A stretch of DNA of 64,000 nucleotides from Clostridia bacterium (lineage in GTDB: Bacteria > Bacillota > Clostridia > Oscillospirales > Acutalibacteraceae). The DNA is taken from NCBI GenBank assembly GCA_017434985.1, contig JAFSFY010000039.1, forward strand, positions 36,849 to 100,848, in the 5' to 3' direction. Under the pieces are notes generated by a model. It was not told where the DNA came from. It did not search any database and saw nothing but the letters and a program-made list of their open reading frames with translations. Shown here piece after piece: positions 1 through 64,000 of the stretch (position 1 is the first letter of the stretch; the number at the start of each line of letters is the position of its first letter). The translations under genes and the position numbers were made by a program.

Positions 1-379
1 TTGTGTGAACACCATTTCCTAATGAAATACAGGTTAGTTTTTCGCAAAGTGCAAAAGCGTCGTCACCAATACTTATCACACTATCAGGAATGTTTATTCT
101 CTCAATAGAACTGCAAGCCATAAAAGCCGAGGAACCGATGTTGTTAAGCCCGTCGGCAAAACAAACCTCTTTCAAACTTCCGCAATCTAAGAAAGCGTTT
201 TTTTCAATAGTCCTTATTCCTTGTGGCAAAACTACTCTCTCAATGCTCTTGTTGTGTGCAAAAACAGCTTCTCCAATGATCGAAACACCATCGGGGATAA
301 TAACAACTTTTTCTTTTTTACCATAGTATCTTACAAGCTTCCCGCTCTCATCGATTTCGAAGAAAGTTTTTTGTTTCAT
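1..379 (-). CDS. Leucine-rich-repeat (BspA-like) protein, N-terminal part; the gene continues beyond the window start
   Basis: Minus-strand ORF, ATG at 377-379, preceded by RBS AAAGGAGAA. Translation MKQKTFFEIDESGKLVRYYGKKEKVVIIPDGVSIIGEAVFAHNKSIERVVLPQGIRTIEKNAF... shows repeating IxxIxxxAFxxCxxL units typical of BspA-type LRRs. The region is AT-rich (~38% GC) against a ~58% GC genome. Confidence 0.45.
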   Translation of the reverse strand, partial: MKQKTFFEIDESGKLVRYYGKKEKVVIIPDGVSIIGEAVFAHNKSIERVVLPQGIRTIEKNAFLDCGSLKEVCFADGLNNIGSSAFMACSSIERINIPDSVISIGDDAFALCEKLTCISLGNGVHT

Positions 380-710
380 CGACAGTTCTCCTTTTTTGCA
401 CTCCATTAATGAATTTTGTCGTCAATTTTGTGATACAAGGGTATTCTACACACCACCTTGCACCAAATTTGGTGCAAGGTGAGGGCTTATTCAATTATAA
501 TCGATTTTTTATAAAAAAACAACTAATTTTGCCTAAATTTTCAAGCGAGAAAAATTGTCTTAGGACCTTATGTATCAAGGGCTTGTGGGCATCTTTTTGA
601 TTTGGTAAGATTGGTGAAGGCCTCCGCCTCGCCACCGAGCGCCTCAACAGCAAAAACTTCTACGCCTGCAATCCGTCGTTCGATAAAAACTGCGGGAAAT
701 AAGAAAAATC

Positions 711-749
711 AAAAAGCAGATGAGTTCGAAAGAACTCATCTGCTTTTTT
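711..749. terminator. Bidirectional intrinsic terminator (hairpin gcagatgagttc-gaaa-gaactcatctgc flanked by A-run and T-run)
   Basis: Perfect 12-bp stem at 715-743 with a T-run on the plus strand and an A-run upstream. It overlaps the araC-like stop. Confidence 0.5.
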
Positions 750-1692
750 ATGTATCAATCAGATGATAGGAAGTGCGATAGCGCCCGGGGGGCATTCCCT
801 CAAATTGCTTAAACGCCTTGCTCATCGTAAACTCGTCGCTGTATCCGACCGAAAGGGCGATCTCTTTTAAAGAAAGGTTGGTTTTTGTCAGCATATTTCT
901 GACTTGGCGGATGCGCTCTTTTCGTAAAAAGGCAAAGACACTCATATCGTAATATTTTACCATAATACGGTTGAGTTGCTTGATACTCATACCAAACTTT
1001 GTCTCAAAATCCACCTGTGTTAAGTGGGCGGAGAGGTTGGAACAAATAAACGAGGCAAGTTCCTCCGCGCGGGGATCTTTAAGAGTGACAACCGATTTCG
1101 TGTATTCAAAATGGGGATTGATGCTGCGCGAAACCTCTACGATCAGCAAAGACAGCAAATTGTTGATCACCACATCAACGCAGGGACGTTGGTCGACGAT
1201 CTCGCAGGATAGCCGATGAATGGTGGATAGCAACTGTTCGCTCATCGGCAGCGATGAAAACGGCGCGCTTTGAAAGCAACGGGACAAATACGCACCTTCC
1301 GGTGTGTCGTGGAACTGAATGTCCAACGCGATTCCCAAATGGACAGATTGTCGGTAATGGAATTGACGATGCAAAAATCCGGCGGGAAACAGGCAAAAAG
1401 AGCCTTGCGGAACGTAGAGTTCCGTTCCGTTTTCGTCGGTGTATCCCAATTCGCCGCACAAAGAAAAGAAGATCTCGTGCGAAGAATGTTTGTGACAATC
1501 TACGAGATAGTGTCCGTTTCGAACATAGTGACCGTCCTTTGATTGGCAAAACCGTAACCAAATGGTTTGTGCATCAAACTCGGGGCGGGAAAGGGTACGA
1601 TTTTTGCTGTTAAACTGCTTAAATGCTGCAGAGTTTTCGCTAAAAAGGGTTGAAATCTCGGCTAAACACTGCCTTTTATCCACGTTGTTCAC
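748..1692 (-). CDS. AraC-family transcriptional regulator (N-terminal cupin-like sensor, C-terminal double HTH)
   Basis: The C-terminus ...KSVVTLKDPRAEELASFICSNLSAHLTQVDFETKFGMSIKQLNRIMVKYYDMSVFAFLRKERIRQVRNMLTKTNLSLKEIALSVGYSDEFTMSKAFKQFEGMPPGRY is a classic AraC HTH pair. Confidence 0.85.
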   Translation of the reverse strand: MNNVDKRQCLAEISTLFSENSAAFKQFNSKNRTLSRPEFDAQTIWLRFCQSKDGHYVRNGHYLVDCHKHSSHEIFFSLCGELGYTDENGTELYVPQGSFCLFPAGFLHRQFHYRQSVHLGIALDIQFHDTPEGAYLSRCFQSAPFSSLPMSEQLLSTIHRLSCEIVDQRPCVDVVINNLLSLLIVEVSRSINPHFEYTKSVVTLKDPRAEELASFICSNLSAHLTQVDFETKFGMSIKQLNRIMVKYYDMSVFAFLRKERIRQVRNMLTKTNLSLKEIALSVGYSDEFTMSKAFKQFEGMPPGRYRTSYHLIDT

Positions 1693-1909
1693 CGCCTATC
1701 ATCCATATGAAAAACCGAATTTCTTGTAAAAAAGTATAGCAATCCGGTCGAAAAATGTCAATATCGGCCGGTGGAAATGTCTGTTTTTGACATAAAACGG
1801 GGATAGCCCACTATGGTGGAAGACGGGAGAAGATGCTACAATGAACATACGTTATGGGTAAGGTTCCCATGCATTTGTTGACAAACTCAATAAAAGGGAG
1901 GTTATAAGG

Positions 1910-3448
1910 ATGAAACGGATGGGAAAACGACTCGTCTTGCTGCTTTGTTCGATCGCGCTTTTTTGTTCGGGCTGTGCCGGTGGGGATGGTTCTGCTGCCA
2001 CCACGACACAAGCCGAGGCGACGACTACCACGGTGGAAACGGGCACGACCGATTCGACGCAAGAAATGCTCACGTCGACCCAAACGACGACAAGCACGAC
2101 TGTCAAAGCGACGACGGAGACGACAAAGAAAACAACGACGACGCGAATCACCATTAAATTGACCAAAACGACCGATACCGAAAAAACAACGATTGCAACA
2201 GAACTTGATAATACTACAGAGGTGATGACAACGATGAACGAAAACACTACTGTTTCTACAACCTCGTCAAGGAGAACCGTTTCGCGGAAAACGACCACCA
2301 CGACGAAATCAAACTTCGCTCAGGTTACTTTCCCCGTAGCACCGAAATACGCTACCCCCGCGCTTTCGGCGCTGGCGGTCAACAACCGTATCAACGGTGC
2401 GAAGACCAAAATTAAGTCGGAACGTTCGTTGGTGGCGGAATACGATCCCGAATGGGCTTTTGCACACCAAAACGGCATCACTTACTTCAAGGGCAAATAT
2501 TACGTTGGTTGGTCGTCCGGTGTGCGCCATGAAGACGCAGCGGGCCAACGCATCTTGGTGGCATCTTCCTCGGATAATTGCCAAACGTGGAGTGAACCGA
2601 CGGTCGTAGCGGTACCGGAAATGGGCACTCACGGGCAAAAGACGTTGCTGTTTGCACAGTTTGTGGCCACGGACGATATGTTGTACGTGTATTTTATCGA
2701 GCACGAATACGGTGCATCGCATTTCGACAGCAACGGCAATTTCATTGCCAAAGACGATCTGGAAGTTATCGCTTCCCGCAGTGTGGCCGTTTTTACAAGC
2801 GACGGTGTCAACTGGACCGAGCAAATAGAACTCGGCGGCAATTCCAACGAATCGCCGCGCCAATCGCTGACGGGAAAATGGTTCTCCGGTGCCGGAGACG
2901 GTTTGAACATCTGGGATGACAAAGGCGAATATCGAGTCAAATGGTCGAATTTGTCCACCCAGCAAGTTGCCGATGCCCGTTCGCGCGGTGCAGAACTGTT
3001 GACCGAAGCTTCGTGGTATCAAACCGACGATTATGTCATGCATATGATGTTGCGCAGCAACGCGGGATACGTGTGGATGAGCGAGAGTTACGATAACGGT
3101 GAAACCTGGACCGATGCCTATCCCACGAAATTTACCACCGACCACGCGATGTTTAATTTCGGTCGTTTGCCCGACGGGCGGTATTATTTTGTCGGCAGCT
3201 CCACGATGCAAGAAGGGGAATGGCGGCGCTATCCGTTGGAACTGTTTGTTTCGGAGGATGGGTACAATTTTAACAAAGCGTATATCCTGCGTGACGAGAA
3301 GTATCAGATGCAACAACAAGGATGGTCCAAAGGCGGCTATTTCGGCTATCCCGAGGTGTTTATCCACGACGGGTATATGCACATCTCGTATTCCAAAGAA
3401 AAGGAAGTTATTGAAGTCACGCGTGTGAAACTGTCGGATATCCTGTAA
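1910..3448 (+). CDS. Secreted lipoprotein with a Thr-rich linker and a BNR/Asp-box repeat (sialidase-like beta-propeller) domain
   Basis: RBS AAAGGGAGG. Lipoprotein signal MKRMGKRLVLLLCSIALFCSGC. About 120 aa of T/S-rich low complexity. Asp-box motifs SSDNCQTW, SYDNGETW and TSDGVNW. Confidence 0.7.
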   Translation: MKRMGKRLVLLLCSIALFCSGCAGGDGSAATTTQAEATTTTVETGTTDSTQEMLTSTQTTTSTTVKATTETTKKTTTTRITIKLTKTTDTEKTTIATELDNTTEVMTTMNENTTVSTTSSRRTVSRKTTTTTKSNFAQVTFPVAPKYATPALSALAVNNRINGAKTKIKSERSLVAEYDPEWAFAHQNGITYFKGKYYVGWSSGVRHEDAAGQRILVASSSDNCQTWSEPTVVAVPEMGTHGQKTLLFAQFVATDDMLYVYFIEHEYGASHFDSNGNFIAKDDLEVIASRSVAVFTSDGVNWTEQIELGGNSNESPRQSLTGKWFSGAGDGLNIWDDKGEYRVKWSNLSTQQVADARSRGAELLTEASWYQTDDYVMHMMLRSNAGYVWMSESYDNGETWTDAYPTKFTTDHAMFNFGRLPDGRYYFVGSSTMQEGEWRRYPLELFVSEDGYNFNKAYILRDEKYQMQQQGWSKGGYFGYPEVFIHDGYMHISYSKEKEVIEVTRVKLSDIL

Positions 3449-3454
3449 TCGAAA

Positions 3455-3491
3455 AAACGGTCGACGAATGTGTAAACGTCGACCGTTTTTC
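3455..3491 (+). terminator. Intrinsic terminator
   Basis: Hairpin aacggtcgacg-aatgtgtaa-cgtcgaccgtt followed by TTTTT. Confidence 0.6.
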
Positions 3492-3569
3492 TCATTCATA
3501 AAAAGAGGTTGAATTTACCGCCCTCTCGTGGTAAAATACTAACAGTATGCGTGGGAAGGAGCGGTTGCC

Positions 3570-4175
3570 GTGATCGTGCTGTATATCATCGGGGCGATAC
3601 TCGCGCTTGCCGCGTTATTGCTTCTCATTCTGCTCCTTTTGCCGCTCGACGTGGCGCTTGCCGTCGGCAACGACCGCAAACTCGCGGTCAGCGTGCGGGT
3701 TTTGGGGATGTCGTTCGGCGGGGAAGAGGAAAGCTGCAACCCGTTGGTGCGCTTTTTCCAAAAACACCTGAAAAGTTCTTCCGAACCGACACCCAAACCC
3801 ACGAAAGATAAACAAGAATCCGCCGCAATTGCCAAAGAAAACATCGACCTGTTGATACCGTTGATCCAACGCTTGTGCTACGTGTTGCGGCACTGCCGTG
3901 TATCGCAGTGCGCGGCACGGTGTGTCAGCGGCGGTGACGATGCGGCGATGCAGTATGGGGAACTTTGTGCGACGGTGTATCCCTTTGTCGGATACCTGCA
4001 AAACTGCCACCGCTTGCGTAAGCGGAATACGCACATGGACATCGGGTGGGATTATGACGCTCCCGACAGTACCGTTGATCTTACGGTGGCGGTGCGCGTG
4101 CGCGTGTTCTTTTTGGCGGCGGCCGCCTTGCCGCTTGCGTTCCAATACTTCAAACGAAAAGGGGAATCGGTATGA
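3570..4175 (+). CDS. ytfI: YtfI-like sporulation membrane protein (DUF2953)
   Basis: GTG start with RBS GGAAGGAG. N-terminal TM MIVLYIIGAILALAALLLLILLLL. It sits immediately upstream of ytfJ/gerW with a 4-nt overlap, as in the Bacillus ytfI-ytfJ pair. Confidence 0.55.
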   Translation: MIVLYIIGAILALAALLLLILLLLPLDVALAVGNDRKLAVSVRVLGMSFGGEEESCNPLVRFFQKHLKSSSEPTPKPTKDKQESAAIAKENIDLLIPLIQRLCYVLRHCRVSQCAARCVSGGDDAAMQYGELCATVYPFVGYLQNCHRLRKRNTHMDIGWDYDAPDSTVDLTVAVRVRVFFLAAAALPLAFQYFKRKGESV

Positions 4176-4528
4176 AACCCAAAAAAGAAAACAACGGTGT
4201 TGCGGAGCTACTCTCCTTTGTGACCGATAAAGCGATGCAACTCGCCAAAGAAAACGCGATGCTGGGCGAACCGATTGAGAAAAACGGGCTGACCATCATT
4301 CCCGTGTCGCAGTTTTCTGCATCTTTTGCGGGTGGCGGTGTGGACAGTGCGTCCAACACCAAACAAACCCCTGCGGGTGGCGGTGCCAAAGTGTCGCTCA
4401 TACCGATGAGTTTTTTGGTGATTGACGGCAGCGACGTGCGTACCGTCAACATCCAAACACCCTTGCAAGCCAAAGTCACCGAAGTGATCGATAAAGTGAT
4501 CGATACGGTGAAAAACAACACAAACTAA
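4172..4528 (+). CDS. ytfJ: Sporulation protein YtfJ (GerW family)
   Basis: MKPKKENNGVAELLSFVTDKAMQLAKENAMLGEPIEKNGLTIIPVSQFSASFAGGGVD... matches the GerW/YtfJ family signature (glycine-rich SFGFGGGG-like loop). Confidence 0.8.
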   Translation: MKPKKENNGVAELLSFVTDKAMQLAKENAMLGEPIEKNGLTIIPVSQFSASFAGGGVDSASNTKQTPAGGGAKVSLIPMSFLVIDGSDVRTVNIQTPLQAKVTEVIDKVIDTVKNNTN

Positions 4529-4567
4529 AAAATCCCGTCAGTTCCGTAGAACTGACGGGATTTTCTG
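4526..4567. terminator. Bidirectional terminator between ytfJ and gdhA
   Basis: Hairpin aatcccgtcagttc-cgta-gaactgacgggatt with an A-run upstream and a T-run downstream. Confidence 0.6.
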
Positions 4568-4574
4568 TTGGTTA

Positions 4575-5915
4575 TCAGACGATACCTTGTGCGAGCATCG
4601 CATCGGCAACCTTGACAAAACCGGCAATGTTGGCACCGGCGACGAGGTCGCCTTCCATACCGTATTTCTTCGCGGCCTCAAAGGAGGTTTTGTAGATATC
4701 GGTCATGATCTGTTTGAGTTTCGCATCCACTTCTTCAGCGGTCCAGTTGTAACGCATAGAGTTTTGGCTCATTTCCAAACCGGAAACCGACACGCCGCCG
4801 GCGTTAACCGCTTTGGAGGGAGCGATGATGACGCCGTTTTGTTTCAAATACGCCATCGCTTCGTTGGTGGTGGGCATATTGGAAACTTCCACGTAATATT
4901 TTACATTGTTGGCGACGATCTGTTTTGCTTCGTCCATCTTGACTTCGTTTTGGGTGGCGCAGGGCATCAAGATGTCGGCTTTCACGCCCCAAGGTTTTTG
5001 ACCCTCGAAGTAGGGAACACCAAACTTGTCGGCATAATCCTTGACCTTGTCACGGCCGGATGCACGCATCTCGAGCATAAAGTTGATCTTCTCGTCGGTG
5101 CTGATGCCGTTTTCGTCGTAGATGTAACCGTCGGGACCGGAGATGGCCACCACTTTGGCACCGAGTTCGGTCGCCTTTTTCACGGTACCCCATGCCACGT
5201 TGCCGAAGCCGGACACAACCACGGTTTTACCTTTGAGGGTGTCGCCGAAGGATTTGAGCATTTCGTCCGCATAATACACGGCACCGAAACCGGTCGCTTC
5301 GGGACGGATGAGCGAACCGCCGTAGGACATTCCTTTGCCGGTGAGCACGCCTTCGTAACGGTTGACCAACCGTTTGTATTGACCGAACAGGTAACCGATC
5401 TCACGAGCGCCAACGCCGAGGTCGCCGGCGGGAACGTCGGTATCGGCACCGATGTGACGGTACAACTCGGTCATAAAGCTTTGGCAGAACGCCATAATTT
5501 CGTTATCGGACTTGCCGCGGGGGTCAAAGTCGGAACCGCCCTTGCCTCCGCCCATCGGCAAACCGGTGAGGGAGTTTTTGAAGGTTTGTTCAAAACCGAG
5601 GAATTTGACGATGCTGAGGTTGACCGAGGGATGGAAGCGCAGGCCGCCTTTGTACGGGCCGATCGCACTGTTGAATTGCACGCGGAAACCGCGGTTGACC
5701 CGCACGTTGCCGTTGTCGTCCACCCACGGGACACGGAACATAACGACGCGTTCGGGCTCGACCAAACGCTCGAGCAACGCGGCTTTTTCGTATTGGGGGT
5801 TGGCTTCGATAACGGGGCGAAGGGATTCCAGCACTTCCGTTACGGCTTGCATAAATTCGGGTTCGTTGGCACTTTTTTGTGCCAAGTTTTCCAGCACTCT
5901 GTCGACATAAGACAT
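4575..5915 (-). CDS. gdhA: NADP-specific glutamate dehydrogenase
   Basis: 446 aa. Contains GGGKGGSDFDPRGKSD and the Glu/Leu/Phe/Val dehydrogenase Rossmann GFGNVAWG. RBS AAGGAGTGA. Confidence 0.95.
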   Translation of the reverse strand: MSYVDRVLENLAQKSANEPEFMQAVTEVLESLRPVIEANPQYEKAALLERLVEPERVVMFRVPWVDDNGNVRVNRGFRVQFNSAIGPYKGGLRFHPSVNLSIVKFLGFEQTFKNSLTGLPMGGGKGGSDFDPRGKSDNEIMAFCQSFMTELYRHIGADTDVPAGDLGVGAREIGYLFGQYKRLVNRYEGVLTGKGMSYGGSLIRPEATGFGAVYYADEMLKSFGDTLKGKTVVVSGFGNVAWGTVKKATELGAKVVAISGPDGYIYDENGISTDEKINFMLEMRASGRDKVKDYADKFGVPYFEGQKPWGVKADILMPCATQNEVKMDEAKQIVANNVKYYVEVSNMPTTNEAMAYLKQNGVIIAPSKAVNAGGVSVSGLEMSQNSMRYNWTAEEVDAKLKQIMTDIYKTSFEAAKKYGMEGDLVAGANIAGFVKVADAMLAQGIV

Positions 5916-6162
5916 GGGTGATCACTCCTTACAACTTTGTATATGCGATATTATAGCAAAGTCGTTTTTTATATGCAAGAGATTTGCGCAAAAATTTCAA
6001 AAAAATTGTAATTTTATGAAAAAATAGCAAAAAAATGATATTTTTGACGAAACCGAAGTCAAAAATTGCGTTTTCGCCCCTTTGATAAAATAAAGTTTGT
6101 GCTTTGTCGAAAAGTGTGATATACTAATACAGATTGAGCGAAATTTCCAAAGGAGTAGGCGT

Positions 6163-6576
6163 ATGAAGATTATGGCGGTTGACCTCGGTCGGGTGCGTAC
6201 CGGCCTGGCCATTTCCGATCAAACTGAATTTTTGGCTACCCCCATCGGCACGGTGACCGAGCGTGACCGTGACCGTTTACTTCAACACGTGGTAGATACC
6301 GCGCGTGAGCACGGTGCCGAAAAAATCGTGGTGGGATTGCCGAAGAATATGGACGGCAGTCAAGGAGAAAGCGCTCAAAACGCCACCGCGTTTGCCGAGC
6401 GGTTGAGAGAAGAGCTCGGTTTGCCCGTTGTTTTGTGGGATGAGCGGTTGACCACCGCTTCCGCCATCGGTTTCCTCAACGAAACCAACGTGCGCGGCAA
6501 AAAGCGCAAAGCGGTGGTGGATACCGTGTCGGCGGTCATCATCCTGCAAGGATACTTGGACAGCCACCGCCGCTGA
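6163..6576 (+). CDS. ruvX: Holliday-junction resolvase-like putative pre-16S rRNA nuclease RuvX/YqgF
   Basis: MKIMAVDLGRVRTGLAISD...GLPKNMDGSQGE...VLWDERLTTASA. RBS AAAGGAGTAGG. The ORF track begins upstream at 6097, but the RBS favours ATG 6163. Confidence 0.9.
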   Translation: MKIMAVDLGRVRTGLAISDQTEFLATPIGTVTERDRDRLLQHVVDTAREHGAEKIVVGLPKNMDGSQGESAQNATAFAERLREELGLPVVLWDERLTTASAIGFLNETNVRGKKRKAVVDTVSAVIILQGYLDSHRR

Positions 6577-6619
6577 CAATCTTTTCCGCTTGAATGCTAC
6601 GAAGAAATTTGGTATATAT

Positions 6620-7861
6620 ATGATGAAACAATTAGGCATAACAGCACTTCTTGCCACGCTGTGCTTGTTGTTCGGCGCTTGCGCTCCCGCTGCGGAACCG
6701 ACCGTTATGACAACCACGACGATGACGACAACAACGACCACCACCGCACCCCCGATCGTCAAGGTCGAGAGGCGAGCGGTGTGGGTGTCTTTATATGATC
6801 TGGCAGATATATTTGCCCCTTGCAAAACGCTGCAACAGGCGCAAGAGGCTGTCGACACGATGATGGATACCGTCGTTGAGCACAAGATGAACACGGTGTT
6901 CTTTCACGTGCGTGCCGGCAGCGACGCGTATTACTCCTCGGCGCTGTTTAGCCCTGCTTCGGCGGTGAAAGAACTGCTTATGCAAGGGTTCGATCCGTTG
7001 CATTATGCCGTCGAGGCGGCGCACAAGCGCGGGATTGAACTGCACGCGTGGATCAACCCGTATCGCATCGGCAAAAATAAAGACCGCATCGTGGGCGATG
7101 CCGCCACGATGAAGGACGAGACGGGGCGGTATTACTACGTGCCCACCGCCGCGTCGGCGCAACGCCTTATTTTGGATGGCGTGCGCGAAGTGCTTGATAA
7201 CTACGACGTAGACGGCATCCAATACGACGATTATTTTTATCCCGAAAACTTCTTGAAAGCAGACACCGTCTACGATTTTGAAAAGACGGATTATGCGGCC
7301 TATCAGCAGGCGGGCGGCACCCTGTCGGTAGGGGATTGGCGCCGCGCGGCTGTCGATGCGCTTGTGGCCGCTACCCACACTTTGACCAAAGCCGCCGATG
7401 TGACGTTCGGCATCTCGCCGTCACACAACGTCGACAAAACCTACAACGGTATGTATGCCGACAGTAAAAAATGGCTTGCTCAAAGCGGGTACGTGGATTA
7501 TGTGTGCCCACAAATCTACGTTGGTTTTGAGAACGAGACCGCCGCATTTGCCGAAACGGCTGACACGTGGGCAAACTACCCGCGCGACCCCTCGGTCGAT
7601 TTGTACGTCGGATTGGCGCTTTACAAAATCGGACTGAAAGACGACACGTGGGCGGGCGACGTCGGGCGCACCGAGTGGCAGTCTCGCACCGACGTGATGA
7701 TGCGTTCGGTGACATATGCCCGCGAAAAAGGGTACGACGGACTGTGTTTTTACAGTTTTTCGTTCCTCACACCGGATACGTGTAACATAGCGGAATTTCC
7801 CACGAAAAATGACAAGACCGTTGCCAAACAAGAAATGGAACATTTGTTGGCGGTCTTATAA
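6620..7861 (+). CDS. Lipoprotein of the glycoside-hydrolase-like GHL10 (YngK/DUF187) family with a poly-Thr linker
   Basis: Signal MMKQLGITALLATLCLLFGAC. TTTMTTTTTTT linker. RAVWVSLYD...MNTVFFHVRAGSDAYYSS...HKRGIELHAWINPYRIG matches GHL10. The start is ambiguous (TTG 6590 or ATG 6620). Confidence 0.7.
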   Translation: MMKQLGITALLATLCLLFGACAPAAEPTVMTTTTMTTTTTTTAPPIVKVERRAVWVSLYDLADIFAPCKTLQQAQEAVDTMMDTVVEHKMNTVFFHVRAGSDAYYSSALFSPASAVKELLMQGFDPLHYAVEAAHKRGIELHAWINPYRIGKNKDRIVGDAATMKDETGRYYYVPTAASAQRLILDGVREVLDNYDVDGIQYDDYFYPENFLKADTVYDFEKTDYAAYQQAGGTLSVGDWRRAAVDALVAATHTLTKAADVTFGISPSHNVDKTYNGMYADSKKWLAQSGYVDYVCPQIYVGFENETAAFAETADTWANYPRDPSVDLYVGLALYKIGLKDDTWAGDVGRTEWQSRTDVMMRSVTYAREKGYDGLCFYSFSFLTPDTCNIAEFPTKNDKTVAKQEMEHLLAVL

Positions 7862-7891
7862 ACGAGAGAAGTGTAAAAGGTGGTGTTCAAA

Positions 7892-10800
7892 ATGGATCGA
7901 CACGGCAAAGAACGATCGACCTCGCCTGCGGCGAAAGCGATAACCATCGTGCTGTCGGTGGTGGCGGTGTTGACGGTTTTGTGTTTGGTTGCGACCCATT
8001 TCGGACTCTCGGAAGCGGTGTCGTCGATCTTGACGCCGAACGCGACCACCACAACATCGACCGGCTCGACTACGACCACCGTGCCGACCACCACGACCAC
8101 GGCGGCAAAACCGCCGAAATATGCCTTTCCTGATGAGATGAAAGGCGTGTGGCTCACGGCGGGAACGGATTATTTGAAAAATGCCAACAACACTGCTGCG
8201 GCGGTGAAAGAGCAAATTGACGCGGCCTTTGCCGCAATGAGTGACTGGGAGTTCAACACCCTGCTTGTGCCTCTTCACTACAAGGACAAAGCGTTATATC
8301 CCTCGGTGTTGTTGGAAGCGGTTTCCCTCAAACAACAAGACGGCACGGTATTTGATCCGCTTGCGTATATTGTGGATCACGCTCGTGCACGAAAGATGTA
8401 CGTTTACGGTATTGTGGATCTGCACGTGCGTGACAAAGCGCTGAACGATCCGCGCACCGCCGCCGGGCAGGAAGCGGCTCTCATCAACGTGAAAGAGCAG
8501 ATCGCACCCTACGCGTTTGACGGTTATTTTCTGTCGAATTTCTCCTATTCGATCGGGCAACTTGAAAAGGATGCCGATCTGACGGCGGCGAGTACCGCAC
8601 TGGACACCCTCATGTCGGCGGCGGTGACCGCGATTCGCGAACACAACCGCGACCTGTACGTGGGCTTGCTGTCCACGGGTATTTGGGCGCACGCCTCGGT
8701 GGACAAGCGTGGCTCGAAAACGGGTGAATTTTACGAGGAAATGACCGACGGGCGTGCCGACACGCTTGCGTGGGTACAAAAAGGTCTTTTCAACTGCGTG
8801 ATGATGCAGGCGGACAGTTCCACCAATCATCCGACCGCGCCGTTCCAAAATATGCTGGAATGGTGGGGGAACACGGTGGGGGATATCCCGCTGTACGTGT
8901 CCCATTCCGCCAACACCATCGGTTCGTATAAAGTTGGTTGGAAACTCACCGACCAGTTGGCCAAACAATATTTGTACTGCAAAGACACCAAGGCGTGGAA
9001 AGGGAGTGTTTACAACTCGCTTACCGCCTTGGTGAAAGATAAGACAGGTATCGTGGAGGCCCTGAAAAAAGCGTACGAGGGTACGCTGGATGAAGCCTTT
9101 TTGTACAACACCCTCTCGGTGAGCAACCCCACCAAAACCTCGTTTACCACCACGTCGTCGACGGTGAAATTTGAGGGCGGCGGTGACACCAACTTCCCGC
9201 TTACCATCAACGGGGAAGAAGTGCCGCTCACCGAACACGGTTTCTTTACACAGAGTTACACGCTGAATATCGGTAAAAATACCTTTGTGTTTTCACACAA
9301 AGGCCTGTCGCGCACCTATGAAGTGGTGTACAAACAAACGTTGCTCCAAAGTGTCTCGCCGTCCGACAATATGACGGTAGAGGGCGGCAGTATGTTTGTG
9401 GTATCGGTCGAAGCGCGCAAAGGTTCTACCGTAAAAGCCACGTTGGGCGGTCAAACCATCACGCTGGAAGAGCAGGCGACCAAGGAAGACGAGGGTGGCG
9501 GTCCCGAAAGTGATTTTGCTACCTTCAGCGCGTCTTTGACCTTGCCGAGCGGCGATATCGGCGTGGCCAAACCGCTCGGTGCGGTGTCGGTCACCGCTTC
9601 GTACAACGGTTTGTCTGAAACCAAAGCGGGCGGCACCGTCACCATTGAAGCGTTGCCCGTTCCGACGACCACGACCACCACCACGACTACGACGACAACG
9701 ACTACTACCACGACCACCGCAACCGAAACGACGGGGACGGGGGATACGAGCGAGACGGGGGATGCTTCGACAGCAGAGACCACCGTGACCACGACGACTA
9801 CGGTCACGCGCCCGGAACCCACCTTGCCGACGGGCAGTGCGAAAAACGTGGTGGTGATCACCGCCGATTACGCCGAGACCTTCAAAGGCGGCACGGCGGA
9901 CGACCATTCGCGCCCATATAACTCCCTATTGCCGAAAGGCACATGGGATTATTTGGCGGGCAAAGTATACAACGGTTCGCTTTCCTATTATTCGCTTGCT
10001 TCGGGCAAACGCGTGTATATGAAAGACGCCACCGTCGTGCAGGCCGGGGAACTGCCGTTGTCGGCGCTGTACAATCTGTCGGCGAACGTGACCGCTTCAC
10101 ACACGGTGTTCACCGTGGACAGTGATTGGTACGTGCCAATGTATTTGGCGGCGTATCCGCAATCCTACGAGAACGATAACAAAGCGATATACGGCATTGA
10201 AAAATACGGACAAACCGCCGAATACGTGGAAGTGACGTTCCATTATATCGCGTCGATTCCTGCGGCTCCCGATCTGTCACAAAACCCGTTGTTCTCCAAA
10301 GCGGAATGGATCAAAGGAGAGAACAACACCTACAAACTGAAGTTGACCTTGCGCAAAAAAGGCGCGTATTACGGGGCGTCCTACGTGTGGAAAAACGGCA
10401 AGCTGACCTTGTCTTTCTTGAATCCTGCGGACATCTCGCAAAACACGGGTGCCGAAAAACTCAAAGGCATTCGCATTTTGATCGACCCCGGTCACGGCTC
10501 TACCACCGACAAACCGCACGAAGCCCCGTTCAACCTTGACTATGCCAACACGCTCAAGGAAAAACTTGAAAGCCTCGGCGCCACCGTGGATATGACCCGC
10601 AACACCTATCCCGTTGACGTGTCGTTGCAACAACGCACCACGATGGCCAACAACGGCGGCTATCATTTGTTTATCAGTATCCATATGGATGGCGCCAACG
10701 GCAAAGCCACGGGTGCCACCGCGTGGTATTACTTTGAAAACGCCTACACCGCTTCCACGTATATCTATGAACAGATGCACGCGGCGGAGATCACCTACGG

Positions 10801-11029
10801 TGTCGGCACCACGCAAAACGGTACGCCGCGCGCTTCGGGCACCAAATGGAGCACGTTGTGGCTCAACCGCACCATCGTCAGTTGCCCCGCCGTTCTGTTG
10901 GAGTGCGCGTTCCTTGACAACCCCAAGGATAAAGAAGCACTCATCAACCCGTTGTATCGCGACAAGTTGATGCAAGGCGCCGCCAACGGCATCATCAACT
11001 ATTTTGCTTCGCAGGGGAGCGGCGTATGA
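7892..11029 (+). CDS. Membrane-anchored multidomain cell-wall hydrolase: GHL10-like domain + middle domain + poly-Thr linker + C-terminal N-acetylmuramoyl-L-alanine amidase (Amidase_3)
   Basis: RBS AAAGGTGGTG. N-terminal TM AITIVLSVVAVLTVLCLVA. MKGVWLTAGTDYL... resembles GHL10. A perfect T19 run is followed by GIRILIDPGHGSTTDKPHEAPFNLDYANTLKEKLESLGATVDMTRN...LFISIHMDGANGKATGATAWYY...LLECAFLDNPKDKEAL, the Amidase_3 zinc-site pattern. Confidence 0.75.
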   Translation: MDRHGKERSTSPAAKAITIVLSVVAVLTVLCLVATHFGLSEAVSSILTPNATTTTSTGSTTTTVPTTTTTAAKPPKYAFPDEMKGVWLTAGTDYLKNANNTAAAVKEQIDAAFAAMSDWEFNTLLVPLHYKDKALYPSVLLEAVSLKQQDGTVFDPLAYIVDHARARKMYVYGIVDLHVRDKALNDPRTAAGQEAALINVKEQIAPYAFDGYFLSNFSYSIGQLEKDADLTAASTALDTLMSAAVTAIREHNRDLYVGLLSTGIWAHASVDKRGSKTGEFYEEMTDGRADTLAWVQKGLFNCVMMQADSSTNHPTAPFQNMLEWWGNTVGDIPLYVSHSANTIGSYKVGWKLTDQLAKQYLYCKDTKAWKGSVYNSLTALVKDKTGIVEALKKAYEGTLDEAFLYNTLSVSNPTKTSFTTTSSTVKFEGGGDTNFPLTINGEEVPLTEHGFFTQSYTLNIGKNTFVFSHKGLSRTYEVVYKQTLLQSVSPSDNMTVEGGSMFVVSVEARKGSTVKATLGGQTITLEEQATKEDEGGGPESDFATFSASLTLPSGDIGVAKPLGAVSVTASYNGLSETKAGGTVTIEALPVPTTTTTTTTTTTTTTTTTTATETTGTGDTSETGDASTAETTVTTTTTVTRPEPTLPTGSAKNVVVITADYAETFKGGTADDHSRPYNSLLPKGTWDYLAGKVYNGSLSYYSLASGKRVYMKDATVVQAGELPLSALYNLSANVTASHTVFTVDSDWYVPMYLAAYPQSYENDNKAIYGIEKYGQTAEYVEVTFHYIASIPAAPDLSQNPLFSKAEWIKGENNTYKLKLTLRKKGAYYGASYVWKNGKLTLSFLNPADISQNTGAEKLKGIRILIDPGHGSTTDKPHEAPFNLDYANTLKEKLESLGATVDMTRNTYPVDVSLQQRTTMANNGGYHLFISIHMDGANGKATGATAWYYFENAYTASTYIYEQMHAAEITYGVGTTQNGTPRASGTKWSTLWLNRTIVSCPAVLLECAFLDNPKDKEALINPLYRDKLMQGAANGIINYFASQGSGV

Positions 11030-11754
11030 TCTACTCGTTTCAATCGCATGAAGAACTCGATTCCACCAACCGCTTGGCACACGAATTGGCCAAAAACGGT
11101 GCGCCTGAGGGTACGGTGGTAACGGCACGTCGCCAAACGAACGGGCGCGGCCGTTTCGGTCGCTCGTTTTTCTCGCCCGACGGGACGGGACTGTATATGA
11201 GCATCATCCTGCGCCCTGCGTTGTCGGTGGACCGAGTGCTCTATATCACCACCGCCGCCGCGGCGGCGGTTGCCCGTGCCGTTGAGCGATTAACGGGAGA
11301 AACGGCACAGATCAAATGGGTCAACGACGTGTATTATCGCGGCAAAAAAGTGGCAGGTATCCTCACCGAAGGAGCAGTAAGCGGCGATACGCTCGCGTAT
11401 GCCGTGCTCGGTATCGGGGTAAACGTTGCACCGCCAAACGGCGGTTTCCCGACGGAGATCATCCGCAAAGCGGGCACGTTGTTCGATACGCCGTGCGATA
11501 AACGCGACGAGTTGTGTCGCCATATTTTGGATTACTTTGACGAGTATTACGGCACACTGACACAAAAACCGTTTTTGGAGGATTACCGAAGCCGCAGTTT
11601 GCTGAACGGCAAGACGGTACAACTGCTCGGCACGGACGATGTCCCGATCGAAACGGCGACCGTGCTCGGCATTGACGACGAGTGCGCCCTGATCGTGCAA
11701 ACCAAAGACGGCATTCGCCACCTGCAAAGCGGCGACGTCAGCCTACGACTATAA
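11026..11754 (+). CDS. birA: Biotin--[acetyl-CoA-carboxylase] ligase, group I (no DNA-binding domain)
   Basis: HELAKNGAPEGTVVTARRQTNGRGRFGRSFFSPDGTGLYMSIILRP...WVNDVYYRGKKVAGILTEG. There is an ATGA overlap with the upstream gene. Confidence 0.85.
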   Translation: MIYSFQSHEELDSTNRLAHELAKNGAPEGTVVTARRQTNGRGRFGRSFFSPDGTGLYMSIILRPALSVDRVLYITTAAAAAVARAVERLTGETAQIKWVNDVYYRGKKVAGILTEGAVSGDTLAYAVLGIGVNVAPPNGGFPTEIIRKAGTLFDTPCDKRDELCRHILDYFDEYYGTLTQKPFLEDYRSRSLLNGKTVQLLGTDDVPIETATVLGIDDECALIVQTKDGIRHLQSGDVSLRL

Positions 11755-11791
11755 AAAAAGACGGTCACCTACGGGTGACCGTCTTTTGTTT
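11753..11791. terminator. Bidirectional terminator between birA and the phosphoglucomutase gene
   Basis: agacggtcacc-tacg-ggtgaccgtct hairpin with flanking A-run and T-run. Confidence 0.6.
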
Positions 11792-11793
11792 AG

Positions 11794-13500
11794 TTATTTC
11801 ATCAATTCTTTGGCGGCGTCGCACAAGCGCGCGGCCACCTGTTCGGAGGCTTCCATCGTCGCTTCGGCGGCGGTGACGTAGCCTTTCACTTTCGGCTCGG
11901 TTCCCGACGGGCGAATGATGAGCCCCGCGTTGCCTTCCAATTCGTAGGAGAGCACGTTGGATTTCGGCAGATCAATGGCGGTCGTGCGATCACCCTCAAT
12001 GCGTACACTTTCGAGGTAATCGGCACGCGCGAGCACACGCAGTCCCGCAATTGTGGCGGGCGGTTCCTTGCGAAGGCGCGTCATCAGATTTTCCATCGCG
12101 ATCATCCCTTGTGCGCCCTCAAACTGCACGTTCACCAAACGGTGCAGATACACGCCGTGTTCGGCGTACAAGCTGTTCAATACTTCAATGAGCGATTGCC
12201 CCTTGCTCTTATAATACGCGGCCATTTCGCAGATGAGCATCGACGTGACCACCGCGTCTTTGTCGCGCGCGTGGATGCCCGCCAAGTAACCGTAACTTTC
12301 CTCAAATCCGAACAAATACCGTTCGGGGTGTCCTGCCTCTTCCAACAGGCCGATCTGTTCGCCGATGTACTTAAAGCCGGTCAACACTTCGCGCATCTCA
12401 CACCCGTATTTGGCGGCAATGCGGGCCGCAAGGTTGGAGGTCACGATGGTTTTGACCACCACGGGGTCTTGCGGCAAACGCCCCTGCTCGGCAAGGCCCG
12501 AGAGAATGTAGTTGAGCAGCAAACAACCCGTTTCGTTGCCCGTAAACAACACGTACTTGTCACCGTCAGGCACCGCAATGCCCACGCGGTCACAGTCGGG
12601 GTCGGTGGCGAGAAGCAGGTCGGGTTTCACCGTTTCGGCAAGTTGAAGCGCCAAACCAAAAGCCTCTTTAATTTCGGGATTCGGATACGGGGCGGTGGGG
12701 AAGTTGCCGTCGGGTAATTCCTGTTCGGGCACCACGGTGACCTTGTCAATGCCGATGCGGGAAAGAGCCGCCCGCACGGGCTTGTTGCCTGCGCCGTTGA
12801 GCGGGGTGTAGATGACCGACAAATCGGCGGTTTTGCCGATGCCGGGATGTACTTGTTGTTTGACGACCTCGTCCAAAAACGCGCCCACCAACGGTTGACC
12901 CAACAAGGTGATAACACCGTCAGCCACCGCCGTGTCAAAATCAGCGAGTTTCACCCCGCCGAACATATCGATGCGGCGAATGCACTCGGTGACGGCATTC
13001 GCATCGTCGTCGGTCATTTGGAATCCTTCGGAACCGTAGCATTTGTAGCCGTTATATTTGGCGGGGTTGTGGCTGGCGGTTACCATAATACCCGCTTGGC
13101 ACGCGAGTTTGCGCACCGTGTACGAAAGAACGGGAACGGGCTGCAACTCGGCGTACAAACTCACCGCAATGCCGTTTCCCGCGAGCACGCGCGCCGCCTC
13201 TTTGGCAAACAGGTCGGATTTGATGCGCGAGTCGTAGGCGATGGCCACGTGCGCCGAAGCATAACGGCTGTTGAGGTAATCCGCCAAACCTTGCGTGGCT
13301 TTGCGGACGGTGTAAATATTCATACGGTTATCACCCGCGCCGATCACACCGCGAAGGCCCGCGGTACCGAACTCGAGTTCGCGATAAAACCGATCGTATA
13401 TGGCATCTTCGTTTCCGTGAATTTCGGCGAGTTCCGCTTGCAGATCCGCGTCGTCCACCGCACATTTCACCCAACGGTCGTACAATTCCAAAACGTTCAT
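11794..13500 (-). CDS. Phosphoglucomutase/phosphomannomutase (alpha-D-phosphohexomutase family)
   Basis: GTAGLRG and TASHNPAKYNGYK active-site motifs. ATG 13500 is preceded by AAGGAGG; the upstream in-frame extension in the track lacks an RBS. Confidence 0.9.
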   Translation of the reverse strand: MNVLELYDRWVKCAVDDADLQAELAEIHGNEDAIYDRFYRELEFGTAGLRGVIGAGDNRMNIYTVRKATQGLADYLNSRYASAHVAIAYDSRIKSDLFAKEAARVLAGNGIAVSLYAELQPVPVLSYTVRKLACQAGIMVTASHNPAKYNGYKCYGSEGFQMTDDDANAVTECIRRIDMFGGVKLADFDTAVADGVITLLGQPLVGAFLDEVVKQQVHPGIGKTADLSVIYTPLNGAGNKPVRAALSRIGIDKVTVVPEQELPDGNFPTAPYPNPEIKEAFGLALQLAETVKPDLLLATDPDCDRVGIAVPDGDKYVLFTGNETGCLLLNYILSGLAEQGRLPQDPVVVKTIVTSNLAARIAAKYGCEMREVLTGFKYIGEQIGLLEEAGHPERYLFGFEESYGYLAGIHARDKDAVVTSMLICEMAAYYKSKGQSLIEVLNSLYAEHGVYLHRLVNVQFEGAQGMIAMENLMTRLRKEPPATIAGLRVLARADYLESVRIEGDRTTAIDLPKSNVLSYELEGNAGLIIRPSGTEPKVKGYVTAAEATMEASEQVAARLCDAAKELMK

Positions 13501-13777
13501 AAGCAACCTCCTTGAATTTCTATGAACAGTATACCAAATATTACCGATAAAATCAAGGGAGGAAGGTCGCAAAATGTGACAAAGCCCGTGCTGACCGGAT
13601 GTGGCCGGTAGTGCGGGTATATCCTACGGTAAAGCCGGAGGGAGGGGGTGTGTGCGGGGGAACCGTCAGGGTTTCCCCGCACTAGAGCGGGCGATGCCCG
13701 CGGAGCAAAGGCGAAAGATGACAAAGCCCGTGTCGAAAGACACGGGCTTTGTCGGTGGAGAGAAAACAAAAAGGGGG

Positions 13778-15985
13778 TTATTTCAATAAGTCGTTGGTGT
13801 AACCTTCCCCGAAGATCCACTCGTCGGTGACGTCTTCGATCGGAATATCCAGTTCACTTGCCACAAACTCGTAGATCCACGCGGGCAGTTCGGGGAGCGC
13901 AACGTAAGCGTAGTTTTGCTCGGTGTAGGTCCAATGTTCTTTTCCTTCGGTTCGTTCGCGTTCCAGTTGACCGCAGATATACGCAAACGGTTTGTCGGTG
14001 TCGATATCCGTTGCGGCGTTCGCTGTTTTCAACTGTTTGAGCCAATCGGCCACCTTGGCTTGCAAGGCGGGATCTTTCGGCAGCTTGAAAGAGCGCATCG
14101 GCGAAATTTTGCCGTCTTTGTAGAACTGCACCTCAAAATAATCGAGATCGTACGCTTCGTCCGCCAACACGGTCAAGCCGTCTGCGGCGTTAGAGGTCTT
14201 GTTAGCCAAATTGACGATATACTCGGCGGTTTGGGGCATCAGATGCTGATACACCGGCAGTTCAAACTCGTACCATTTGCCGCCCTCCGAAAGGCGAATG
14301 TAGAGGGTGGAGAGGGGGGCGATTTCGCCCGAAAGGGACGAAGTCAGTTGGTATTTCGTTTCAAAGTCGAGGGAGGTAAACTCTTTTTTGACAACGTCGT
14401 AGAATTTTTTCACTTCGTCGTTGTTTTTGAAGTTCACCCACAAAGCTTTGTCGCCGCCCACGTCCAAACCGGAGATGCTGTCGGGCAAGGTGGTGTAGGT
14501 CGTGCGATAATCGTCGTTGAGTTTCAACCGCTTGGTCAACTCGGCAATATCGTCCGGGTACACGTAGATACGGCGATAGCGCGTATAGCCGCCGCTTTTA
14601 ATGGCCACCGTCAAAGACGAGGCATTGTCCTTTTGAAACGCTTCGTCATAGCGGCGTCTCGAAATTTCCAGCAATCCCACCGTGTGTTCGAGTTGCTCGG
14701 ACACGATCTTGTTGATGGTTTCATCTTTGAGTTCGATTTCGGACACTTTGGCGGAGAAGTAATCGCGCGTTCCCGAATAGGAAGTCGCATAATAATTGAC
14801 GTCCATACCGCTGACGATGCGTACCGATTGAATGTCTTCGGGGGCAGGGCGGTACAGGAACAGCGTGCGCCCGAATCCGTACATCGTCATCATAAGTGCC
14901 ACGTTGGCTACCACGAGCCACAAAATAGTCGTTGCCGCTTTGCGGACGAGCCCGCGGAACCGACGGGTACAGAACACCTCGAACACCAAAAAAGCAAAGA
15001 TACCGCCACCGTATACCAGCGCCAAACTGCCGGCCTCGACCAGGTCTAAACTGTAATAGATATCACTGGTCAGCGAGTAGAGTCCGTAGGTGGCGATGGA
15101 GGTGATAACGAAACCTACCAAAAAGCGGAACAATCCTTGCAACCGTTTGCTCGGCGCGGAGTGACCGGCCGCTTCACTGCGGCGGCGCACAAACAACCAC
15201 GCGGCCGCGGCGGTGTACAGAAGACCGATTACCAACGTGTACATACCGCTTTGCCAACGATAGAGCGCCAAGTCCCAATCGCCGCCGACAAAGATGCTGT
15301 AGATAAAGCCGAACGGTACGTTGTAGGTGACGTTCAAAAACGGTGCAAAATCCAACCCTTGCACCAAGGGGAAGGTATCTTCGATCCCGCTGACGATCAT
15401 CAACGACACGACGCGCGGGAAGAAGATGAGAATGAGCGAGATGAGCAGATTGACCACCACCGTACCGCTCAGCGCGGTGGCGATGGCCACAGCACCGGCT
15501 ACCAGCCACGCACCTGCCAATGCGTTAAAGGAATACAGGAGCAACGATTTCAAATTGATGAGGAACAAATGCGGAAGAGAAGCAAAGGTGATGAGAGAGA
15601 CGGCGTTCGAGATGACCAATATGGCGACAAGCCAGGTCATCACCGCGCCGAAGAAACTGAAAAACAGGCACTGCCGTGTGGCAGGGATCGCGTGATAAAA
15701 GTCGGATGACTCCCGTTTATTTAAAAACGAAAACAGAAACAAGGTCATCAGCGGTGCAAACACACAAAACAGCAACACGAGCAACGGGTTCATTTCGAGC
15801 GCCGTGACGGTGTCAGGCGAGGGGATATCGGTATAGTTGGCGCGATATTGCAGGTAATTGAGTTGTTCCATCAGCGGGGTGACGACCGCCACCACCGTGG
15901 TGAGAATGGTGAACAGGAGTCCCATCAATTTTAACTGTTTCAGTCCGTCGATATACAAACGGACGTCAAACCACGTTTTTTTCAT
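13778..15985 (-). CDS. ABC-2-type transporter permease with a large C-terminal soluble domain (about 330 aa)
   Basis: 735 aa. About 8-10 hydrophobic segments in the first 400 aa, then a hydrophilic domain. RBS GGAGGTG. Last gene of the gntR-ATPase-permease operon. Confidence 0.7.
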   Translation of the reverse strand: MKKTWFDVRLYIDGLKQLKLMGLLFTILTTVVAVVTPLMEQLNYLQYRANYTDIPSPDTVTALEMNPLLVLLFCVFAPLMTLFLFSFLNKRESSDFYHAIPATRQCLFFSFFGAVMTWLVAILVISNAVSLITFASLPHLFLINLKSLLLYSFNALAGAWLVAGAVAIATALSGTVVVNLLISLILIFFPRVVSLMIVSGIEDTFPLVQGLDFAPFLNVTYNVPFGFIYSIFVGGDWDLALYRWQSGMYTLVIGLLYTAAAAWLFVRRRSEAAGHSAPSKRLQGLFRFLVGFVITSIATYGLYSLTSDIYYSLDLVEAGSLALVYGGGIFAFLVFEVFCTRRFRGLVRKAATTILWLVVANVALMMTMYGFGRTLFLYRPAPEDIQSVRIVSGMDVNYYATSYSGTRDYFSAKVSEIELKDETINKIVSEQLEHTVGLLEISRRRYDEAFQKDNASSLTVAIKSGGYTRYRRIYVYPDDIAELTKRLKLNDDYRTTYTTLPDSISGLDVGGDKALWVNFKNNDEVKKFYDVVKKEFTSLDFETKYQLTSSLSGEIAPLSTLYIRLSEGGKWYEFELPVYQHLMPQTAEYIVNLANKTSNAADGLTVLADEAYDLDYFEVQFYKDGKISPMRSFKLPKDPALQAKVADWLKQLKTANAATDIDTDKPFAYICGQLERERTEGKEHWTYTEQNYAYVALPELPAWIYEFVASELDIPIEDVTDEWIFGEGYTNDLLK

Positions 15986-15988
15986 TGT

Positions 15989-16888
15989 TTACACCTCCAA
16001 TACGTCGGACGTATAGCCGAGGGCTTCCATTTCATAGGTAAAAACCTCTTCGAGCGACAACGGCAACACGTCAAGGAGAATGGGTGCCATCGCTTGCAAG
16101 CGCGCCACCGTTTCGTCGCGGTCACCGCGCACGATGAGGTTGGCCACCGAACCGCGTTTGACAAACTGTAACATTTGAATGCCGCCGAACGCGTCTTGCG
16201 AGAAGTCGTGCGCAAAGGCGATCTGCACCTTGAACAGCGACGTTTTGAGATTTTGCACGTCGCTTTCCAGCACCAAGCCGCCCTTGTGTAACAACGCGAG
16301 TTGATCGCAGGTGTCCTCGAGTTCGCGCAGGGAGTGGGAGGTGATGATGGCGGTGGCCTGGCGCTCGAGCACGTCTTCGCAGATGAGGTTTTTCACCACC
16401 GTGCGCATCACGGGGTCAAGCCCGTCGAACGTTTCGTCAAAGAAGATGTATTGCGGCTTGGCCGACAACGCCAAAATGGTGGCGGCTTGCCGTTTCATAC
16501 CTTTGGAAAAGGTGTTGATCGGCTTTTTGGGGTTCAGCCCGAACGACTTGGTCAGTTTATAAAATCGTTCAAAATCAAAATCGGGGTGGATGGAGCGATG
16601 AAGATGGGCCATCCGTTCCATGGTGGCACCGGGCAAAAAATAGAGTGTGTCCGGCACGTAGGCAATGGTTTGCTTCACAGCGGGGTTTTCATATACGGGT
16701 GCGCCGTCGATCTCCACCGTGCCTACCTCAGCGCGGTACACACCCGTGAGGATACGCAAAAAGGTGGATTTTCCCGCGCCGTTGGAACCCACCATACCGT
16801 AAATACAGCCTTGGGGGATGGTGCAGGACAGATGATCGAGGGCGACGAAATCGTCAAACCGTTTGGTTAGGTTTTGCGCTTGGATCAC
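15989..16888 (-). CDS. ABC transporter ATP-binding protein
   Basis: Walker A GSNGAGKST, ABC signature LSKGMKRQ, Walker B IFFDETFDGLD. GTG start after AAAGGAGGG. Confidence 0.9.
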   Translation of the reverse strand: MIQAQNLTKRFDDFVALDHLSCTIPQGCIYGMVGSNGAGKSTFLRILTGVYRAEVGTVEIDGAPVYENPAVKQTIAYVPDTLYFLPGATMERMAHLHRSIHPDFDFERFYKLTKSFGLNPKKPINTFSKGMKRQAATILALSAKPQYIFFDETFDGLDPVMRTVVKNLICEDVLERQATAIITSHSLRELEDTCDQLALLHKGGLVLESDVQNLKTSLFKVQIAFAHDFSQDAFGGIQMLQFVKRGSVANLIVRGDRDETVARLQAMAPILLDVLPLSLEEVFTYEMEALGYTSDVLEV

Positions 16889-17264
16889 AAGAAATCCCTC
16901 CTTTGGAATAAGCAGTTTCGATACAGTCGAGAATTTCCTCTTTGGGTATGCCGGCCATCGCCAATTCGGCTACCAGCGCTTGCAAGCTCGTCAGCTTTTT
17001 GCGCTTGAGTTCGGTCAGCGCCGTTTTGGCGCTCGGCGAAACAAAACAACCGATGCCCGGAACCGAATAGATGATACCGCGGTTATCCAGTTCGGAATAG
17101 GCTTTTTGAATGGTGTTGGGGTTGATGGACAATTCCAGCGACAAACTGCGCACCGACGGCAACTGCGTGTCGGCGGGGAGAATGTCGAGCAGTACAAACT
17201 GTTCCATCTGATCGATGAGTTGTTCATACACCGGTTGGCGTGACAGGGGATCAATGCGAAACAT
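16854..17264 (-). CDS. GntR-family (YtrA subfamily) transcriptional regulator
   Basis: MFRIDPLSRQPVYEQLIDQMEQFVLLDILPADTQLPSVRSLSLELSINPNTIQKAYSELDNRGIIYSVPGIGCFV. Short C-terminal domain typical of YtrA. RBS AAAGGAGG. Confidence 0.85.
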   Translation of the reverse strand: MFRIDPLSRQPVYEQLIDQMEQFVLLDILPADTQLPSVRSLSLELSINPNTIQKAYSELDNRGIIYSVPGIGCFVSPSAKTALTELKRKKLTSLQALVAELAMAGIPKEEILDCIETAYSKGGISCDPSAKPNQTV

Positions 17265-17297
17265 ACCGTACCTCCTTTCGGAAAAGTTGACTGTGTT

Positions 17298-17324
17298 AGG
17301 TGTACTATTTCAAGTAGTACACCT
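17298..17324. promoter_or_regulatory. Perfect 10-bp inverted repeat AGGTGTACTA-N7-TAGTACACCT: candidate YtrA/GntR autoregulatory operator
   Basis: Seen directly about 35 bp upstream of the gntR start. GT-N-AC-type palindromes are the known GntR-family operator architecture. Confidence 0.5.
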
Positions 17325-17371
17325 ATACGATAACAGACCCCTCGACATTTGTCAAGGGGTTTTGTGTAATT

Positions 17372-17932
17372 TTATTCGGGTTTATTTTCGCTTTTGCGGT
17401 AGCGAATCAGTGCTACCACAGTGGAAATGGTGCATAGCGAATCGTTTGCCAGTGCCACGGGATAGAATTTAAAGGCACTGTTCATCAGCCAAAAGAACGA
17501 CCAGAAAAACGAAAAGATTCGTAACGATCTCTCGCTTTTTCGACTATTGGCAATGACGGCAAAAACACCGGCCAACAGCGGGAAAACATCTGTCCAACCT
17601 TGAAATGACAGTAGAGAGAATCCGGAAATCAGTACAATGAAAACGACAATGGTGATCGGGTGGGTCGCCCACTTCCATTGGTCGCTTTTGGAAAAGACGG
17701 CAAGCATAATGGCACTCAGTAGGCAGGCGATAGCACTGGTGACGTCGCCTTGCAACAAAAAATAGGCGATCCAACTCATCTGCCCGAAAAAGTTGCTGAG
17801 AATGATGCTGACGCGCTTTTTAAATTGAAAAGAAATAACCGAAAGCGTCATAGCCACAATACCGATGCCGTATACCAATAGATAATAACCGACACCAAGG
17901 GCGGTTACCAATCCGTCAATTTCTATATGCAT
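17372..17932 (-). CDS. Small integral membrane protein (YgjV-like, 5-6 TM)
   Basis: 186 aa, strongly hydrophobic. RBS GAAGGTG. Confidence 0.55.
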   Translation of the reverse strand: MHIEIDGLVTALGVGYYLLVYGIGIVAMTLSVISFQFKKRVSIILSNFFGQMSWIAYFLLQGDVTSAIACLLSAIMLAVFSKSDQWKWATHPITIVVFIVLISGFSLLSFQGWTDVFPLLAGVFAVIANSRKSERSLRIFSFFWSFFWLMNSAFKFYPVALANDSLCTISTVVALIRYRKSENKPE

Positions 17933-17956
17933 TCGTGAACACCTTCTGTTTCAAAA

Positions 17957-18715
17957 TCAAAAACGATACAACCGCCGCGCGTTTTCTTCGGCGATGCGTA
18001 AAACTTCGTCGGTGGTCATGCCGCGAAGCGCCGCAATGGTGGACGCCGTGTGGATGATCATCGAGGAATCGCACCGTTCACCCCGCAGCGGAACGGGGGC
18101 AAGGTAGGGCGCGTCGGTTTCGAGAAGTAAACGATCAAGCGGCATTTCGCTTGCCACTTCCACGAGTTTGCGCGCGTTTTTAAAGGTCACCACACCGCCG
18201 ATGCCGATGTGCATCCCGAGCTTCAGTACCTCGCGTGCCATCTCCACACTGCCCGAAAAACAGTGAACCACGCCCTCGGGAGAATATTCCTTTAAAATGG
18301 TCAGCGTGTCTTCGTGCGCGTCGCGGTCGTGGATGACCACGGGGAGTGACAATTCCCGCGCAAGTGCCAACTGTGCGCGAAAACAACGGTGCTGAATATC
18401 GCGCGGGGCACCGTCCTCGTAATGATAATCGAGTCCGATCTCGCCGATGGCTACCGCTTTGGGGTGGGAGGCGATCACACGCAACTCGTCAATATCGCGG
18501 TCGGTAAAGGTCGCCGCTTCTTGCGGATGGATGCCCACCGCCGCCCATAATGAGGGGTATCGGTCGGCAAGGGCGAGTGCCTCGCGGGAATCCGAAACGG
18601 TGGTGCCCGACTCGATGATGCCGCTGACCTTGCCACCGAACAAGGCGGTCAACAGTGTGTCGCGGTCATCGTCAAACGCCGTGCTTAAATAATGAGCATG
18701 AGAATCAAAAATCAT
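17957..18715 (-). CDS. tatD: TatD-family metal-dependent DNase/hydrolase
   Basis: MIFDSHAHYL... and the conserved His/Asp/Glu ligand pattern. Typically downstream of metG in Firmicutes. Confidence 0.9.
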   Translation of the reverse strand: MIFDSHAHYLSTAFDDDRDTLLTALFGGKVSGIIESGTTVSDSREALALADRYPSLWAAVGIHPQEAATFTDRDIDELRVIASHPKAVAIGEIGLDYHYEDGAPRDIQHRCFRAQLALARELSLPVVIHDRDAHEDTLTILKEYSPEGVVHCFSGSVEMAREVLKLGMHIGIGGVVTFKNARKLVEVASEMPLDRLLLETDAPYLAPVPLRGERCDSSMIIHTASTIAALRGMTTDEVLRIAEENARRLYRF

Positions 18716-18761
18716 AGGTTACCTCGTAAAAAGAGGGCACGAAAGTGCCCTCTTTTGGTTG

Positions 18762-20702
18762 TTATCGTACTTTGCTGCCGGGGTTGAGCCCGTCCACAAA
18801 GATCACTTTTGCGGCATCACCGTCGTCGGCCGCCAAGATCATACCGCGGCTTTCCACACCGCAGAGCACCGCGGGTTTCAGGTTGGCCACCACGATGACC
18901 GAACGACCTTTCAGTTCGTCGGGCGTGTACCACAGCGCGATGCCCGAAGCGACCGTGCGGGGCGTGCCGCTGCCGTCGTCGAGCGTGAGTTTGAGCAGCT
19001 TTTTCGCTTTTTTGATCGGCTCGCAATCCACGATTTTGGCTACGCGCAGATCCACCGAAGCAAAGGTGTCGATGGTGATCTCGTCGAGGAAAGTGATGCC
19101 CTCCGGCACCTCTTCGGCTTTCGCTTTGGCTTCTTGCTCGGCGGCAATTTCCGCCAAGGCTTTTTCGAGATCAATACGCGCAAATAAGGGAGACGGCGTA
19201 CCGACGGTAAACGTCTCGGTCGCGCCAAACGTCAATCCCTCAAACGCAATGGCTTCGGTCGGCAACTGCATTTGCATGAGCGTGGCGGTCGCCGTGTCAG
19301 GCAGAACGGGGGAGAGACACGCGGTCAACAGACGGATGCTCTCAAGCAGGTTGTACAGCACCGTTTCGAGCTTGTCGCGGTCGTCCTCGTTTTTGGCCAT
19401 CGCCCACGGCGCGGTCTCGTCAATGTATTTGTTGCAACGCTTGGCAAAGGACATCACCGCGTCCACCGCCTCGGCGTTGTGCCACGTATCCATCAGTTTC
19501 GTGTAGTTTTTCAGCATATCCGCCGCCGAAGCGATCAAATCTCCGTCAAACTCACTGCCGACAACGTCCGTCTTGCGCACGGTGCCGCCGAAATACTTGT
19601 TGGTCATCGCAATGCTGCGGTTGACAAGGTTGCCGAGTGTGTTGGCGAGATCGGCATTGTAACGGTTGATGAACATCTCGTAGGTGATGGTGCCGTCTTG
19701 TGCGAACGGAATTTCCGACAACAGATAATAGCGCACCGCATCTTTGCCGAAACGGTCGGCCAATTCGTCGGCATACAGCACGTTGCCTTTGGATTTGCTC
19801 ATCTTGTCTTCACCCGACAACACCCACGGGTGACCGAGCACTTGTTTCGGGAGTGGCAGACCCAGCGCCATCAAAATGATGGGCCAATAAATGGTGTGGA
19901 ATCGCACGATATCCTTGCCGATGACGTGCAGGTCGGCGGGCCAATATTTGTCAAACAACTCACCGTTGTTGCCGTCGGGATGATAGCCGAGACCGGTGAT
20001 GTAGTTGGAAAGCGCGTCGATCCACACGTAGATGACGTGCTTGTTATCAAATTCCACCGGCACGCCCCAACTGAACGACGAACGGGACACGCACAGGTCG
20101 GACAACCCTTTTTTGAGGAAGTTGTTCATCATCTCGTTGCGGCGGGATTCCGGCTGGATGAAGTCGGGATGCTCTTCGTAGTATTTGATGAGTTGATCCT
20201 GATACTTGGACAAACGCAGGAAATACGCTTCTTCCTTCGCGTCGGTCACTTCGCGCCCGCAATCGGGACATTTGCCGTCCACCAGTTGCGAGGGGGTGAA
20301 GAACGATTCACAAGGCACGCAGTATTTGCCTTCGTATTCACTCTTATAAATATCGCCTTGCTCATACAATTTTTTGAAGATGGCACTCACGGCGGCTTCG
20401 TGGTCGGCATCGGTGGTGCGGATAAAGCGATCGTGTGAGGCGCCGACTTTATCCCATACCATTTTGATCTCATCCGACACCGCGTCAACGTACTCTTTGG
20501 GCGAAATACCTTTTTCCTGCGCGGCTTCCTGAATTTTTTGTCCGTGCTCGTCCGAGCCGGTTAAAAAGTGAACATCAAACCCTTGCATTCGTTTATACCG
20601 CGCGATCATATCGGCAAGCACGATGTCGTAAGCGTTGCCGATGTGCGGTTTGCGCGAGGTATACGCGATGGCGGTGGTGATGTAAAATTTCTTGTTTTCC
20701 AT
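18762..20702 (-). CDS. metG: Methionine--tRNA ligase with C-terminal tRNA-binding (EMAP-like) domain
   Basis: HIGNAY (HIGH) and KMSKS motifs, zinc knuckle CPDCG, C-terminal OB-fold. Confidence 0.95.
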   Translation of the reverse strand: MENKKFYITTAIAYTSRKPHIGNAYDIVLADMIARYKRMQGFDVHFLTGSDEHGQKIQEAAQEKGISPKEYVDAVSDEIKMVWDKVGASHDRFIRTTDADHEAAVSAIFKKLYEQGDIYKSEYEGKYCVPCESFFTPSQLVDGKCPDCGREVTDAKEEAYFLRLSKYQDQLIKYYEEHPDFIQPESRRNEMMNNFLKKGLSDLCVSRSSFSWGVPVEFDNKHVIYVWIDALSNYITGLGYHPDGNNGELFDKYWPADLHVIGKDIVRFHTIYWPIILMALGLPLPKQVLGHPWVLSGEDKMSKSKGNVLYADELADRFGKDAVRYYLLSEIPFAQDGTITYEMFINRYNADLANTLGNLVNRSIAMTNKYFGGTVRKTDVVGSEFDGDLIASAADMLKNYTKLMDTWHNAEAVDAVMSFAKRCNKYIDETAPWAMAKNEDDRDKLETVLYNLLESIRLLTACLSPVLPDTATATLMQMQLPTEAIAFEGLTFGATETFTVGTPSPLFARIDLEKALAEIAAEQEAKAKAEEVPEGITFLDEITIDTFASVDLRVAKIVDCEPIKKAKKLLKLTLDDGSGTPRTVASGIALWYTPDELKGRSVIVVANLKPAVLCGVESRGMILAADDGDAAKVIFVDGLNPGSKVR

Positions 20703-20779
20703 TGAGGTGATGCCCCCTTATTATGATACAGCTTCTATTTTAACAGATTTTATCAAAAATACAAGAACTTTTCGAAAAC

Positions 20780-20808
20780 TTGCATTTTTCCTCAAAAACC
20801 GTTATAAT
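20780..20808 (+). promoter_or_regulatory. SigmaA-type promoter TTGCAT-N17-TATAAT for the pseudouridine synthase/luxS unit
   Basis: Seen directly. Confidence 0.5.
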
Positions 20809-20833
20809 CAAGCAAAGAAAGCGGGGTGACGCG

Positions 20834-21724
20834 GTGGAACGGTGGGTCTATACGATACCGACGGAATATGACGGGGCAAACGTGCAAACCTTTTTGCGCC
20901 GCGGCCTCGGGATGTCGTCCCGTATGGTGGTGCGGCTCAAATTTAAGGAGGACGGCATTACGGTAAACGGCGAGCGCCGCCGCACCATCGACCCGTTGCG
21001 GGCGGGGGAAACGCTGGTTTTGTGCCCGCCCGATGACGAGGTGCACATCGAGGGGGCCGATCTGCCGCTTGACGTGGTGTACGAGGACGAGGCGGTATTG
21101 GTGATCAACAAACCACCGTATCTCGCGGTACATCCCTCGGCAGGCAAACCCGAACCGACCCTTGCCAATGCGGTGGTGGGGTATTACGAGCGGCGCGGAA
21201 ATCCGCTCTCCTTTCGTCCCGTCAACCGCCTCGACCGCAACACCAGCGGCCTGTTGCTTGCCGCCAAAAATTCCCATGCGGCGTACGCGTTAATGCAAAA
21301 ACCGCAAAAAGAGTATCTCGCCATCGTGTTGGGCGAGTTGCACGGGAGTGGGCTCATCGACCAACCCATTCGTGTGAAAGAGGGTTCCTGCATCACGCGG
21401 GAAGTGGGGGAAGGCGGCAAGGAAAGCCGCACGCATTATGAGGCGTTGGCGACCGACGGGGAGATTACCCTCGTGCGCCTACACCTTGAAACGGGGCGCA
21501 CCCACCAAATTCGCGTGCACATGGCGTGGCTCGGGTATCCGTTGGCGGGCGATACGATGTACGGTACCGACGAAACGGTGATGCCGCGCCACGCGTTGCA
21601 TTGCGCGAGTATGCGCTTTGAACATCCGATAAGCGGTGTGCCGCTCTCGTTTGGCAGTCCTCTGCCCGACGATATGTGGAACTGCCTCAACCAACACGGT
21701 CTGACAGGAGGACTTACACGATGA
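20834..21724 (+). CDS. RluA-family 23S rRNA/tRNA pseudouridine synthase with N-terminal S4 domain
   Basis: VLVINKPPYLAVHPSAG...RLDRNTSGLLLAAKN...THQIRVHMAWLGYPLAGDTMYG. The start is uncertain (GTG 20834 lies downstream of the -10 element). Confidence 0.8.
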   Translation: MERWVYTIPTEYDGANVQTFLRRGLGMSSRMVVRLKFKEDGITVNGERRRTIDPLRAGETLVLCPPDDEVHIEGADLPLDVVYEDEAVLVINKPPYLAVHPSAGKPEPTLANAVVGYYERRGNPLSFRPVNRLDRNTSGLLLAAKNSHAAYALMQKPQKEYLAIVLGELHGSGLIDQPIRVKEGSCITREVGEGGKESRTHYEALATDGEITLVRLHLETGRTHQIRVHMAWLGYPLAGDTMYGTDETVMPRHALHCASMRFEHPISGVPLSFGSPLPDDMWNCLNQHGLTGGLTR

Positions 21725-22179
21725 AACAAATTGCCAGTTTTCAAATTGACCACGATCTTTTGACCCCCGGTATGTATCTGTCCCGTGTGGACGGCGACGT
21801 GATCACCTACGACCTTCGTTTCGTCCGCCCCAACACCCCGCCGTTTTTGGAAAATGCGGGGATGCACACGCTGGAGCATCTGTTTGCTACCTACGTGCGC
21901 AGCAGTGTGTTTGAGGATAACATCATCTATTTCGGTCCGATGGGATGCCGCACGGGGTTTTATTTCCTCACCCGCGGCTTGTCGCACGAGGATGCCATCG
22001 CCCTCACCAAAGAGGCGCTGACCTTCATCGCCGCTTACGAAGATGCCATTCCCGGCACCACCAAAGCGGAGTGCGGCAACTACCTGGAACACGATTTGGA
22101 TAAGGCGCGCGAATACGCCGCGTTCCTTGCCGAAACCCTACAAAATTGGACACCTGAAAAGCTGGTCTACCCCTCGTAA
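21721..22179 (+). CDS. luxS: S-ribosylhomocysteine lyase (autoinducer-2 synthase)
   Basis: HTLEHL metal motif, GPMGCRTGFY. RBS CAGGAGGA. Confidence 0.92.
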   Translation: MKQIASFQIDHDLLTPGMYLSRVDGDVITYDLRFVRPNTPPFLENAGMHTLEHLFATYVRSSVFEDNIIYFGPMGCRTGFYFLTRGLSHEDAIALTKEALTFIAAYEDAIPGTTKAECGNYLEHDLDKAREYAAFLAETLQNWTPEKLVYPS

Positions 22180-22202
22180 ACGGGGGTAGACTTGATTTTT
22201 TT
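22166..22202 (+). terminator. Intrinsic terminator overlapping the luxS stop
   Basis: gtctacccc-tcgtaaac-gggggtagac followed by a T-run. Confidence 0.6.
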
Positions 22203-22220
22203 GTCAAAAAGGCGTATACT
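22192..22220 (+). promoter_or_regulatory. Promoter TTGATT-N17-TATACT for the M23 peptidase gene
   Basis: Seen directly. Confidence 0.4.
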
Positions 22221-22250
22221 GTGCACAAGAATGTCAAGGAGGTGAAGCGT

Positions 22251-23798
22251 GTGAAGCGACGAGAAAAACCGCAAAATGCCGAAAAAACGACGTTTTGGGA
22301 CATCTATTTTACTGCCGAAAAGCGGCAGGAATACCGCGAGTGGTTGTATGCTTTTTGCTATACGGTCGGCGTGCGCACCGTGCGTTGCCTGCGTTCGCTT
22401 TCGCGCTTCACGCGGTGGCTTTGGCGCCCGATTGAAAGGGGTGTCAAGCGTCTGGTCGACGTAGTTTTCGTTCAAAATGCCCGCCGTTTTAAGAACGAAC
22501 TTCGTCGTTTGGGCGAAGGGTTTTCGCTGGCGTGGCAAACCTTGCACGAGGAACATGCGTTTCGCAATGCCCTCAAAATCCCCGTGTTGGCGGTGCGTCG
22601 CCATCGCAAGGTGGCAACCTCGATCCTCAACGTGGCGGCGCCGTTGCTCGCCGTGCTGGTGCTTCTTTTCACGGTCGGGTATTGGCGCGGGGCGGAGTTT
22701 GCGCTGTTTCTTACCTATAACGATACCGAAGTCGGCTACATTGCCGACGAGAGCACTTTTGTAAACGCGTCCACGCTGGTTAAGCAGTCGGTTATCAACG
22801 CGGACGGTGGATTTGTTATCAACAAGCATCCGCAGATGCAGATCGCCGTCATTCACGATCAATCGTTGTTACAAGAGGAAGAAGTGCGCGATCGCATTTT
22901 CGAAACACTTGGCGAGCAGGTGCAACCGGCCGCGGGTTTGTACGTGGACGGTGTGTTCAAAGGGGCTCTTCCGAGTGCCGCGTCCATTAAAAGTAAGATG
23001 GACACGGTGTTGGACGTTCACCGTTCCAAAGAATACGACGGTGTTGGTTTCTTTTGTGAGGTGGAGATCAAAGAAGGAACCTATCCCACGTCGGCGTTGA
23101 TCGGCGAAGCGGATATGCTGTCGGTGATCCGTCGTTTGCCGGTCAAAACCGTGAAAAACGTGACCACCGTTGAAAAATTAAAATACAAAACGGTGTACCA
23201 ACCGGATGCGACCCAACCGCTGGGGTATGAGGAGCTCATCACGAAAGGAAAAGACGGAAAGCAACGTGTATTGTCGCAGATCATTTACGTTGACGGTAAA
23301 GAGCAATATCGCACGGTGGTGGCAACCGACGTGATCCAAAAAGCGGTCGATCGTGTGATGAAGATCGGTGCGCAGACCTACGGCGATACCTCCATCATCG
23401 GTGACGGCGTGGCAACCGATAGTTTTATTTGGCCGTTGCCGTATACCAAAACTATTTCGTCGCCGTTTGCCAGCCGTTGGGGCAGTTTCCACGGCGCCAT
23501 CGATATTGCCAACGGTTCCACAATGGGCAAGCCCATCATCGCGTCTGACGGCGGCACGGTGGTGGAAGCGGAATATCACGGCAGCTATGGCTATTACGTC
23601 CTCATTGACCACGGAAACGGTTTTATGACCCGTTATGCCCACTGCAGCAAATTGGTGGTGGAAGCCGGCGAAAAGGTGGCACAAGGGCAATACATTGCCA
23701 AGGTGGGGAATACGGGTTATTCGCTCGGTGCCCATTTGCATTTTGAAATCATCAAAGACGGCGTATTGGTCGACCCGCTCGACTACGTGCAGAGATAA
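22251..23798 (+). CDS. Membrane-anchored peptidoglycan DD-metalloendopeptidase (G5 domain + M23/LytM domain)
   Basis: GTG after AAGGAGGTG. TM segment; G5-like KTVKNVTTVEKLKYKTVYQPD...GKDGKQRV. M23 motifs HGAIDIA...GYYVLIDHGNGFMTRYAHCS...GNTGYSLGAHLHFEI. Confidence 0.8.
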   Translation: MKRREKPQNAEKTTFWDIYFTAEKRQEYREWLYAFCYTVGVRTVRCLRSLSRFTRWLWRPIERGVKRLVDVVFVQNARRFKNELRRLGEGFSLAWQTLHEEHAFRNALKIPVLAVRRHRKVATSILNVAAPLLAVLVLLFTVGYWRGAEFALFLTYNDTEVGYIADESTFVNASTLVKQSVINADGGFVINKHPQMQIAVIHDQSLLQEEEVRDRIFETLGEQVQPAAGLYVDGVFKGALPSAASIKSKMDTVLDVHRSKEYDGVGFFCEVEIKEGTYPTSALIGEADMLSVIRRLPVKTVKNVTTVEKLKYKTVYQPDATQPLGYEELITKGKDGKQRVLSQIIYVDGKEQYRTVVATDVIQKAVDRVMKIGAQTYGDTSIIGDGVATDSFIWPLPYTKTISSPFASRWGSFHGAIDIANGSTMGKPIIASDGGTVVEAEYHGSYGYYVLIDHGNGFMTRYAHCSKLVVEAGEKVAQGQYIAKVGNTGYSLGAHLHFEIIKDGVLVDPLDYVQR

Positions 23799-23802
23799 CG
23801 TC

Positions 23803-23840
23803 AACCGACATCGTGAAAACGATGTCGGTTTTTCTGTTTG
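23803..23840 (+). terminator. Intrinsic terminator
   Basis: aaccgacatcgt-gaaa-acgatgtcggtt followed by a T-run. Confidence 0.6.
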
Positions 23841-23934
23841 TGCATATACTGAATAATGAGCATTGCGCGTATTCGTTGTTTAAAGACGGACAAGCAGGGC
23901 AGAATAGTTTTGCAATGCACAAACGGAAAGGGAT

Positions 23935-24327
23935 ATGGGTATGAACATTCGTCGCGGTGACATTTATTATGCCGATTTAAGCCCGGTTGTCGGCTCGGAA
24001 CAAGGTGGCGTTCGTCCGGTGTTGATCGTGCAAAACGACGTGGGCAATCGTTTTAGTCCCACGGTGATCGCGGCGGCAATCACTAGCCAAAAAGATAAGG
24101 CGCGGTTGCCCACGCACATTCAAGTGAATTCCGTCGGCAGCGGTTTGGCCAAAGATTCGGTTGTTTTATTGGAACAGATCCGTACGTTGGACAAGCGTCG
24201 TTTGAAAGAACATATGGGGCGGTTGGACGACCATTCCATGAACCGTGTGGATCAAGCGCTGCAGATCAGTTTTGGGTTGGGAGTCGCTTCGTCGCAAACA
24301 AACACGCAAAAAGCTTCGACAAGGTGA
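23935..24327 (+). CDS. mazF: MazF/PemK-family mRNA interferase toxin (EndoA-like) with a short C-terminal extension; no adjacent antitoxin gene
   Basis: [48 protein letters not shown]...LPTHIQV...[16 protein letters not shown] closely follows EndoA/MazF. Confidence 0.8.
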
Positions 24328-24417
24328 TGGGCAAACCTAACGGCGGATAATTGTGCAATATATACAAAATTAATAAAGTGCTTCGCAAAAAATTACGAGA
24401 TTTTCGACAAATCCCCC

Positions 24418-24446
24418 TTGATTTTTACAAGTAGGGTTGTTATAAT
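24418..24446 (+). promoter_or_regulatory. Promoter TTGATT-N17-TATAAT for the glgBCDA operon
   Basis: Seen directly. Confidence 0.5.
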
Positions 24447-24477
24447 ATAGAGGAAATAAGTATTGAGGATGTTGCGA

Positions 24478-26352
24478 ATGGACAGACCAAACAGAATTTT
24501 TGACCAAACAGACTTTCACGCCTATCGCCATTTGGGTTGTCACGCAACCTCTCTCGGAAGATATGTGTTCCGCGTGTGGGCACCGTGTGCACAGTCGGTC
24601 AGTTTGGTGGGCGATTTCAACGGGTGGAACACCGCCGCCTCGCCGCTTTCCCGCGTGGGGGAAGAGGGTGTGTGGGAAATCGTGACCGATCAGGTGCACG
24701 AATACGATGCCTATAAGTATTACGTCGTCGGTCAAAACGGACAAGGGGTTATGAAATCCGATCCGTATGCATATCATTATGAAACGCGTCCCTCCACCGC
24801 TTCGCGCGTGTATTCGCTCGGTGATTTTGCGTGGACGGACGGGGCGTGGCAAAAGGAAAAAGAAAAAACTTCCGTGTACAATATTCCCGTCAACATCTAC
24901 GAAGTGCACGTCGGGTCGTGGAAACAATATGCCGACGGCAACAATTTCTCGTATGAGAAATTGGCGGATGAACTGATTCCCTACGTACAAAAAATGGGGT
25001 ATACCCATATTGAGTTGATGCCCGTGACCGAATACCCGTTTGACGGGTCGTGGGGGTATCAGGTGACGGGGTATTACGCGCCGACTTCGCGTTACGGAAC
25101 CCCCAAAGGGCTGATGTCGTTTATTGATCGATGCCACCGCGGCGGCATCGGTGTGATTATGGATTGGGTGCCCGGTCATTTCCCCAAAGACGAGTACGGG
25201 CTGTATCGGTTTGACGGGTCACCGTGTTACGAGTATGCCGACCCACGCAAGGGCGAACACAAAGAATGGGGCACCTGCGTGTTCGACTTCGGGCGCCCCG
25301 AAGTGCGGAGTTTTCTCATTTCCAACGTGCTGTTTTGGCTCGAATATTATCATATTGACGGCATTCGCGTCGATGCGGTCGCCTCGATGCTGTACTTGGA
25401 TTACAATCGCCGTGACGGGGAGTGGATGCCGAATATACACGGTGGCCACGAGAATCTGGAAGCGGTTGAGTTCTTGAGGATGCTCAATCGGGCGGTGTTT
25501 GCGGAATATCCGCACACCATGATGATCGCGGAAGAATCCACCGCGTGGCCGATGGTGTCCCGTCCTCCCGAAATGGGCGGTCTCGGCTTCAACTACAAGT
25601 GGAATATGGGTTGGATGAACGATATGCTGCGGTATGCGGCGCTTGACCCGTTTTTCCGCAAGGATAACCACGATGCGCTTACCTTTTCATTTTTCTACGC
25701 GTTTTCCGAAAACTTTATCCTGCCCGTTTCACACGACGAGGTGGTGCACGGGAAAGGCTCGCTTCTCAACAAAATGCCCGGCACGTACGAGGAGAAATTC
25801 GCCGGTTTCCGTTTGTTCCTTGCCTATATGATGGCGCATCCCGGCAAAAAACTCACCTTTATGGGGTCGGAATTCGGGCAATTTTCGGAATGGGACTACC
25901 AAAAAGAGTTGGATTGGCTGTTGCTTGACTATCCGGCACATCGGTCGCTGCAAGACTTCACTTGTGCGCTCAACCATTTTTATCGCGATCAAACACCGCT
26001 GTGGGACAACGATTTCACGTGGGAAGGTTTTTCGTGGATCGCGCACGATGACAACGCGCAAAGCGTGATCGCGTTCCGCCGTATCGCGCGGGACGGCAAA
26101 GAGGTGGTCGCCGTGTGCAATTTCACCCCCGTCGGGCGCGAGGATTATCGTATCGGCGTTCCCGAATACGCCACGTATGAGGAAATTTTCACCACGGATG
26201 ATGTTTCGTTCGGCGGTAGCGGTCTTGCAAACGGTATCGTCAAGGCCGAAAAGCAACCCCTGCACGGACACGAGCAGTCGATCTCGCTCACGTTACCCCC
26301 GTTGTCGGTTGTGTTTTTACGTAAAAAACGGCGTTTGCCGCAGAAATCTTGA
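24478..26352 (+). CDS. glgB: 1,4-alpha-glucan branching enzyme
   Basis: GH13 motifs: [35 protein letters not shown]. Start options TTG 24463/ATG 24469/ATG 24478; the RBS favours 24478. Confidence 0.9.
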
Positions 26353-26366
26353 GGAGGATATGTTGT

Positions 26367-27584
26367 ATGTTTCGTAAACAGGAATGTGTCGCTATGTTGT
26401 TGGCGGGCGGACAAGGCAGTCGTTTGTACGCCCTCACCAAACACGTAGCCAAACCGGCCGTACCCTACGGCGGAAAATATCGTATCATCGATTTTCCGTT
26501 GTCCAACTGTGTCAATTCCGGTATTGAAACGGTGGGCGTTCTCACGCAGTATCAACCGCTCGAACTCAATGACTACATCGGTTCGGGTCAACCGTGGGAT
26601 CTGGACTTGATGGACGCGGGGGTACATATCTTGCCTCCTTATCAACGCAGCAAAGGCGCCGATTGGTACAAAGGCACTGCCAACGCCATCTATCAAAACA
26701 TCCCGTTTATTGAGCGGTACGATCCCGAATACGTGCTGGTGCTTTCCGGCGACCATATTTACAAAATGGATTATGCCAAAATGATCGAAGAGCACAAAGC
26801 CAACAACGCCGATTGCACCATTGCCGTGATCGAAGTGGAAATGGAAGAAGCCAGCCGTTTCGGTATTTTGAATACCAATCCCGACGGCTCGATCTACGAG
26901 TTTGACGAGAAACCCGCCGTTCCCAAAAGCAATTTGGCCTCGATGGGTATTTACGTGTTCAATTGGCAAAAACTGCGCCACTATTTGAAAGCGGACGAAA
27001 AAGACAAAAACTCGCAAAACGACTTCGGCAAAAACGTACTGCCCGCGATGCTGAATGCGGGCGAGCGGATGTTTGCCTATCGCTTTGAGGGGTATTGGAA
27101 AGACGTCGGTACCATCGACAGTTTGTGGGAAGCCAATATGGATCTTCTCAACCCGCGTGTACCGCTTGATCTTTCGGACGAAACGTGGAAGATCTATTCC
27201 CGCAGTTCGGGATTGCCGCCTCACTATATTGCCGACACCGCACAGGTGCAAAACAGTATGATCTCTGAAGGCGGGAACATTTACGGCAAGGTGGATTTCG
27301 CCGTGTTGTTCGCGGGTGTGACGGTGGAGGAAGGTGCCTTGGTGCGTGATTCCATCATTATGCCGGGTGTTACGGTGAAAAAAGGCGCTGTCGTGCAATA
27401 CGCCATCGTGGCGGAAGATGCCGTCATCGGTGAAAACGCCGTCGTCGGTGCTCGCCCCGAAGATATGCAGGATCTCGGCGAATGGGGCGTTGCCGTGGTG
27501 GCATCGGGCGTCAAGGTGGGGGACGGGTGTCAGGTTCCCGCCAAAGCCATGATTGATGCCGATATCAAAAAGGAGGCGAACTGA
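26367..27584 (+). CDS. glgC: Glucose-1-phosphate adenylyltransferase catalytic subunit
   Basis: [54 protein letters not shown]. Confidence 0.92.
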
Positions 27585-27585
27585 T

Positions 27586-28701
27586 ATGCGTCACAATACG
27601 GTTATGGGTTTGTTGTTTTCCGATATGCACAACGAAGCGGTTCCGGAACTCACCGGCATTCGCGCCATCGGTTCGGTTCCGTTTGGTGGCCGTTACCGTT
27701 TGATCGATTTCCCGCTTTCTAACTTGGTCAACGCCGGTGTTTCCAAGGTCGGCGTGGTCACCAAAAGCAACTATCAATCGTTGATGGACCATTTGGGCTC
27801 CGGCAAAGCGTGGGGATTGTCCCGCAAAAGTGAGGGTCTCTATTTCTTGCCTCCCACGGGCGGCGGCGATGAGCATTACGAAGGGCGCATTACCCCGCTT
27901 TCGGGTATTATGCCGTTCTTGCGCCGTTCCAAAGAGGATTACGTGATCCTGTCGGATTGCCACGTGGTGGGCAACATCAATTATCGCAAACTGCTCGAAT
28001 ATCACATTGAAAAAGAAGCCGATATCACGATGGCATACGTGAAAGGTGTTATCCCGAAAAACCTGCAATCGCCGATGATGTCCATTGCGTATGACGGACG
28101 AGTGAATGACCTGTATATTTCCGATCGCAGTGAACACGAGATTGAAAACTACGGTATCGGCTTGTACGTGATTGGCCGCGAACTGCTCATTCGATTTGTG
28201 GAAACGGCGATGAGCCGTAACCAACTCAGTTTTGAGTGGGATGTTTTGCACCGCCATATCCACGATCGCCGCATTTTCGCCTACCCGGTTCCCGAATATT
28301 TGCAGGTCATTTCATCGCTTGAGAGCTATTTTGAAGCCAACCGTGCGTTGCTTGACAGCGCCGTGCGTGAACAACTCTTCAAACCCAAGCGTAAGATCTA
28401 TACCAAAATTCGTGATACCGAACCGGCGTTGTACGGACTTCATTCCAAGGTTTCCAATTCGTTGATTGCCGACGGCTGTAACATCGAGGGTACGGTTAGC
28501 AATTCCATTGTGTTCCGCAACGTGCGTGTGGCACGCAACGCCGTCATCAAAAACAGCATTGTGATGCAAGGCAGCGTGATTTGCGGCGGAACCGATTTGG
28601 ATTACGTGGTTTTGGATAAGAACGTATGCGTACGTGACGGCCGTTCCCTAAAAGGATGTGCGGACTATCCCATCTCGGTGAAGAAGAACACGATGGTATA
28701 A
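27586..28701 (+). CDS. glgD: Glucose-1-phosphate adenylyltransferase regulatory subunit GlgD
   Basis: GLLFSDMHNE...FGGRYRLIDFPLSNLVNAGVSKVGVVTKSNYQSLMDHLGSGKAWGL is characteristic of Firmicute GlgD. Confidence 0.9.
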   Translation: MRHNTVMGLLFSDMHNEAVPELTGIRAIGSVPFGGRYRLIDFPLSNLVNAGVSKVGVVTKSNYQSLMDHLGSGKAWGLSRKSEGLYFLPPTGGGDEHYEGRITPLSGIMPFLRRSKEDYVILSDCHVVGNINYRKLLEYHIEKEADITMAYVKGVIPKNLQSPMMSIAYDGRVNDLYISDRSEHEIENYGIGLYVIGRELLIRFVETAMSRNQLSFEWDVLHRHIHDRRIFAYPVPEYLQVISSLESYFEANRALLDSAVREQLFKPKRKIYTKIRDTEPALYGLHSKVSNSLIADGCNIEGTVSNSIVFRNVRVARNAVIKNSIVMQGSVICGGTDLDYVVLDKNVCVRDGRSLKGCADYPISVKKNTMV

Positions 28702-28720
28702 CTACCGGAAAGGACGAACA

Positions 28721-30133
28721 ATGAAAGTTTTATATGCTTCCAGTGAAGCGCGCCCGTTTGCCGCCTCGGGCGGCTTGGCGGATGTGGCGGGTTCTCTTCC
28801 CAAAGCGTTGCGCAATCGGTTGGTAGGTTGTCGCGTGGTGTTGCCGCTGTACGAATCGGTGCCCGCGGAACTGCGCGATACGATGACGTTTTTGACCAGT
28901 TTTTCGGTTCCCGTGGCGTGGCGCCGCCAATATTGCGGCGTGTTTGAGGCCAAACATAACGGCGTCATCTACTATTTGCTCGACAATCAATATTACTTCA
29001 AACGTTGCGGTTTGTACGGGCACTACGACGATGCCGAGCGGTTTGCCTTTTTCTCGCGTGCTGTTCTCGAAATGCTCAAATATATTGATTTTAAACCGGA
29101 CGTCATTCACGCAAACGATTGGCAATGCGGGTTGATTCCTGTGTACCATACGTTGTTTTACGCGCCGCAGCCGCCGTATTCCTCCATCCGTACCGTCTAC
29201 ACCATCCACAATATCCAATACCAAGGCAAATATGGGATGGAGATTTTGGAAGACGTGTTCGGCATTTCGCACGAGGATGCGCATTTGCTCGAGCACGACG
29301 GTTGCGTCAACATTATGAAAGGCGCCATCGAAACGGCCGACCGTGTAACAACGGTCAGCCCCACCTACGCAAAAGAGATCTTGGATCCGTGGTTCTCGCA
29401 CGAATTGGATCCCATTTTGCGGATGCGCGAGTGGAAGTTGTCGGGCATTCTCAACGGAATCGACACGATCAGTTACGATCCCGCAACCGACAAGGCTTTG
29501 TATGCCAACTACACGGCGGATGATTTTTCCGCCAAAGCCGTCAACAAGAAAGCGTTGCAGGAGCGGTTGAACCTGCCGCAACGCGCCGACGTGCCGCTCA
29601 TCGGTATGGTCAGCCGTTTGGTGGCGCATAAGGGCTTTGACCTGGTGCAATACATTATGGAACGCTTGTTGCAGGAAGACGTACAGGTGGTCATCTTGGG
29701 TTCGGGCGAATGGGTGTACGAAAGTTTCTTCCGCGAGATGGCCGAACGCTATCCGCAAAAATTCTCGTATTGCTCCGGCTTTGTGCCTGAGTTGGCGCAA
29801 AAGATCTACGCGGCGTCCGATCTGTTCTTGATGCCCTCCAAGAGTGAACCGTGCGGGTTGTCACAGATGGTTGCTTGCCGCTACGGTGCGGTGCCCATCG
29901 TGCGCGAAACGGGTGGCCTCAAAGACTCCATCCACGATTGCGGCGACGGTGCCGGCAACGGTTTTACCTTCCAATCGTACAATGCCGACGATATGTACGG
30001 CGCCATTTTGCGCGGTTTGGGTGCGTATCACAACAAAGAACACTGGCCGCTTTTGGTGGAACGCGCCATGCGCAGTGATTTCAGTTGGGGTCGCTCCGCC
30101 AACGAATATATTCGTTTGTACAAATCTTTATAA
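28721..30133 (+). CDS. glgA: Glycogen synthase (ADP-glucose type, GT5)
   Basis: MKVLYASSEARPFAASGGLADVAGSLPKAL, the KTGGL-like motif. Confidence 0.92.
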   Translation: MKVLYASSEARPFAASGGLADVAGSLPKALRNRLVGCRVVLPLYESVPAELRDTMTFLTSFSVPVAWRRQYCGVFEAKHNGVIYYLLDNQYYFKRCGLYGHYDDAERFAFFSRAVLEMLKYIDFKPDVIHANDWQCGLIPVYHTLFYAPQPPYSSIRTVYTIHNIQYQGKYGMEILEDVFGISHEDAHLLEHDGCVNIMKGAIETADRVTTVSPTYAKEILDPWFSHELDPILRMREWKLSGILNGIDTISYDPATDKALYANYTADDFSAKAVNKKALQERLNLPQRADVPLIGMVSRLVAHKGFDLVQYIMERLLQEDVQVVILGSGEWVYESFFREMAERYPQKFSYCSGFVPELAQKIYAASDLFLMPSKSEPCGLSQMVACRYGAVPIVRETGGLKDSIHDCGDGAGNGFTFQSYNADDMYGAILRGLGAYHNKEHWPLLVERAMRSDFSWGRSANEYIRLYKSL

Positions 30134-30143
30134 TTCAACGGTA

Positions 30144-30176
30144 AAAACCCGATGCGTGAGCATCGGGTTTTTGTTG
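30144..30176 (+). terminator. Intrinsic terminator after glgA
   Basis: aaaacccgatgc-gtga-gcatcgggtttt followed by TTGTTG. Confidence 0.6.
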
Positions 30177-30236
30177 CAAAAGAGTTGAAAATTTTGTCGG
30201 GAATGGTATAATGAGACGTGAGTGAGGTGAAAGGTT

Positions 30237-31310
30237 TTGGAACTTGAAAAAAACGTCAGTATCATTATTCCATCTCTCAGCCCCGACCAAAAATTGATTG
30301 CCTTACTGGAAGACCTGCGTGAAGCGGGTTTTGACCGCATTGTTCTCGTGAATGACGGCAGTACGGCGGAATACGATTCCTATTTCGCGATTGCCAAGGA
30401 ACAGTTCGGTTGCACGGTGCTCACCCACGCCGTCAATCAAGGCAAAGGCCGCGCCATAAAAACGGCGTTCAACTATTTGTTGTCCGAATGCCCCGATTGT
30501 GAAGTGGCGGTGGCGGTGGATTCCGATGGACAACACCGCATCCACGACATTCGCCGTGTGGCGGCCGAAACGTTGGCAAACCCGCAGACGCTCGTGATGG
30601 GATGCCGCGATTTCTCTTCCAAAAATGCCGATATTCCGCTTCGCAGTCGCTTCGGCAACGTGACTACCAGTCGCGTGCTTCGGTTGTTCTGCGGCATCAC
30701 CTTGTCGGATACGCAAACGGGTCTGCGCGGTTTCTCGCGCGACACGATGCGGTTGTTTTTGAAAACAAAGGGCGAGCGATTTGAATACGAAATGAATATG
30801 ATTTTGGACGCGCGCGAAAACGGTGTTGACCTGCGCGAAGTGCCGATCGACACGGTGTACATTGAAGAAAACCGCACGTCGCACTTTAATCCGCTTAAGG
30901 ACTCGTTGCGCATCTATGCGGTGTTTTCCAAGTTCATTTTGGCATCGCTCTCGTCGTTTGTGGTGGACATTGGGTTGTATGCGCTGTTTGTGTTTTTGAT
31001 CGGCTCGTGGTTGCCTGCGTTTGCCAAAACGCAGATCATTGTCATCGCTTCGGTCGCGGCGCGCATTTTGTCGGCACTGTTCAATTATTTGGTCAACAAA
31101 AATCAAGTGTTTCACAATCACGATAAGCACGGCAAAAGTCTGTGGAGATACGCCGTTCTCGCGCTCGTACAGATGGCGTGTTCTGCATGGGGTACGGCGC
31201 AACTTTACAGCTTGCTCAAATGGAATTCCGCTTTCCTTAAATTGGTGGTGGATTGTGTGCTGTTCGTCATCAGCTTTCGTTTGCAGCGCGGTTGGGTGTT
31301 TCGCAAATGA
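30237..31310 (+). CDS. Family-2 glycosyltransferase fused to a GtrA-like membrane domain (polyprenol-phosphate sugar transferase, YkoT/CsbB-like)
   Basis: VSIIIPSLSPDQ...LVNDGSTAEYD...AVDSDGQH (DXD). C-terminal 4-TM GtrA-like region. TTG start after GTGAGGTGA. Confidence 0.8.
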   Translation: MELEKNVSIIIPSLSPDQKLIALLEDLREAGFDRIVLVNDGSTAEYDSYFAIAKEQFGCTVLTHAVNQGKGRAIKTAFNYLLSECPDCEVAVAVDSDGQHRIHDIRRVAAETLANPQTLVMGCRDFSSKNADIPLRSRFGNVTTSRVLRLFCGITLSDTQTGLRGFSRDTMRLFLKTKGERFEYEMNMILDARENGVDLREVPIDTVYIEENRTSHFNPLKDSLRIYAVFSKFILASLSSFVVDIGLYALFVFLIGSWLPAFAKTQIIVIASVAARILSALFNYLVNKNQVFHNHDKHGKSLWRYAVLALVQMACSAWGTAQLYSLLKWNSAFLKLVVDCVLFVISFRLQRGWVFRK

Positions 31311-31319
31311 AAAACGCGA

Positions 31320-31976
31320 TCAGCTTTTCGCTAATCGCGTCTCGGCGTTTTTGATTAAATTGAATAGGGAAGAGGCAAAAAGCGGGTAGGTTTTGGACAA
31401 TGCGTCCGGTGCCAACGGCGGCAGTTTGCCGCCGATTCCTTTGGTTAACTGCGCCATTCGTGCCGCCGCCACACCCATTGAACCGTTGGCGGTGGCCGTA
31501 AACAAGTGTTTCGGCACGGCAAACATGGTCGGCGGATTTTTGGTATCGGCAAAATACAGCTGACGGAACGCGGTGTACACGGCGATATCCAAATAAGCCG
31601 AAATTTCGGTCGTCAGATCCTTGTTATCCACCCGTTGCAACACGTCGAACAAAATGGTGATGGAATTTAAGATGAGTTTTTTGTTGAGAACGGGCAACAC
31701 ACTGCCTTTGCCGTTTTCGGCACTTTCCGAGTCGGGAATGTCGTCCACGGCGATCATCGCACCCGATTTATCGGCGGTGCGCCCGAGCAGGTAGTCGCAC
31801 GATACGTCGTAAAAATCGGCAGCGCGTACCACAAACTCAAGGCCGCATTCGCGAATCCCTTTTTCGTAGTGTGACAGCAACGCTTGCGACACCTTCAGCG
31901 AAATGGCGGCTTCCTTTTGGCTGATGCCGCGTTCCTTGCGCAGTAAGGTCAGCAAACGGGGAAAAGTGGCGTTCAT
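31320..31976 (-). CDS. XRE-family HTH transcriptional regulator with a C-terminal domain of unknown function
   Basis: LLTLLRKERGISQKEAAISLKVSQALLSHYEKGIRECGLEFVVRAADFYDVSCDYLLG is a Cro/C1-type HTH. Confidence 0.7.
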   Translation of the reverse strand: MNATFPRLLTLLRKERGISQKEAAISLKVSQALLSHYEKGIRECGLEFVVRAADFYDVSCDYLLGRTADKSGAMIAVDDIPDSESAENGKGSVLPVLNKKLILNSITILFDVLQRVDNKDLTTEISAYLDIAVYTAFRQLYFADTKNPPTMFAVPKHLFTATANGSMGVAAARMAQLTKGIGGKLPPLAPDALSKTYPLFASSLFNLIKNAETRLAKS

Positions 31977-32076
31977 AACGGGATCTCCTGTTCGTCAAAT
32001 TATACGGTGGGTTTTCAATTATAACGCCGATGATACAATTTGTAAAGTCTAAATTTTTACTTTTTTCGAGGTTTTT

Positions 32077-32697
32077 ATGAAAAGTTATCGCATTCATCTG
32101 ATTCGCCACGGTCTTACCGAGGCAAACGAGAAAGGGTTGTATATCGGGCTTACCGATCTGCCGCTCTCACCGTTGGGCCTTCGCGATCTGTTGGACAAAA
32201 AAGAAAAGGCCGTCTATCCGTATGCCACGCGGTTTTATGTCAGTCCGCTTACCCGTTGCCGCCAAACGCTCGAAGTGTTGTATCCCCAAAACGATGCCAC
32301 GGTGGTGGATGGGTTGGCCGAATGTGATTTCGGCGAATGGGATGGCCGCAGCGTCGAAGAACTGCAACACGACGAGGGATTTTGCCGTTGGATCGCGGGC
32401 GAACAGACCCGTATTCCCGATGGAGAAGATGCCGAGAAATTCCGCGAGCGCGTGAGCGAGACGTTTGAAACGATCGTCGAAGAGGTGATGCGCTCGGGCG
32501 ACAGCGATACGGTCATCTGCACCCACGGCGGTGTGATGATGCTGATTATGGCGATGTATGCGTTGCCTCGTGCGGACATCTCCGCATGGGGAAGCGAAAG
32601 CGGTTGCGGTTTCACCGTTCGTGTGACGCCGTCGCTGTGGATGCGTGAGCCGGTGGTGGAAGCCATCGACTACGTGCCCTTGATTCCTGAACAATAA
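32077..32697 (+). CDS. Histidine phosphatase family protein (phosphoglycerate mutase-like)
   Basis: IHLIRHGLTEANEKGLYIG...DLPLSPLG is the RHG catalytic motif. Confidence 0.85.
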   Translation: MKSYRIHLIRHGLTEANEKGLYIGLTDLPLSPLGLRDLLDKKEKAVYPYATRFYVSPLTRCRQTLEVLYPQNDATVVDGLAECDFGEWDGRSVEELQHDEGFCRWIAGEQTRIPDGEDAEKFRERVSETFETIVEEVMRSGDSDTVICTHGGVMMLIMAMYALPRADISAWGSESGCGFTVRVTPSLWMREPVVEAIDYVPLIPEQ

Positions 32698-32712
32698 GAA
32701 TAAATGATTGTT

Positions 32713-32745
32713 GACCCACAGTGTGTAACTGTGGGTCTTTTTTTG
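32713..32745 (+). terminator. Intrinsic terminator
   Basis: gacccacag-tgtgtaa-ctgtgggtc followed by T7. Confidence 0.65.
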
Positions 32746-32823
32746 AAAAAATCAAATAATCCCTATTGACAATCACTTGACCGTATGATACAATCAACTA
32801 AAGGATTCGAGAGAGGTGAGAAG

Positions 32824-33375
32824 ATGGCCACCAAATTTCCCGGCACCACCATTGAAACGACCGAGTTGGTTCCTGCTGCCTCGCGTCATTTATGGGAGGG
32901 CATTTTTGCCACGGGCGGCATCACGTTGTCACAAGTATCGGTGATGACGGGGCTGGAACCTCACGTGATACAAAATTGGGTCAAACGAGGGTTTGTCTCT
33001 TCGCCGCAAAAGCGGTTATACTCAAAAAACCAATTTGCACGTATTGTCATTATCAATATGTTGCGCGAATCGTTGCAACTTGACCGTATTTGTGCCTTGC
33101 TCGGGTACTTGAACGGCTGTCTTCACGACGAAAGCGACGACGTGATCGGTGATGCTGAATTGTATCATTTGTATACCGACATGATTGCCGTTCACGGGCG
33201 TAATATGGATAGTAAGGCGATCCTTGAGGCGGCCGAAGAAGCAGCCGAACGGTATGCGGAACCCGTTCCGGGAGCCAAACGACGGTTGGTGAAGATCTTG
33301 CAGGTGATGGCAAATGCCCATTTTGCGACACGGTCACGCCATCGTGCAGAAGAGTTGCTTTCTCAGTTGGATTAA
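32824..33375 (+). CDS. DUF1836-family protein (cytoplasmic, unknown function)
   Basis: ATG after GAGAGGTGA. First gene of the apparent operon with NfeD and flotillin. Confidence 0.55.
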   Translation: MATKFPGTTIETTELVPAASRHLWEGIFATGGITLSQVSVMTGLEPHVIQNWVKRGFVSSPQKRLYSKNQFARIVIINMLRESLQLDRICALLGYLNGCLHDESDDVIGDAELYHLYTDMIAVHGRNMDSKAILEAAEEAAERYAEPVPGAKRRLVKILQVMANAHFATRSRHRAEELLSQLD

Positions 33376-33393
33376 TGAATAGGAGGGTGTGTT

Positions 33394-34044
33394 ATGTTTG
33401 CTTGGTGGGAATCGTTGAGTGCCGCGTCGCACGTATTTGCGTGCATTGCCGTTCCGGCAACGCTGGTATTACTGATTCAAACGATTTTGATGTTTGTCGG
33501 CATCGGCGGCGAGGGCGCGGATGCTCCCGATACGCCGGATGTGGAGTTTGACGCGGATGCGGATCTCGATGTGGATATGTCCGACGGCGTGTTTGGCAAC
33601 GAGGTGCTTGAAAGTGATCCCGACCCGATGGGGCTTGACGGTTTGCGCATTTTTACGGTGCGCGGCATCATTGCCTTTTTGGTGGTGTTCGGTTGGGTCG
33701 GTGTGATGTTGGATTCGTCCGGAGCGGCGTTGTGGCTGTCGTTGCCCGTAGCGGCGGTCTGCGGGGTGGCGGTGATGGTGCTGTTGGCGTGGCTTATGCG
33801 TTCGGTTATGAAACTGCGCAGTGACGGCAACCTCGACAATCGCAACGCGCTCGGTGTATCGGGCAAAGTGTATCTCACCGTTCCCGCAAAACGTGCGGGA
33901 GAAGGCAAAGTGAACATTCTGTTGCAGGGCAGTTACGTAGAACGCAACGCCGTTACCGATGAGGCGGAACCCCTGACAACCGGCAGTGAGATCGTGGTGA
34001 TCGGTCTCAGCGGCCAATCCACGCTTGTTGTCAAGCGGAAATAG
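33394..34044 (+). CDS. NfeD-like membrane protein (YuaF/YqiJ-like partner of flotillin)
   Basis: N-terminal TM segments, an acidic segment DAPDTPDVEFDADADLDVD, and a C-terminal OB-like domain GKVYLTVPAKRAGEGKVNILLQGSYVERNAVTDE...GSEIVVIGL. Confidence 0.65.
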   Translation: MFAWWESLSAASHVFACIAVPATLVLLIQTILMFVGIGGEGADAPDTPDVEFDADADLDVDMSDGVFGNEVLESDPDPMGLDGLRIFTVRGIIAFLVVFGWVGVMLDSSGAALWLSLPVAAVCGVAVMVLLAWLMRSVMKLRSDGNLDNRNALGVSGKVYLTVPAKRAGEGKVNILLQGSYVERNAVTDEAEPLTTGSEIVVIGLSGQSTLVVKRK

Positions 34045-34091
34045 CGGAACTGAGGAAGTTCAAATAGACAAATTTAACGGAGGTATGTTGT

Positions 34092-35480
34092 ATGGAAGTT
34101 ATCTTGATTTGTGCCATTGTGTTGGTGGCAATTTCGTTCTTTGCGTGGATCTGTTCGCGCTATAAGAAATGCCCGTCCGACAAAATTATGGTCGTGTACG
34201 GTTCGATCGGTAAAAACAAAGACGGCACCAATCGCAGTGCAAAATGTATCCATGGCGGCGCTGAATTTGTGTTGCCCGTGTTTCAATCCTATGCGTTTTT
34301 GGATCTGACACCCATTTCCATTCAGGTGGACTTGACCAACGCCCTTTCGCGTCAAAACATCCGTATTGACGTTCCGTCCCGTTTTACCGTCGGTATCTCC
34401 ACCGAGCCGGGTGTGATGCAAAACGCGGCCGAGCGTTTGCTGGGACTGCAACTGTCGGAAATTCAGGAATTGTCCAAAGATATTATCTTCGGTCAAATGC
34501 GTTTGATCATTGCGACGATGGATATCGAGGAACTGAATACCGACCGTGATAAGTTTTTGGAAGCGGTCAGCACCAACGTGGAAACCGAACTGAAAAAGAT
34601 CGGTCTGCGCCTCATCAACGTGAACGTGACCGATATCAGCGATGAATCGGGCTATATCGCGGCCCTCGGTAAAGAAGCGGCGGCAAAAGCCATTAATGAT
34701 GCGAAAAAGAGCGTTGCCGAGCAGGAGCGCGACGGTTCGATCGGCGAAGCGAACGCGCATATGGATCAACGTATCAAGGTGGCTGACGCTGATTCGGTGG
34801 CTATCCAAGGTGAAAACGAGGCCAGAATGAAGATCGCGATGTCGGAAGCGGCGCTCAAAGAGCGTGAAGCCGAAGCGATGAAGATCGCGGTCACCGCCGA
34901 AAAGATCCAAGCCGCCAAGGCGTTGGAAGAATCGTATGCGGCCGAACAGGCGGCAGAAGAAGCCCGTCGCGCCAAGGAACAAGCAACCCTCGAAGCGGAT
35001 ATCATCGTCCGTACCGAGGCCAAAAAACGTCAGATGGAACTCGAAGCCGAAGCGGAAGCCGAACAAATTCGCCGCAAAGCCAAGGGTGAAGCGGATGCCA
35101 TCTATGCCAAAATGGAAGCGGAGGCGCGCGGTGCCGAGGAAATTCTTAAAAAGCAAGCAGCCGGTTTTGCTGAGATCGTAAAATCGGCAGGCGGTGACGC
35201 ACAAGCGGCGTTGCAACTGCTCATTGCGGATAAATTGGAAGAATTGATGCGTGTGCAGGTGGATGCAATTAAGAATATCAAGATCGACAAGGTCACCGTA
35301 TGGGACAACGGCCAAGGAGCCGACGGTAAGAGCGCGACGGCGAACTTTTTGTCGGGTATGATGAAATCGGTGCCCCCTCTGCAAGAGGTGTTTGCCATGT
35401 CGGGTATGCAACTGCCCGAAATTTTAGGGAAAAAGATGGAGGATGCGCCCACCGCTGCGGTTGGTGAAGAGCAAGTCTGA
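34092..35480 (+). CDS. floT: Flotillin-like SPFH/band-7 protein (FloT/YuaG-like)
   Basis: N-terminal TM, SPFH domain, and a long EA-repeat coiled coil (AEQAAEEARRAKEQATLEADIIVRTEAKKRQMELEAEAEAEQIRRKAKGEADAIYAKMEAEARGAEE). Confidence 0.85.
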   Translation: MEVILICAIVLVAISFFAWICSRYKKCPSDKIMVVYGSIGKNKDGTNRSAKCIHGGAEFVLPVFQSYAFLDLTPISIQVDLTNALSRQNIRIDVPSRFTVGISTEPGVMQNAAERLLGLQLSEIQELSKDIIFGQMRLIIATMDIEELNTDRDKFLEAVSTNVETELKKIGLRLINVNVTDISDESGYIAALGKEAAAKAINDAKKSVAEQERDGSIGEANAHMDQRIKVADADSVAIQGENEARMKIAMSEAALKEREAEAMKIAVTAEKIQAAKALEESYAAEQAAEEARRAKEQATLEADIIVRTEAKKRQMELEAEAEAEQIRRKAKGEADAIYAKMEAEARGAEEILKKQAAGFAEIVKSAGGDAQAALQLLIADKLEELMRVQVDAIKNIKIDKVTVWDNGQGADGKSATANFLSGMMKSVPPLQEVFAMSGMQLPEILGKKMEDAPTAAVGEEQV

Positions 35481-35507
35481 TCGTACAAGCGGTAAGGAGG
35501 GAGTACT

Positions 35508-36287
35508 ATGAGAGTTTCGGCGGATTATCGCGCGATTGCGCGGGAATCCTTGCAAGGAAAATGGTTGTCGGCCGCGGTGGTGAGGTTCGTTGCTGTTCTT
35601 CTCGGTGCGTCAATCGCTTTGGAGAGTAGCGGATCGGTGGATATCGAAATTCCGTCCACATTGAAGGAAAATGCGGAAGTGTTGCCGTTGCTATACGCCC
35701 TGATTGCTGTTTTGGTCGTGCTGGCATTGGTGCAATTCATTATCGGCGGCGCCGTCACGTTGGGTTATGCGCGGTACAACCTGTCGTTGGTCGATGGGCG
35801 AGAGACGGGAATGAAAACCATCTTCTCTTGTTTTGACCGCTTGTGGTCGGGGTTTTGCTTGCAATTGCTGCGGCGTGTGTTTATTGCCTTGTGGTCACTG
35901 CTGTTTGTCATTCCGGGTATTGTCAAAACATACGCATATGCGATGGCGCCATACATTTTGCTGGAACATCCCGAACTGACCGATTCGGATGCCATCTCTC
36001 TTTCGAAAGAGATAATGGAAGGCAACAAAAGCCGCTTGTTTTGGTTAAACTTGAGTTTTTTCGGTTGGGAGTTGCTCGTTTCGTTGCCCAGTATCATGTT
36101 AAGTTTGGCATTGATAGAGGCGCATGCAACGGTGGATCTTTGGTTGATGGGAATGCTCAGCTTGTGTATGATTCCTGCGTCGATCGGCGGCTGCTTTGTG
36201 GAAGCCTATCGTGAGGCAGCGGTCGCCGCGTTTTACCGCGACGTTTCGAGAACACGTTTCTCCGTGCCGCGCACGGTAAAAGAATAA
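35508..36287 (+). CDS. Polytopic membrane protein (DUF975-like)
   Basis: 259 aa, 5-6 TM. RBS AAGGAGGGAG. Confidence 0.5.
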   Translation: MRVSADYRAIARESLQGKWLSAAVVRFVAVLLGASIALESSGSVDIEIPSTLKENAEVLPLLYALIAVLVVLALVQFIIGGAVTLGYARYNLSLVDGRETGMKTIFSCFDRLWSGFCLQLLRRVFIALWSLLFVIPGIVKTYAYAMAPYILLEHPELTDSDAISLSKEIMEGNKSRLFWLNLSFFGWELLVSLPSIMLSLALIEAHATVDLWLMGMLSLCMIPASIGGCFVEAYREAAVAAFYRDVSRTRFSVPRTVKE

Positions 36288-36289
36288 TA

Positions 36290-36324
36290 AAAACGGCAGT
36301 CGCCATGCGACTGCCGTTTTTTCG
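36290..36324 (+). terminator. Intrinsic terminator
   Basis: aacggcagtcgc-catg-cgactgccgtt followed by T6. Confidence 0.65.
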
Positions 36325-36531
36325 GTATTGTGTTGCCCCGCTCTGCCGTAATGTTTCTCGGGATAACCTGCTACTATCGTTAGCAGGTGGGTGCCCACCG
36401 TGCGGTTTCGCGCTCCCTTCGTCCCACGAGGTGGGGAGGTCTGCAAACCTGCCGCTCGAGCAGGGCTCCCTTCGTCAAAATGTAGTAGGGTTATAGAGAA
36501 ACGGTCCGCGCACAGAGCAGGGGAGAAACCG

Positions 36532-36843
36532 TTATTCTGCCGGCTGTTCCAGCTCTTCGATCTCGTACAGATCTTGGAGACGTTCTTCGAAGATCTCGGC
36601 GATCTCCTCAAACTCGTCGTCATCGTCAATGGTGACCATGATGTCTTCGCCGTCTTCCTCTTTCACGGCAAGGATCACGAGTTCCCCGTCGCCGTCCAGC
36701 AGATCGGCGGGGTTTTCGTAAACGGGAAGAAGGGCCACGTAGCGGCCGTCGTCCGTCTCGATGGCATCCACGATCTCAAATTGATGTTCCGCACCTTCAT
36801 CGTCCACAACCGTGACGATGTCATTTCCAAATTCTTCAGACAT
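36532..36843 (-). CDS. DUF1292-family small acidic protein (YrzB-like)
   Basis: IVTVVDDEGAEHQFEIVDAIETDDGRYVALLPVYENPADLLDGDGELVILAVKEEDGEDIMVTIDDDDEFEEIAEIFEERL is the characteristic DUF1292 pattern. Confidence 0.8.
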   Translation of the reverse strand: MSEEFGNDIVTVVDDEGAEHQFEIVDAIETDDGRYVALLPVYENPADLLDGDGELVILAVKEEDGEDIMVTIDDDDEFEEIAEIFEERLQDLYEIEELEQPAE

Positions 36844-36969
36844 AGCAATTCTCCGTTCTTATTATATCAAGTGGTATCTATTATGATACTCATTTTTCGC
36901 ATTTCCGTCAAGAGGAAACTTTTGTTCAACAAAATAAATAAAAAGTTTCAACTTTTTTTAAAAAAACTA

Positions 36970-36998
36970 TTGACTTTTAATAAAACGTATGCTATATT
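36970..36998 (+). promoter_or_regulatory. Strong sigmaA-type promoter TTGACT-N17-TATATT
   Basis: Seen directly. Drives the noncoding leader upstream of the TauE/SafE genes. Confidence 0.55.
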
Positions 36999-37004
36999 GT
37001 AGAT

Positions 37005-37375
37005 GACAAAAGGAGAGAACAACCAGAAAGGGTGAGTCCGGTGAACTAAGCAGAGTCAACCTGAGAGAAAGAGAGGTATGACCCATGGCTTGTAGAAGGA
37101 AACAACTCAAAATCTCTTCTGTAAAAATCTAAAGGAAAAAGGTGAATCCAATGGGCCGTTAACTTGACCCCACGGACATTTGAATAGACAAAATTAATAT
37201 ATAAAAATCATTGTAAAGGGTTGAAACCCATGTACTAAGTTGCCCTTTTAATAAGGACAAGTCAAGAAACTTTGAAAGGAAGTTTGGGTTCCGCGAGGCC
37301 GCGGACGAGTCAATAATCTCAATATAACCATCAGAGAGGAGACATTGCGAATAAAAATGTCTCCTCTTTTGTTTA
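37005..37375 (+). ncRNA. Candidate cis-regulatory leader or small RNA (about 370 nt, AT-rich, no credible ORF) ending in an intrinsic terminator
   Basis: Promoter at 36970-36998, terminator hairpin at 37336-37366 plus T-run. Only 3-10 codon ORFs on the plus strand. Several internal hairpins (GGGTT-gaa-AACCC, TCCGCG-aggc-CGCGGA). Confidence 0.35.
37336..37375 (+). terminator. Intrinsic terminator or attenuator immediately upstream of the TauE/SafE RBS
   Basis: gaggagacatt-gcgaataaaa-atgtctcctc followed by TTTTGTTT. Confidence 0.6.
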
Positions 37376-37434
37376 TCCGTATGAGTGAAAGAGCCCGTTG
37401 TCGAACACACTAACCGAAAAGGGGAGTGTGTGGT

Positions 37435-37803
37435 ATGACAAATGCGCAAAACCGATGGCGCTATGCGGTCATCGGGGCGTTGGCGGGTGTGGCCAACGGG
37501 TTGTTCGGATCGGGCGGCGGTTTGTTTTTGGTGCCGCTGTTCATCTCGTGGATCCGTATGGATGAAAAAAAGGCGTTTGCCACCTCGGTGGCGGTCATCT
37601 TTCCGTTGTCGATCGTTGCCTTTACGGTTTTTGCCTTGCGCGGCGGCGTGGAGTTTTCACTTGCGTGGCCGTACGTGATCGGCGGTGCCGTCGGCGGTCT
37701 GCTTTCCGGCACGTTGTTTAAGCGCGTGTCGGCCAAATGGCTGCATCGCCTGTTCGGCGCTTTGCTGCTGTACGGCGGCGTAAAGGCGGTGTTTCTGCTG
37801 TGA
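37435..37803 (+). CDS. TauE/SafE (TSUP) family transporter, N-terminal 4-TM half
   Basis: GALAGVANGLFGSGGGLFLVPLF motif. RBS AAAGGGGAG. Confidence 0.75.
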   Translation: MTNAQNRWRYAVIGALAGVANGLFGSGGGLFLVPLFISWIRMDEKKAFATSVAVIFPLSIVAFTVFALRGGVEFSLAWPYVIGGAVGGLLSGTLFKRVSAKWLHRLFGALLLYGGVKAVFLL

Positions 37804-38183
37804 CGTGGCTGGGAATAGCGGTCGGCATTGCAACCGGTATCATCAGCGGCTTCGGCGTTGGCGGCGGCTCGCTGTTGGTGCTGTATTTGACCGCCGTGAC
37901 GGGGATGGCGCAATACGATGCCTCCGGTATCAATCTGCTCTATTTTTTGTTTTGCGCACCGGCGGCATTGGTGTCGCATATACGCCACAAACGGGTCGAA
38001 TGGCAGGCCGTGATATGGTGCGTGGCGGCAGGTGTCGTCACGTCGGTGGCCGCGGCATTTCTCGCTTCGTATATGCAGGACGGCTGGTTACGGCGCCTGT
38101 TTGGCGGATTGCTTTTGTATATCGGTGTCCGCGAATTGTTTTTCGGCAAGAAAACGGACGAAAAATTCGAAAAAAAGTCATAA
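37800..38183 (+). CDS. TauE/SafE (TSUP) family transporter, C-terminal 4-TM half
   Basis: GIISGFGVGGGSLLVLYL motif. GTG start overlaps the upstream TGA (GTGA), indicating translational coupling. Confidence 0.7.
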   Translation: MTWLGIAVGIATGIISGFGVGGGSLLVLYLTAVTGMAQYDASGINLLYFLFCAPAALVSHIRHKRVEWQAVIWCVAAGVVTSVAAAFLASYMQDGWLRRLFGGLLLYIGVRELFFGKKTDEKFEKKS

Positions 38184-38281
38184 AAATTTCAAATAAATTC
38201 CTCGGTTTTGGTTGCAATTAAACGCAAGATATAGTAAAATATAAAAAACACATTGCAAGATGATGGAGGAATACACGGTTT

Positions 38282-39622
38282 ATGGCTATCACCCTCGATT
38301 CTCACTACGCAAACGGGTTCGTTCGTGAACATGAGTTGGCGGCTTTGCAACCGCAGATCACCACCGCCCACGAAATGTTGCATCAAGGAACCGGTCTCGG
38401 CAACGATTTCCTCGGTTGGCTCACCTTGCCGACCGACTATGATAAAGAAGAATTCGCGCGCATCAAAGCGGCGGCCGCCCGTATTAAGGACGATACCGAC
38501 GTGTTTATCGTCATCGGCATCGGTGGTTCGTACCTTGGTGCCCGCGCCGCGATCGAGTTTTTGAAATCTCCGCTTTACAACAACAAGAAAAAAGACACGC
38601 CCGACATCTATTTTGCCGGTAACAGCATCAGTTCCACCGCACTGGCGGAACTGCTTGAACTGTGCGAAGGCCGTCGCGTGTCGGTCAACGTGATCTCCAA
38701 ATCGGGAACCACTACGGAACCGGCCATTGCGTTCCGTGTGTTCCGCGATTATCTCGAAAAGACCGTCGGTGCCGAAGAGGCCAAACGTCGCATCTACGTC
38801 ACCACCGACAAAGCGCGCGGTGCTCTCAAAGGCTTGGCCGACGAAAAGGGTTACGAAACCTTTGTGGTGCCGGACGACGTGGGCGGTCGTTTCTCGGTGC
38901 TCACGGCGGTGGGGTTGTTGCCCATCGCGGTGGCCGGTTGCGATCTCGATGCGTTGATGAACGGTGCTGCCGCGGCACAGCGCGAGTTGTGTGACCCCAA
39001 TTTGGAGAACAACGACTGCTACCGCTATGCGGCGTTGCGCAATTTGTTGCTTCGCAAAGGTCGCGCGGTGGAGTTGATGGTCAGTTACGAGCCGTGCTAC
39101 GCGTTGATGGCGGAATGGTGGAAACAGCTGTACGGTGAAAGCGAAGGCAAAGACGGCAAGGGCTTGTTCCCGGCCTCGGTCATTTTCTCGACCGATCTGC
39201 ACTCGCTCGGTCAGTTCGTGCAAGATGGGTCCAACATCCTGTTCGAAACGGTCGTGATGATCGACAAAGCGCAGCGTGAAATGGTGATCGAGCACGATCC
39301 CGCCAACGTGGACGGCCTCAATTTCTTGGCAGGAAAAACAATGGCGGATATCAACCACAGTGCGTTTGAGGGCACCATCTTGGCGCACACCGACGGACAG
39401 ACCCCCAACTTGGTGTTGCACGTGCCGTCGGCGTGTGAAGAGGAACTTGGTTACCTCATCTACTTCTTTGAAAAAGCGTGCGCCATTTCGGGGTACTTGC
39501 TCGGCGTCAACCCGTTCGATCAACCCGGTGTGGAAGCGTACAAAAAGAATATGTTCGCCTTGCTCGGCAAACCGGGGTATGAGGCGGAAAAAGCCCGTCT
39601 TGAGCAACGCCTTGGTCGTTGA
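38282..39622 (+). CDS. pgi: Glucose-6-phosphate isomerase
   Basis: [18 protein letters not shown]; short bacterial-type PGI with conserved motifs. RBS GGAGGAATA. Confidence 0.95.
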
Positions 39623-39690
39623 TGGGCGGGGACGATAAGAACACGGCAGTGACCGCGATGCGGTTAATATATATTTAGGAGGAATTCCAA

Positions 39691-40104
39691 ATGATCACAT
39701 TGATTCTCGGTAAAAAAGGTTCCGGTAAGACCAAACGCTTGATGGACCTGTGCAACGAAGCGGTTGCGCAATCCAAGGGCAACGTGCTTTTCATCGAAAA
39801 GGACAACACCCTCACCTATAACATCAGCCATAAAGTGCGTCTGGCGGCCGCGGACGAATATGCCGTTAAAGGTTTTGACAGTTTGTACGGTTTCATCGCC
39901 GGTATGTGTGCCGGCAACTACGACATCACCGATATTTTTGTGGACTCCACGCTCAAAATCGGCGGTGATATTGCCGATCTGCTCAGCTTTGTTGAGAAAC
40001 TCAAGAAGCTCAGCGAAATGGCCAACACCAACGTTGTGATGTCCGTATCGGCTGACCGCGGCGAGATCGACGCTCGCATTGCGGATTTGGCGACCGAAAT
40101 CTAA
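39691..40104 (+). CDS. Small P-loop (Walker A GKKGSGKT) protein of unknown function
   Basis: MITLILGKKGSGKTKRLMDL.... RBS AGGAGGAA. 137 aa. Confidence 0.5.
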   Translation: MITLILGKKGSGKTKRLMDLCNEAVAQSKGNVLFIEKDNTLTYNISHKVRLAAADEYAVKGFDSLYGFIAGMCAGNYDITDIFVDSTLKIGGDIADLLSFVEKLKKLSEMANTNVVMSVSADRGEIDARIADLATEI

Positions 40105-40116
40105 TCGTGATAACGA

Positions 40117-40150
40117 GAAGCGGAAACGGACGTCCGTTTCCGCTTTTTGT
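40117..40150 (+). terminator. Intrinsic terminator
   Basis: agcggaaacgga-cg-tccgtttccgct followed by T5. Confidence 0.65.
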
Positions 40151-40225
40151 CGCATATTTTTGAAAAAAATATTGACAAACCGTAACGATGTCGCTATAAT
40201 ACTATGGTGACTATTGAGGTGAAGT

Positions 40226-40720
40226 ATGCTTCTTCAATTGCAGTCCCTGTTTATGGGGGAAAAAGAACGGTTGCCGATTGAGGCAACGCTCAATTTTTCC
40301 GAGGTGGAATGGAACGGCGAAAAGCCTTTTCAGCAACCCCTCTCGGTGGTAGGTTGTGTGGAACAATCTGCCGGTGTGGTCACCTTGCGTGCCGACGTTC
40401 GGTACCGTTACGACGGTACGTGTGATCGTTGCACGGGGGAGGTCCATCACGACCGAGTGCTGCATATGGAGCATATTCTTGTAGTTTCCCTCAATCACGA
40501 GGACAATGACAGTTTCGTGTTGATCGAGAACTATCAGCTTCCGCTGGATGAGTTGGTGGAAGAAGATCTGTTGCTTGACCAACCGTCAAAGATCCTCTGT
40601 AAGGAGGATTGCCGCGGTCTTTGTCCGCAATGCGGCAAAGATCTCAACCAAGGCCCGTGTGATTGCCGTCAGGAAACCACCGATCCGCGGTTGGCGGTCC
40701 TAAAACAATTGTTAGAATAA
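40226..40720 (+). CDS. yceD: YceD/DUF177 family protein (23S rRNA accumulation protein), upstream of rpmF
   Basis: CDRCTGEV...CKEDCRGLCPQCGKDLNQGPCDC is the DUF177 Cys motif; conserved synteny with rpmF. Confidence 0.85.
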   Translation: MLLQLQSLFMGEKERLPIEATLNFSEVEWNGEKPFQQPLSVVGCVEQSAGVVTLRADVRYRYDGTCDRCTGEVHHDRVLHMEHILVVSLNHEDNDSFVLIENYQLPLDELVEEDLLLDQPSKILCKEDCRGLCPQCGKDLNQGPCDCRQETTDPRLAVLKQLLE

Positions 40721-40750
40721 ATTTCATGATCATGTTAAGGAGGTGCTGAC

Positions 40751-40933
40751 ATGGCGGTACCGAAGAGAAAAGTGTCCAAAGCGCGTCGCGACAAGCGTCG
40801 TAACAACCTCTGGAAAACGACGGCTCCCGAGCTGGTGAAATGCCCGCAGTGCGGCGAATATAAACGCCCCCACCGTTTGTGCGGAAGTTGCGGCTATTAC
40901 AATGGCAGACAGATCGTCAAGGTCGCCGAGTGA
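40751..40933 (+). CDS. rpmF: 50S ribosomal protein L32
   Basis: [17 protein letters not shown]...[20 protein letters not shown]. Confidence 0.92.
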
Positions 40934-41034
40934 TCCTGATACCGGTCGTATGCCCGAAATGAGGAAAAAATAGAGGGTGTGACCCGGCAGGGTTGCGCCC
41001 TTTGTTTTTGTTTTTAGGAAAGGAGGCGGTCAAT

Positions 41035-42336
41035 ATGGCGGTTACTGTCACGGCGGTTTTGCCGAAAAGTCCCGCGTATCGGAAACGCATTCACCCCGGT
41101 GACCGTCTGCTCACGGTAAACGGTCACGAGATTGCCGACGTGTTGGACTATCGCTTTTATTTGCAGGAAACGAAACTGCTATTGGAAATGGAAACGCCCA
41201 AAGGCCGGCGCAACGTCACCATCCGCAAAGCGGAAGAAGCGGATATCGGTTTGGAGTTTGACACCTATTTGATGGACAAGCAACACGCTTGCCGCAACAA
41301 ATGCGTCTTTTGTTTCATCGACCAAATGCCGCCCGGTATGCGTGACAGTTTGTATTTTAAAGACGACGACAGCCGTTTGTCCTTTTTGTTCGGCAACTAC
41401 ATCACATTGACCAATTTGTCCGAACACGAAGCACAACGGATCATGGATATGCACATCAGCCCCATCAACATCTCGGTTCATACCACCAATCCCGCACTTC
41501 GTTGCCAAATGATGAACAACCGTTTTGCGGGTGAATCGCTTTCCTTTATCAAACGGTTTGCGGATGCGGGCATTCGTATGAATTGTCAATTGGTGTTGTG
41601 CCCGGGTCTCAACGACGGGGCGGAACTCGAACGTTCGATGCACGATCTGGCGGTATATTCGCCGCTGGTGGAGAGCATTGCGGTGGTCCCCGTGGGGCTC
41701 ACCAAATATCGCGACGGTCTTGCACCGTTGCGTCCCTTCACCAAAGACGAAGCCTGCGCCGTGATCGACGCGGTGGAACTGTTCGGTCGCCAAATGTTGG
41801 CGGCAACGGGTCGGCGCGTGGTATACCCTGCCGACGAGTGGTATATCAAGGCTGAGCGCCCCATGCCCGATGAAGAATTTTATGACGAAATGTCGCAACT
41901 TGAAAACGGTGTCGGCTTGGTCGCGTTGTTGCGTTCGCAATTTGCCGAGGCACTGGCCGATTGTGAGGCCGAAGAAGCAACCGATGCCAAAACCGCGTTG
42001 GTGACGGGCGTTGCTGCGGCACCGTTTTTAACGGAGATGGTAAACGAGGCGGCACAGCGCTTTCCGCAACTGAACGCGCAGGTGATCGCCGTTGAGAATC
42101 ACTTTTTCGGTGAAACCATCACGGTTGCCGGATTGGTGACAGGGGGCGACGTTCTTCGCCAACTGAATGGGGTACACTATGATCGTATCCTCATTCCCGA
42201 AGTGATGTTGCGCCGTGAGGGTGACCGTTTTCTGGACGACGTGACCCCCGAAGAGATAGAACGTGAATTGCACACCGCCGTGCAGGTCGTCCCCGTTGAC
42301 GGGGCGGCACTGCTTGCGGCCTTGATAGAGAGGTGA
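41035..42336 (+). CDS. PDZ + DUF512 domain protein (conserved neighbour of der)
   Basis: RBS GGAAAGGAGG. N-terminal PDZ-like VTAVLPKSPAYRKRIHPGDRLLTVNGHEI. DUF512 Cys cluster CRNKCVFCFID. Confidence 0.8.
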   Translation: MAVTVTAVLPKSPAYRKRIHPGDRLLTVNGHEIADVLDYRFYLQETKLLLEMETPKGRRNVTIRKAEEADIGLEFDTYLMDKQHACRNKCVFCFIDQMPPGMRDSLYFKDDDSRLSFLFGNYITLTNLSEHEAQRIMDMHISPINISVHTTNPALRCQMMNNRFAGESLSFIKRFADAGIRMNCQLVLCPGLNDGAELERSMHDLAVYSPLVESIAVVPVGLTKYRDGLAPLRPFTKDEACAVIDAVELFGRQMLAATGRRVVYPADEWYIKAERPMPDEEFYDEMSQLENGVGLVALLRSQFAEALADCEAEEATDAKTALVTGVAAAPFLTEMVNEAAQRFPQLNAQVIAVENHFFGETITVAGLVTGGDVLRQLNGVHYDRILIPEVMLRREGDRFLDDVTPEEIERELHTAVQVVPVDGAALLAALIER

Positions 42337-42342
42337 CCGCTT

Positions 42343-43674
42343 ATGTCCAAACCCATCGTTGCCGTTGTCGGCAGACCCAACGTGGGCAAATCCACGTTGT
42401 TTAACAAATTGATCGGCAAACGGTTGTCGATCGTCAAAGATACCCCCGGCGTCACGCGTGACCGTATTTTTGCGGCGTGCGAATGGCGCGGCCGCACCTT
42501 TATGCTCGCGGATACGGGCGGTATTGAACCGCACTCCGACGATATTATTTTGTCGCAAATGCGCAAACAAGCGCAACTTGCCATTGACCAAGCGGACGTG
42601 ATCGTGTTGGTCACCGATCTGCAGGCGGGTGTCACCGCCAACGATGCCGACGTGGCTACCATGCTGCAAAAAAGCGGCAAACCCGTGGTATTGTGCGTTA
42701 ACAAGTGTGACCGCGTGGGCGCCGCCCCCCCCGAGTTTTATGAATTTTACAATTTGGGACTCGGTGATCCCATTGCCGTTTCCTCCATTCACGGCACGGG
42801 CACGGGCGATTTGTTGGATGCGGTGTTTGAATATCTGCCGCCCGACGTGGAGCCTGACGAGGACGACGATTGCATCAAAGTGGCGGTCATCGGCAAACCA
42901 AACGCAGGCAAATCTTCGCTTATCAATGCCTTGGCAGGGGAGGAGCGCAGCATCGTCTCCAACATTGCGGGCACGACGCGCGATGCGATCGATACCGAGA
43001 TCCGCAACAAACACGGCCATTTTCTGCTGATCGACACGGCGGGTCTTCGCCGCCGCAGCAAGGTGGACGATGACATTGAAAAATACAGCATTCTGCGTGC
43101 CGAAATGGCGGTGGAACGCGCCGACGTGTGCGTGATTCTTATCGACGGCGTGGAAGGCTTTACCGAGCAGGACAGCAAAGTGGCCGGTATCGCCCATGAA
43201 AAAGGCAAAGCGTGTATTATTGCGGTCAACAAGTGGGACGCCGTGGAAAAAGATGACAAAACGATGGTCAAGGTACGCAAAAAACTCGAAAACGATTTCA
43301 GTTTTATGGCGTACGCCCCGTTTGTGTTCATTTCCGCTAAAACCGGTCAACGTTTGGATCGGCTCTTGGAACTCATTACCTATGTTAACGGCCAACACGC
43401 GATGCGTGTGTCGACGGGTATGTTAAACGACGTGTTGGCGATGGCCACCACCCGTGTGCAGCCGCCCACGGATCGCGGTCGTCGGTTGAAGATCTATTAC
43501 GTGACCCAACCGTCCACCTGTCCGCCCACCTTTGTATTTTTTGTCAACCGTGCCGATCTCTTCCATTTTTCGTATCAACGGTATTTGGAAAACCAACTGC
43601 GCGAAACCTTTGGATTGGAAGGAACCCCCGTGCGTTTCATCATTCGTGAACGCGGTGACAACAGCGGCAAATAG
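42343..43674 (+). CDS. der: Ribosome-biogenesis GTPase Der (EngA), tandem GTPase domains + KH-like domain
   Basis: Two G1 motifs GRPNVGKST and GKPNAGKSS. Confidence 0.95.
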   Translation: MSKPIVAVVGRPNVGKSTLFNKLIGKRLSIVKDTPGVTRDRIFAACEWRGRTFMLADTGGIEPHSDDIILSQMRKQAQLAIDQADVIVLVTDLQAGVTANDADVATMLQKSGKPVVLCVNKCDRVGAAPPEFYEFYNLGLGDPIAVSSIHGTGTGDLLDAVFEYLPPDVEPDEDDDCIKVAVIGKPNAGKSSLINALAGEERSIVSNIAGTTRDAIDTEIRNKHGHFLLIDTAGLRRRSKVDDDIEKYSILRAEMAVERADVCVILIDGVEGFTEQDSKVAGIAHEKGKACIIAVNKWDAVEKDDKTMVKVRKKLENDFSFMAYAPFVFISAKTGQRLDRLLELITYVNGQHAMRVSTGMLNDVLAMATTRVQPPTDRGRRLKIYYVTQPSTCPPTFVFFVNRADLFHFSYQRYLENQLRETFGLEGTPVRFIIRERGDNSGK

Positions 43675-43688
43675 AAAGGAAATGTTCA

Positions 43689-44360
43689 ATGCTTGAGTTC
43701 TTGCAAAACAGTGGCCTTGCTTTGTTGGCAACGGCGGCGATCGCCTATTTGTGCGGCAGTGTCAGTTTTGCCATCATCGTTACCAAACTGTTTTCCAAAA
43801 AAGATATTCGCGATTTCGGCAGCGGTAATGCGGGTGCCACCAACGTGTTGCGTTCGCAGGGAAAATTGCCGGCGATCTTGACCACCATCGGCGATTTGGC
43901 CAAAAGTTTTGTCGCCGTCTACGTGGGCGGTCTGCTGCTCACGTCGTGGCAACTGAATCCGTATAACGGCGCCTTGGATCTGGGTCTTGTCGGTGCGTAT
44001 ACGGCGGGGCTTTTCTGTATCATCGGTCATATGTTCCCGCTCTTTTTCGGATTTCGCGGTGGCAAAGGTGTGATGACCACGCTGGGGATGATGCTCATTT
44101 TGGATTGGAAAGTGGCACTCATTTTGTTGTCGCTGTTCATTGTAGTGGTGCTGTGTACCCGCATGGTATCGCTCGGTTCGATCATCGCCGCTATCGGCCT
44201 GCCGATCGGGACCTTCCTGTTCCGCGCCTTTGTGTATCATCAACCGTGGCCGGTCGTGTGGTTCTGCACGGCGGTCATTGGGGTGATCGCGGTCATTGTG
44301 ATCATTCGTCATCGTGAAAACATCAAACGCATTTTGAGCGGCACGGAAAACAAGATCTGA
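43689..44360 (+). CDS. plsY: Glycerol-3-phosphate acyltransferase (acyl-phosphate dependent)
   Basis: GSGNAGATNVLR motif, multi-TM. Confidence 0.92.
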   Translation: MLEFLQNSGLALLATAAIAYLCGSVSFAIIVTKLFSKKDIRDFGSGNAGATNVLRSQGKLPAILTTIGDLAKSFVAVYVGGLLLTSWQLNPYNGALDLGLVGAYTAGLFCIIGHMFPLFFGFRGGKGVMTTLGMMLILDWKVALILLSLFIVVVLCTRMVSLGSIIAAIGLPIGTFLFRAFVYHQPWPVVWFCTAVIGVIAVIVIIRHRENIKRILSGTENKI

Positions 44361-44361
44361 G

Positions 44362-45372
44362 GTGAGCAACGTGAGTAAGATTGCCGTTTTGGGTTCCGGC
44401 GGTTGGGGCACAGCCCTTGCCGTAATGGCGGATCGTATGGGGCATGAGGTGACGTTGTGGTCGGCATTTGAAGACGAAATCGCCGCCATCCGTCGCCACG
44501 GTCAACATACGAAATTGTTGCCCGGCATCGCCGTTTCGCCCACCATTACCTTGACCACCAATATGGCGTGTGTCGAGGATGCGGCACTGGTCATTTTGGC
44601 GGTGCCCTCGTTTGCGATCGGCTCGACTGCACAAAAATTGAGTGCGTATTTGCAACCCGGTGCTCTGGTGGCGAATGCCGGTAAAGGCATCGAGGAAGCA
44701 AGTTGCCGCCGCTTTTCACAGGTTATCGAAGAAGCACTGCCGCAAGCGTCGGTGGTAGTGCTGTCAGGCCCCTCCCACGCGGAGGAGGTCGGTCGCGGTG
44801 TCCCCACGTCGCTGGTGGCCGCGTGTCGCGACTTGGAAAAGGCACAGCGTGTACAAGACCTGCTCATTAACGATAAACTGCGCTTGTATACGTCTTCGGA
44901 CGTGATCGGTGCGGAACTCGGCGGCGCTCTCAAAAACGTGATCGCGCTTGCCGCCGGTATCTGTGACGGTTTGCAGATGGGGGATAATACCAAAGCGGCA
45001 CTGATGACCCGCGGTTTGGCAGAGATTGCCCGTTTGGGTGTCAAAATGGGGGCGGAGAGTTATACTTTCGCCGGCCTCACCGGTATGGGTGATTTGATCG
45101 TCACCTGCGGCAGTATGCATTCGCGCAACCGCCGCGCGGGTATCTTGATCGGGCAAGGCGTGCCGCCCGCACAAGCGGTGCAACAAGTGGGCACGGTGGA
45201 AGGCTACTTAGCCGCCGCCACGGCGCATCGTTTGGCGGAAAAAGAGCAGGTGCCGATGCCCATCACCGAAATCTGCTATCGCATCTGCTACGAGAACTAT
45301 TCCCCGCGCGAAGCGGTGCAAGCACTGATGTCCCGCCCCGGCTGCCACGAAAAAGACACCGTTTGGTTTTAA
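44362..45372 (+). CDS. gpsA: NAD(P)H-dependent glycerol-3-phosphate dehydrogenase
   Basis: KIAVLGSGGWGTALA Rossmann motif. The start is either GTG 44362 or 44371. Confidence 0.92.
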   Translation: MSNVSKIAVLGSGGWGTALAVMADRMGHEVTLWSAFEDEIAAIRRHGQHTKLLPGIAVSPTITLTTNMACVEDAALVILAVPSFAIGSTAQKLSAYLQPGALVANAGKGIEEASCRRFSQVIEEALPQASVVVLSGPSHAEEVGRGVPTSLVAACRDLEKAQRVQDLLINDKLRLYTSSDVIGAELGGALKNVIALAAGICDGLQMGDNTKAALMTRGLAEIARLGVKMGAESYTFAGLTGMGDLIVTCGSMHSRNRRAGILIGQGVPPAQAVQQVGTVEGYLAAATAHRLAEKEQVPMPITEICYRICYENYSPREAVQALMSRPGCHEKDTVWF

Positions 45373-45426
45373 GAAGCAAACACCCGACATTTTCGAAAAG
45401 AAAAGTCGGGTGCTTTTTAATAGAAT

Positions 45427-46065
45427 TCAGGTTGTTTTTGATGGGCAAATATCGGCGAGTGGGCAGGCTTCGCAACGCGGTTTGCGCGCGTCGCAAACGT
45501 CGCGACCGAACAGCACGAGCCGATGGCAAAAATCATTGCTTTCGTCGGGCGGTAACAGAGCGCGTAGTTGGTCTTCCACCTTGCGCGGGTCTTTGGTGTT
45601 GCAAAGCCCCAAGCGGTTGGTAATGCGAATACAGTGCGTATCCGCCACCACCGCGCCGGGCATATCAAAAATATCGCCGCACACGAGGTTGGCGGTCTTG
45701 CGGCCGACACCCGACAGCGCGGTCAACGCCTCGATTGTGTTGGGCACTTCGCCACCGTGGCGCTCCATCAACTGCCCCGCCATGGCGACCAGATCGCGCG
45801 CTTTGGTTTTGTAGAGCCCACAAGAACGGATGTATGTTTCCACCTCTTCGGGGGTGGCGGCGGCCAGAGCCGCAGCATCGGGAAACCGTGCAAACAGGGC
45901 GGGGGTGACCAGATTGACGCGCGCGTCGGTACATTGTGCCGAAAGGCGTGTAGCTACCAACAACTGAAACGCATTGCGCGAAGAATAGTCCAGCGAACAA
46001 ATGGCGTCGGGATATCGCGTTGCCAACCGAGCAACTGCTTCGGCGGCACGGGCTTTTTTGGTCAT
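45427..46065 (-). CDS. nth: Endonuclease III
   Basis: HhH-GPD region and C-terminal 4Fe-4S cluster CDARKPRCEACPLADIC. The RBS GAAGGTGA places the start at the second Met. Confidence 0.9.
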   Translation of the reverse strand: MTKKARAAEAVARLATRYPDAICSLDYSSRNAFQLLVATRLSAQCTDARVNLVTPALFARFPDAAALAAATPEEVETYIRSCGLYKTKARDLVAMAGQLMERHGGEVPNTIEALTALSGVGRKTANLVCGDIFDMPGAVVADTHCIRITNRLGLCNTKDPRKVEDQLRALLPPDESNDFCHRLVLFGRDVCDARKPRCEACPLADICPSKTT

Positions 46066-46173
46066 AGTTTCACCTTCTCGTAAAAATTCTATCATTTTTG
46101 CGGGCGACTGTCAATTTGAAATGCTTGCATATTGTCGTAAAATCAGTATAATAGAAGAAAAGTAGGTGATGGT

Positions 46174-47445
46174 ATGGCAATCGCTCCGTTGGCCGACCGT
46201 ATGCGGCCGCAAACACTCGACGATATGGTGGGGCAACAACACTTGCTCGGCGAGGGGAAAGCCCTGCGCAGTATCATTGAATCGGGACAGATTCCCAATA
46301 TGATCTTTTACGGCCCGTCGGGGGTGGGAAAGACCACCTTGGCGAGCATTATTGCCGCGCAAACCGACCGTCGGTTGCATCGGTTAAACGGTACCACCGC
46401 GTCCACGGCGGATATCCGCGCCGTGGCGGAAGAAGTGAACAGTTTGGCAGGGGCAAACGGCATTTTGCTGTACTTGGACGAGATTCAATATTTCAATAAA
46501 AAGCAGCAACAAACCCTGCTTGAACACATCGAAAACGGCAACATCACGCTGATTGCGTCCACCACCGAAAACCCGTATTTTTACGTGTACGGCGCCATTC
46601 TCAGCCGTTCCACCGTGTTTGAATTCAAATCGGTGGAACCGAGTGAAATCGCCCGTGCGGTGGCGCGTGGTTTTACCTTTTTGCAAGAGGAAAGCGGTTC
46701 GCCGATCGTGGCGGAGGATCGCGTTTGCGAAACCATCGGGTATGCGTGCGGCGGTGACGTGCGTAAGAGCCTCAATGCCGTGGAATTGTGTGTATTGGCG
46801 TCGACGCCTGACGCAAACGGCACCGTCACCGTTACGATGGATACGGTGACACAAGTGGTGCAAAAAAGCGCGATGCGGTACGACCGCGAAGGGGACGAGC
46901 ATTACGATTTGTTGTCTGCTTTCCAAAAATCAATGCGCGGGTCCGACCCCGATGCGGCGATCCATTATTTGGCACGCCTGCTTGCGGCGGGCGATCTGCC
47001 GTCGGTGTGTCGGCGCTTGCTGGTGTGTGCAGCGGAGGATGTGGGGCTTGCCTATCCGATGATTTTACCCATCGTCAAAGCGGCGGTGGATTCGGCATTG
47101 CAGGTGGGACTTCCCGAAGCGCGCATTCCGCTTGCCGATGCGGTGATCATGGTGGCGATGGCGCCCAAATCCGCCACGGGACACGACGCGATCAACGCGG
47201 CGATGGCCGACGTGGAAGCGGGAAGAACGGGGCGCATTCCCCGTCAACTGCAAAACAAGCATTTCGATGGGGCGGATGCCGCGGTAAAGGGGCAATTCTA
47301 CCAATATCCGCACGAATTTCCGCACCATTGGGTCAAACAACAGTATTTGCCCGATGCCATCAAAGACACCGTGTATTACCATCCCGGTGACAACAAAAAC
47401 GAGAAGGCGTTTGCCGAATATTGGAAGCAGATAAAAGGCGAGTAA
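46174..47445 (+). CDS. rarA: Replication-associated recombination protein A (AAA+ ATPase)
   Basis: GPSGVGKTTLA Walker A, MgsA C-terminal domain. RBS AGTAGGTGA. Confidence 0.9.
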   Translation: MAIAPLADRMRPQTLDDMVGQQHLLGEGKALRSIIESGQIPNMIFYGPSGVGKTTLASIIAAQTDRRLHRLNGTTASTADIRAVAEEVNSLAGANGILLYLDEIQYFNKKQQQTLLEHIENGNITLIASTTENPYFYVYGAILSRSTVFEFKSVEPSEIARAVARGFTFLQEESGSPIVAEDRVCETIGYACGGDVRKSLNAVELCVLASTPDANGTVTVTMDTVTQVVQKSAMRYDREGDEHYDLLSAFQKSMRGSDPDAAIHYLARLLAAGDLPSVCRRLLVCAAEDVGLAYPMILPIVKAAVDSALQVGLPEARIPLADAVIMVAMAPKSATGHDAINAAMADVEAGRTGRIPRQLQNKHFDGADAAVKGQFYQYPHEFPHHWVKQQYLPDAIKDTVYYHPGDNKNEKAFAEYWKQIKGE

Positions 47446-47462
47446 AAAACGCGACAAAGCTA

Positions 47463-47490
47463 TTGACTTTTCGGACAAAAATGATATAGT
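47463..47490 (+). promoter_or_regulatory. Promoter TTGACT-N16-TATAGT followed by an ~200-nt structured leader upstream of potA
   Basis: Seen directly. Leader hairpins GTCGTCTT...AAGACGGC and TACGGC-cgt-GCCGTA. Confidence 0.4.
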
Positions 47491-47699
47491 GTATTTTGTC
47501 GTCTTTTATTATTTAATAAGAAAGAAGACGGCATCTATGCAACCAAAGCGGTATGAGGCATCGCCGCAGTCGCGTTTACGACGGCTGTGAAAAACCCTTT
47601 GCGGAGGGCGTTGCTCAAAGTACCGCGGTTTCACGCGTCACTACGCGAAACTTCCGTATACGGCCGTGCCGTATATACACCGCAAAGGGGGATGCCGTT

Positions 47700-48842
47700 A
47701 TGCAAACAAAAGAAATTATCAAACTGAAAGACATTACCGTTTCGTTCGACGGAGAACCGGTGTTGAGCGGTCTCGACCTCAACATCTCTGACGGAGAATT
47801 TGTGACCTTGCTTGGTCCTTCGGGGTGCGGCAAGACCACCACGCTGCGTATCATCGGCGGCTTCGTCACTCCCGACAGTGGTAGTGTTTTTTTTGATGGG
47901 CAAGACATTGCCGATCTGCCGCCGTACAAACGTCAAGTCAACACCATTTTCCAACGTTACGCGCTGTTCCCGCACTTAAACGTGGAGGACAACGTGGCGT
48001 TTGGTATGCGCGTGCAAAAGAAAAAGCCGGCCGAAATTAAAGAAACGGTCGACCGTATGCTCAAACTCGTCAACTTGGCGGGCTTCAATAAACGCAAGGT
48101 GGAAACGCTGTCGGGCGGTCAACAACAACGTGTGGCCATCGCCCGTGCACTCGCGAACAATCCCCGCGTGTTGTTGCTTGACGAGCCGCTTGCCGCCCTT
48201 GACCTCAAACTGCGCAAGGATATGCAGGTGGAACTCAAGAATATTCAAAAAAGCCTCGGTATCACGTTTATTTACGTGACGCACGACCAAGAAGAAGCGC
48301 TCTCGATGTCGGATACCGTCGTGGTAATGGACGCGGGTCGTATCCAACAGATCGGCACGCCGCAAGACATTTACAACGAGCCCGAAAACGCCTTTGTGGC
48401 TGATTTTATCGGGGAGAGTAACATTCTCGACGGCATTATGCACGAGGACTATTTGGTGGAATTTTTCGGCCGTAAATTCAAGTGCTTGGATGCCGGCTTT
48501 GGCCCGAAAGAACCTGTGGACGTGGTAATCCGTCCCGAGGATATCGACATTGTTCCTGCGGATAAAGGTCATCTGACGGGTAAGGTGACCGCGGTCACCT
48601 TTAAAGGCGTGCATTTTGAGACCATTGTGGATTTCAAGGGCTTCAAATGGATGATCCAAACCACCGATTATTATCCCGTGGATTCGGTGATCGGTATTGT
48701 CCTCAATCCCGAAGACATTCACATTATGAAGAAATCGGAATATTCGGGTATGTTTGGCGATTACAGTTCCTATTCGGAAGAATTTGACGAAATGGCCAAC
48801 CCCGAAATTGACCTCACCGAAGAGGCGGAGGTTCAAGAATGA
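47700..48842 (+). CDS. potA: Spermidine/putrescine ABC transporter ATP-binding protein
   Basis: Walker [10 protein letters not shown], signature [16 protein letters not shown]-terminal TOBE domain. RBS AAAGGGGGA. The upstream extension in the track was rejected. Confidence 0.9.
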
Positions 48843-49660
48843 TAAAATCCAAAGCCGCGGCAGCACCCTTCACGGCTTGGATGCTGCTGTTCACGATCAT
48901 TCCGCTCGGCATCGTGCTTTGGTTTGCCTTTACGAATGCCGACGGGCAGTTCACACTGGGGAATTTGCCCCACATTTGGGCGCAGGCGGCCACCTTTGGT
49001 ATCTCCATTTTTTATGGGGCGATCGCCACGGTGATCTGCTTGTTGCTGGCGTTTCCGCTTGCTTACAACATTTCTCGTGCCACCGAGCGTGTGCAACAAA
49101 CGATGGTGATGATCATCATGTTGCCGATGTGGATGAACTTTTTGCTGCGCACCTACGCGTGGATGTCCATTTTGGAAAACAACGGGTTTGTCAACCAACT
49201 GTTGCGCCTCATCGGTCTGGTGGGGGAGAATGACTATTTGCCGCTGATTAATACGGGTGGTGCCGTCGTGTTGGGTATGGTGTACAACTTTTTACCCTTT
49301 ATGGTGTTGCCGCTGTATACCGTTATGTCCAAAATTGATAACAGTGTGATTGAAGCGGCGCAGGACCTTGGTTCCAACGTGTTTCAAGTGTTCGGCAAGG
49401 TGGTCATTCCGCTCTCTATTCCCGGTATGCTCAGCGGGATCACGATGGTGTTTGTGCCTGCTGTCAGCACCTTTGTTATCACCAAATTGCTCGGCGGCAG
49501 TAAAACCTTGATGATCGGTGATGCCATTGAACAGATGTTCATCGGCCAAGGCGCGGACTATCACGTGGGCGCGACGTTGTCGCTCGTGCTGATGATCCTC
49601 ATCTTGGTGTGTATGGCGGTTACGGGTATGGCCGACAAGGGAGAGGAGGCGGACGTATGA
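48839..49660 (+). CDS. potB: Spermidine/putrescine ABC transporter permease
   Basis: ATGA overlap with potA; 6-TM permease with the EAA-like loop. Confidence 0.88.
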
Positions 49661-50454
49661 AAACGCTTTCTCGCATTTACAACGCCCTCATTTTCTTGTT
49701 TTTGTATGCGCCCATCTTTGTGCTTATTGTGTTTTCGTTCAACGATTCCAAAAGTCGTGTGGTGTGGAGCGGGTTCTCTCTGCGTTGGTACGAGGAACTC
49801 TTTCAAGACGAAGAGATTCTCAGCGCGCTTGGTGTGACCCTTTCGATCGCCGTGATCGCCACGATCGTTTCGACCATCATCGGCACGATGGCGGCCATTG
49901 GTTTCCGCAGTGTCAATGCGCGGTTGCGCCGCGTGTTGATGGCGCTCAACAACTTCCCGATGGTCAACCCCGAAATTGTGACCGGTATTTCGCTCATGCT
50001 TTTGTTTGTGTTTATTCATCGAACGACGGGGCTGTTGCAACCGGGGTATATGGCGTTGCTTTTGTCGCATATCACATTCTGTATTCCGTACGTGGTATTG
50101 CAGGTCTTGCCGCGATTGCGACAAACCAATCCGCATATGTACGAAGCGGCGATGGATCTCGGTTGCCGTCCGCTCAGTGCGTTTTTCAAGGTGATGTTGC
50201 CGGATATTTTCCCCGGCGTGCTCACGGGCGCGTTGATGGCGTTTACCATGTCGCTGGATGACTTTGTCATCAGTTTGTTTACGTCGGGTGCTTCGGCGCA
50301 AAACCTGTCGGTCACCATTTATGCGATGGTGAAACGCCGCGTGACGCCGGAAATTAACGCCCTCTCTACCTTGATGTTCGGTGCGGTGCTCATTTTGTTG
50401 GTGGCGATCAACGTCCTGCAAATGAAAAGCACCCCCAAACAAGCGAAGAAGTGA
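49657..50454 (+). CDS. potC: Spermidine/putrescine ABC transporter permease
   Basis: RBS GGAGAGGAGG. Start MKTLSRIY overlaps the potB stop. Confidence 0.88.
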   Translation: MKTLSRIYNALIFLFLYAPIFVLIVFSFNDSKSRVVWSGFSLRWYEELFQDEEILSALGVTLSIAVIATIVSTIIGTMAAIGFRSVNARLRRVLMALNNFPMVNPEIVTGISLMLLFVFIHRTTGLLQPGYMALLLSHITFCIPYVVLQVLPRLRQTNPHMYEAAMDLGCRPLSAFFKVMLPDIFPGVLTGALMAFTMSLDDFVISLFTSGASAQNLSVTIYAMVKRRVTPEINALSTLMFGAVLILLVAINVLQMKSTPKQAKK

Positions 50455-50465
50455 GGAGGACGCGT

Positions 50466-51656
50466 ATGAAATTGACGAAATTGGCGACCTTACTTGCCGT
50501 TCTTTTGTTCGTGTGCACGTGTTTTGTCGGTTGCGGTGAAGTGGTGGAAGATAACGAGCAAACGTCCTCCAAAGGTGTTACCATCAACGTCTACAACTGG
50601 GGTGAGTATATCGACCCCACGGTGAACGATCTGTTTACCGAAGAAACGGGCATCGAGGTTAACTACAAAAATTTCACCGACAACGAGAGTATGTACGCGG
50701 TGTTGTCGTCGGGTGCGGCGACTTACGATATCGTGGTGCCGTCGGATTATATGGTGGGCAAACTCATAAACGAAGGTATGCTTGCCAAACTGAATTTTGA
50801 TAACATTCCCAATTATGCGCTCATCGACGAGAGTATGAAAAACCAACTGTACGATCCGCAGAATGAATATTCCGTGCCGTACACGTGGGGAACGGTGGGC
50901 ATTTTTTACAACACCAAATACGTGGACGAAGCTGACCTCCAACAAGGTTGGGATCTGCTGTGGGACGAAAAGTACGCAGGGCGTATTTTTATGTTCGACA
51001 ACCCGCGCGATGCGTTTGGTATCGGCCTTCTCAAATGCGGTCACTCGCTCAACACCACCAATAAAGCGCATTGGGACGAAGCGTATGAGCAATTACAGGC
51101 CCAAAAACCCTTGTTGCATCAATATGTGATGGATCAGATCTATGACAAAATGATCAACGAAGAGGGATGGATCGCCCCCTACTATGCGGGCGACGGCATC
51201 ATTATGATGGACGAAGAAGAAGGCAATCCCGCCATCGATTTCTTTGTGCCGAAAAGCGGTTCCAACTTATTTATTGACGCCCTGTGCATTCCGAAAAATG
51301 CGGAACACAAAGCGGAAGCGGAGCAGTATATCAATTTCTTGTGCCGCACCGATATTGCACTGTTAAACGCCGAATACATCGGCTATTCCACCCCGCACAC
51401 CGAGGCGCGTGCCGAACTCGACCCCGAGATCGGCGAAAACGAGAATTTTTATCCGCCGCAAGAGGTGTTGGACAGAACCGAAGTGTTTATGACCCTTCCT
51501 GCCGACGTCTCGACATATATGGACGGCTTGTGGATGAAACTGAAGTTGCCCGCCGCCGGCTGGGCGTGGTGCACGGTTGCGGTCGGTATCGCGGCGGTAG
51601 CATTGCTGATCTATTCGTTTATCCGCTACTGCAAAAAGAAACTACGCAAGGAGTAA
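50466..51656 (+). CDS. potD: Spermidine/putrescine-binding lipoprotein with an unusual C-terminal hydrophobic anchor
   Basis: Signal MKLTKLATLLAVLLFVCTCFVGC. PotD-like body. About 40 extra C-terminal residues containing the TM-like WAWCTVAVGIAAVALLIYSFI plus a KKKLRKE tail. Confidence 0.85.
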   Translation: MKLTKLATLLAVLLFVCTCFVGCGEVVEDNEQTSSKGVTINVYNWGEYIDPTVNDLFTEETGIEVNYKNFTDNESMYAVLSSGAATYDIVVPSDYMVGKLINEGMLAKLNFDNIPNYALIDESMKNQLYDPQNEYSVPYTWGTVGIFYNTKYVDEADLQQGWDLLWDEKYAGRIFMFDNPRDAFGIGLLKCGHSLNTTNKAHWDEAYEQLQAQKPLLHQYVMDQIYDKMINEEGWIAPYYAGDGIIMMDEEEGNPAIDFFVPKSGSNLFIDALCIPKNAEHKAEAEQYINFLCRTDIALLNAEYIGYSTPHTEARAELDPEIGENENFYPPQEVLDRTEVFMTLPADVSTYMDGLWMKLKLPAAGWAWCTVAVGIAAVALLIYSFIRYCKKKLRKE

Positions 51657-51660
51657 CACT

Positions 51661-52329
51661 ATGGCAAAATGGACCACGTGCCTGTTTGATCTGGACGGTA
51701 CGCTTATTGATACCATTGACGATCTGGCGGCCGCCACCGAACAAGTGCTGCGTGAATTCGGGTTCGGCAATGAAGACGGCTCGCCTTTGTACACCAAAGA
51801 CGACTATCACCAATTTGTCGGCGGCGGTGTCAAACGGTTGTTGCATATGGCGCTCGCCGAGCACAGTACGCCCGAAGTTTTGGACAAAGCGCTTGTGCGT
51901 TTTATCGAGATCTACAACGAAAATTGCAAGGTCAAAACTGCCCCGTACGAGGGGATTATGGAGTTGCTCGACGAACTCAAAGCCCGTGGTATCAAACTTG
52001 GTATCGTCACCAATAAACCCGAAAAACAAGCGCGCTATTTGGCTGAGGCGTTTTTTGGCGATTATGGTTTGTGCTGCGTGTATGGCAGTGTGCCCGATCG
52101 TCCCAACAAACCCGATCCCGCCGCCGTACAATTGGCATTGGCCGATTGCGGTTCCACCGCGGAGACAACGTTGTACGTCGGTGATTCGGACGTGGATATT
52201 GCTACCGCACACAATTCGAATTTGGTTGGTGTCGGTGTGGCATGGGGATTCCGCGGCAAAGAGGAACTGAAAAATGCAGGCGCGGATATTTTGATTGATA
52301 CGCCGAACGAATTGCTGCAATATTTTTAA
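51661..52329 (+). CDS. HAD-IA family hydrolase (phosphoglycolate phosphatase-like)
   Basis: LFDLDGTLIDT motif I, GDSDVD motif IV. Confidence 0.8.
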   Translation: MAKWTTCLFDLDGTLIDTIDDLAAATEQVLREFGFGNEDGSPLYTKDDYHQFVGGGVKRLLHMALAEHSTPEVLDKALVRFIEIYNENCKVKTAPYEGIMELLDELKARGIKLGIVTNKPEKQARYLAEAFFGDYGLCCVYGSVPDRPNKPDPAAVQLALADCGSTAETTLYVGDSDVDIATAHNSNLVGVGVAWGFRGKEELKNAGADILIDTPNELLQYF

Positions 52330-52346
52330 GAATTTCGCAATTTTGG

Positions 52347-52375
52347 TTGACAAAAAGAGTTTAAAATGGTATCAT
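52347..52375 (+). promoter_or_regulatory. Promoter TTGACA-N17-TATCAT for the tRNA-Ser pair
   Basis: Seen directly, about 20 nt upstream of the first tRNA. Confidence 0.5.
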
Positions 52376-52393
52376 AAACTCCGTTCCTTGTAC

Positions 52394-52480
52394 GGAGAGG
52401 TGTCCGAGCGGTTTAAGGAGCCGGTCTTGAAAACCGGTGACTCGAAAGAGCCAAGGGTTCGAATCCCTTCCTCTCCGCCA
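52394..52480 (+). tRNA. tRNA-Ser (anticodon TGA), type II with long variable arm, CCA encoded
   Basis: ggagaggtgtccgagcggtttaaggagccggtcttgaaaaccggtgactcgaaagagccaagggttcgaatcccttcctctccgcca. Acceptor, D, anticodon CT-TGA-AA, long variable and T arms all pair. Confidence 0.85.
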
Positions 52481-52535
52481 CACTTTCTAAAACAACATAT
52501 TCCCGCCGCTTGCTCACCGCACTCGGCGGATATTC

Positions 52536-52626
52536 GGAGAAGTACTCAAGTTGGTGACGAGGCGCCCCTGCTAAGGGCGTAGGTCGGGTAACCGGCGCGA
52601 GGGTTCGAGTCCCTCCTTCTCCGCCA
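52536..52626 (+). tRNA. tRNA-Ser (anticodon GCT), type II, CCA encoded
   Basis: ggagaagtactcaagttggtgacgaggcgcccctgctaagggcg...gggttcgagtccctccttctccgcca. Confidence 0.85.
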
Positions 52627-52628
52627 AT

Positions 52629-52660
52629 GAAAAAAGCACCCTGTTGGGGTGCTTTTTTCA
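52629..52660 (+). terminator. Intrinsic terminator after the tRNA pair
   Basis: aaaagcaccc-tgtt-ggggtgctttt. Confidence 0.7.
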
Positions 52661-52825
52661 TTCACAGAATGTGAACTCGAACCCGAGCGACGGAGGCGCG
52701 GGCGTCACCTGCGAGCGCGTCCTGCGGACGAAACAGCGAGCAGGGGAGGGCGCAGCGGTCGAAATTCTACGAGCGAAAGCGAGTGACAAGAATTTCGGGC
52801 ACCGCAAGAGGGGTTGCGAAGCAAC

Positions 52826-52846
52826 TTCGAGTCCCTCCTTTTCTCA
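52826..52846 (+). other. Orphan tRNA-Ser 3'-end fragment (ttcgagtccctcctt, identical to the T-arm/acceptor 3' half of the upstream tRNA-Ser-GCT), flanked by imperfect ~27-bp direct repeats at 52668-52694 and 52854-52882: a candidate att-site / integration scar
   Basis: Seen directly. The 15-nt match is identical and about 21 nt are similar. Confidence 0.4.
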
Positions 52847-52947
52847 TTCTCGAAATGTGAGAGCACGAACCCGAGCGCCGAAGTACTTATGGTTGCAATT
52901 CTTGGCTGGCTGTGATACACTGTAGCCAAACAAAAGGGGGCGATACT

Positions 52948-53937
52948 GTGGAAAGACGTGTAGCGTTGTGGGATAACGTTCGTTTTTTTCTCATCACGAC
53001 GGTAGTTGTCGGTCATTTTGCAGACGAATTTACCGCTCAATCCGATGTCTGCAAAAGCTTATTCTTGTTCATCTACGCGTTTCACATGCCTCTGTTTATT
53101 TGGATCTCGGGGCATCTTCACAAAAACACACGTATCAGAGAGAAGTGTTTGTTTTATATTTCTGCCGGGTTTTTGCTAAAAATTTTGCTTACCGTTTTTC
53201 GCTGGATCATCGGGTATTCACTTTCTTTTTCACTTCTCGCCGACGGCAGCCTCCCGTGGTTTTTCTTTGCGTTGGCCGCCTATACGTTGATTGCTTACGC
53301 GTTGCGTGATAAAAACAAATGGTTTATCTTGATTCTTTCGGTGCTGATCGCGTGTTTTTGCGGTTTTGACACGACTGTTTCGGACTGGTTGTATCTTTCC
53401 CGCGTTGTGATTTTCTTCCCGTTTTATTGGTTAGGTACGATGATTGATTCCGAGCTTGTGTTGCGTGCAAAAAGGAAGAAATGGGTAATCGTTTGCTCGG
53501 TGGCGGTGATGCTGATTTGGGCGGCGGTATGTGCCTTTTCCTTGAACGACGTTTATGTTCTGCGCCACTTGTTTACGGGACGTAATCCTTTCTCCGACAA
53601 CGTGCGTGCTTTTGGCCCGTTTGCGCGTTTGCTTGCGTATGCTGTTTCCGGATTGACGTCGTTTGCGCTTGTGATGATAACACCGGCAAGAAACGTGAAA
53701 TGGCTCACAAAAATGGGATCGCGTTCCATTGATGTCTACGTGTGGCATTGGCCGGTGTTTTTGATTGCTTATGGTTTTTTCCATATCAACGATCTCTTTT
53801 CCTTGGGAATGCTCGGCAAAGCAAGCTATTTCTTGGTAGCCGTTTTTCTTAGTATTTTGCTGTCACAAGGGGGATTTATTTCCTACCCGCTGGAAACGAT
53901 CCGAAAATTCTGCTATGAACGAAAAGAACTTTCTTGA
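52948..53937 (+). CDS. Acyltransferase family 3 (OatA/WecH-like) membrane O-acyltransferase
   Basis: GTG after AAAAGGGGG. WDNVRFFLITTVVVGHF is the acyltransferase_3 N-terminal motif. About 10 TM. GC drops to roughly 42%. Confidence 0.75.
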   Translation: MERRVALWDNVRFFLITTVVVGHFADEFTAQSDVCKSLFLFIYAFHMPLFIWISGHLHKNTRIREKCLFYISAGFLLKILLTVFRWIIGYSLSFSLLADGSLPWFFFALAAYTLIAYALRDKNKWFILILSVLIACFCGFDTTVSDWLYLSRVVIFFPFYWLGTMIDSELVLRAKRKKWVIVCSVAVMLIWAAVCAFSLNDVYVLRHLFTGRNPFSDNVRAFGPFARLLAYAVSGLTSFALVMITPARNVKWLTKMGSRSIDVYVWHWPVFLIAYGFFHINDLFSLGMLGKASYFLVAVFLSILLSQGGFISYPLETIRKFCYERKELS

Positions 53938-54100
53938 TCTTGATCAAACTCTCTCGCTTGGCGGGGGAGTTTTTCTCTTATGCCAAGATGTGGGAGTTTT
54001 CGTCAACTATTGACTTTATAGCGATTTAGTGCTACACTTAGTTGAAGTGTATGCTTATATACCTATTGTTAGCGCAAAGGACAGTAAAGGAGAGCGGACT

Positions 54101-55321
54101 ATGCGGTTGTATATCGATCCCGGCACGGGCAGTATGCTGTTCACCATTTTGATTGGTGTGATCGGTGCGGCGTTCTATTCGTTGCGGATGTTGTTTATCA
54201 AATTGCGATACAAGTTCGGCGGCGGCAAGGTGGAGAACCTCGGTAAAAAGATCCCGTTTGTTATCTTTTCCGACAACAAACGCTATTGGAATATCTTTGA
54301 ACCCATCTGCAAGCGTCTGTCTGCTTACGGCAAAGAGATTTTGTACATCACCGGCTCTCCCGACGATGCCGCTTTGCAATGCGATCTGCCGAACTTTAAA
54401 GCGGAATACGCGCCCGGCAACAAATTGTACACCAAACTGAACTTTTTGGAAGCCAACGTGGTGTTGTCTACCACCCCCGGGTTGGATGTGTATCAGTGGA
54501 AACGCTCCAAGATGGTGGATTGCTATATCCACATTCCTCACGCAGCCAGTGAGATCGTACTGTACCGTATGTTCGGTATCGACTATTACGATGCGATTAT
54601 GCTTTCGGGCGACTATCAAGCCAAAAACATTCGCGATTTGGAACAGTTGCGTAACCTCCCCGAAAAAGAACTCACGATGATCGGCATTCCGTATATGGAC
54701 GAAATGGCGAAGCGTTTGGAAGTTTCCGGCCCTGCACCCGATCATCCGCGCACGGTGTTGCTTGCCCCCTCGTGGGGTTCCAGCGCGCTGTTGTCGGTCT
54801 ACGGCGGCAAGATCATCGACGTGCTTTTGAAAACGGGATACCACGTGATCGTGCGTCCTCACCCGCAATCTTTCACCTCTGAAAAAGAGATGATGGACAA
54901 GCTGATGGCGGAATATCCCGAATCCGATCAATTGGAATGGAACCGCGATACCGATAATTTTGACGTGTTGCGCCGTTCGGATATTCTTATTTCGGATTTC
55001 TCGGGCGTGATTTTCGATTTTACGTTGGTGTACGACAAACCCGTCATTTACACCGATCCCAAATTTGATTTAAGTTTGTACGATGCCTGGTGGTTGGAAG
55101 ACGAATTGTGGACGGTTTCCGCCCTGAAACGCCTTGGTATGCAACTTACCGACGAGAATATGGAAAACTTGAAAGAGTTGATCGACACCTGCATCAGCGA
55201 TCCGAGTTTTGCGGACGGCAGACGCAGTGTGAAAGAAGAAACGTGGGTCAATTTCGGCAACGGTGCCGATGCCGCCACCGCGTATTTGATCAAGAAATAC
55301 GAAGAAACGGAGGGGAAATAA
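54101..55321 (+). CDS. CDP-glycerol glycerophosphotransferase family protein (TagB/TagF-like) with an N-terminal TM
   Basis: RBS AAGGAGAG. LLAPSWGSS (compare APTWR) and ILISDFSGVIFDF (compare SDYSSV.FDF), motifs of the Glyphos_transf family. Confidence 0.7.
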   Translation: MRLYIDPGTGSMLFTILIGVIGAAFYSLRMLFIKLRYKFGGGKVENLGKKIPFVIFSDNKRYWNIFEPICKRLSAYGKEILYITGSPDDAALQCDLPNFKAEYAPGNKLYTKLNFLEANVVLSTTPGLDVYQWKRSKMVDCYIHIPHAASEIVLYRMFGIDYYDAIMLSGDYQAKNIRDLEQLRNLPEKELTMIGIPYMDEMAKRLEVSGPAPDHPRTVLLAPSWGSSALLSVYGGKIIDVLLKTGYHVIVRPHPQSFTSEKEMMDKLMAEYPESDQLEWNRDTDNFDVLRRSDILISDFSGVIFDFTLVYDKPVIYTDPKFDLSLYDAWWLEDELWTVSALKRLGMQLTDENMENLKELIDTCISDPSFADGRRSVKEETWVNFGNGADAATAYLIKKYEETEGK

Positions 55322-58093
55322 ATGTCATTGCTCTCAATTCTGGAAACGATATTTATCGGTCCTCTCAAACTGCTTTTTGAAATTATTTTTCAAGTAGCGG
55401 ACCGTTTTGTGGATCATCCCGGCTTGTCCATCATCGTGCTCAGCTTGGTGATGAACATTTTGGTACTTCCGCTTTACAAGCGTGCCGACGCGATGCAAGA
55501 AGAATCGCGTGACACGGAAGCGCGCCTTTCGCGTGGTGTTAACCACATCAAAAAGGTGTTCTCGGGCGACGAGCGGATGATGATCCTGCAAACGTATTAT
55601 CGCCAGAACAACTACAAGCCCACCAATGCCCTTAACGGCTCGGTCTCGTTGCTTCTGGAAATTCCGTTTTTTATGGCGGCGTACCAATTCTTGTCCCATT
55701 TGGACGTGTTAAGCGGCGTGTCGCTCGGTCCGATCAAAGACCTGTCGGCCCCCGATGGGCTCATTGTCATCGGCTCGCTTTCCATTAACTTGTTGCCGGT
55801 GTTGATGACGGCGGTCAACGTGATTTCATCCGCCATCTATCTGAAAGGGTTTCCGCTGAAAACCAAGATTCAGTTGTATGCGATGGCGTTGTTTTTCCTC
55901 GTGTTTTTGTACACGTCGCCTTCCGGCCTCGTGTTCTATTGGACGCTGAACAACGTGTTCTCGCTCGCCAAAAACATTTTCTACAAAATCAAAAATCCCG
56001 CCAAAGTGTTGCGCATTCTGACCGCCGTGTTGGGTGTGGCGTCCATCGGCGTGGGCTTTGCGGTGTTCCCTGCCAATCCGCTCAAACGCGCGTTTTTGAT
56101 CGTGCTCGGTTTGGCGCTGATGTTCCCGCTTTTGTGGAATCTCCTCCAATCCAAAATCACCATCAAGAAAACCGAAAGCACGGCACAACCGAACAAAAAA
56201 GTGTTCGTGTGCGGTTGCTTGTTCTTGACGGCGTTGATGGGGCTCTTGATCCCCTCCACCTTTATTGCGGCTTCGCCGCAGGAATACGTGGACATCTCCT
56301 ATTTCCACCATCCGCTTTGGTATCTTGTCAGCACGGCGGCGATGGCGGTCGGCTTCTTTATGGTGTGGTTCCGCGTGTTCTATTGGCTTGCCAGCCCCAA
56401 AGGCAAAGTGATCTTTGATCGGTTGATGTGGGTGCTGTGCGGTATCACCATCGTCAACTATATGTTCTTCGGCACCAATCTCGGTGTCATTTCTTCCAAC
56501 TTGGTGTACGACAACGAAATGGCATTCACCACGCTGGAATATCTGCTCAATACGCTTGCTGTGTTGGCGGTGGCGGTGCTGTTGTATTTGGTTGCCACCA
56601 AGTGGAGCAAGATCATCCCGCCCGTATTGTTGGTGGCGTCCATCGCGCTTACCGCCATGAGCGGTCTGCACGTGTACACCACGGCGGAATCGGTCAGCCA
56701 GATCTCGGTGGAGCAAAGTGACACGGTTCCCAACTTCAACTTAAGCAAAACCGGGAAAAACGTTATCGTGATGATGATTGACCGCGGTATGGGTTCGTAT
56801 TTGCCGTATTTGATGCAGGAACGTCCCGAACTGCGCGAACAATTTGCCGGGTTTACGTGCTATACCAACGTTATTTCGCACGGCGCGTGCACCAACTTCG
56901 GTTCGCCCGGCTTGTTCGGCGGTTATGAATACACGCCGGTGGAAATGAACAAGCGCGATGGCGAGTTGTTGAAGGACAAGCACAACGAAGCATTGAAATT
57001 GATGCCGGTGTTGTTTGCTCAAAACGGTTATGACGTAACCGTGTGCGACCCCGTGTATGCCAACTACAATTGGCTCGCTGATACAAGTATTTATGACGAG
57101 TATCCCGACATTGACACGTTTGTCACCGAAGGTGCGTTTTCGGATAACAAAGGTAAGATTGAAAAGATCAATAATGGCCATCGCAACTTCTTCTGCTTCT
57201 CGGCGATGAAATCGATGCCGTTGCTTCTGCAACCGTTTGTGTATGATGATGGTGCTTACAATCAAGCCGTTGCCCAAGACGAAGGAGAGTACACCTATGT
57301 GAAGCAGGTCATCGAGGCAGGTTCTACCACCAAAGCCGAGGGTGTCAGCAAGGATTTCGTTAATCCTTTCAACGTGTTGGTCAACCTACCAAACATTACC
57401 AAGACGACCGACGATGAAGCCGGTACGTTTTTGATGATCGCCAACAACGCGGCTCACGAAGATAGTTTGTTACAACGGCCCGAGTATGTGCCCACGCCGA
57501 CCGTTGACAACACGGAGTTTGATGCCAAGTTCGGTGACAACGTGACGGTGGACGGTAAAGTGATGCACCTGACCACGGTTGAACAAAAAGCGCACTACCA
57601 GGCCAACATGGCGGTGATGCTCCAACTTGGTAAATGGATGGACTACCTGCGCGAACAGGGTGTTTACGATAACACCAAGATCATTTTTGTGGCTGACCAC
57701 GGGTTTTGTGCCAAACAGTTTGACGAGCTGATCGTCGACGGTCACGATGTGCAGATCTATCATCCGCTGTTGCTGGTGAAAGACTTCGACAGTACCGAAT
57801 TTACCGTTTCGGATGAGTTTATGACCAACGCCGATGTACCGACTATTGCTTTTGCCGATTGTGTGGAGAATCCGGTCAATCCCTTTACCGGAAATCCCAT
57901 CAATAACGATGAAAAGACGGCACACGATCAGTATATTACGCTTTCACTGGAATGGGATACCAAGACGAACAACGGCAACACCTTTACGCCTTCTAAATGG
58001 GCCAAGGTTTCCGACGATATGTGGAACAAAAAGAATTGGGAGTTCTACAACGAAAAAGTCGTCTTGAAAGACCACGAATTCCCAACGGAATAA
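55322..58093 (+). CDS. Fusion protein: N-terminal YidC/Oxa1-family membrane insertase domain + additional TM segments + C-terminal LtaS/sulfatase-like alkaline-phosphatase-superfamily domain
   Basis: GLSIIVLSLVMNILVLPLYKR, MMILQTYYRQNNYKPTNALNGSVSLLLEIPFFMAAYQFL, LGPIKDLSAPDG and PSGLVFYWTLNNVFSLAKN align motif-for-motif with SpoIIIJ/YidC. The C-terminal NVIVMMIDRGMGSY...TNFGSPGLFGG...KIIFVADHGF carries AP-superfamily metal-site, nucleophile and DHG motifs. Confidence 0.7.
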   Translation: MSLLSILETIFIGPLKLLFEIIFQVADRFVDHPGLSIIVLSLVMNILVLPLYKRADAMQEESRDTEARLSRGVNHIKKVFSGDERMMILQTYYRQNNYKPTNALNGSVSLLLEIPFFMAAYQFLSHLDVLSGVSLGPIKDLSAPDGLIVIGSLSINLLPVLMTAVNVISSAIYLKGFPLKTKIQLYAMALFFLVFLYTSPSGLVFYWTLNNVFSLAKNIFYKIKNPAKVLRILTAVLGVASIGVGFAVFPANPLKRAFLIVLGLALMFPLLWNLLQSKITIKKTESTAQPNKKVFVCGCLFLTALMGLLIPSTFIAASPQEYVDISYFHHPLWYLVSTAAMAVGFFMVWFRVFYWLASPKGKVIFDRLMWVLCGITIVNYMFFGTNLGVISSNLVYDNEMAFTTLEYLLNTLAVLAVAVLLYLVATKWSKIIPPVLLVASIALTAMSGLHVYTTAESVSQISVEQSDTVPNFNLSKTGKNVIVMMIDRGMGSYLPYLMQERPELREQFAGFTCYTNVISHGACTNFGSPGLFGGYEYTPVEMNKRDGELLKDKHNEALKLMPVLFAQNGYDVTVCDPVYANYNWLADTSIYDEYPDIDTFVTEGAFSDNKGKIEKINNGHRNFFCFSAMKSMPLLLQPFVYDDGAYNQAVAQDEGEYTYVKQVIEAGSTTKAEGVSKDFVNPFNVLVNLPNITKTTDDEAGTFLMIANNAAHEDSLLQRPEYVPTPTVDNTEFDAKFGDNVTVDGKVMHLTTVEQKAHYQANMAVMLQLGKWMDYLREQGVYDNTKIIFVADHGFCAKQFDELIVDGHDVQIYHPLLLVKDFDSTEFTVSDEFMTNADVPTIAFADCVENPVNPFTGNPINNDEKTAHDQYITLSLEWDTKTNNGNTFTPSKWAKVSDDMWNKKNWEFYNEKVVLKDHEFPTE

Positions 58094-58108
58094 GAGGAGG
58101 GGTGCGAT

Positions 58109-58993
58109 ATGTATCGTGTGGATAATGCCGTCATTATGGCGGCAGGTACGGCCAGCCGTTTTGCACCTCTTTCGTATGAGCGCCCGAAAGCACTCATTGA
58201 GGTGAAAGGCGAGGTGCTCATCGAACGGCAGATCCGCCAACTGCAAGAGGCGGGTATCCGCGACATCATCATCGTCGTGGGATATATGAAAGAGTGTTTT
58301 GCGTATTTGGAAGAAAAATGCGGTGTCACCATCGTGGAAAACACCGAATATCTGACCCGCAATAACAACTCCACCATTTTTGCCGTAAAAGACTATTTGA
58401 AAAATACCTATATTTGTTCGTCTGACAACTACTTTTCGCGCAATCCGTTCGAAAGCGAAGTAGACGACGCTTACTACGCCGCCATTTACGCCGACGGCGA
58501 AACCAAAGAATGGTGTATGACCGAAGACAAAGAGGGGTACATCGATTCGGTGACGGTCGGCGGGCGCGATGCGTGGTTTATGCTTGGTCATACGTTTTGG
58601 ACCGAGGAGTTTACCGAAAGGTTTTTGCGCATTTTGGAACGTATTTACGACGAGCCTCGTACGGCGGATCTGTTATGGGAATCCATTTATATGGAGCACC
58701 TCGACCAACTGAAAATGAAGATCCGCAAGTACGACAGTGACGTGATCTTTGAGTTTGACACGTTGGATGAATTACGCGAGTTTGATGAGAGTTATAAAGC
58801 CGACACGCGCTCGGCAATTCTCAAATCCATTGCGGCACAGTTGGGATGTACCGAGGAAGAGATCGTGCACGTCACGTCGTACAAAGACGGCAATAACGCT
58901 GCCGCCGGTATTCATTTTGAAGTAGGCGAAAAACGGTATGCCTACGCCTATAAAACCCGTCAATTGAGCGCGAAAGCGCCCGATACCGTATAA
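58109..58993 (+). CDS. licC: LicC-like nucleotidyltransferase (CTP:phosphocholine cytidylyltransferase family) with a ~60-aa C-terminal extension
   Basis: NAVIMAAGTASRFAPLSYERPKALIEV...IIIVVGYMKECFAYLEEKCGV closely parallels pneumococcal LicC (AIILAAGLGTRLRPLTENTPKALVQV...IIIIVGYLKEQFDYLKEKYGV). Confidence 0.8.
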   Translation: MYRVDNAVIMAAGTASRFAPLSYERPKALIEVKGEVLIERQIRQLQEAGIRDIIIVVGYMKECFAYLEEKCGVTIVENTEYLTRNNNSTIFAVKDYLKNTYICSSDNYFSRNPFESEVDDAYYAAIYADGETKEWCMTEDKEGYIDSVTVGGRDAWFMLGHTFWTEEFTERFLRILERIYDEPRTADLLWESIYMEHLDQLKMKIRKYDSDVIFEFDTLDELREFDESYKADTRSAILKSIAAQLGCTEEEIVHVTSYKDGNNAAAGIHFEVGEKRYAYAYKTRQLSAKAPDTV

Positions 58994-59025
58994 ACCATTT
59001 TTTACCGTTAAAGGAGGAATGTCCG

Positions 59026-59934
59026 ATGGGAGAGATCATTAAACAAGACTTGAGCGCCGTTTCCGATTTGTTGAAATTGGTTGTGGGGAAGGACGACTAT
59101 TGTGATATCAAGCGCATGGGCGGCCTGACCAACCACACATACTACGTGGCATTTGCCGACGGCGCGGAATACGTGGTGCGTATTCCCGGGGAAGGCACCG
59201 AAGAACTCATTGTGCGAAGCGATGAGGAGAAGAGTACGACACTTGCCTGCAAACTCGGTGTGGATGCCAAGATGCTGCATTTCGGCAAGGATGGTTCCAA
59301 GGTGACCGAATACATCAAAAACGCGGTCACGATGTCGTCTGAAACGTTGAAAGAGCCTGCTCGCATCGGGCAGGTCGCCGATATCTTCAATGTGATGCAT
59401 TCGTGTGGTGAAGACACGGGCGTTCCGTTTGAGGTGTTCGATATGGCGGCGGGGTATGAGAAGATCATCCGCGATATGAACGTGCCGATGTTCGATGACT
59501 ACGCCGAAAACAAACAAATTGTGATGGACATCAAAGCGGAGATCGACGCGTCATTCGACATCAGAAAAGTCCCTTGCCATAACGATCCGCTTTGCGAAAA
59601 CTGGGTGGTCGGTGACGGCGACAGAATGTACCTGATCGATTGGGAATACGCCGGTATGAACGATGGTATGTGGGATATTGCCGACGTGTCCATCGAAGCG
59701 GGGTACAACGACGAACAAGACGCGTTGCTTCTTGAGAAATACTTGAAAAAAGTTCCCGATACCTTGGACAAAAAGCATTTCTTGGCAAGCAAAATTTACG
59801 TGGATTATCTGTGGACCTTGTGGGCGATGGCCCGTGTTCCGTACGACGGAAAACCGATGGAAGATTGGGCGACCGAGCGCTACGCAAGGATGAAAGATAA
59901 TATAACCAACTTTTCGCAACTTAAGGAGGAGTAA
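59026..59934 (+). CDS. licA: Choline/ethanolamine kinase (LicA-like)
   Basis: Brenner motif CHNDPLCENWV and choline-kinase motif LIDWEYAGMND. RBS AAAGGAGGAA. Confidence 0.85.
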   Translation: MGEIIKQDLSAVSDLLKLVVGKDDYCDIKRMGGLTNHTYYVAFADGAEYVVRIPGEGTEELIVRSDEEKSTTLACKLGVDAKMLHFGKDGSKVTEYIKNAVTMSSETLKEPARIGQVADIFNVMHSCGEDTGVPFEVFDMAAGYEKIIRDMNVPMFDDYAENKQIVMDIKAEIDASFDIRKVPCHNDPLCENWVVGDGDRMYLIDWEYAGMNDGMWDIADVSIEAGYNDEQDALLLEKYLKKVPDTLDKKHFLASKIYVDYLWTLWAMARVPYDGKPMEDWATERYARMKDNITNFSQLKEE

Positions 59935-59938
59935 AACG

Positions 59939-60892
59939 ATGACAGCAGGAATTATTGCGGGTATCACTTGGGCTCTTGAAACGGTTATTTTGGGTATCGC
60001 GTTGGCGATGTCCCCGTTCTGTTCGACCGAACAAGCCATCTTTTTGGCTCCGTTCGTCAGCACCTTCCTTCACGATGCGTGCTCCGCCATTTGGGCGCTC
60101 ATTTATAACGGTGTGCGCGGCAAACTCGGCGACGTGTGGAAAGCGTTCAAAACCAAAAGCGGCAAATGGGTAGCCTTGGCGGCAACCATCGGCGGCCCCG
60201 TCGGTATGACGGGCTACGTGTTGGCGGTCAACTATATGGGCGCTTCCATCGGTGCGGTGGCGAGTGCTATTTTCCCCGCCATCGGCAGCGTGCTTGCGTT
60301 CTTCTTCCTGAAAGAAAAAATGAAATGGCACCAATGGTTGTTTTTGATCGTGACCTTGCTCGGCGTGTATGGTCTCAGCTATTCGCCCGACTTGGACATC
60401 AAAAATTTCTGGCTCGGTCTTATCGGTGCGTTGATGTGCGCGTTCGGTTGGGGCATTGAGGCGGTTATCGTCGCCAAATCGTTGACCGACCCCGAAGTGA
60501 CCGACGAATACGCGTTGCAAATTCGCCAAACCACCTCCGCGCTTGTGTACGGCATCATCATTTTGCCGATCATCAAAGGTTGGGGTTTCACCGCGAGTTT
60601 GTTTACCGGCGGCACCGGTTGGTTGTTGCCCACCATTGCGATTGCGGCATTGTTTGCCACCGTTTCGTACCTCTTCTATTACAAAGCGATCGCGCAGATC
60701 GGCGCTTCCAAAGCCATGGCATTGAATGTCACCTATACGGCGTGGGCGATCGTCTTTACGGTTATTCTTTCGCTCATCAAGCAAGAAACGGTTTCCTTGT
60801 CTTTCATCACCATTTTGTGTGCCATCGTGGTGTTGGTGTGCGGTATCTTTGCTGCTGCTGACTTCAAAGAGATTTTGGCGAAGAAAAAATAA
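59939..60892 (+). CDS. licB: LicB-like choline permease (DMT/EamA superfamily, 10 TM)
   Basis: AIFPAIGSVLAFFFLKEKMKW aligns with LicB AIYPAISVLLAFFFLKHK. RBS AAGGAGGAG. Confidence 0.75.
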   Translation: MTAGIIAGITWALETVILGIALAMSPFCSTEQAIFLAPFVSTFLHDACSAIWALIYNGVRGKLGDVWKAFKTKSGKWVALAATIGGPVGMTGYVLAVNYMGASIGAVASAIFPAIGSVLAFFFLKEKMKWHQWLFLIVTLLGVYGLSYSPDLDIKNFWLGLIGALMCAFGWGIEAVIVAKSLTDPEVTDEYALQIRQTTSALVYGIIILPIIKGWGFTASLFTGGTGWLLPTIAIAALFATVSYLFYYKAIAQIGASKAMALNVTYTAWAIVFTVILSLIKQETVSLSFITILCAIVVLVCGIFAAADFKEILAKKK

Positions 60893-60895
60893 AGG

Positions 60896-60928
60896 TAAAA
60901 CGCCCCTCGGAAGAGGGGCGTTTTGGTT
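60896..60928 (+). terminator. Intrinsic terminator after licB
   Basis: aaacgcccctc-ggaa-gaggggcgttt followed by a T-run. Confidence 0.65.
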
Positions 60929-61045
60929 GTAAAAAACAAACTTTTACCAGTAAAAAAGTTGCATCTTTTTGAAAGAAGATGGACAATCACAGGGGTATAT
61001 GCTACCATAAGTTTGCAGATAACTCGTATTGAAGGGGACTACATT

Positions 61046-62800
61046 ATGCAAACGATATACTTGTCCGAACAAGGTGTTCGCACAGGGGAGGATATTACGG
61101 TATCCTTGTGTAAACTGTTTTGTGAATATCGCGAAAATACGACTTTTGTTTTTGAAAACGGGGATTATTATTTTTCACCGCATGCTGAAATGAAAGCGGA
61201 TTATCGGTTGTCCAATACCGATGTAGCTCCGGAACGCACGTTGGGGTTGTGGCTCAAAAAAATGAAAAATTGCACCTTGGTCGGTAACGGCGCACGCTTG
61301 TGGTTTGCGGGACATATGCAACCTTTTACGCTGGACGAGTGTGAAAACGTAACGATACAAGGATTTGTCATTAACTGGAAAAAACCGATGGTGGCGGAGG
61401 GCATTGTGCAAGCTGTTTCCGACAAAACGGTGGATGTGTATGTTGATCCCGATAAATTCCCTCATCGTATGCGCGATGGCCAATTGGAATTTGATGTGGG
61501 TGCCGATGAATGGTACCCGCTTGTCCGGTGGGGCCATAACGTGTTTGAACCGCATTTTCGCACCTTGCGCCGTAAAGCGGGTGACTGCATTTCCACAGGA
61601 AATGGTGTGACCGATTTGGGTGGCGATAGGTATCGCATCGAATCTCACCGCGAGGTGGTGGCGTGCCCCGGCGATATCGTGGTGTTGCGCCATAACAGTC
61701 GCAAGCACGCCGGCATTTTCAGTGAACATTGCCGTGACATTACCATTGAGGATGTTACGGTGCATTCTTGTGGCGGTTTGGGTTGTTTGTCACAGTTTTG
61801 CCATAATATGACTTACCGCCGTGTGCATTTTGTTCCCGACCGCGCGGCGGGACGGTTGATTACCAACGGCCGTGACGATGGGATGCACATCACCTGTAAC
61901 AGCGGCACGGTCACCATTACGGAATGCACTTTCCTTGGTTTAATGGATGATCCCATCAACGTGCACGCTTGTTGTGTCAAGGTGACTGAGGCGATCGGCA
62001 ACCGCGCGTTGCGTTGCCAATACGGTCACGTGCAAGCACAGGGCTTCAAGTATTGGGCCAAAGCGGGGGACGAGATCGTCTTTATCGACCGCGGTAATAT
62101 GTCGTGTGTCTATAAAGCGAAGGCCAAGGCATATATGTTGGAAGCAATCGATACCTTTACCATCGAATTTGAAGAAGAATTGCCCGATTTTGTGTTGAAG
62201 ATGGCTCAAAAAGGTGCGGCCTTGGCCATTGACAATGTCACTAACACGTCGGCATTTGTGTGTACCAACAACCGCTTCGGTAGTTGCCGCGCGCGCTCGG
62301 TGCTGATCTCTACGCCGAAACCCGTGTTGATTGAAAACAACTATTTTGAGTCCTCCGGATCGGCCGTATTGGTGGCAGGCGATGCCAATGGTTGGTTCGA
62401 GTCAGGCGAATGCCACGACGTTGAGATTCGCGGCAACGTGTTTACGCAAGCGTGTCTCACCAGTAACTACGAATTTTGCGAAGGTGTCATTAGTGTGTGT
62501 CCCGTGGTTCCAAAACCCGAAGTGGAGAAACCCTTCCACAAACACATCCGCATCGTCGACAACACGTTTGATACGGCAGATGCCCCGGTCTTGTATGCCT
62601 ATTCGTGCGAGGGATTGCAATTTGTCAACAACCGCATTTTCAAAAGTCCCGCCGCGGAAAAATGGCATCCCAACGAAAATCGTATCAAACTGCGCTATTG
62701 TGTAGGCGCTTCGCTTCAAAACAATCAGTGGATCGGCACGTTTTCTGACGATACCATTCTTGAACAAGAACACTGCTTGCATACTACCTTTGATCACTAA
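61046..62800 (+). CDS. Right-handed parallel beta-helix (pectin-lyase-fold) protein, possible glycosidase/lyase acting on the surface polymer
   Basis: RBS GAAGGGGA. Repeating beta-helix rungs (GNGARLWFAG, ITIEDVTVHSCGGLG, NNRFGSCRARSVLIS, NNYFESSGSAVLVAGD, IRGNVFTQ). No signal peptide is evident at the chosen start. GC is about 43-47%. Confidence 0.6.
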   Translation: MQTIYLSEQGVRTGEDITVSLCKLFCEYRENTTFVFENGDYYFSPHAEMKADYRLSNTDVAPERTLGLWLKKMKNCTLVGNGARLWFAGHMQPFTLDECENVTIQGFVINWKKPMVAEGIVQAVSDKTVDVYVDPDKFPHRMRDGQLEFDVGADEWYPLVRWGHNVFEPHFRTLRRKAGDCISTGNGVTDLGGDRYRIESHREVVACPGDIVVLRHNSRKHAGIFSEHCRDITIEDVTVHSCGGLGCLSQFCHNMTYRRVHFVPDRAAGRLITNGRDDGMHITCNSGTVTITECTFLGLMDDPINVHACCVKVTEAIGNRALRCQYGHVQAQGFKYWAKAGDEIVFIDRGNMSCVYKAKAKAYMLEAIDTFTIEFEEELPDFVLKMAQKGAALAIDNVTNTSAFVCTNNRFGSCRARSVLISTPKPVLIENNYFESSGSAVLVAGDANGWFESGECHDVEIRGNVFTQACLTSNYEFCEGVISVCPVVPKPEVEKPFHKHIRIVDNTFDTADAPVLYAYSCEGLQFVNNRIFKSPAAEKWHPNENRIKLRYCVGASLQNNQWIGTFSDDTILEQEHCLHTTFDH

Positions 62801-62818
62801 ACTAAAGGAGAAGATGTT

Positions 62819-63649
62819 ATGATTACTTGGCAAGACGTCAAACGTATGGCGGAAGAACTCGGTGTGCGGGAAGGGGACAGCTTGATCGTCCACTCCTCTT
62901 TTAAAAGCATCGGCGAAACCGAAAACGGTGCCGATACCGTTATCAAGGGGTTGCTCGCCGCCGTGGGGGAGAGCGGTACGTTGATGTTCCCCACCTTGTG
63001 TCAAAACGATTGGGAACACGTGTATGAAAATTGGCATATGGACGCCCCTTCGGACGTGGGATACCTTACCAATTATTTCCGTAAACTGCCGGGCGCGTTG
63101 CGCTCCAACCAAGCGACCCACTCGGTGGCTGCCATCGGCAGGGACGCCGCATACTTCACCGAAACGCACGGTGTGACGGGTCGCCGCCACGGTATTTTTG
63201 GCGATACGCCCTTTTCGGCCGATTCTCCTTGGGAGAAGATGTTGGAAAAGAACACCAAAATGATGTTTCTCGGTTGTACGATGCTTGCATGCACAATGCG
63301 CCATTTAGCGGAATATCGCTACATTGATGAATATTTACAAAAGGCGAAAAAAAGTCCTCGATACGAGGAACTGAAAAATCGCTTGTGGTGCTACGATCGT
63401 TGGAAAGAAGGCGGTGTCTGGTATCACCTCGGTGCGGCACTGATGGAACCGATTTTGAACGAGCGCGGTCAAATGCATTACGCCAAGTGCGGCAACGCCG
63501 ACGTGAAGTTGGTGGCGGCGCAGGATTTTGTGAAATTGGCGTATGAAGAGATGGATGCGCGCAATGCGGATACTTTCTTTATGCCGGATGGTTGCGGTTG
63601 GGACCCGCAAGATATCTTCGATTGGCTGAATGAAGTCAACGCCTTATAA
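62819..63649 (+). CDS. AAC(3)-family aminoglycoside N3-acetyltransferase-like protein (Antibiotic_NAT fold; YokD-like)
   Basis: SLIVHSSFKSIGETENGADTVIKGLLAAVGESGTLMFPT parallels AAC(3) ALMLHASVKAVG...DGTLMMYAGW. RBS AAAGGAGAAG. Confidence 0.8.
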   Translation: MITWQDVKRMAEELGVREGDSLIVHSSFKSIGETENGADTVIKGLLAAVGESGTLMFPTLCQNDWEHVYENWHMDAPSDVGYLTNYFRKLPGALRSNQATHSVAAIGRDAAYFTETHGVTGRRHGIFGDTPFSADSPWEKMLEKNTKMMFLGCTMLACTMRHLAEYRYIDEYLQKAKKSPRYEELKNRLWCYDRWKEGGVWYHLGAALMEPILNERGQMHYAKCGNADVKLVAAQDFVKLAYEEMDARNADTFFMPDGCGWDPQDIFDWLNEVNAL

Positions 63650-63666
63650 TCAAAAAACCTCCGCTT

Positions 63667-63708
63667 AGGGAGACACTTCGTAAAGAAGTGTTCTCCCTGC
63701 TTTCTTTA
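63667..63708 (+). terminator. Intrinsic terminator
   Basis: agggagacacttc-gtaaa-gaagtgttctccct followed by a T-rich run. Confidence 0.6.
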
Positions 63709-63720
63709 TATATAAAAAAT

Positions 63721-63745
63721 TGACACTTTCAGCTTGAAAGTGTCA
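63721..63745. promoter_or_regulatory. Perfect 11-bp inverted repeat TGACACTTTCA-gct-TGAAAGTGTCA overlapping a TTGACA -35-like hexamer: candidate operator
   Basis: Seen directly. Confidence 0.4.
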
Positions 63746-63823
63746 TAGTGGGTTACATACTTTGAAAAAGATTATACTCGCCGAAAAAACAATGTTTCTT
63801 TTTCGGTGTGTAAAAGTAATATT

Positions 63824-64000
63824 GCAAACTGCCGTTTGCAGTGATATTTTTGCTCAAAGGCAAAAGTGATATAAAAGCCTACGGCTTTTGTGATATTATA
63901 TTCGCCATAAAACTCGGCGTAGCCGAATATCACACGGCATAGCCGTATATCACTGCGGAGCAATATCACTCGCCGATAGGCGAATATAACTGAGGCGCAC
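63824..64000. repeat. Array of 7-bp GTGATAT motifs (three direct copies at ~63841, 63867, 63891, then three or four inverted copies ATATCAC at ~63926, 63946, 63963, degenerate at 63983) plus palindrome TGCAAAC-N5-GTTTGCA: iteron/operator-like array truncated by the window end
   Basis: Seen directly. Copies are spaced 17-26 bp apart, the orientation switches at the midpoint, and the region is AT-rich. Confidence 0.4.

Follow-up and report, generated by a model that had tools for sequence, protein, structure and literature searches.

The locus and its genes

The stretch of DNA analysed here (the window, 64 kb from a Clostridia bacterium) contains a DUF1292 gene and a 6S RNA that run leftward, a leader RNA that runs rightward, two half-size TSUP (TauE/SafE family) genes, and pgi. 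This layout is kept in 10 related uncultured Clostridia genomes, and in 10/10 genomes of the clade the RNA lies immediately 5′ of the TSUP pair. The homologues all belong to one narrow clade and comprise 10 distinct sequences, two of which are nearly identical. L046, a relative whose pgi has 84% identity, lacks both the TSUP genes and the RNA at the same locus. The features of the RNA and of the TSUP genes are listed in Table 1.

An earlier note on this DNA described the TSUP genes as a split TauE/SafE exporter. This is misleading: both genes are intact, and the start of the second overlaps the stop of the first (GTGA). Among the best 120 of 1097 homologues, nearly all are 117–146 aa long, and half-size TSUP genes are therefore a common architecture.

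Table 1. Features of the RNA and of the TSUP genes, in positions of the window
Feature	Position	Strand	Description
Promoter	36970..36998	+	−35 TTGACT 36970–36975, 17-nt spacer, extended −10 TGCTATATT 36990–36998; A-tract before
RNA 5′ end (position inferred from −10)	37005..37019	+	GACAAAAGGAGAGAA, SD-like purine tract
Helix P1	37011..37118	+	AGGAGA 37011–37016 pairs with UCUCUU 37113–37118, inside sORF codons 10–11
Mini-ORF A	37027..37049	+	SD AAAGGGTGA 37027–37035; GTG 37041–37043, AAC, TAA 37047–37049
Variable spacer	37050..37067	+	Read from alignments
sORF with SD	37068..37132	+	SD GAGAGG 37071–37076; ATG 37085, TAA 37130–37132; encodes MACRRKQLKISSVKI
Mini-ORF B	37140..37162	+	SD AGGTGA 37140–37145; ATG GGC CGT TAA 37151–37162
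Conserved UUGACCCCA	37164..37172	+	Complementary to UGGG 37285–37288 and GUCAA 37309–37313, the flanks of hairpin D
Linker	37173..37212	+	Poorly conserved, very AT-rich, of variable length (alignments)
Mini-ORF C	37215..37238	+	SD AAAGGGTTGA 37215–37224; ATG TAC TAA 37230–37238
Hairpin E	37244..37256	+	CCUU-UUAAU-AAGG; hairpin of different sequence at the same place in each relative
Conserved block D	37279..37314	+	GGAAGUUUGGGUU, hairpin UCCGCG-AGGC-CGCGGA 37290–37305, CGAGUCAAU
Intrinsic terminator	37333..37375	+	14-bp stem, then U-tract; 5′ arm SD-like, 3′ arm anti-SD-like UGUCUCCUCUUUU
Hairpin over first TSUP SD	37406..37430	+	ACACACU/AGUGUGU, 37406–37412/37424–37430; ends 4 nt before ATG
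First half-size TSUP gene	37435..37803	+	122 aa; Pfam PF01925, E 3.5e-23, profile positions 123–236
Second half-size TSUP gene	37800..38183	+	127 aa; Pfam PF01925, E 2.9e-19, profile positions 2–107

The RNA is 64–86% identical to that of the window, compared with 45–68% identity at four-fold sites of pgi and the first TSUP gene; the corresponding range for DUF1292 is 26–74%, from a small sample. The RNA is thus far better conserved in the ten relatives than neutral sites are. There is one copy per genome locus, and nhmmer found no paralogue when run against the whole window and all loci.

Three loci came out of a scan of genome contigs with the first TSUP protein. Of these, L001 and L003 are clear TSUP matches and have no homologous leader, and the third, L002, gave no upstream match to the leader RNA with nhmmer. 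A metagenome scan with the invariant block B produced 0 matches, and neither two scans of viral contigs nor BLASTN against plasmids and phages gave a match. A metagenome scan for two copies of the motif gave 24 loci, of which 23 are repeats within coding sequences and one, L036, is relevant and is described below.

The RNA between promoter and terminator

The promoter (TTGACT-17-TATATT) matches the consensus at 10/12 positions, has TG before the −10 and is conserved in all 10 homologous loci. The transcribed region of about 370 nt is AT-rich, with a GC content of 0.30–0.41 over 36800–37400 vs 0.55–0.60 in the flanks. At the other end, the terminator contains a perfect 12-nt inverted repeat (37335–37346/37356–37367) in a 14-bp stem followed by UUUUGUUU, and has a dG of −20.2 kcal/mol and a z of −5.6. 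In these three respects, a near-consensus promoter, an AT-rich transcript and a strong intrinsic terminator, the earlier note was right. A consensus scanner missed the terminator because its loop of 9 exceeds the scanner limit of 8. It lies about 65 nt before the TSUP start codon, and its U-tract is weaker in L013, L021, and L047. A consensus scan of the plus strand from 36998 to 38212, which includes the interval between the terminator and the first TSUP start, found no sigma-70-like promoter. We note that a very strong promoter together with a strong terminator would equally fit an abundant stand-alone RNA.

Covariation, assessed on 10 sequences of which few are divergent, supports three helices only: the terminator, the hairpin at 37290–37305, and P1. 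The terminator helix is 95% paired, with 7/13 pairs compensatory. Hairpin D is 100% paired and has compensatory changes in 3/6 pairs (L013, L014, L018, L047). P1 has 98% of its cells paired and is found in the single-sequence MFE fold of every species as well as in the alifold consensus; in L047 it has its one compensatory change, GGAAA:UUUCC, which is silent in the sORF. The 5′ strand of P1 is the purine tract GACAAAAGGAGAGAA, which is nearly invariant in the 10 sequences and has no start codon behind it. The comparison of upstream homologues that had been proposed as a check thus gave conservation and three covarying helices, but domain I proved to be almost without covariation beyond P1. 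The fold of the whole RNA is not unusually stable (z −1.84), and the greater part of the conserved sequence consists of SDs, starts and stops or is coding.

Other pairings are more variable. In several relatives the spacer at 37050–37067 forms a species-specific hairpin, for example GAGGC-GG-CCUC in L014 and AAAGGC-CG-CCUUU in L021, which is weak in the window. The counterparts of hairpin E were read from the sequences by position, as MAFFT leaves them unaligned, and include UUCGG..CCGAA (L013), UCGG..CCGA (L021), UUCGAU..AUCGAA (L014), and UUGCAAC..GUUGCAA (L047). The segment 37164–37172 could form a three-way junction with the flanks of hairpin D; the modelled pairings have 82–84% of cells paired, without informative covariation and with a mismatch in L018. 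Beyond the terminator, the hairpin that covers the TSUP SD has a dG of −16.4 kcal/mol and a z of −4.3, its CACACU box is invariant in 9/10 sequences, and in L013 and L018 its 3′ arm includes the start codon. A further predicted hairpin, AAACUU/AAGUUU at 37267–37285, was rejected, as it is broken in L005 and L010.

A conserved small ORF and three mini-ORFs

The region had been described as noncoding, with no ORF longer than 10 codons. Neither statement holds. The RNA contains 8 sites in which an SD is combined with a start codon, compared with 2.3 ± 1.5 in shuffles, of which 2/500 reach 8, and the ATG at 37085 opens a conserved ORF (the sORF) of 15 codons in the window and 12–17 codons across the relatives, present in 10/10 sequences and preceded by a good SD (duplex −9.3 to −14.0 kcal/mol). 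The sORF peptide follows the conserved pattern M-x-C-[KR]-R-[IVK]-[VQ]-L-[KT]-I-S. In comparisons with L047, the most distant relative, pS is 0.84–1.29 vs a pN of 0.18–0.41, giving a pN/pS of about 0.2–0.3. The synonymous changes include Leu CTC to TTA, Val GTA to GTG, Ile ATC to ATT, and Arg AGG to AGA, and the start codon changes from ATG to GTG. A coding-potential scan of all three plus-strand frames gave the sORF as the top-scoring window. The sORF peptide is under purifying selection at the protein level. Neither MACRRKQLKISSVKI nor its relatives contain a run of codons for a regulatory amino acid, and they have a single Cys codon, which argues against an amino-acid-sensing attenuator of the trp/his/phe type.

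Three much shorter ORFs accompany the sORF, each with the layout of a bar-like minigene, in which a strong SD and a start are followed by one or two sense codons and then a stop. Mini-ORF A is kept in 10/10 sequences, with GTG or ATG as start (ATG in L011 and L018), AAC or TAC as sense codon, TAA or TGA as stop (TGA in L047), and an SD:anti-SD duplex of −11.6 to −14.9 kcal/mol. In mini-ORF B, AGGTGAATCCAATGGGCC is invariant in the 10 sequences, followed by CGT, CGC or CAC as third codon and by TAA or TGA. Mini-ORF C is kept in 9/10 sequences, its start being lost in L018; its sense codon is TAC or CAC and its stop TAA or TGA, and in L013 it has 5 codons. Across the mini-ORFs the starts thus vary only between GTG and ATG and the stops only between TAA and TGA. 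These A-to-G changes are only suggestive of translation, because they are transitions and also keep pairing with U. The probability that all of these stops come so early by chance is about 0.004. At the four sites the SD:anti-SD energies range from −6 to −15 kcal/mol and are equal to that of the TSUP gene's own SD, and the leader SDs resemble those of ordinary genes in the window.

The motif AAAGG(G)UGAAUCC is repeated three to four times, nearly invariant, at a spacing of about 45–110 nt, and is found in no other part of the 64-kb window. Mini-ORFs A and C invariably have NAC as sense codon; we found no context that supports the link to queuosine that this suggests. Two other ORFs were rejected. 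One, of 18 codons, starts at 37357 inside the terminator and is not conserved beyond the hairpin. The other, on the minus strand (96 aa, 37159–37449), belongs to stop-free runs that change frame and length even among close relatives, and which arise because the minus strand is pyrimidine-rich.

Comparison with RNA families

With Rfam 15 at the gathering threshold, the whole window gave only a 6S RNA, two tRNAs, and Gut-1, all elsewhere than the RNA. In sensitive mode (E ≤ 10), positions 36800–37500 gave chance-level matches only (E > 1), and the homologues L013, L014, L018, and L021 gave no match at the RNA. The RNA therefore matches none of the families searched, as had been suspected by eye. 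ARAGORN found no tRNA or tmRNA at the RNA. No T-box family was among the 8 matches listed at E ≤ 10 and the downstream genes are unrelated to aminoacyl-tRNA, so a T-box riboswitch was rejected. So was a GGA sponge of the CsrB/RsmZ type, for which the 8 GGA motifs, vs 7.0 ± 2.1 in shuffles, are not enriched. The 8-mer GGGUUCCG at 37286–37293 recalls what we take to be the start of the ykkC consensus; no ykkC-family match was found at E ≤ 10 in the window or the four homologues. The statement that TauE/SafE genes lack an association with a known riboswitch class needs a qualification, since orphan ykkC subtype 2d riboswitch candidates have been reported upstream of TauE/EamA transporters (PMC7266159).

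The arrangement of a leader-peptide attenuator is present: a conserved short ORF with its SD lies in the leader in 10/10 sequences, and the terminator stands between it and a gene without a detected promoter. Translational attenuation of the erm/cat type was rejected, the TSUP SD lying in a local hairpin whose 5′ arm is 3′ of the terminator and outside the leader ORFs.

A proposed leader sensed by ribosomes

The analyses support a genuine, selected RNA element that is absent from Rfam and lies in leader position with the geometry of an attenuator. They point towards a translated leader and away from a noncoding metabolite-binding riboswitch or a T-box. The earlier proposal of a new riboswitch, leader or small RNA is thus retained as a selected leader RNA without an Rfam family, and its noncoding riboswitch and T-box variants become less likely; the small-RNA variant stays alive because of L036. 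In view of the conserved 15-codon ORF and the three 2–3-codon mini-ORFs, ribosomes rather than a metabolite most likely control the terminator. Our preferred reading, which is drawn from sequence and which we hold tentatively, is that the region is a ribosome-sensed, transcription-attenuating 5′ leader of the TSUP operon.

On this model the strong promoter would start the RNA at about 37005, with four genuine-looking ribosome-binding sites within it. Ribosomes translating or stalling on the sORF would melt P1, and these ribosomes, together with those on the other SDs, would choose which purine-rich segment is free to compete for the 3′ arm of the terminator. Two candidates could compete in this way with the terminator 5′ arm, the SD of the sORF itself and the RNA's 5′ end. 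By this choice of free segment, ribosome occupancy would set the ratio of the terminated RNA of about 370 nt to read-through TSUP mRNA, and the conserved hairpin over the TSUP SD would add control at the level of translation. Because its sequence is conserved, the nascent chain probably matters as well, as an arrest peptide, perhaps with a small-molecule effector.

When upstream partners for the terminator 3′ arm are ranked, the 5′ end or the sORF SD comes out among the best in most species. These pairings are energetically plausible but not universal: they are generic purine–pyrimidine matches that fail in some species (−6.4 kcal/mol for the 5′ end in L047, −6.0 kcal/mol for the sORF SD in L021) and lack clean covariation, and no antiterminator helix is backed by covariation in the 10 sequences. 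About 200 nt separate the sORF from the terminator downstream, a long distance for a classical leader-peptide attenuator, and the lack of a run of regulatory codons also speaks against this reading.

Alternative readings

It is possible, if somewhat less probable, that the RNA is a stand-alone small RNA, an mRNA for a micro-peptide of 12–17 residues, or an RNA with both functions, and that TSUP is expressed by leaky read-through. The product would then be the terminated transcript of about 370 nt or its peptide, and the mini-ORFs and the 5′-proximal SD would load ribosomes and so stabilise or tune the RNA. The RNA is bounded by a strong, conserved promoter (A-tract, extended −10) and a strong terminator, both its own; selection acts on the peptide at the protein level; and terminated attenuator RNAs and leader peptides that act in trans have been described, as the source on rnTrpL/peTrpL describes for that pair (PMC7298713). 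L036 also speaks for such an RNA, since it has the same mini-ORF motif without a downstream target. It carries units of SD-N5-ATG-one codon-TAAG and a 9-codon sORF (MIVRIFAIK) as two tandem copies, with a consensus promoter on one side and a terminator on the other; a convergent gene lies behind, so the L036 RNA cannot be a leader. Against Rfam it gave only sub-threshold matches driven by the terminator. However, its kinship to the present RNA is through short motifs only (nhmmer E 0.02). Moreover, in 10/10 genomes of the clade the RNA directly precedes a TSUP pair for which no promoter was detected, conservation extends past the terminator to the CACACU box and the TSUP-SD hairpin, and 12–17 residues are very few for an independent function. 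The U-tract is weak in several species, and read-through therefore looks built in.

An unlikely further idea is that this RNA and that of L036 are the first members of a new "minigene-array" class of leader or stand-alone transcripts, in which the capture of ribosomes, or of specific tRNAs as dipeptidyl-tRNA, reads out or modulates translation capacity. Its layout may be three to seven units of extended SD, start, one codon, and stop around a conserved micro-peptide ORF of 9–17 residues, and the anti-SD-like arm of the terminator may be an internal mimic of the 16S rRNA 3′ end.

A classical metabolite riboswitch is less likely than a ribosome-sensed leader, and we regard any riboswitch for a metabolite or ion as quite improbable. 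Here blocks B, C, and D would be the aptamer, the variable hairpins would be peripheral, and a ligand would control the terminator. The attenuator geometry fits, hairpins of variable sequence (E, D, and the spacer after A) are interspersed with unpaired blocks of high conservation, as is usual in riboswitches, there is the possible three-way junction of 37164–37172 with the flanks of hairpin D, and TauE-type transporters are targets of the orphan candidate ykkC subtype 2d (PMC7266159). However, the window and its homologues have no Rfam match even in sensitive mode, the fold as a whole is unexceptional, the consensus fold of domain I shows almost no covariation beyond P1, and the proposed junction shows none and is mismatched in L018. 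Moreover, the conserved blocks coincide with SDs, starts, and stops, and one is demonstrably coding.

Least probable of all, to the point of being remote, is a leader controlled by an RNA-binding protein that promotes or prevents termination from the AAAGG(G)UGAAUCC repeats in the manner of TRAP, PyrR or HutP: the motif is indeed repeated, nearly invariant and confined to this RNA in the window, but the repeats lie much further apart than known multi-site attenuation proteins need, the start codon at a fixed 5 nt and the early stop after each repeat are left unexplained by a protein site, and no candidate regulator gene is linked across the loci.

If the ribosome-sensed leader is the true reading, it would be new and unusually elaborate, combining a conserved arrest-type peptide with an array of 2–3-codon ORFs. 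It occurs in gut or rumen Clostridia, in which cis-regulatory RNAs are almost unstudied, and precedes genes for TSUP transporters, about whose substrates and regulation little has been established. It also provides a concrete, testable case of conserved minigenes of the form start, one codon, stop, which are usually treated as curiosities. Scans of this kind should not call a riboswitch by default, since dense translation is possible even in a "noncoding" leader that is AT-rich and has the geometry of an attenuator.

Comparison with known systems

In the mgtCBR and mgtA leaders of Salmonella, which are about 300 nt long and carry two sORFs (mgtM and mgtP) or mgtL, translation of the leader sORFs sets transcription elongation into the coding region. 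These ORFs sense proline-tRNA or ATP through their codon content, and the mechanism works with Rho or alternative stem-loops. The present RNA is similarly a long leader before a membrane-transport operon with more than one tiny ORF, but it belongs to a different phylum and has no sequence similarity. At its 5′ end it recalls the STAB-SD-type 5′ mRNA stabiliser of cryIIIA from Bacillus thuringiensis, having the SD-like AAAGGAGAG without a start codon behind it; here, however, this segment is also one strand of P1, and a stabilising role is putative.

The cat-86 leader peptide is MVKTDKISS. As in erm/cat leaders, there are several small ORFs each with its own SD, SD-like and anti-SD-like segments pair, and the SD of the downstream gene lies in a hairpin; the final ...KISS of the peptide is likewise shared, and arises from in-frame reading of an anti-SD-like AUCUCC tract. 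Two leader peptides are found in ermA and ermB (PMC8274638). In contrast to erm/cat, no leader ORF pairs with the hairpin over the TSUP SD, a full intrinsic terminator is present, and the downstream genes are not resistance genes. The ykkC subtype 2d candidates share the position upstream of TauE/SafE-type transporters (PMC7266159), but differ in size and architecture, the present RNA being predicted to be translated and having no ykkC-family match.

Mini-ORFs A, B, and C resemble the two-codon minigenes of phage lambda bar, LEE1, and axe-txe in that one or two sense codons lie between a start with a strong SD and the stop. According to the sources on the E. coli LEE1 leader (PMC3262186) and on axe-txe (PMC8708949), such minigenes modulate the expression of neighbouring genes. 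Unlike the minigenes as these sources present them, ours, which are known from sequence, comprise three units in one RNA together with a longer sORF and are conserved across species.

Among Firmicutes, ribosome-mediated transcription attenuation by leader ORFs is described for bmrCD of Bacillus subtilis, with its bmrB leader (PMC4191407), and for mef/mel (PMC4335068). In these accounts the leader ORF overlaps the alternative structures by the terminator and the inducer is an antibiotic, whereas our sORF is about 200 nt upstream. Also unlike those leaders as described, ours carries three extra ORFs of 2–3 codons, and its antiterminator is only a candidate. What the three systems would share, as far as those accounts go, is a short ORF in a long leader, followed by an intrinsic terminator before a transporter operon, with the position of the ribosome proposed to choose between alternative RNA folds.

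Locus, promoter and relatives

The RNA is a predicted AT-rich transcript of about 370 nt whose features are collected in the table below. It would start from the near-consensus promoter TTGACT-17-TATATT recognized in the earlier note, which also carries an extended −10 TG, and no second sigma-70-like site was detected between this promoter and position 38212. The AT-richness and the coordinates reported earlier were likewise borne out, with a GC content of 0.30–0.41 over 36800–37400 versus 0.55–0.60 in the flanks. Directly 3′ lie two half-size TauE/SafE (TSUP) genes, followed by pgi.

Features of the RNA and its surroundings, in window coordinates
Feature	Position	Strand	Remarks
6S RNA	36331–36526	minus	RF00013, 52 bits
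DUF1292 gene	36532–36843	minus	divergent, upstream of the RNA
AAA(C/G)TTT boxes	36916–36922, 36942–36948		within 36912–36969, between the divergent promoters
RNA promoter	36970–36998	plus	
P1 (5′-end helix)	37012–37016/37113–37117	plus	GGAGA/UCUCU
Mini-ORF A	37041–37049	plus	GTG AAC TAA; sense codon 37044–37046
sORF	37085–37132	plus	15 codons, MACRRKQLKISSVKI
Mini-ORF B	37151–37162	plus	ATG GGC CGT TAA
UUGACCCCA	37164–37172	plus	
Mini-ORF C	37230–37238	plus	ATG TAC TAA; sense codon 37233–37235
Hairpin D	37290–37305	plus	UCCGCG/CGCGGA
Terminator	37333–37375	plus	inverted repeat 37335–37346/37356–37367
Hairpin over TSUP SD	37406–37412/37424–37430		CACACU...GUGUG
First TSUP gene	37435–37803		3′ of the RNA
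Second TSUP gene	37800–38183		GTGA stop/start overlap with first
tRNA genes	52394–52477, 52536–52623	plus	RF00005
Gut-1 RNA	63922–63992	minus	RF01706, 60 bits

A search with the first TSUP protein gave 1097 homologues at E ≤ 1e-10. Because the best 120 of these 1097 are nearly all 117–146 aa long, half-size TSUP pairs are a normal architecture and not a broken gene. Contigs were taken for the closest TSUP homologues and then anchored on pgi, yielding ten distinct intergenic versions from fetched loci (L-numbers), all from one narrow clade: the window, L004, L010, L005 (= L006–L009), L011, L018 (= L020), L013, L014, L021 and L047. The layout is shared by all ten: DUF1292 points leftward, a gap of 550–630 nt follows, and TSUP-TSUP-pgi comes next. 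Among the more distant TSUP homologues (66–67% identity; L001, L015–L017), the genomic context differs, the upstream regions are short and related sequence is absent; in L046, whose pgi is 84% identical, both the TSUP pair and the RNA are missing upstream of pgi. In the genomes that share the layout, identity to the window is 64–86% over the stretch reaching from the putative RNA 5′ end to the first codon of TSUP, as against only 45–68% at the four-fold degenerate positions of the first TSUP gene and pgi. The RNA contains long invariant blocks, and the promoter with its A-tract and TG is conserved as well.

Several further observations concern the surroundings. Measured against the Pfam TauE model, the TSUP halves stand in “permuted” order: profile positions 123–236 are matched by the first gene and 2–107 by the second. 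A 6S RNA lies directly 3′ of the DUF1292 gene, a pairing also found in L013, L014, L018 and L021. The promoters of DUF1292 and of the RNA diverge, and two conserved AAA(C/G)TTT boxes lie between them, as does an A-tract that precedes the −35 of the RNA promoter; together these may form an operator or UP element common to both promoters. The central C/G of the boxes flips between species, and a consistent palindrome is absent. The window also contains two tRNA genes, unrelated to the RNA, and a Gut-1 RNA. Gut-1, an orphan family of sRNAs, comes from gut metagenomes, and its presence fits an origin in gut or rumen Clostridia.

Mini-ORFs and the sORF

Four conserved blocks of the RNA share one form: behind an SD of the AAAGG(G)TGA type and a spacer of about 5 nt comes a start codon, soon followed by a stop. 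The statement in the earlier note that no ORF exceeds 10 codons is wrong, since one of these is the 15-codon sORF. The others vary as follows: mini-ORF A starts with ATG in L011 and L018, has AAC or TAC as sense codon, and stops with TGA in L047; mini-ORF B has CGT, CGC or CAC as third codon and TAA or TGA as stop; mini-ORF C has TAC or CAC, then TAA or TGA, and lacks its start only in L018. The predicted SD:anti-SD duplexes of the four sites, which presuppose the canonical anti-SD sequence, have energies of −6 to −15 kcal/mol, on a par with the TSUP gene (−11.4 to −13), and the four SDs look like those of ordinary window genes. There are 8 SD+start sites in the window RNA versus 2.3 ± 1.5 in dinucleotide shuffles, and the joint chance of such early stops at three sites is approximately 0.004. 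Elsewhere in the 64-kb window and in the other fetched loci the SD-start-stop motif is absent, except in the metagenomic locus L036.

Mini-ORFs A and C invariably use a NAC codon (AAC, TAC, CAC) as their one sense codon, homologues included, and in mini-ORF B the codon that varies is CGY or CAC. Queuosine-modified tRNAs read codons of the NAC type. The bias may be meaningful, or a mere by-product of a conserved ACUAAG motif.

The substitution pattern indicates that the sORF is coding, and the deciding case is L047, the homologue that has diverged most. There the sORF is GTG ATC TGT AAG AGA GTT GTG TTA ACG ATT TCC AAT... (MICKRVVLTISN...), compared to ATG ACT TGT AAG AGG ATC GTA CTC AAA ATC TCC AGT... 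(MTCKRIVLKISS...) in L013; among the differences are synonymous substitutions in Arg, Val, Leu (CTC to TTA) and Ile codons and the replacement of one start codon by another. Over codons 2–11, pS is 0.84–1.29 and pN 0.18–0.41 in every comparison with L047, and pS exceeds pN in nearly all other pairs. In a simple RNAcode-like scan of the three plus-strand frames the sORF region ranked top, at 69.6; the next-best distinct region scored 51.8. Conservation of the peptide covers M-x-C-[KR]-R-[IVK]-[VQ]-L-[KT]-I-S; its tail varies, and the total length is 12–17 residues.

RNA structure

The strong terminator claimed earlier was confirmed as a perfect 12-nt inverted repeat, which folds as a 14-bp hairpin followed by UUUUGUUU (dG −20.2 kcal/mol, z −5.6); a consensus scanner missed it only because its loop is 9 nt. 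The stability of the RNA as a whole is unremarkable (z −1.84). Helices compatible with all sequences were searched for and their pairs formally counted, and three were supported: the terminator (95% paired, 7/13 pairs compensatory), hairpin D (100% paired, 3/6 compensatory), and P1, which joins the 5′ terminus to sORF codons 10–11 (98% paired). P1 has a single compensatory change, GGAAA:UUUCC in L047, which leaves the sORF amino acids unaltered. All folds of domain I computed from single sequences contain P1, in many cases lengthened by GAC:GUC or GACAA:UUGUC. Hairpins of differing sequence occur at the same places after mini-ORFs A and C. Both flanks of hairpin D are complementary to UUGACCCCA, and a three-way junction is therefore conceivable; we only infer it, because the pairing is 82–84% and covariation is absent.

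Beyond the terminator, a conserved hairpin (dG −16.4, z −4.3) encloses the TSUP SD, which suggests a separate layer of translational control. In L013 and L018 the GTG start codon lies within its 3′ arm.

Proposed function

We tentatively propose, with somewhat less than even confidence, that the RNA is a ribosome-sensed attenuator of the TSUP pair. The proposal is based on the strong promoter, the lack of a detectable second one, four predicted ribosome-binding sites, a selected micro-peptide ORF that P1 joins to the RNA 5′ terminus, and a covarying terminator, and the linkage of the RNA to the TSUP pair is strict within the clade. Ribosomes on the sORF would melt P1, and ribosomes on the SD sites would set which purine-rich segment is free; that segment would rival the terminator's own 5′ arm in pairing with the 3′ arm (UGUCUCCUCUUUU), which is anti-SD-like. 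Predicted pairing of the 3′ arm with the RNA 5′ end is −9.7 to −14.7 kcal/mol in 9/10 sequences, and with the sORF SD −12 to −17 in 6/10; L047 is the only species in which neither pairing is strong. These are generic purine–pyrimidine matches lacking clean covariation, and the sORF lies approximately 200 nt from the terminator, so that the switch itself is something we only infer. Since the peptide is conserved, the nascent chain may have an effect of the arrest type.

That the RNA is instead a stand-alone RNA or micro-peptide mRNA is possible but rather unlikely. It draws on a relaxed two-motif scan of JGI metagenomes, which returned 24 loci; 23 were set aside as repeats in coding sequence, and the exception was L036. 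On its minus strand (~2895–2430), a consensus TTGACA-17-TATAAT promoter is followed by an AT-rich RNA of ~420 nt, absent from Rfam and divergent from an ABC exporter, made up of a ~163-nt unit in two tandem copies and ended by an intrinsic terminator that faces a convergent ispH-rpsA fusion gene. The unit holds GGCGTGATTCCAATGAAGTAAG, GGTGAGTCCGATGTAC..., a 9-codon sORF (MIVRIFAIK, two copies) and GGGTGAATCCAATGTTCTAAG, and its mini-ORFs have the same form, SD-N5-ATG-one codon-TAAG. The matches reach past the positions forced by the search pattern (e.g. ..CTAAG after the codon), but nhmmer gives only a weak match (E 0.02). Should the relationship of L036 prove real, being a TSUP leader would not be intrinsic to the family.

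A metabolite riboswitch seems improbable. Invariant unpaired blocks do alternate with variable hairpins, and orphan ykkC subtype 2d RNAs have been associated with TauE transporters (PMC7266159); however, the conserved blocks fall on SDs, start codons and stop codons, and matches to ykkC or anything else are absent. In keeping with the failure of the earlier note to recognize a known class, the region had no Rfam match at gathering score and none at E ≤ 10, and ARAGORN found no tRNA/tmRNA-type gene in it. The RNA is outside every Rfam family, and is not a T-box, ykkC or CsrB-type RNA. A protein binding the repeated motif is very improbable.

Comparison with known systems

As a ribosome-sensed attenuator, the RNA would by analogy be closest in its mode of action to ribosome-mediated attenuators and to the erm and mgt leaders with their several leader peptides. 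In anatomy its mini-ORFs correspond to bar-type minigenes, and there is a slim chance that it belongs to a new class of minigene-array RNAs.

Follow-up and report, generated by a model that had tools for sequence, protein, structure and literature searches.

A conserved operon of Clostridia with a TagF-like gene, a YidC/alkaline-phosphatase fusion gene and licCAB for probable LicD-independent decoration of the cell surface with phosphocholine

The main result is a conserved gene unit of Clostridia in which a TagF-like gene and a gene coding a YidC-like/alkaline-phosphatase-superfamily fusion are associated with licC, licA and licB. It was analysed in a 64,000-nucleotide stretch (the window) of a gut/rumen Clostridia chromosome, where eight co-directional genes (52948–63649, + strand) follow two tRNA-Ser genes. 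Their core (54101–60892) is probably a native five-gene operon conserved across the lineage, whose gene content suggests that it probably decorates the cell surface with phosphocholine and bypasses LicD, the usual enzyme. The Pfam domains of the eight products are, in order, Acyl_transf_3, Glyphos_transf, 60KD_IMP+Sulfatase, NTP_transferase, Choline_kinase, EamA, Beta_helix and Antibiotic_NAT. This agrees with the gene list of the initial annotation, which overlooked that the TagF-like gene, the fusion gene and licCAB are one conserved operon across Clostridia. No description of this association was found in the searchable literature. The operon is preceded by a promoter-like site (54010–54038, + strand; TTGACT-17-TACACT with an upstream TG, a consensus match only) and followed by a predicted GC-rich palindromic hairpin between an A run and a T run (60897–60924) that is likely its terminator.

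The TagF-like gene is found immediately upstream of the fusion gene in 60 of the 63 evaluable loci, with a gap of 0–1 nt in all nine annotated ones. The licC-licA-licB genes adjoin this pair in 15/24 evaluable loci, while 40 of 83 loci include a LicC of at least 45% identity (15 of the 24 with enough flank). The order is TagF-fusion-CAB or CAB-TagF-fusion depending on the lineage, adjacency being kept in both Oscillospirales and Lachnospirales. In about one-third of the evaluable TagF-fusion loci the neighbourhood is free of lic genes, an observation that counts against the pathway proposed below. TagF-like proteins from lic-bearing and lic-less loci are interspersed in clustering.

In the proposed pathway, which has about an even chance of being correct, choline is turned into CDP-choline, LicD's role is taken by the TagF-like enzyme and a step at the outer face falls to the fusion. 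Choline would be imported by LicB, phosphorylated by LicA and converted as phosphocholine to CDP-choline by LicC. The TagF-family enzyme, membrane-anchored and coded by a gene translationally abutted to the fusion gene, would then move phosphocholine from CDP-choline to a membrane-bound acceptor at the cytoplasmic face, in LicD's place. At the outer face, the fusion would take over this lipid-linked head group and hand it to an envelope polymer, the putative final acceptor, by a chemistry relying on a metal site and a threonine nucleophile, like that of EptA, LtaS or PptA.

The TagF-like protein (406 aa; 54101–55321, + strand; Pfam PF04464, 41 bits) is a CDP-alcohol phosphotransferase by family and a candidate substitute for LicD with CDP-choline as its predicted donor. 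It has the family motifs LAPSWG, RPHPQ and ISDFSG, and its structure model is a GT-B fold (pLDDT 83), with two TagF-like capsule polymerases (8qoy, 8a0m) as the top Foldseek matches; a phmmer search of PDB sequences gave no match. PF04464, the fold, motifs and membrane association are shared with TagF, TarF and TagB (CDP-glycerol/CDP-ribitol) and with Clostridioides difficile FtaD. The protein differs from them by an invariant N-terminal YIDPGTGSMLFT motif and one N-terminal transmembrane helix, and by being paired with choline activation rather than with TagD or TarIJ. CDP-glycerol is the classical donor of TagF-family enzymes. FtaD, itself TagF-like, uses CDP-N-methylthreonine (bioRxiv 10.64898/2026.02.12.704994).

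The 923-residue fusion (55322–58093, + strand; Pfam 60KD_IMP+Sulfatase) is composed of a YidC/Oxa1-like domain (residues ~18–222), further transmembrane helices (~226–463) and an extracytoplasmic alkaline-phosphatase-superfamily domain (~470–923). The first domain matches PF02096 with 82 bits, can be aligned with YidC of E. coli and Bacillus across the five-helix core and scores below the NCBIfam cut-offs. It differs from the insertases in that an invariant asparagine (Asn45) replaces the conserved groove arginine (R366 in E. coli) and that ~700 further residues are fused to it. YidC shows lipid scrambling in vitro (PMC11047089). In the structure model, whose YidC-like part has low confidence (pLDDT 40–60), the fold matches PbgA, EptA, MCR-1 and LtaS, membrane parts included. 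The architecture, in which transmembrane segments precede an extracytoplasmic domain of alkaline-phosphatase fold, is that of EptA/MCR-1, PptA, LtaS/LtaP, GacH and PbgA/YejM, but none of these has the N-terminal YidC-like domain and none gave a sequence-level match to the fusion. Residues D487, T524, H712, D792-H793 and H868 are invariant; the D...T...DH set points to a metal site and a nucleophilic threonine, the candidate T524 being assigned by motif spacing rather than superposition. Enzymes of this superfamily transfer lipid-derived phosphoethanolamine, phosphocholine or glycerophosphate (PptA, PMC10434233). The protein had been named a YidC-LtaS fusion: the fusion is real, but the LtaS label is not specific for its carboxyl-terminal domain. 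Note that this domain resembles sulfatases no less than EptC or LtaS, which counts against the proposed pathway. The absence of a C/S-x-P-x-R motif from the fusion counts in favour of it.

The alternative that survives best, possible though rather unlikely, keeps choline activation as proposed and assigns the transfer to a canonical LicD whose gene lies elsewhere; in this view a glycerophosphate-type polymer receiving phosphocholine would be built or exported by the TagF-like enzyme and the fusion, hence their position beside licCAB. The classical donor of the TagF family fits this scheme, as does S. pneumoniae, whose licD1 and licD2 belong to a transcription unit other than that of licABC. 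Locus L170 has, 4 kb away, a cluster resembling those for teichoic acid (TagD-like, Glyphos_transf, flippase, GT2, Wzy_C), two LicD genes directly follow the fusion gene in L090 and one is present in L123. These last two are, however, the only LicD-bearing neighbourhoods among 83. At the locus itself the lack of licD noted initially holds, neither the window nor the following 9.6 kb having yielded a LicD homologue; in a Collinsella control, with a LicC 51% identical, LicD is 7 kb away. Some lic-less loci (4 of the 83) carry other cytidylyltransferase genes after the fusion gene, for example TagD-like, or TagD-like fused to an oxidoreductase and accompanied by an aminotransferase, and never alongside LicC. 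The TagD-like gene that adjoins the pair in these four loci counts against the proposed pathway, as the TagF-like enzyme may simply use CDP-glycerol, and it favours a LicD located elsewhere; yet the window and all 40 LicC-bearing loci are devoid of TagD-like genes. The mutual exclusion of LicC-type and TagD-type genes beside the same pair makes alternative donors likelier than a fixed need for CDP-glycerol.

The origin of the locus was also considered, the block having been described as a horizontally acquired island downstream of tRNA-Ser that may provide phosphocholine decoration. Recent acquisition of such an island by integration at the tRNA is improbable, and the locus looks native, without recent import. 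The features that inspired the idea do exist: ARAGORN, Rfam and a repeat search bear out the tRNA-Ser genes with anticodons tga (52394–52480, + strand; Rfam tRNA model 59.6 bits) and gct (52536–52626, + strand; 53.6 bits), the tRNA 3' fragment and the direct repeats; the cassette begins directly after the two tRNA genes. A terminator-type hairpin read from the sequence (52626–52662, + strand), with perfectly complementary arms of 16 nt and then a T run, lies directly 3' of tRNA-Ser(gct) and is followed by a GC-rich element (52663–52883, + strand) for which Rfam has no family match. Towards its end this element contains 18 nt that repeat the 3' end of tRNA-Ser(gct) with 1 mismatch (52826–52843; 3 matches in the search vs 0.03 expected by chance), and it carries the second of two direct repeats of ~45 nt (52652–52695 and 52838–52883). 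The element may derive from a now decayed tandem duplication of the 3' end of the tRNA together with its downstream sequence. Both repeat copies and the tRNA-like fragment precede the first gene of the block, and the related species L010, without the lic cassette at the same locus, shows conservation of the element. No repeats bracketing the block were found, nor any integrase or transposase in it by Pfam.

Composition mostly argues in the same direction. GC is 49.5% in 52627–63708 vs 52.5% upstream. This is lower than in any upstream 11-kb window (minimum 51.3%), which by itself favours an island, but the drop is one of 3 points and not from 58% to 42–48%: the value of 58% is that of a single 1-kb window 7 kb upstream, the immediate flank (48–52.4 kb) already has 49–52% GC and potABCD, upstream of the tRNAs, ~50%. 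The difference is located in codon positions 1 and 2 and thus reflects amino-acid composition. GC3 (0.614 for the eight genes vs 0.621 for the rest of the window; Mann-Whitney p=0.74) and the dinucleotide signature (delta* = 26 vs 30 +/- 8.5 over all 6.8-kb windows) came out native when the suggested GC/codon-usage check was made. Nor does an AT-rich block reach the window end; the block stops at 63649 and is followed by dut, acpS, queH, pyrH, frr, uppS, cdsA and dxr.

Comparison at the same tRNA-Ser site gave a mixed picture. Related species L010 and L013 have unrelated genes after the same tRNAs, the distance from potABCD to pyrH-frr is 2.6–4.9 kb in distant relatives vs 14.2 kb here, and several assemblies break at the site, all of which favour an island, as do the mobile elements flanking licABC of the gut commensal Clostridium immunis (bioRxiv 10.1101/2024.06.12.598703). 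Against it, the same core operon follows the same potABCD-HAD-tRNA-Ser-tRNA-Ser flank in a second species, L086, with protein identities alike in operon (65–85%) and flank (56–87%), and the fusion has no match among 72,556 plasmid records.

A choline-containing membrane lipid (phosphatidylcholine or a phosphocholine glycolipid), remodelled or sensed by the fusion in a PbgA-like manner, has a similarly small probability of being the end product in place of a decorated wall polymer. Membrane anchoring of the TagF-like protein would suit it, and Treponema makes phosphatidylcholine by a CDP-choline route; however, the invariant metal and nucleophile set favours a catalytic transferase or hydrolase, and the neighbours are those of surface glycans (AT3 here, MurJ in L088, the polysaccharide cluster in L170).

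The activation steps common to these schemes are coded by true homologues of the pneumococcal proteins, as claimed initially: LicC (294 aa; 58109–58993, + strand; PDB 1JYK, E=5e-42, 33% identity), LicA (302 aa; 59026–59934, + strand; PDB 4R77, E=3e-39; 3DXQ, E=1e-42) and LicB, a choline/proton symporter-like protein of the DMT/EamA superfamily (317 aa; 59939–60892, + strand; PDB 7B0K, E=2e-32). No NCBIfam model reaches its cut-off for the lic-locus proteins. The choline-binding residues are conserved in two of them. LicB keeps 9 of 10 choline/proton residues (W17, H43, W167, E170, R191, Y233, Y236, N252 and Y255 identical; Y109 replaced by F), and in LicA T29, D176, Y197, E213, W251 and W254 are identical with V178L and Y268W as conservative changes. 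The LicC pocket keeps W136, W165, W191, E216 and D218 but differs at three positions (D105S, Y190L, D192E) fixed in 36/36 clade members, which counts against the proposed pathway; Glu192 resembles aminoethylphosphonate-specific PntC (PMC6697681). LicC also has a carboxyl-terminal extension of ~64 aa without Pfam match. These substitutions and the unreached cut-offs would fit another amino alcohol or a phosphonate (ethanolamine, a dimethylated analogue, 2-aminoethylphosphonate) as substrate, the least probable reading of all, given the full aromatic box, N252 and proton-coupling residues of LicB, the quaternary-amine box and E213 of LicA, the absence of ppm/phosphonate genes from the locus and the fact that a phosphonate would need no kinase.

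The transporter, kinase and cytidylyltransferase are homologous to those of the lic-1 pathway (LicA-D) of S. pneumoniae and Haemophilus influenzae. The locus differs from it, besides LicD and the LicC pocket, by the order C-A-B, the absence of tarIJ (both as first annotated) and tight linkage to the TagF-like and fusion genes. Another parallel is licABC of C. immunis, likewise from gut Clostridia and described without any licD, which puts phosphocholine on exopolysaccharide and, moved alone into C. symbiosum, yields a phosphocholine-modified polysaccharide (bioRxiv 10.1101/2024.06.12.598703); a resident transferase must therefore exist in C. symbiosum. Compared by description, the C. immunis genes are a three-gene operon amid mobile elements whereas the native five-gene operon contains candidate transferases.

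The three remaining genes of the block are accessory neighbours in separate transcription units. The stand-alone membrane acyltransferase (329 aa; 52948–53937, + strand; PF01757, E=3e-16), probably involved in O-acetylation of a surface glycan, is followed by a terminator-like hairpin (53946–53972); its gene is called in L001, and an Acyl_transf_3 gene is again upstream of the TagF-like gene in L171. The AAC(3)-fold N-acetyltransferase (276 aa; 62819–63649, + strand; PF02522, 142 bits) was rejected as a curated resistance AAC(3) (NCBIfam AAC_3, 103 bits vs a cut-off of 270). A hydropathy scan detected no signal peptide or transmembrane segment in the right-handed beta-helix protein with GLAA-B barrel domains (584 aa; 61046–62800, + strand; Pfam), whose gene accompanies the operon only in the close relatives L171 and L172.

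Two concrete and widespread candidates for the phosphocholine transfer step are encoded in the gene block downstream of the tRNA-Ser genes: a TagF-like protein (54101..55321) and a 923-residue fusion of a YidC/Oxa1-like domain to an extracytoplasmic domain (55322..58093). The block follows tRNA-Ser(tga) (52394-52480) and tRNA-Ser(gct) (52536-52626), both identified by ARAGORN and Rfam in agreement with the initial annotation, and a terminator-type hairpin (52626-52662) lies directly 3' of the latter. Its eight co-directional genes carry the domains first assigned to them, in the Pfam order Acyl_transf_3, Glyphos_transf (TagF family), 60KD_IMP (YidC) with Sulfatase, NTP_transferase, Choline_kinase, EamA, Beta_helix/GLAA-B and Antibiotic_NAT. 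The last gene stops at 63649; downstream of it lie dut, acpS, queH, pyrH, frr, uppS, cdsA, dxr, rseP, ispG and polC, the sequence beyond the window end being read from an identical contig of a ruminant gut metagenome. Hairpins after the acyltransferase gene AT3 (53946-53972) and after licB (60897-60924) delimit what is likely a five-gene transcription unit (54101-60892) coding the TagF-like protein, the fusion, LicC, LicA and LicB.

Homology and retained choline residues uphold the assignment of LicA and LicB as choline proteins. LicB matches pneumococcal LicB (7B0K; E=2e-32, 35% identity) and has the aromatic box. Of the ten residues for which choline binding or proton coupling has been demonstrated, nine are identical (W17, H43, W167, E170, R191, Y233, Y236, N252, Y255), and Y109 is replaced by F. 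LicA matches 4R77 (E=3e-39, 29% identity), carries the Brenner and choline-kinase motifs and the quaternary-amine pocket, and is identical at T29, H174, D176, N181, D194, E196, Y197, E213, W251 and W254; the changes are V178L and Y268W. LicC is a homologue of 1JYK (E=5e-42, 33% identity) that keeps W136, W165, W191, E216, D218 and D107, but D105S, Y190L, D192E and R129A are fixed in 36 of 36 operon-associated homologues. The residues taken here to form the LicC choline pocket are in part those given in PMC6697681. The aminoethylphosphonate-specific PntC has Glu at the positions of D105 and D192 (PMC6697681). The clade-fixed changes leave the predicted specificity of LicC on less firm ground than for LicA and LicB; choline is most likely the substrate of the three lic genes taken together. 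LicC also has a C-terminal extension of ~64 residues (58799-58993) without a Pfam match; pneumococcal LicC has no such extension. A motif scan found no choline-binding repeat proteins in the window.

The pair formed by the TagF-like protein and the fusion is very broadly distributed. The best 120 database hits of the fusion are all 904-943 residues long and at least 59% identical to it. In an exhaustive search (E<=1e-30) of human-gut and rumen metagenomes clustered at 50% identity, the cluster representatives retrieved numbered at least 1445, and the best 150 of them are nearly all full-length. The TagF-like protein is more conserved than the fusion, its 120th hit still being 73% identical. 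Eighty-three loci anchored on fusion homologues (80 from rumen or human-gut metagenomes and three from genome assemblies) were compared. The TagF-like gene lies immediately upstream of the fusion gene in 60 of the 63 evaluable loci, and the gap between the two genes is 0-1 nt in all nine annotated loci. LicC homologues (45% identity or more) are found in 40/83 loci; where enough flank is available on both sides (24 loci), 15 have such a homologue, one has only a divergent LicC-like protein and eight have none. The commonest order is TagF-fusion-LicC-LicA-LicB, while the lic genes come first (CAB-TagF-fusion) in loci L088, L092 and L116, and an Agathobacter genome has licC-licA-Rce1-TagF-fusion. 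The adjacency of the lic genes and the TagF-fusion pair is kept in all these orders, which differ between lineages. Tandem fusion genes follow a single TagF-like gene in two loci, with three copies in L141 (8529-16395) and two in L166 (7167-12754). Each copy is ~51% identical to the fusion of the window, an arrangement that recalls EptA or LtaS, of which several paralogues act on different acceptors.

The TagF-like protein (406 residues) scores 41.1 bits against PF04464, for which the gathering cut-off is 22.1. At its amino terminus the invariant motif YIDPGTGSMLFT precedes one transmembrane helix (54101-54220), and this region may dock the protein to the fusion. LAPSWG, RPHPQ and ISDFSG, which are motifs of the family, are likewise invariant. 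A search against PDB sequences gave no match, and the structural model (pLDDT 83) shows a GT-B fold that comes closest to those of Cps3D and Cps1B, two TagF-like capsule polymerases (top entries 8qoy and 8a0m). Gene context points to CDP-choline as the putative donor. A TagF-like enzyme using a non-polyol, amine-bearing CDP donor is known, namely FtaD, whose donor is CDP-N-methylthreonine (bioRxiv 10.64898/2026.02.12.704994).

The amino-terminal part of the fusion protein aligns to the five-helix core of YidC/Oxa1 insertases (E=1.5e-8) and differs from them in that the conserved arginine of the hydrophilic groove (R366 of E. coli YidC) is replaced by an invariant Asn45, which suggests a changed function of the YidC-like domain. 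The NCBIfam YidC models are not reached (TIGR03592, 74.5 bits for a cut-off of 84.3). The carboxyl-terminal domain belongs to the alkaline-phosphatase superfamily. The model is of high confidence for residues ~470-923 and has a pLDDT of 40-60 in the YidC-like part. Foldseek ranked full-length PbgA, EptA and MCR-1 first, followed by LtaP/LtaS. The sequence profile of the alkaline-phosphatase domain matched in the PDB solely the DHG region of sulfatases, and the fusion contains no C/S-x-P-x-R sulfatase motif. D487, T524 and D792-H793 are invariant and are spaced much like the residues that provide the metal site and the Thr nucleophile in transferases of the EptA or LtaS type; judged by this spacing, T524 would be the nucleophile and D487 and D792-H793 the metal site. 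The name LtaS, given at first to this domain, should be replaced; a resemblance specific to LtaS, with its extracellular domain and glycerophosphate-binding residues as the standard, was not found.

These features can be arranged in a putative pathway. LicB would import choline, LicA would phosphorylate it and LicC would convert the product to CDP-choline. The TagF-like protein, substituting for LicD, would then attach phosphocholine, at the inner face, to an acceptor bound to the membrane. At the outer face the alkaline-phosphatase domain of the fusion would hand the head group to the final acceptor, a reaction for which there is precedent in enzymes of the superfamily such as PptA, which move phosphoethanolamine, phosphocholine or glycerophosphate from lipids (PMC10434233). 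As YidC has lipid-scrambling activity in vitro (PMC11047089), the passage across the bilayer might run through the YidC-derived domain. The operon suggests that a YidC-derived domain was recruited into the modification of envelope glycoconjugates. A wider and quite tentative proposal, which as a whole we regard as rather unlikely, is that TagF-like protein and fusion together make up a single machine of three steps for zwitterionic head-group decoration in Clostridia without LicD or a dedicated flippase. A phospho-alcohol would be loaded from a CDP donor onto an inner-face lipid, carried across by the YidC-derived domain acting as lipid scramblase or groove, and transferred by the alkaline-phosphatase-type domain to an outer envelope polymer. 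Interchangeable genes would supply the donor: licCAB for choline, TagD for glycerol phosphate, and TagD-oxidoreductase with an aminotransferase for an amino-alcohol phosphate.

The main rival explanation holds that a LicD encoded elsewhere in the genome performs the transfer and that the TagF-fusion pair builds the acceptor polymer. A control genome, Collinsella aerofaciens, has a LicC-LicA fusion (its LicC part 51% identical to LicC of the window) with a DMT transporter, and a LicD family gene 7 kb away in a polysaccharide cluster. At the locus described here neither a LicD (PF04991) signature nor a tblastn match was found in the window and 9.6 kb downstream, a range over which the initial statement that the lic genes lack licD holds. 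The LicD signature occurs in only 2/83 loci, L090 and L123 (Pfam-confirmed PF04991, E down to 8e-48). In L090 (3124-6504) TagD and a pair of LicD-family genes come after the fusion gene, the only case among these loci of LicD directly adjoining the fusion. The content of the loci with other donor genes also bears on this rival. A TagD-like cytidylyltransferase (PF01467) stands beside the TagF-fusion pair in four loci and in none of those with LicC. Locus L155 (10420-12827), and similarly L160, codes after the fusion gene, instead of licCAB, a class I/II aminotransferase and a TagD-like protein fused to a GFO/IDH/MocA oxidoreductase; as a speculation, the product of these enzymes could be an amino-alcohol activated with CDP, for example serinol phosphate. 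Other loci code a divergent NTP-transferase/kinase pair of 27-33% identity. A constant TagF-fusion pair accompanied by alternative genes for making a CDP-activated alcohol phosphate is as expected if the pair consumes that product. On clustering, the TagF-like proteins of loci with and without lic genes were interspersed, and those of lic-free loci formed no separate clade.

Surface phosphocholine influences how a host recognises bacteria, for example by C-reactive protein, natural antibodies and the PAF receptor. In gut Clostridia, licABC genes and a phosphocholine exopolysaccharide are described for C. immunis in a report that does not mention licD (bioRxiv 10.1101/2024.06.12.598703), so phosphocholine decoration in a Clostridia commensal is not new in itself. 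A recent preprint links a phosphocholine-modified polysaccharide of a gut Clostridium to host metabolism and does not name the transferase. The tentative three-step machine could also account for the transfer step in C. immunis and C. symbiosum, whose exopolysaccharide carries phosphocholine. A literature search retrieved no account of lic genes associated with a TagF-like protein and a YidC/alkaline-phosphatase fusion. LicD-free attachment of phosphocholine in gut Clostridia, with a module this widespread, becomes directly testable.

The history of the site was followed in Acutalibacteraceae/Oscillospirales MAGs fetched via the flanking potD gene, several of which share the order potABCD-HAD-tRNA-Ser-tRNA-Ser. 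The comparison proposed initially, of whether related genomes lack the cassette beside the same tRNAs, gave a mixed answer. In L010 the tRNAs are followed by genes unrelated to the cassette (MarR, DegV, oxidoreductase, AcnX), and L013 likewise has different genes there. In L086 (GCA_054294645.1), potABCD-HAD-tRNA-Ser(tga)-tRNA-Ser(gct) and three small genes precede TagF-fusion-LicC-LicA-LicB; protein identity to the window is 65-85% in the operon and 56-87% in the flank, which fits co-inheritance. Two closer relatives have the block beside other neighbours: L172 (85% fusion identity) with TagF-fusion-LicC-LicA-LicB-beta-helix and L171 (79%) with AT3-TagF-fusion-LicCAB-beta-helix-AAC3. In L169 (72%) the five-gene core comes after a sialidase-like gene. 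The species of the window has the same arrangement in three ruminant samples. In distant relatives potABCD lies 2.6-4.9 kb from pyrH-frr, as compared to 14.2 kb in the window. The varied genes and spacing after tRNA-Ser identify this site as a rearrangement-prone spot, where an ancient insertion is possible.

The duplicated tRNA 3' fragment and the direct repeats noted initially are confirmed. At 52826-52843 the 3' end of tRNA-Ser(gct) recurs as an 18-nt copy with one mismatch (three matches to the tRNA 3' end in the window versus 0.03 expected by chance), and a direct repeat of ~45 nt occurs at 52652-52695 and 52838-52883. The GC-rich stretch after the hairpin (52663-52883) ends in the tRNA-Ser(gct) 3'-like copy, and the same element of ~225 nt, including the tRNA-like end, is found with high identity in L010 (4660-4870). 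It starts with sequence antisense to a tRNA T-arm, and its tRNA 3'-like end is in sense orientation. The element is probably what remains of an old tandem duplication, now decayed, that covered the 3' end of the tRNA and the sequence downstream. A structured RNA is possible; a known RNA was discarded, as the Rfam search of the element returned no family and its fold z-score is only -1.8. The tRNA fragment was also rejected as an att scar of the cassette, both repeats being 5' of the first gene and the element being kept in L010, which is free of the cassette. Contigs of several independent assemblies (L007, L009, L175, L176) end at or just after the tRNA-Ser pair and repeat element, which fits repeats or strain heterogeneity at this point.

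Composition had been an argument for a horizontally acquired island at 52627-63708, and the claimed fall in GC was overstated: GC is 49.5% in this region and 52.5% upstream, a drop of ~3 points that places it below all upstream 11-kb windows (minimum 51.3%). The 58% quoted for the flank corresponds to one 1-kb window 7 kb upstream, and potABCD, just upstream of the tRNAs, is already at ~50%. GC3 is 0.614 in the eight genes and 0.621 in 56 other ORFs (p=0.74), a greedy set including a few wrong-strand ORFs that slightly lower its mean. The deficit sits in codon positions 1 and 2 and thus reflects amino-acid composition, four of the eight products being membrane proteins. In dinucleotide signature the core operon, at delta* 26, lies below the mean of all 6.8-kb windows (30 +/- 8.5). 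With native GC3 and such a signature, composition offers no evidence of foreign origin. No integrase or recombinase was found among the genes of the window or its downstream extension, the direct repeat has no far-end copy since both copies are 5' of the first gene, and a plasmid search with the fusion as query gave no match. A recent tRNA-integrated island is not supported and is rejected by GC, GC3, dinucleotide signature, the want of an integrase and of bracketing repeats, and relatives such as the cassette-free L010 that has the post-tRNA element. The lowest GC of the whole window (43%) is at 1-2000, more deviant than the flagged region, around an AraC-family regulator gene (748-1692, minus strand) beside a BNR/sialidase-like gene (1910-3448).

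The AAC(3)-fold protein that closes the gene block (62819-63649) is assigned only to the fold family PF02522. Its NCBIfam AAC_3 score of 102.8 bits is far below the cut-off of 270, and the gene should not be listed under aminoglycoside resistance. In the close relative L171 it again occurs together with the beta-helix gene; in L172 the corresponding place behind the beta-helix gene is taken by an unannotated ORF, of which the contig end leaves only the start.

Follow-up and report, generated by a model that had tools for sequence, protein, structure and literature searches.

How might a bacterium place phosphocholine on its surface when the genes that import and activate choline stand in an operon without LicD? 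This question is raised by a five-gene operon in the window, that is, in the whole stretch of 64,000 nucleotides that was analysed. Its order is a TagF-like gene, a gene fusing a YidC-like module to an alkaline-phosphatase (AP) superfamily domain, licC, licA and licB. The last three encode a licC-like nucleotidyltransferase, proposed to be a CTP:phosphocholine cytidylyltransferase (58109..58993, +; PF12804, PF00483), a licA-like choline kinase (59026..59934, +; PF01633, E 6.6e-18) and a licB-like EamA-family permease, proposed to import choline (59939..60892, +; PF00892). By consensus scan only, a terminator-like hairpin (53946-53972) lies 5' of a promoter-like site, TTGACT-17-TACACT with an upstream TG (54010..54038, +), ahead of the TagF-like gene, and a palindromic hairpin of 12 bp, rich in G+C and bordered by A/T runs (60897..60924), terminator-like on both strands, stands at the end of the operon. 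The original prediction had placed the fusion gene between a TagF-like gene and licC/licA/licB in a locus without LicD. Pfam confirmed the neighbours, and no PF04991 match occurred in the 58 window ORFs scanned; LicD was likewise absent from the precomputed Pfam annotation of six distinct gene contexts and from the top ten recurrent neighbour clusters.

The fusion gene (55322..58093, +) is, as had been claimed, one unbroken frame; it has 923 codons and an ATG start. An artefact joining two genes is excluded, since all 120 best homologues are full length (904-943 aa). The identical protein is found on 6 contigs, and the same gene order is present at three sequenced places from separate samples. 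Both domains were recovered within the one polypeptide by Pfam: PF02096 (60KD_IMP) matches residues 34-221 with 82.5 bits against a cut-off of 35 (E 4.3e-23; model positions 2-161 of 163), while the PF00884 (Sulfatase) match at residues 480-797 is marginal, with 26.5 bits against a cut-off of 25 (E 4.9e-6). The AF2 model contains 12 TM helices, namely a YidC core of five, a hairpin of two and a five-TM module, followed by the catalytic domain outside. This topology is supported by the positive-inside count, with 16 K/R in 74 inside-loop residues vs 3 in 124 outside. The statement that such an architecture had not been described holds insofar as a literature search for it found no describing paper, but thousands of copies exist in public databases under the automatic name 'YidC/Oxa1 family membrane protein insertase'. 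In other words, the fusion is uncharacterised rather than unknown.

The YidC/Oxa1-like module occupies residues 1-225 (55322..55996, +); it begins with amphipathic helices at the N-terminus, after which come TM1, a helical hairpin on the cytoplasmic side and TM2-TM5. In the AF2 model, of moderate confidence here (pLDDT 56-88), helices run over residues 33-79, 83-95, 100-124, 157-173, 179-197 and 201-221, giving a five-TM core with the cytoplasmic hairpin between TM1 and TM2. The module aligns to residues 340-527 of E. coli YidC and to B. halodurans YidC2, and many polar groove residues are conserved in it. Every hallmark of Gram-positive YidC had been claimed; the PF02096 match, the PD loop and the TM5 'YW..NN' motif are indeed present, but the groove Arg is missing and the protein has neither a signal peptide nor a lipobox. 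In both PDB alignments Asn45 (55454-55456) lies opposite R366 of E. coli YidC and the TM1 Arg of B. halodurans YidC2, and among 119 diverse family members this position is N in 106, S in 6 and never R or K. The groove charge is reported to be strictly conserved, and Gram-positive YidC to need the Arg for client insertion (PMC8920935). Because the canonical Arg is missing throughout the family, an insertase function of the module, ordinary or dedicated, appears, on sequence grounds, less likely than was first assumed.

Beyond this module, a two-helix linker hairpin, TM6-TM7 (residues 226-291; 55997..56194, +; AF2 helices 226-247 and 253-278), leads the chain back to the cytoplasmic face, with a loop rich in K at its end, as judged from the distribution of positive charges. 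The five-TM membrane module TM8-TM12 (residues 292-452; 56195..56677, +), delimited by AF2, Foldseek and conservation, has near-invariant G307 and W349 and is of the type found ahead of the catalytic domain in EptA, MCR-1, PbgA and LtaS. Foldseek aligned 647-716 columns to full-length PbgA (6xlp), EptA (5fgn) and MCR-1 (9nww), and the last 630 residues of the fusion resemble the entire TM-plus-AP body of PbgA, EptA, MCR-1 and LtaS. The AP-superfamily domain of sulfatase-like fold (residues 470-923; 56729..58090, +), assigned by both fold and profile, is predicted to be extracytoplasmic; together with TM8-TM12 it reproduces the layout of the transferase class, an N-in multi-TM anchor followed by an outside AP domain.

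The conserved residues of this domain are D487, T524, H712, N784, D792-H793, K820 and D838. The catalytic set D487/T524/H712/D792/H793 is kept in 118-119 of the 119 diverse members, and the metal-binding D487 and the Asp-His of the 'DHG' motif, D792-H793 (57695-57700), in all of them; around DHG the sequence can be aligned with that of sulfatases and of phosphonate monoester hydrolase. T524 (codon 56891-56893) is the putative nucleophile, given its conservation (118/119) and its position at the N-terminus of helix 524-533 in the AF2 model. The formylglycine motif of type I sulfatases, CxPxR (C/S-x-P-x-R), is absent, the site reading x-T-N-F-G-x-P with a variable residue before T524; the domain should not be filed as a sulfatase. 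Neither phmmer nor a profile search of the PDB retrieved an LtaS, EptA or GacH chain, and none of the NCBIfam models of the EptA/MCR-1/PptA/LtaS/GacH families matched; at sequence level, the PDB entry that the AP profile matches best bears the name choline-sulfatase. Standalone 5-TM-plus-AP relatives that begin at residue 292 and have no YidC module also exist (L090, L091), so that enzymes of this class can do without a fused YidC.

The upstream gene (54101..55321, +) encodes a TagF-like CDP-alcohol phosphotransferase of 406 aa (PF04464, E 1.4e-10), in which an N-terminal TM helix (residues 7-39) leads into a GT-B domain on the cytoplasmic side. Its AF2 model (pLDDT 85.8) finds TagF 3l7l as the best PDB fold match (E 6.5e-13), so that profile and GT-B-like fold agree. 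The TM helix carries an invariant YIDPGTGSMLFT motif, and within Y4-T15, at the outer end of this helix, 12 of the first 15 residues are invariant. At the translational-coupling junction (55309..55324, +), read directly from the sequence, a GGAGGGG Shine-Dalgarno lies inside the TagF-like 3' end and the TAA stop abuts the fusion's ATG (TAAATG). The same end-to-start adjacency was seen in all five homologue look-ups. The TagF-like gene adjoins the fusion in 74 of 80 species representatives and is adjacent in 46 of the 60 metagenome loci with enough upstream flank. Co-occurrence with lic genes was also found, with licC or licA within 10 kb in 54 of the 80 (licC in 52, licA in 49-50, licB in 42). 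No lic gene lies within 10 kb in the other 26 loci, and the TagF-fusion pair is therefore not obligatorily choline-linked. The strongest and most conserved partner of the fusion is the TagF-like gene, not the lic genes.

Relatives are widespread. The homologues number more than 4000, and a relative occurs in at least 575 GTDB species; residues 226-923 are matched by 912 clusters (50% identity) with E<=1e-30. Every named host belongs to the Clostridia, except for one MAG titled 'uncultured Bacteroides sp.'. The cassette is accessory: its flanks vary between genomes, and its context is not rnpA-yidC-jag. When other neighbours were clustered, nothing recurrent emerged (the commonest cluster occurred in 11 of 80), which, with the lack of LicD in the clusters, marks the cassette as self-contained. 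Distant relatives adjoin phosphonate genes (Ppm-cytidylyltransferase, Ppd and Fe-ADH), and a parallel cytidylyl-activation logic is known from phosphonate tailoring (PMC6697681). Tandem arrays of 2-5 fusion paralogues also occur; for instance, as many as five full-length paralogues of the fusion can stand behind a single TagF-like gene (L117, L147, L102). This arrangement fits one shared donor serving several acceptor-specific transferases.

The near-constant pairing with the TagF-like gene and the frequent presence of choline-activation genes make the fusion a strong candidate for the missing LicD-independent route of surface phosphocholine. Our leading reading, tentative and given slightly less than an even chance, is that the five-gene operon dispenses with LicD and attaches phosphocholine to a molecule of the cell surface by a relay. 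From family membership, choline would be imported by LicB, phosphorylated by LicA and converted to CDP-choline by LicC. The membrane-anchored TagF-like enzyme, proposed as the user of CDP-choline, would then move phosphocholine to the hydroxyl of a membrane lipid at the cytoplasmic face. The simplest acceptor would be diacylglycerol, yielding phosphatidylcholine; a glycolipid or polyprenyl carrier may serve as well. In the third and weakest step, the YidC-derived module, with its polar groove devoid of Arg, might pass the zwitterionic head group across the membrane as a local scramblase or conduit, possibly also docking the TagF-like TM helix. Finally, Thr524 of the AP domain would attack the lipid phosphodiester at the metal site formed by D487, D792 and H793, a mechanism suggested by the fold and conserved residues and modelled on EptA, PptA, LtaS and GacH. 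Phosphocholine would thereby reach a wall polysaccharide, teichoic acid, exopolysaccharide or protein. Beside PEP-mutase/cytidylyltransferase genes, the same pair may handle a CMP-activated phosphonate.

Precedents come from the literature. E. coli YidC scrambles phospholipids in vitro (PMC11047089), FtaD is a TagF-like enzyme that takes a non-alditol CDP donor (bioRxiv 10.64898/2026.02.12.704994), and PptA, of the AP superfamily, puts phosphocholine or phosphoethanolamine on pilin (PMC10434233). In a gut Clostridium, exopolysaccharide phosphocholine needs licABC, with no transferase named (bioRxiv 10.1101/2024.06.12.598703). The AP domain had been put forward as a non-LicD transferase, and this candidacy is retained, but not the direct use of CDP-choline: the domain is predicted to lie outside and would have no access to a cytoplasmic donor. 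The CDP-choline user is more likely the TagF-like enzyme, and the AP domain would act on its lipid-linked product. A broader proposal, that a YidC/Oxa1 domain was recruited as a dedicated head-group flippase, fused to its client transferase and forming with the TagF-like enzyme a previously unrecognised pathway of loading, flipping and transfer, is more doubtful. Against the relay itself count the 26 loci with no lic gene nearby and the standalone relatives with no YidC module; a dedicated flippase may also be superfluous if housekeeping proteins scramble lipids in general. Overall, the original prediction stood on the fusion, its conservation and its co-occurrence with lic genes, and had to be revised on the YidC hallmarks, the use of the donor and the main partner.

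The best-surviving alternative, unlikely yet serious, is that the TagF-like enzyme itself substitutes for LicD, placing phosphocholine directly onto a lipid-linked glycan precursor in the cytoplasm, and that the fusion has a separate job. The fusion might then take glycerol-phosphate or phosphoethanolamine from ordinary membrane phospholipids and attach it to the same polymer, like GacH, LtaS or EptA, or handle the decorated precursor after export, its YidC module serving only as an anchor or stabiliser. The TagF family, whose fold the partner has, normally works on lipid-linked polymers at the cytoplasmic face, and FtaD decorates a glycan directly from an unusual CDP donor. Moreover, the AP module is about equally like LtaS, GacH, EptC and BcsG, and nearby lic genes are missing in a good part of the loci (26/80). 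Such a division of labour, however, does not account for the translational coupling of the two genes and their adjacency in 74 of 80 loci, for the single TagF-like gene ahead of arrays of 3-5 fusion paralogues, or for a cassette that is self-contained and lies away from any polysaccharide or teichoic-acid locus.

Somewhat less probable again is that the YidC module serves docking or insertion and not the passage of lipids. Its groove would hold the TagF-like TM helix, whose N-out/C-in orientation is the Pf3-coat-like topology typical of YidC clients. A stable trans-membrane complex would thus link the cytoplasmic and extracytoplasmic enzymes; alternatively, the module would insert in cis its own seven downstream helices. 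The invariant residues at the outer end of the partner's helix suggest a specific intramembrane contact, translational coupling favours co-assembly, and the YidC fold is kept together with its polar groove residues. Against this stand the loss in every member of the groove Arg, reported to be needed by Gram-positive YidC for client insertion (PMC8920935), the standalone relatives that need no fused YidC, and the presence of up to five fusion paralogues per TagF-like gene. Docking is also compatible with the relay and does not exclude it.

It is very improbable that the AP domain is an outward-facing hydrolase, a choline phosphodiesterase or phospholipase-C-like enzyme akin to ENPP6, ENPP7 and choline-sulfatase-like enzymes, which would supply the Lic pathway with choline or phosphocholine cleaved from lipids of host or dietary origin. 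The choline-sulfatase entry among PDB matches and the linkage to a choline importer and kinase would fit, but twelve TM helices and a TagF-like partner are superfluous for scavenging, and the link to phosphonate biosynthesis genes indicates building instead. In addition, membrane-anchored 5-TM-plus-AP proteins of known activity are head-group transferases acting on the lipids of their own membrane. That the fusion is no more than the organism's housekeeping YidC insertase carrying a long addition at its C-terminus, as its public annotation and the comfortable PF02096 score would have it, is scarcely credible, since it stays under every NCBIfam YidC cut-off (at best 74.5 vs 84.3 bits for TIGR03592, with the equivalogs far below), lacks the groove Arg and occurs in tandem arrays of an accessory cassette.

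Surface phosphocholine is a major host-interaction signal, recognised through C-reactive protein, natural antibodies and the PAF receptor. The licABC-dependent exopolysaccharide phosphocholine of a gut Clostridium alters host fat metabolism (bioRxiv 10.1101/2024.06.12.598703), and the cassette offers a concrete candidate for the missing transfer step in the at least 575 species that have a relative; one carrier, Hydrogeniiclostridium mannosilyticum (WP_112333642.1), is in culture. If the broader flippase proposal is true, hundreds of Clostridia species of gut and rumen would display on their surface zwitterionic head groups activated with cytidine: phosphocholine and, in certain clades, phosphonates of the aminoalkyl or hydroxyalkyl type. 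Such a pathway would take the place of LicD and connect two routes so far treated as separate, the CDP-choline route of Lic and the lipid-donor route of PptA. If the YidC module moves lipid head groups, it would be, to our knowledge, the first natural Oxa1-family domain specialised for lipids, and would lend the scrambling that insertases show in vitro a physiological meaning. Thousands of entries named as YidC/Oxa1 insertases are, very probably, not housekeeping insertases.

Among known systems, EptA, MCR-1 and PptA share with the fusion five TM helices in N-in orientation that lead into an extracytoplasmic domain of the AP superfamily, a Thr nucleophile (putative in the fusion) and a metal site built from D/E...DH. 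They pass a head group from a membrane phospholipid to a surface acceptor, as is proposed here. Foldseek aligns 647-653 columns including the TM region, but identity is only 10-12%, with no sequence-level match. The fusion differs in its seven extra N-terminal helices (YidC core plus hairpin), its Gram-positive host, its link to Lic (CDP-choline) genes and its TagF-like partner; according to PMC10434233, nothing indicates that Lic-1 and PptA coexist. LtaS, LtaP, GacH and BcsG likewise combine a multi-TM anchor with an outside AP domain and decorate or polymerise on the outer face from phospholipid donors, decoration on that face being proposed for the fusion too; none of them gives a sequence-level match. 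The first metal ligand of the fusion is the Asp of an 'MxDR' motif, not Glu as in LtaS, and the cassette contains no CDP-glycerol or LTA-anchor genes. PbgA/YejM is a lipopolysaccharide-binding regulator of Gram-negative bacteria for which we know of no demonstrated transferase activity; in the fusion family the complete catalytic set is conserved.

YidC, SpoIIIJ and YidC2 share the five-TM core, the TM1-TM2 cytoplasmic hairpin, the PD loop motif and the TM5 'YW..NN' motif. The fusion differs in lacking the groove Arg, signal peptide and lipobox and in being accessory and not housekeeping; it also has no free YidC C-terminal tail, because its chain runs on into seven helices and an enzyme. The Lic-1 system with LicD, found in Streptococcus pneumoniae and Haemophilus influenzae, has the same LicB, LicA and LicC steps and the same expected end result, phosphocholine on a surface glycoconjugate, but the cassette has no local LicD, and transfer is proposed to be split between a cytoplasmic TagF-like step and an extracytoplasmic AP step. 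In three-component extracytoplasmic glycosylation, CsbB/GtrB acts first, followed by the GtcA/GtrA flippase and a YfhO/GtrV-type transferase. By analogy only, the proposed logic is the same: a lipid carrier would be loaded inside and flipped, and transfer would take place outside. The protein families are entirely different, however, the cargo would be a phospho-head group instead of a sugar, and in the cassette the modules proposed for flipping and transfer are fused.

The YidC-AP fusion is encoded at 55322..58093 (+) by an open reading frame (ORF) that begins with ATG and runs through 923 codons in one unbroken frame, in agreement with the continuous gene described in the original prediction. 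Both of the domains expected from that prediction were recovered in Pfam: PF02096 (60KD_IMP/YidC) covers residues 34-221, nearly the entire model (E 4.3e-23), and PF00884 (Sulfatase) covers residues 480-797 with 26.5 bits, barely above its threshold of 25. In NCBIfam, YidC models alone matched the fusion, every one under its cut-off; no model matched the C-terminal part, and the collection has no curated family for the protein as such. The database record is MBQ6830304.1, titled ‘YidC/Oxa1 family membrane protein insertase’, and that of the TagF-like partner encoded directly upstream is MBQ6830303.1.

An artefactual joining of two genes is ruled out, since the identical protein occurs on 6 contigs, 120 of the 120 best homologues are full length, and a family HMM finds the YidC module in 129 of the 150 best cluster representatives, the remainder being mostly visibly truncated ORFs. 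The same gene order recurs in three sequenced places from separate samples. More than 4000 homologues reached significance in a word-indexed search; the 120 best measure 904-943 aa with 98-100% query coverage, and most carry both Pfam domains. With residues 226-923 alone, an exhaustive search of 50% identity clusters retrieved 2557 clusters at E<=1e-3, of which 912 also pass E<=1e-30. Scanning one genome per species revealed a relative in at least 575 GTDB species. The best 80 species loci are titled Clostridia (Oscillospiraceae, Acutalibacteraceae, Lachnospiraceae, Ruminococcus, Faecousia, Vescimonas), except for one metagenome-assembled genome (MAG) labelled ‘uncultured Bacteroides sp.’ (L019). 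Carriers are mainly gut and rumen MAGs and include one cultured isolate, Hydrogeniiclostridium mannosilyticum ASD2818 (WP_112333642.1, UniProt A0A328U8S9).

The AlphaFold2 model of the fusion, based on 120 homologues (mean pLDDT 84.9, pTM 0.73), predicts twelve transmembrane (TM) helices, with very high confidence in the C-terminal domain and moderate confidence (56-88) in the YidC part. TM1 of the YidC core (residues 33-52) is followed by a cytoplasmic helical hairpin (53-95) and by TM2-TM5 (100-221). Next come an extra hairpin, TM6-TM7 (226-278), a K-rich loop, five further helices, TM8-TM12 (292-452), and a globular domain (470-923). With the YidC core set in its canonical orientation, the predicted loops hold 16 K/R per 74 inside residues versus 3 per 124 outside, and from this skew the catalytic domain is predicted to be extracytoplasmic. 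The N-terminus has neither a signal peptide nor a lipobox; residues 1-30 comprise a pair of short amphipathic helices, aligned to the helix ahead of TM2 in E. coli YidC. Whether they lie on the outer surface or cross the membrane, the remaining topology is the same.

Genuine shorter relatives begin exactly at fusion residue 292 (P0226, and P0228, which has stop codons upstream), which supports a decomposition into a YidC core, a two-helix adaptor and a 5-TM-plus-AP enzyme. Other short representatives were considered as proof that the fusion is optional and were mostly rejected, as they are contig-end fragments or, in the case of P0145, frameshifted; only the residue-292 starters look genuine. 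In P0145 (L092:1585-4243) a +1 frameshift splits the fusion, leaving the YidC module in frame 1 and the rest in frame 2. Either a sequencing error or a pseudogene may explain the split, and the case is a warning when standalone forms are counted.

The YidC module is a true YidC homologue: its profile can be aligned along its whole extent to B. halodurans YidC2 and E. coli YidC, with E values of about 3e-9 to 5e-9. Conservation was assessed in 119 sequences, namely the window fusion and 118 representatives at 36-51% identity to it. Many polar intrahelical residues are kept (S41 and T163 in 113/119 each, N166 in 109/119, N210 in 114/119, N211 in 100/119 and S214 in 110/119), which indicates that the hydrophilic groove is under selection. 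The groove arginine position (R366 in E. coli, the TM1 Arg in YidC2) is occupied by Asn45, and across the family this position is N in 106 sequences, S in 6, and R or K in none of the 119. In the literature the groove positive charge is called strictly conserved among YidC homologues (PMC8920935). The fusion is a member of the YidC superfamily in which the functional residue most conserved across that family is missing.

In the predicted model, the AP-superfamily fold of the C-terminal domain is certain. Foldseek aligned 647-716 columns of the fusion, including the TM region, to full-length PbgA/YejM (E 4.8e-9), EptA and MCR-1, and for its soluble domain found LtaS, LtaP and numerous sulfatases; the fold search on this domain gives no choice between hydrolase and transferase. 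PDB sequence searches with the whole protein and with an AP-domain profile matched just the DHG region, to sulfatases and a phosphonate monoester hydrolase. Neither LtaS nor EptA was matched in these searches. Within the family, D487, T524, H712, N784, D792, H793, K820 and D838 are each kept in 118-119 of the 119 sequences. In the model T524 begins a helix, which is where the nucleophile of the AP superfamily is usually found. A formylglycine sulfatase was considered and rejected, as the C/S-x-P-x-R motif is missing from the 119 sequences and the residue ahead of T524 varies. Because the domain combines an intact, selected active site with Thr, a 5-TM anchor and a predicted outward-facing position, we infer that its best-supported assignment is to the lipid-head-group transferases (EptA, PptA, LtaS, GacH, BcsG).

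The most informative evidence on the fusion is its genomic company. As originally proposed, a TagF-type PF04464 gene (54101..55321, +) lies directly upstream, and a licC-like nucleotidyltransferase (58109..58993), a licA-like choline kinase (59026..59934) and a licB-like EamA permease (59939..60892) lie directly downstream. The absence of LicD also held, with no Pfam LicD match among 58 ORFs scanned across the 64-kb window. The TAA of the TagF-like gene directly abuts the fusion ATG, and a GGAGGGG Shine-Dalgarno sequence lies within the last TagF-like codons. Consensus scans alone place a promoter-like site at 54010-54038, 5' of the unit, and a strong palindromic hairpin at 60897-60924, 3' of it, with exactly these five genes in between. 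For the 80 top-ranking GTDB species loci, ORF-based counting puts a TagF-like gene next to the fusion and on its strand in 72, and tblastn-based counting in 74. A licC or licA gene is found no further than 10 kb away in 54, as the suggested co-occurrence with lic genes would require, and EamA is present in 42. These counts are lower bounds, limited by contig extent and crude ORF calling. Gene order is reshuffled among genomes, with licCAB before or after the pair, and the pair itself remains joined.

No other neighbour cluster occurs in more than 11 of the 80 loci. The top ones are UvrA, Rce1-like, purine/cytosine-type permease, BspA-LRR and M23 peptidase, and the top ten contain no LicD, glycosyltransferase or Wzx/MurJ cluster. 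A search for neighbours hinting at the acceptor, such as glycosyltransferases, Wzx/MurJ flippases and LCP ligases, gave none above that frequency; the cassette is self-contained, and its acceptor would be encoded elsewhere. The upstream PotABCD, HAD and Acyl_transf_3 genes were rejected as members, being conserved in the closest relatives only. The same applies to a gene at 60923-62800 (+), right after the terminator-like hairpin, which encodes a beta-helix protein with GLAA-B-type beta-barrel domains; it is kept only in the closest relatives (L001, L002) and probably lies outside the cassette. The GC content of the cassette (0.49-0.51) is slightly lower than the surrounding level of about 0.52-0.55, a difference too small and non-diagnostic to signal a foreign island.

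The rest of the window consists of housekeeping genes, such as potABCD, plsY, gpsA, der, mgsA, metG and a glycogen operon. A 357-aa protein at 30237-31310 (+) joins a GT2 glycosyltransferase domain to a C-terminal GtrA/DPMS-type transmembrane domain, and is another synthase-plus-membrane-module fusion, of the kind making lipid-linked sugars for extracytoplasmic glycosylation. Two adjoining GHL10 (PF02638) proteins are encoded at 6590-11029 (+); the second, of 1049 aa, has an Amidase_3 N-acetylmuramoyl-L-alanine amidase domain at its C-terminal end, an arrangement uncommon among cell-wall hydrolases. Four ORFs of 175-735 aa have no Pfam match at E<=1e-5 (13778-15985 (-), 33394-34044 (+), 36391-37002 (+) and 37461-37988 (-)), and the 735-aa one may be the permease of the neighbouring ABC ATPase gene (15989-16888). 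Near-equal antisense ORFs occur at 4587-5921 (+) and 4575-5915 (-), 34074-35411 (-) and 34092-35480 (+), and 38189-39607 (-) and 38282-39622 (+). They are probably a codon-usage effect, and the 444-aa ORF opposite the glutamate dehydrogenase gene has no Pfam match. Such shadow ORFs confound crude ORF calling in some loci.

The TagF-like partner has a cytoplasmic GT-B body with TagF as its best PDB match. Sequence conservation is even higher in this partner than in the fusion, its 120 best homologues showing 72-100% identity. The N-terminal TM helix of the partner carries at the outer end the segment YIDPGTGSMLFT (residues Y4-T15, window 54110-54145), which does not vary in 67 homologues despite their 72-93% identity elsewhere. 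Invariance of this degree within a membrane anchor points to a specific contact, or to a catalytic role, inside the membrane.

In more distant relatives, the pair keeps different company. At L091 (1-9968) it is preceded by a PEP-mutase/cytidylyltransferase fusion, an Fe-alcohol dehydrogenase and a TPP-dependent decarboxylase, a gene set that constitutes an early phosphonate pathway with nucleotidyl activation. Homologues of the decarboxylase Ppd lie near the pair at L093:2-637, where the gene is immediately upstream of the fusion, and at L097:5534-6646, L102:206-1318 and L121:21948-22787. Phosphonate tailoring parallels the Lic pathway via CMP activation (Rice et al., PMC6697681). These contexts suggest that the machinery installs phosphonate head groups there. 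L091 also encodes a second 5-TM-plus-AP paralogue without YidC (8001-9968), separated from the fusion by a 106-aa ORF. Variant activation genes occur elsewhere, namely a licC-licA fusion (590 aa) beside the ethanolamine transporter family gene EutH (L006:1-1755) and a second NTP_transferase and APH-kinase pair on the opposite strand near the cassette (L008:15623-17536); in view of these, choline may not be the head group in every case.

More than one fusion copy is present in 13 of 80 metagenome loci. Tandem full-length paralogues, each about 50% identical to the window fusion, can stand behind one TagF-like gene. There are five at L117:3429-18581 and four at L147:8755-21025, where licC, licA and EamA precede them; L102:6854-16395 has a remnant besides at least three copies, and L097:8699-17276 shows an alternating TagF-fusion-TagF-fusion-fusion order.

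Domain content, predicted topology, conserved catalytic and groove residues, and gene linkage are the direct observations from which we infer a pathway. The activated donor, CDP-choline or CMP-phosphonate, would be cytoplasmic, and the AP domain would work outside. The sole cytoplasmic phosphotransferase of the cassette is the TagF-like enzyme. Members of the TagF family use CDP-alcohols as donors and pass the phospho-alcohol part to a hydroxyl. That an unusual CDP donor can be accepted within this family is illustrated by FtaD of Clostridioides difficile (bioRxiv 10.64898/2026.02.12.704994). The TagF-like enzyme would first place phosphocholine on a membrane lipid inside, most simply converting diacylglycerol to phosphatidylcholine; this lipid would then reach the outer leaflet, and the AP domain would pass phosphocholine to the final acceptor. 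To our knowledge, every characterised membrane-anchored AP transferase (EptA, LtaS, GacH, BcsG) draws its head group from an outer-leaflet lipid. PptA is likewise cited as a lipid-head-group user (PMC10434233). Given the inside donor, the outside AP domain, the single cytoplasmic phosphotransferase and this lipid dependence, such a three-step relay is the shortest path, and we give it, tentatively, close to an even chance of being right overall.

The fused YidC module would be well placed for the middle step. Phospholipid scrambling has been described for E. coli YidC in vitro and for Oxa1-family proteins in simulations (PMC11047089). It is a speculation that losing the groove Arg and keeping the polar lining is what a zwitterionic head-group passenger, rather than an acidic peptide tail, would call for. 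A flippase role is conceivable on these grounds, if rather doubtful. The paralogue arrays that follow one TagF-like gene are consistent with a common donor serving transferases of differing acceptor specificity. These arrays, like the tight coupling of the pair, would be left unexplained if the TagF-like enzyme were a direct substitute for LicD and the fusion did a separate job of the LtaS, GacH or EptA type, a division of labour that accounts for the 26 of 80 loci without nearby lic genes and that we consider unlikely. Somewhat less likely still, the YidC module might dock or insert the N-out TM helix of the TagF-like partner; the invariant motif in that helix speaks for this role, which is compatible with the relay. 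A scavenging choline phosphodiesterase would match the fold similarity to ENPP6/7 and choline-sulfatase, but would leave the twelve TM helices, the partnership with a TagF-like enzyme and the phosphonate-biosynthesis contexts hard to explain, and seems very improbable. A housekeeping YidC is hardly credible, because the groove Arg is missing, NCBIfam cut-offs are unmet, the cassette is accessory with variable flanks, and paralogues form tandem arrays.

In the literature searched, which covers subscription journals thinly, no description of a YidC-sulfatase/LtaS fusion or of a TagF-like CDP-choline transferase was found. The domains are known; their combination and the logic of the pathway are undescribed. 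In Clostridium immunis, an exopolysaccharide carries licABC-dependent phosphocholine with effects on host metabolism; the preprint states that lic loci had previously not been found in clostridia, and its text mentions neither licD nor an identified transferase (bioRxiv 10.1101/2024.06.12.598703). Functionally, the closest relatives of the fusion are EptA/MCR-1/PptA and LtaS/GacH/BcsG, and PbgA is structurally closest to its whole TM-plus-AP body, yet at the sequence level the fusion belongs to none of them. In the reviewed pathways phosphocholine is attached in one of two ways, LicD using CDP-choline and PptA presumably using phosphatidylcholine, and the review states that there is no evidence of the two routes coexisting (PMC10434233). 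The cassette would join the LicD-type and PptA-type routes, and might, as a possibility to be held with some reserve, represent a categorically new load-flip-transfer system.
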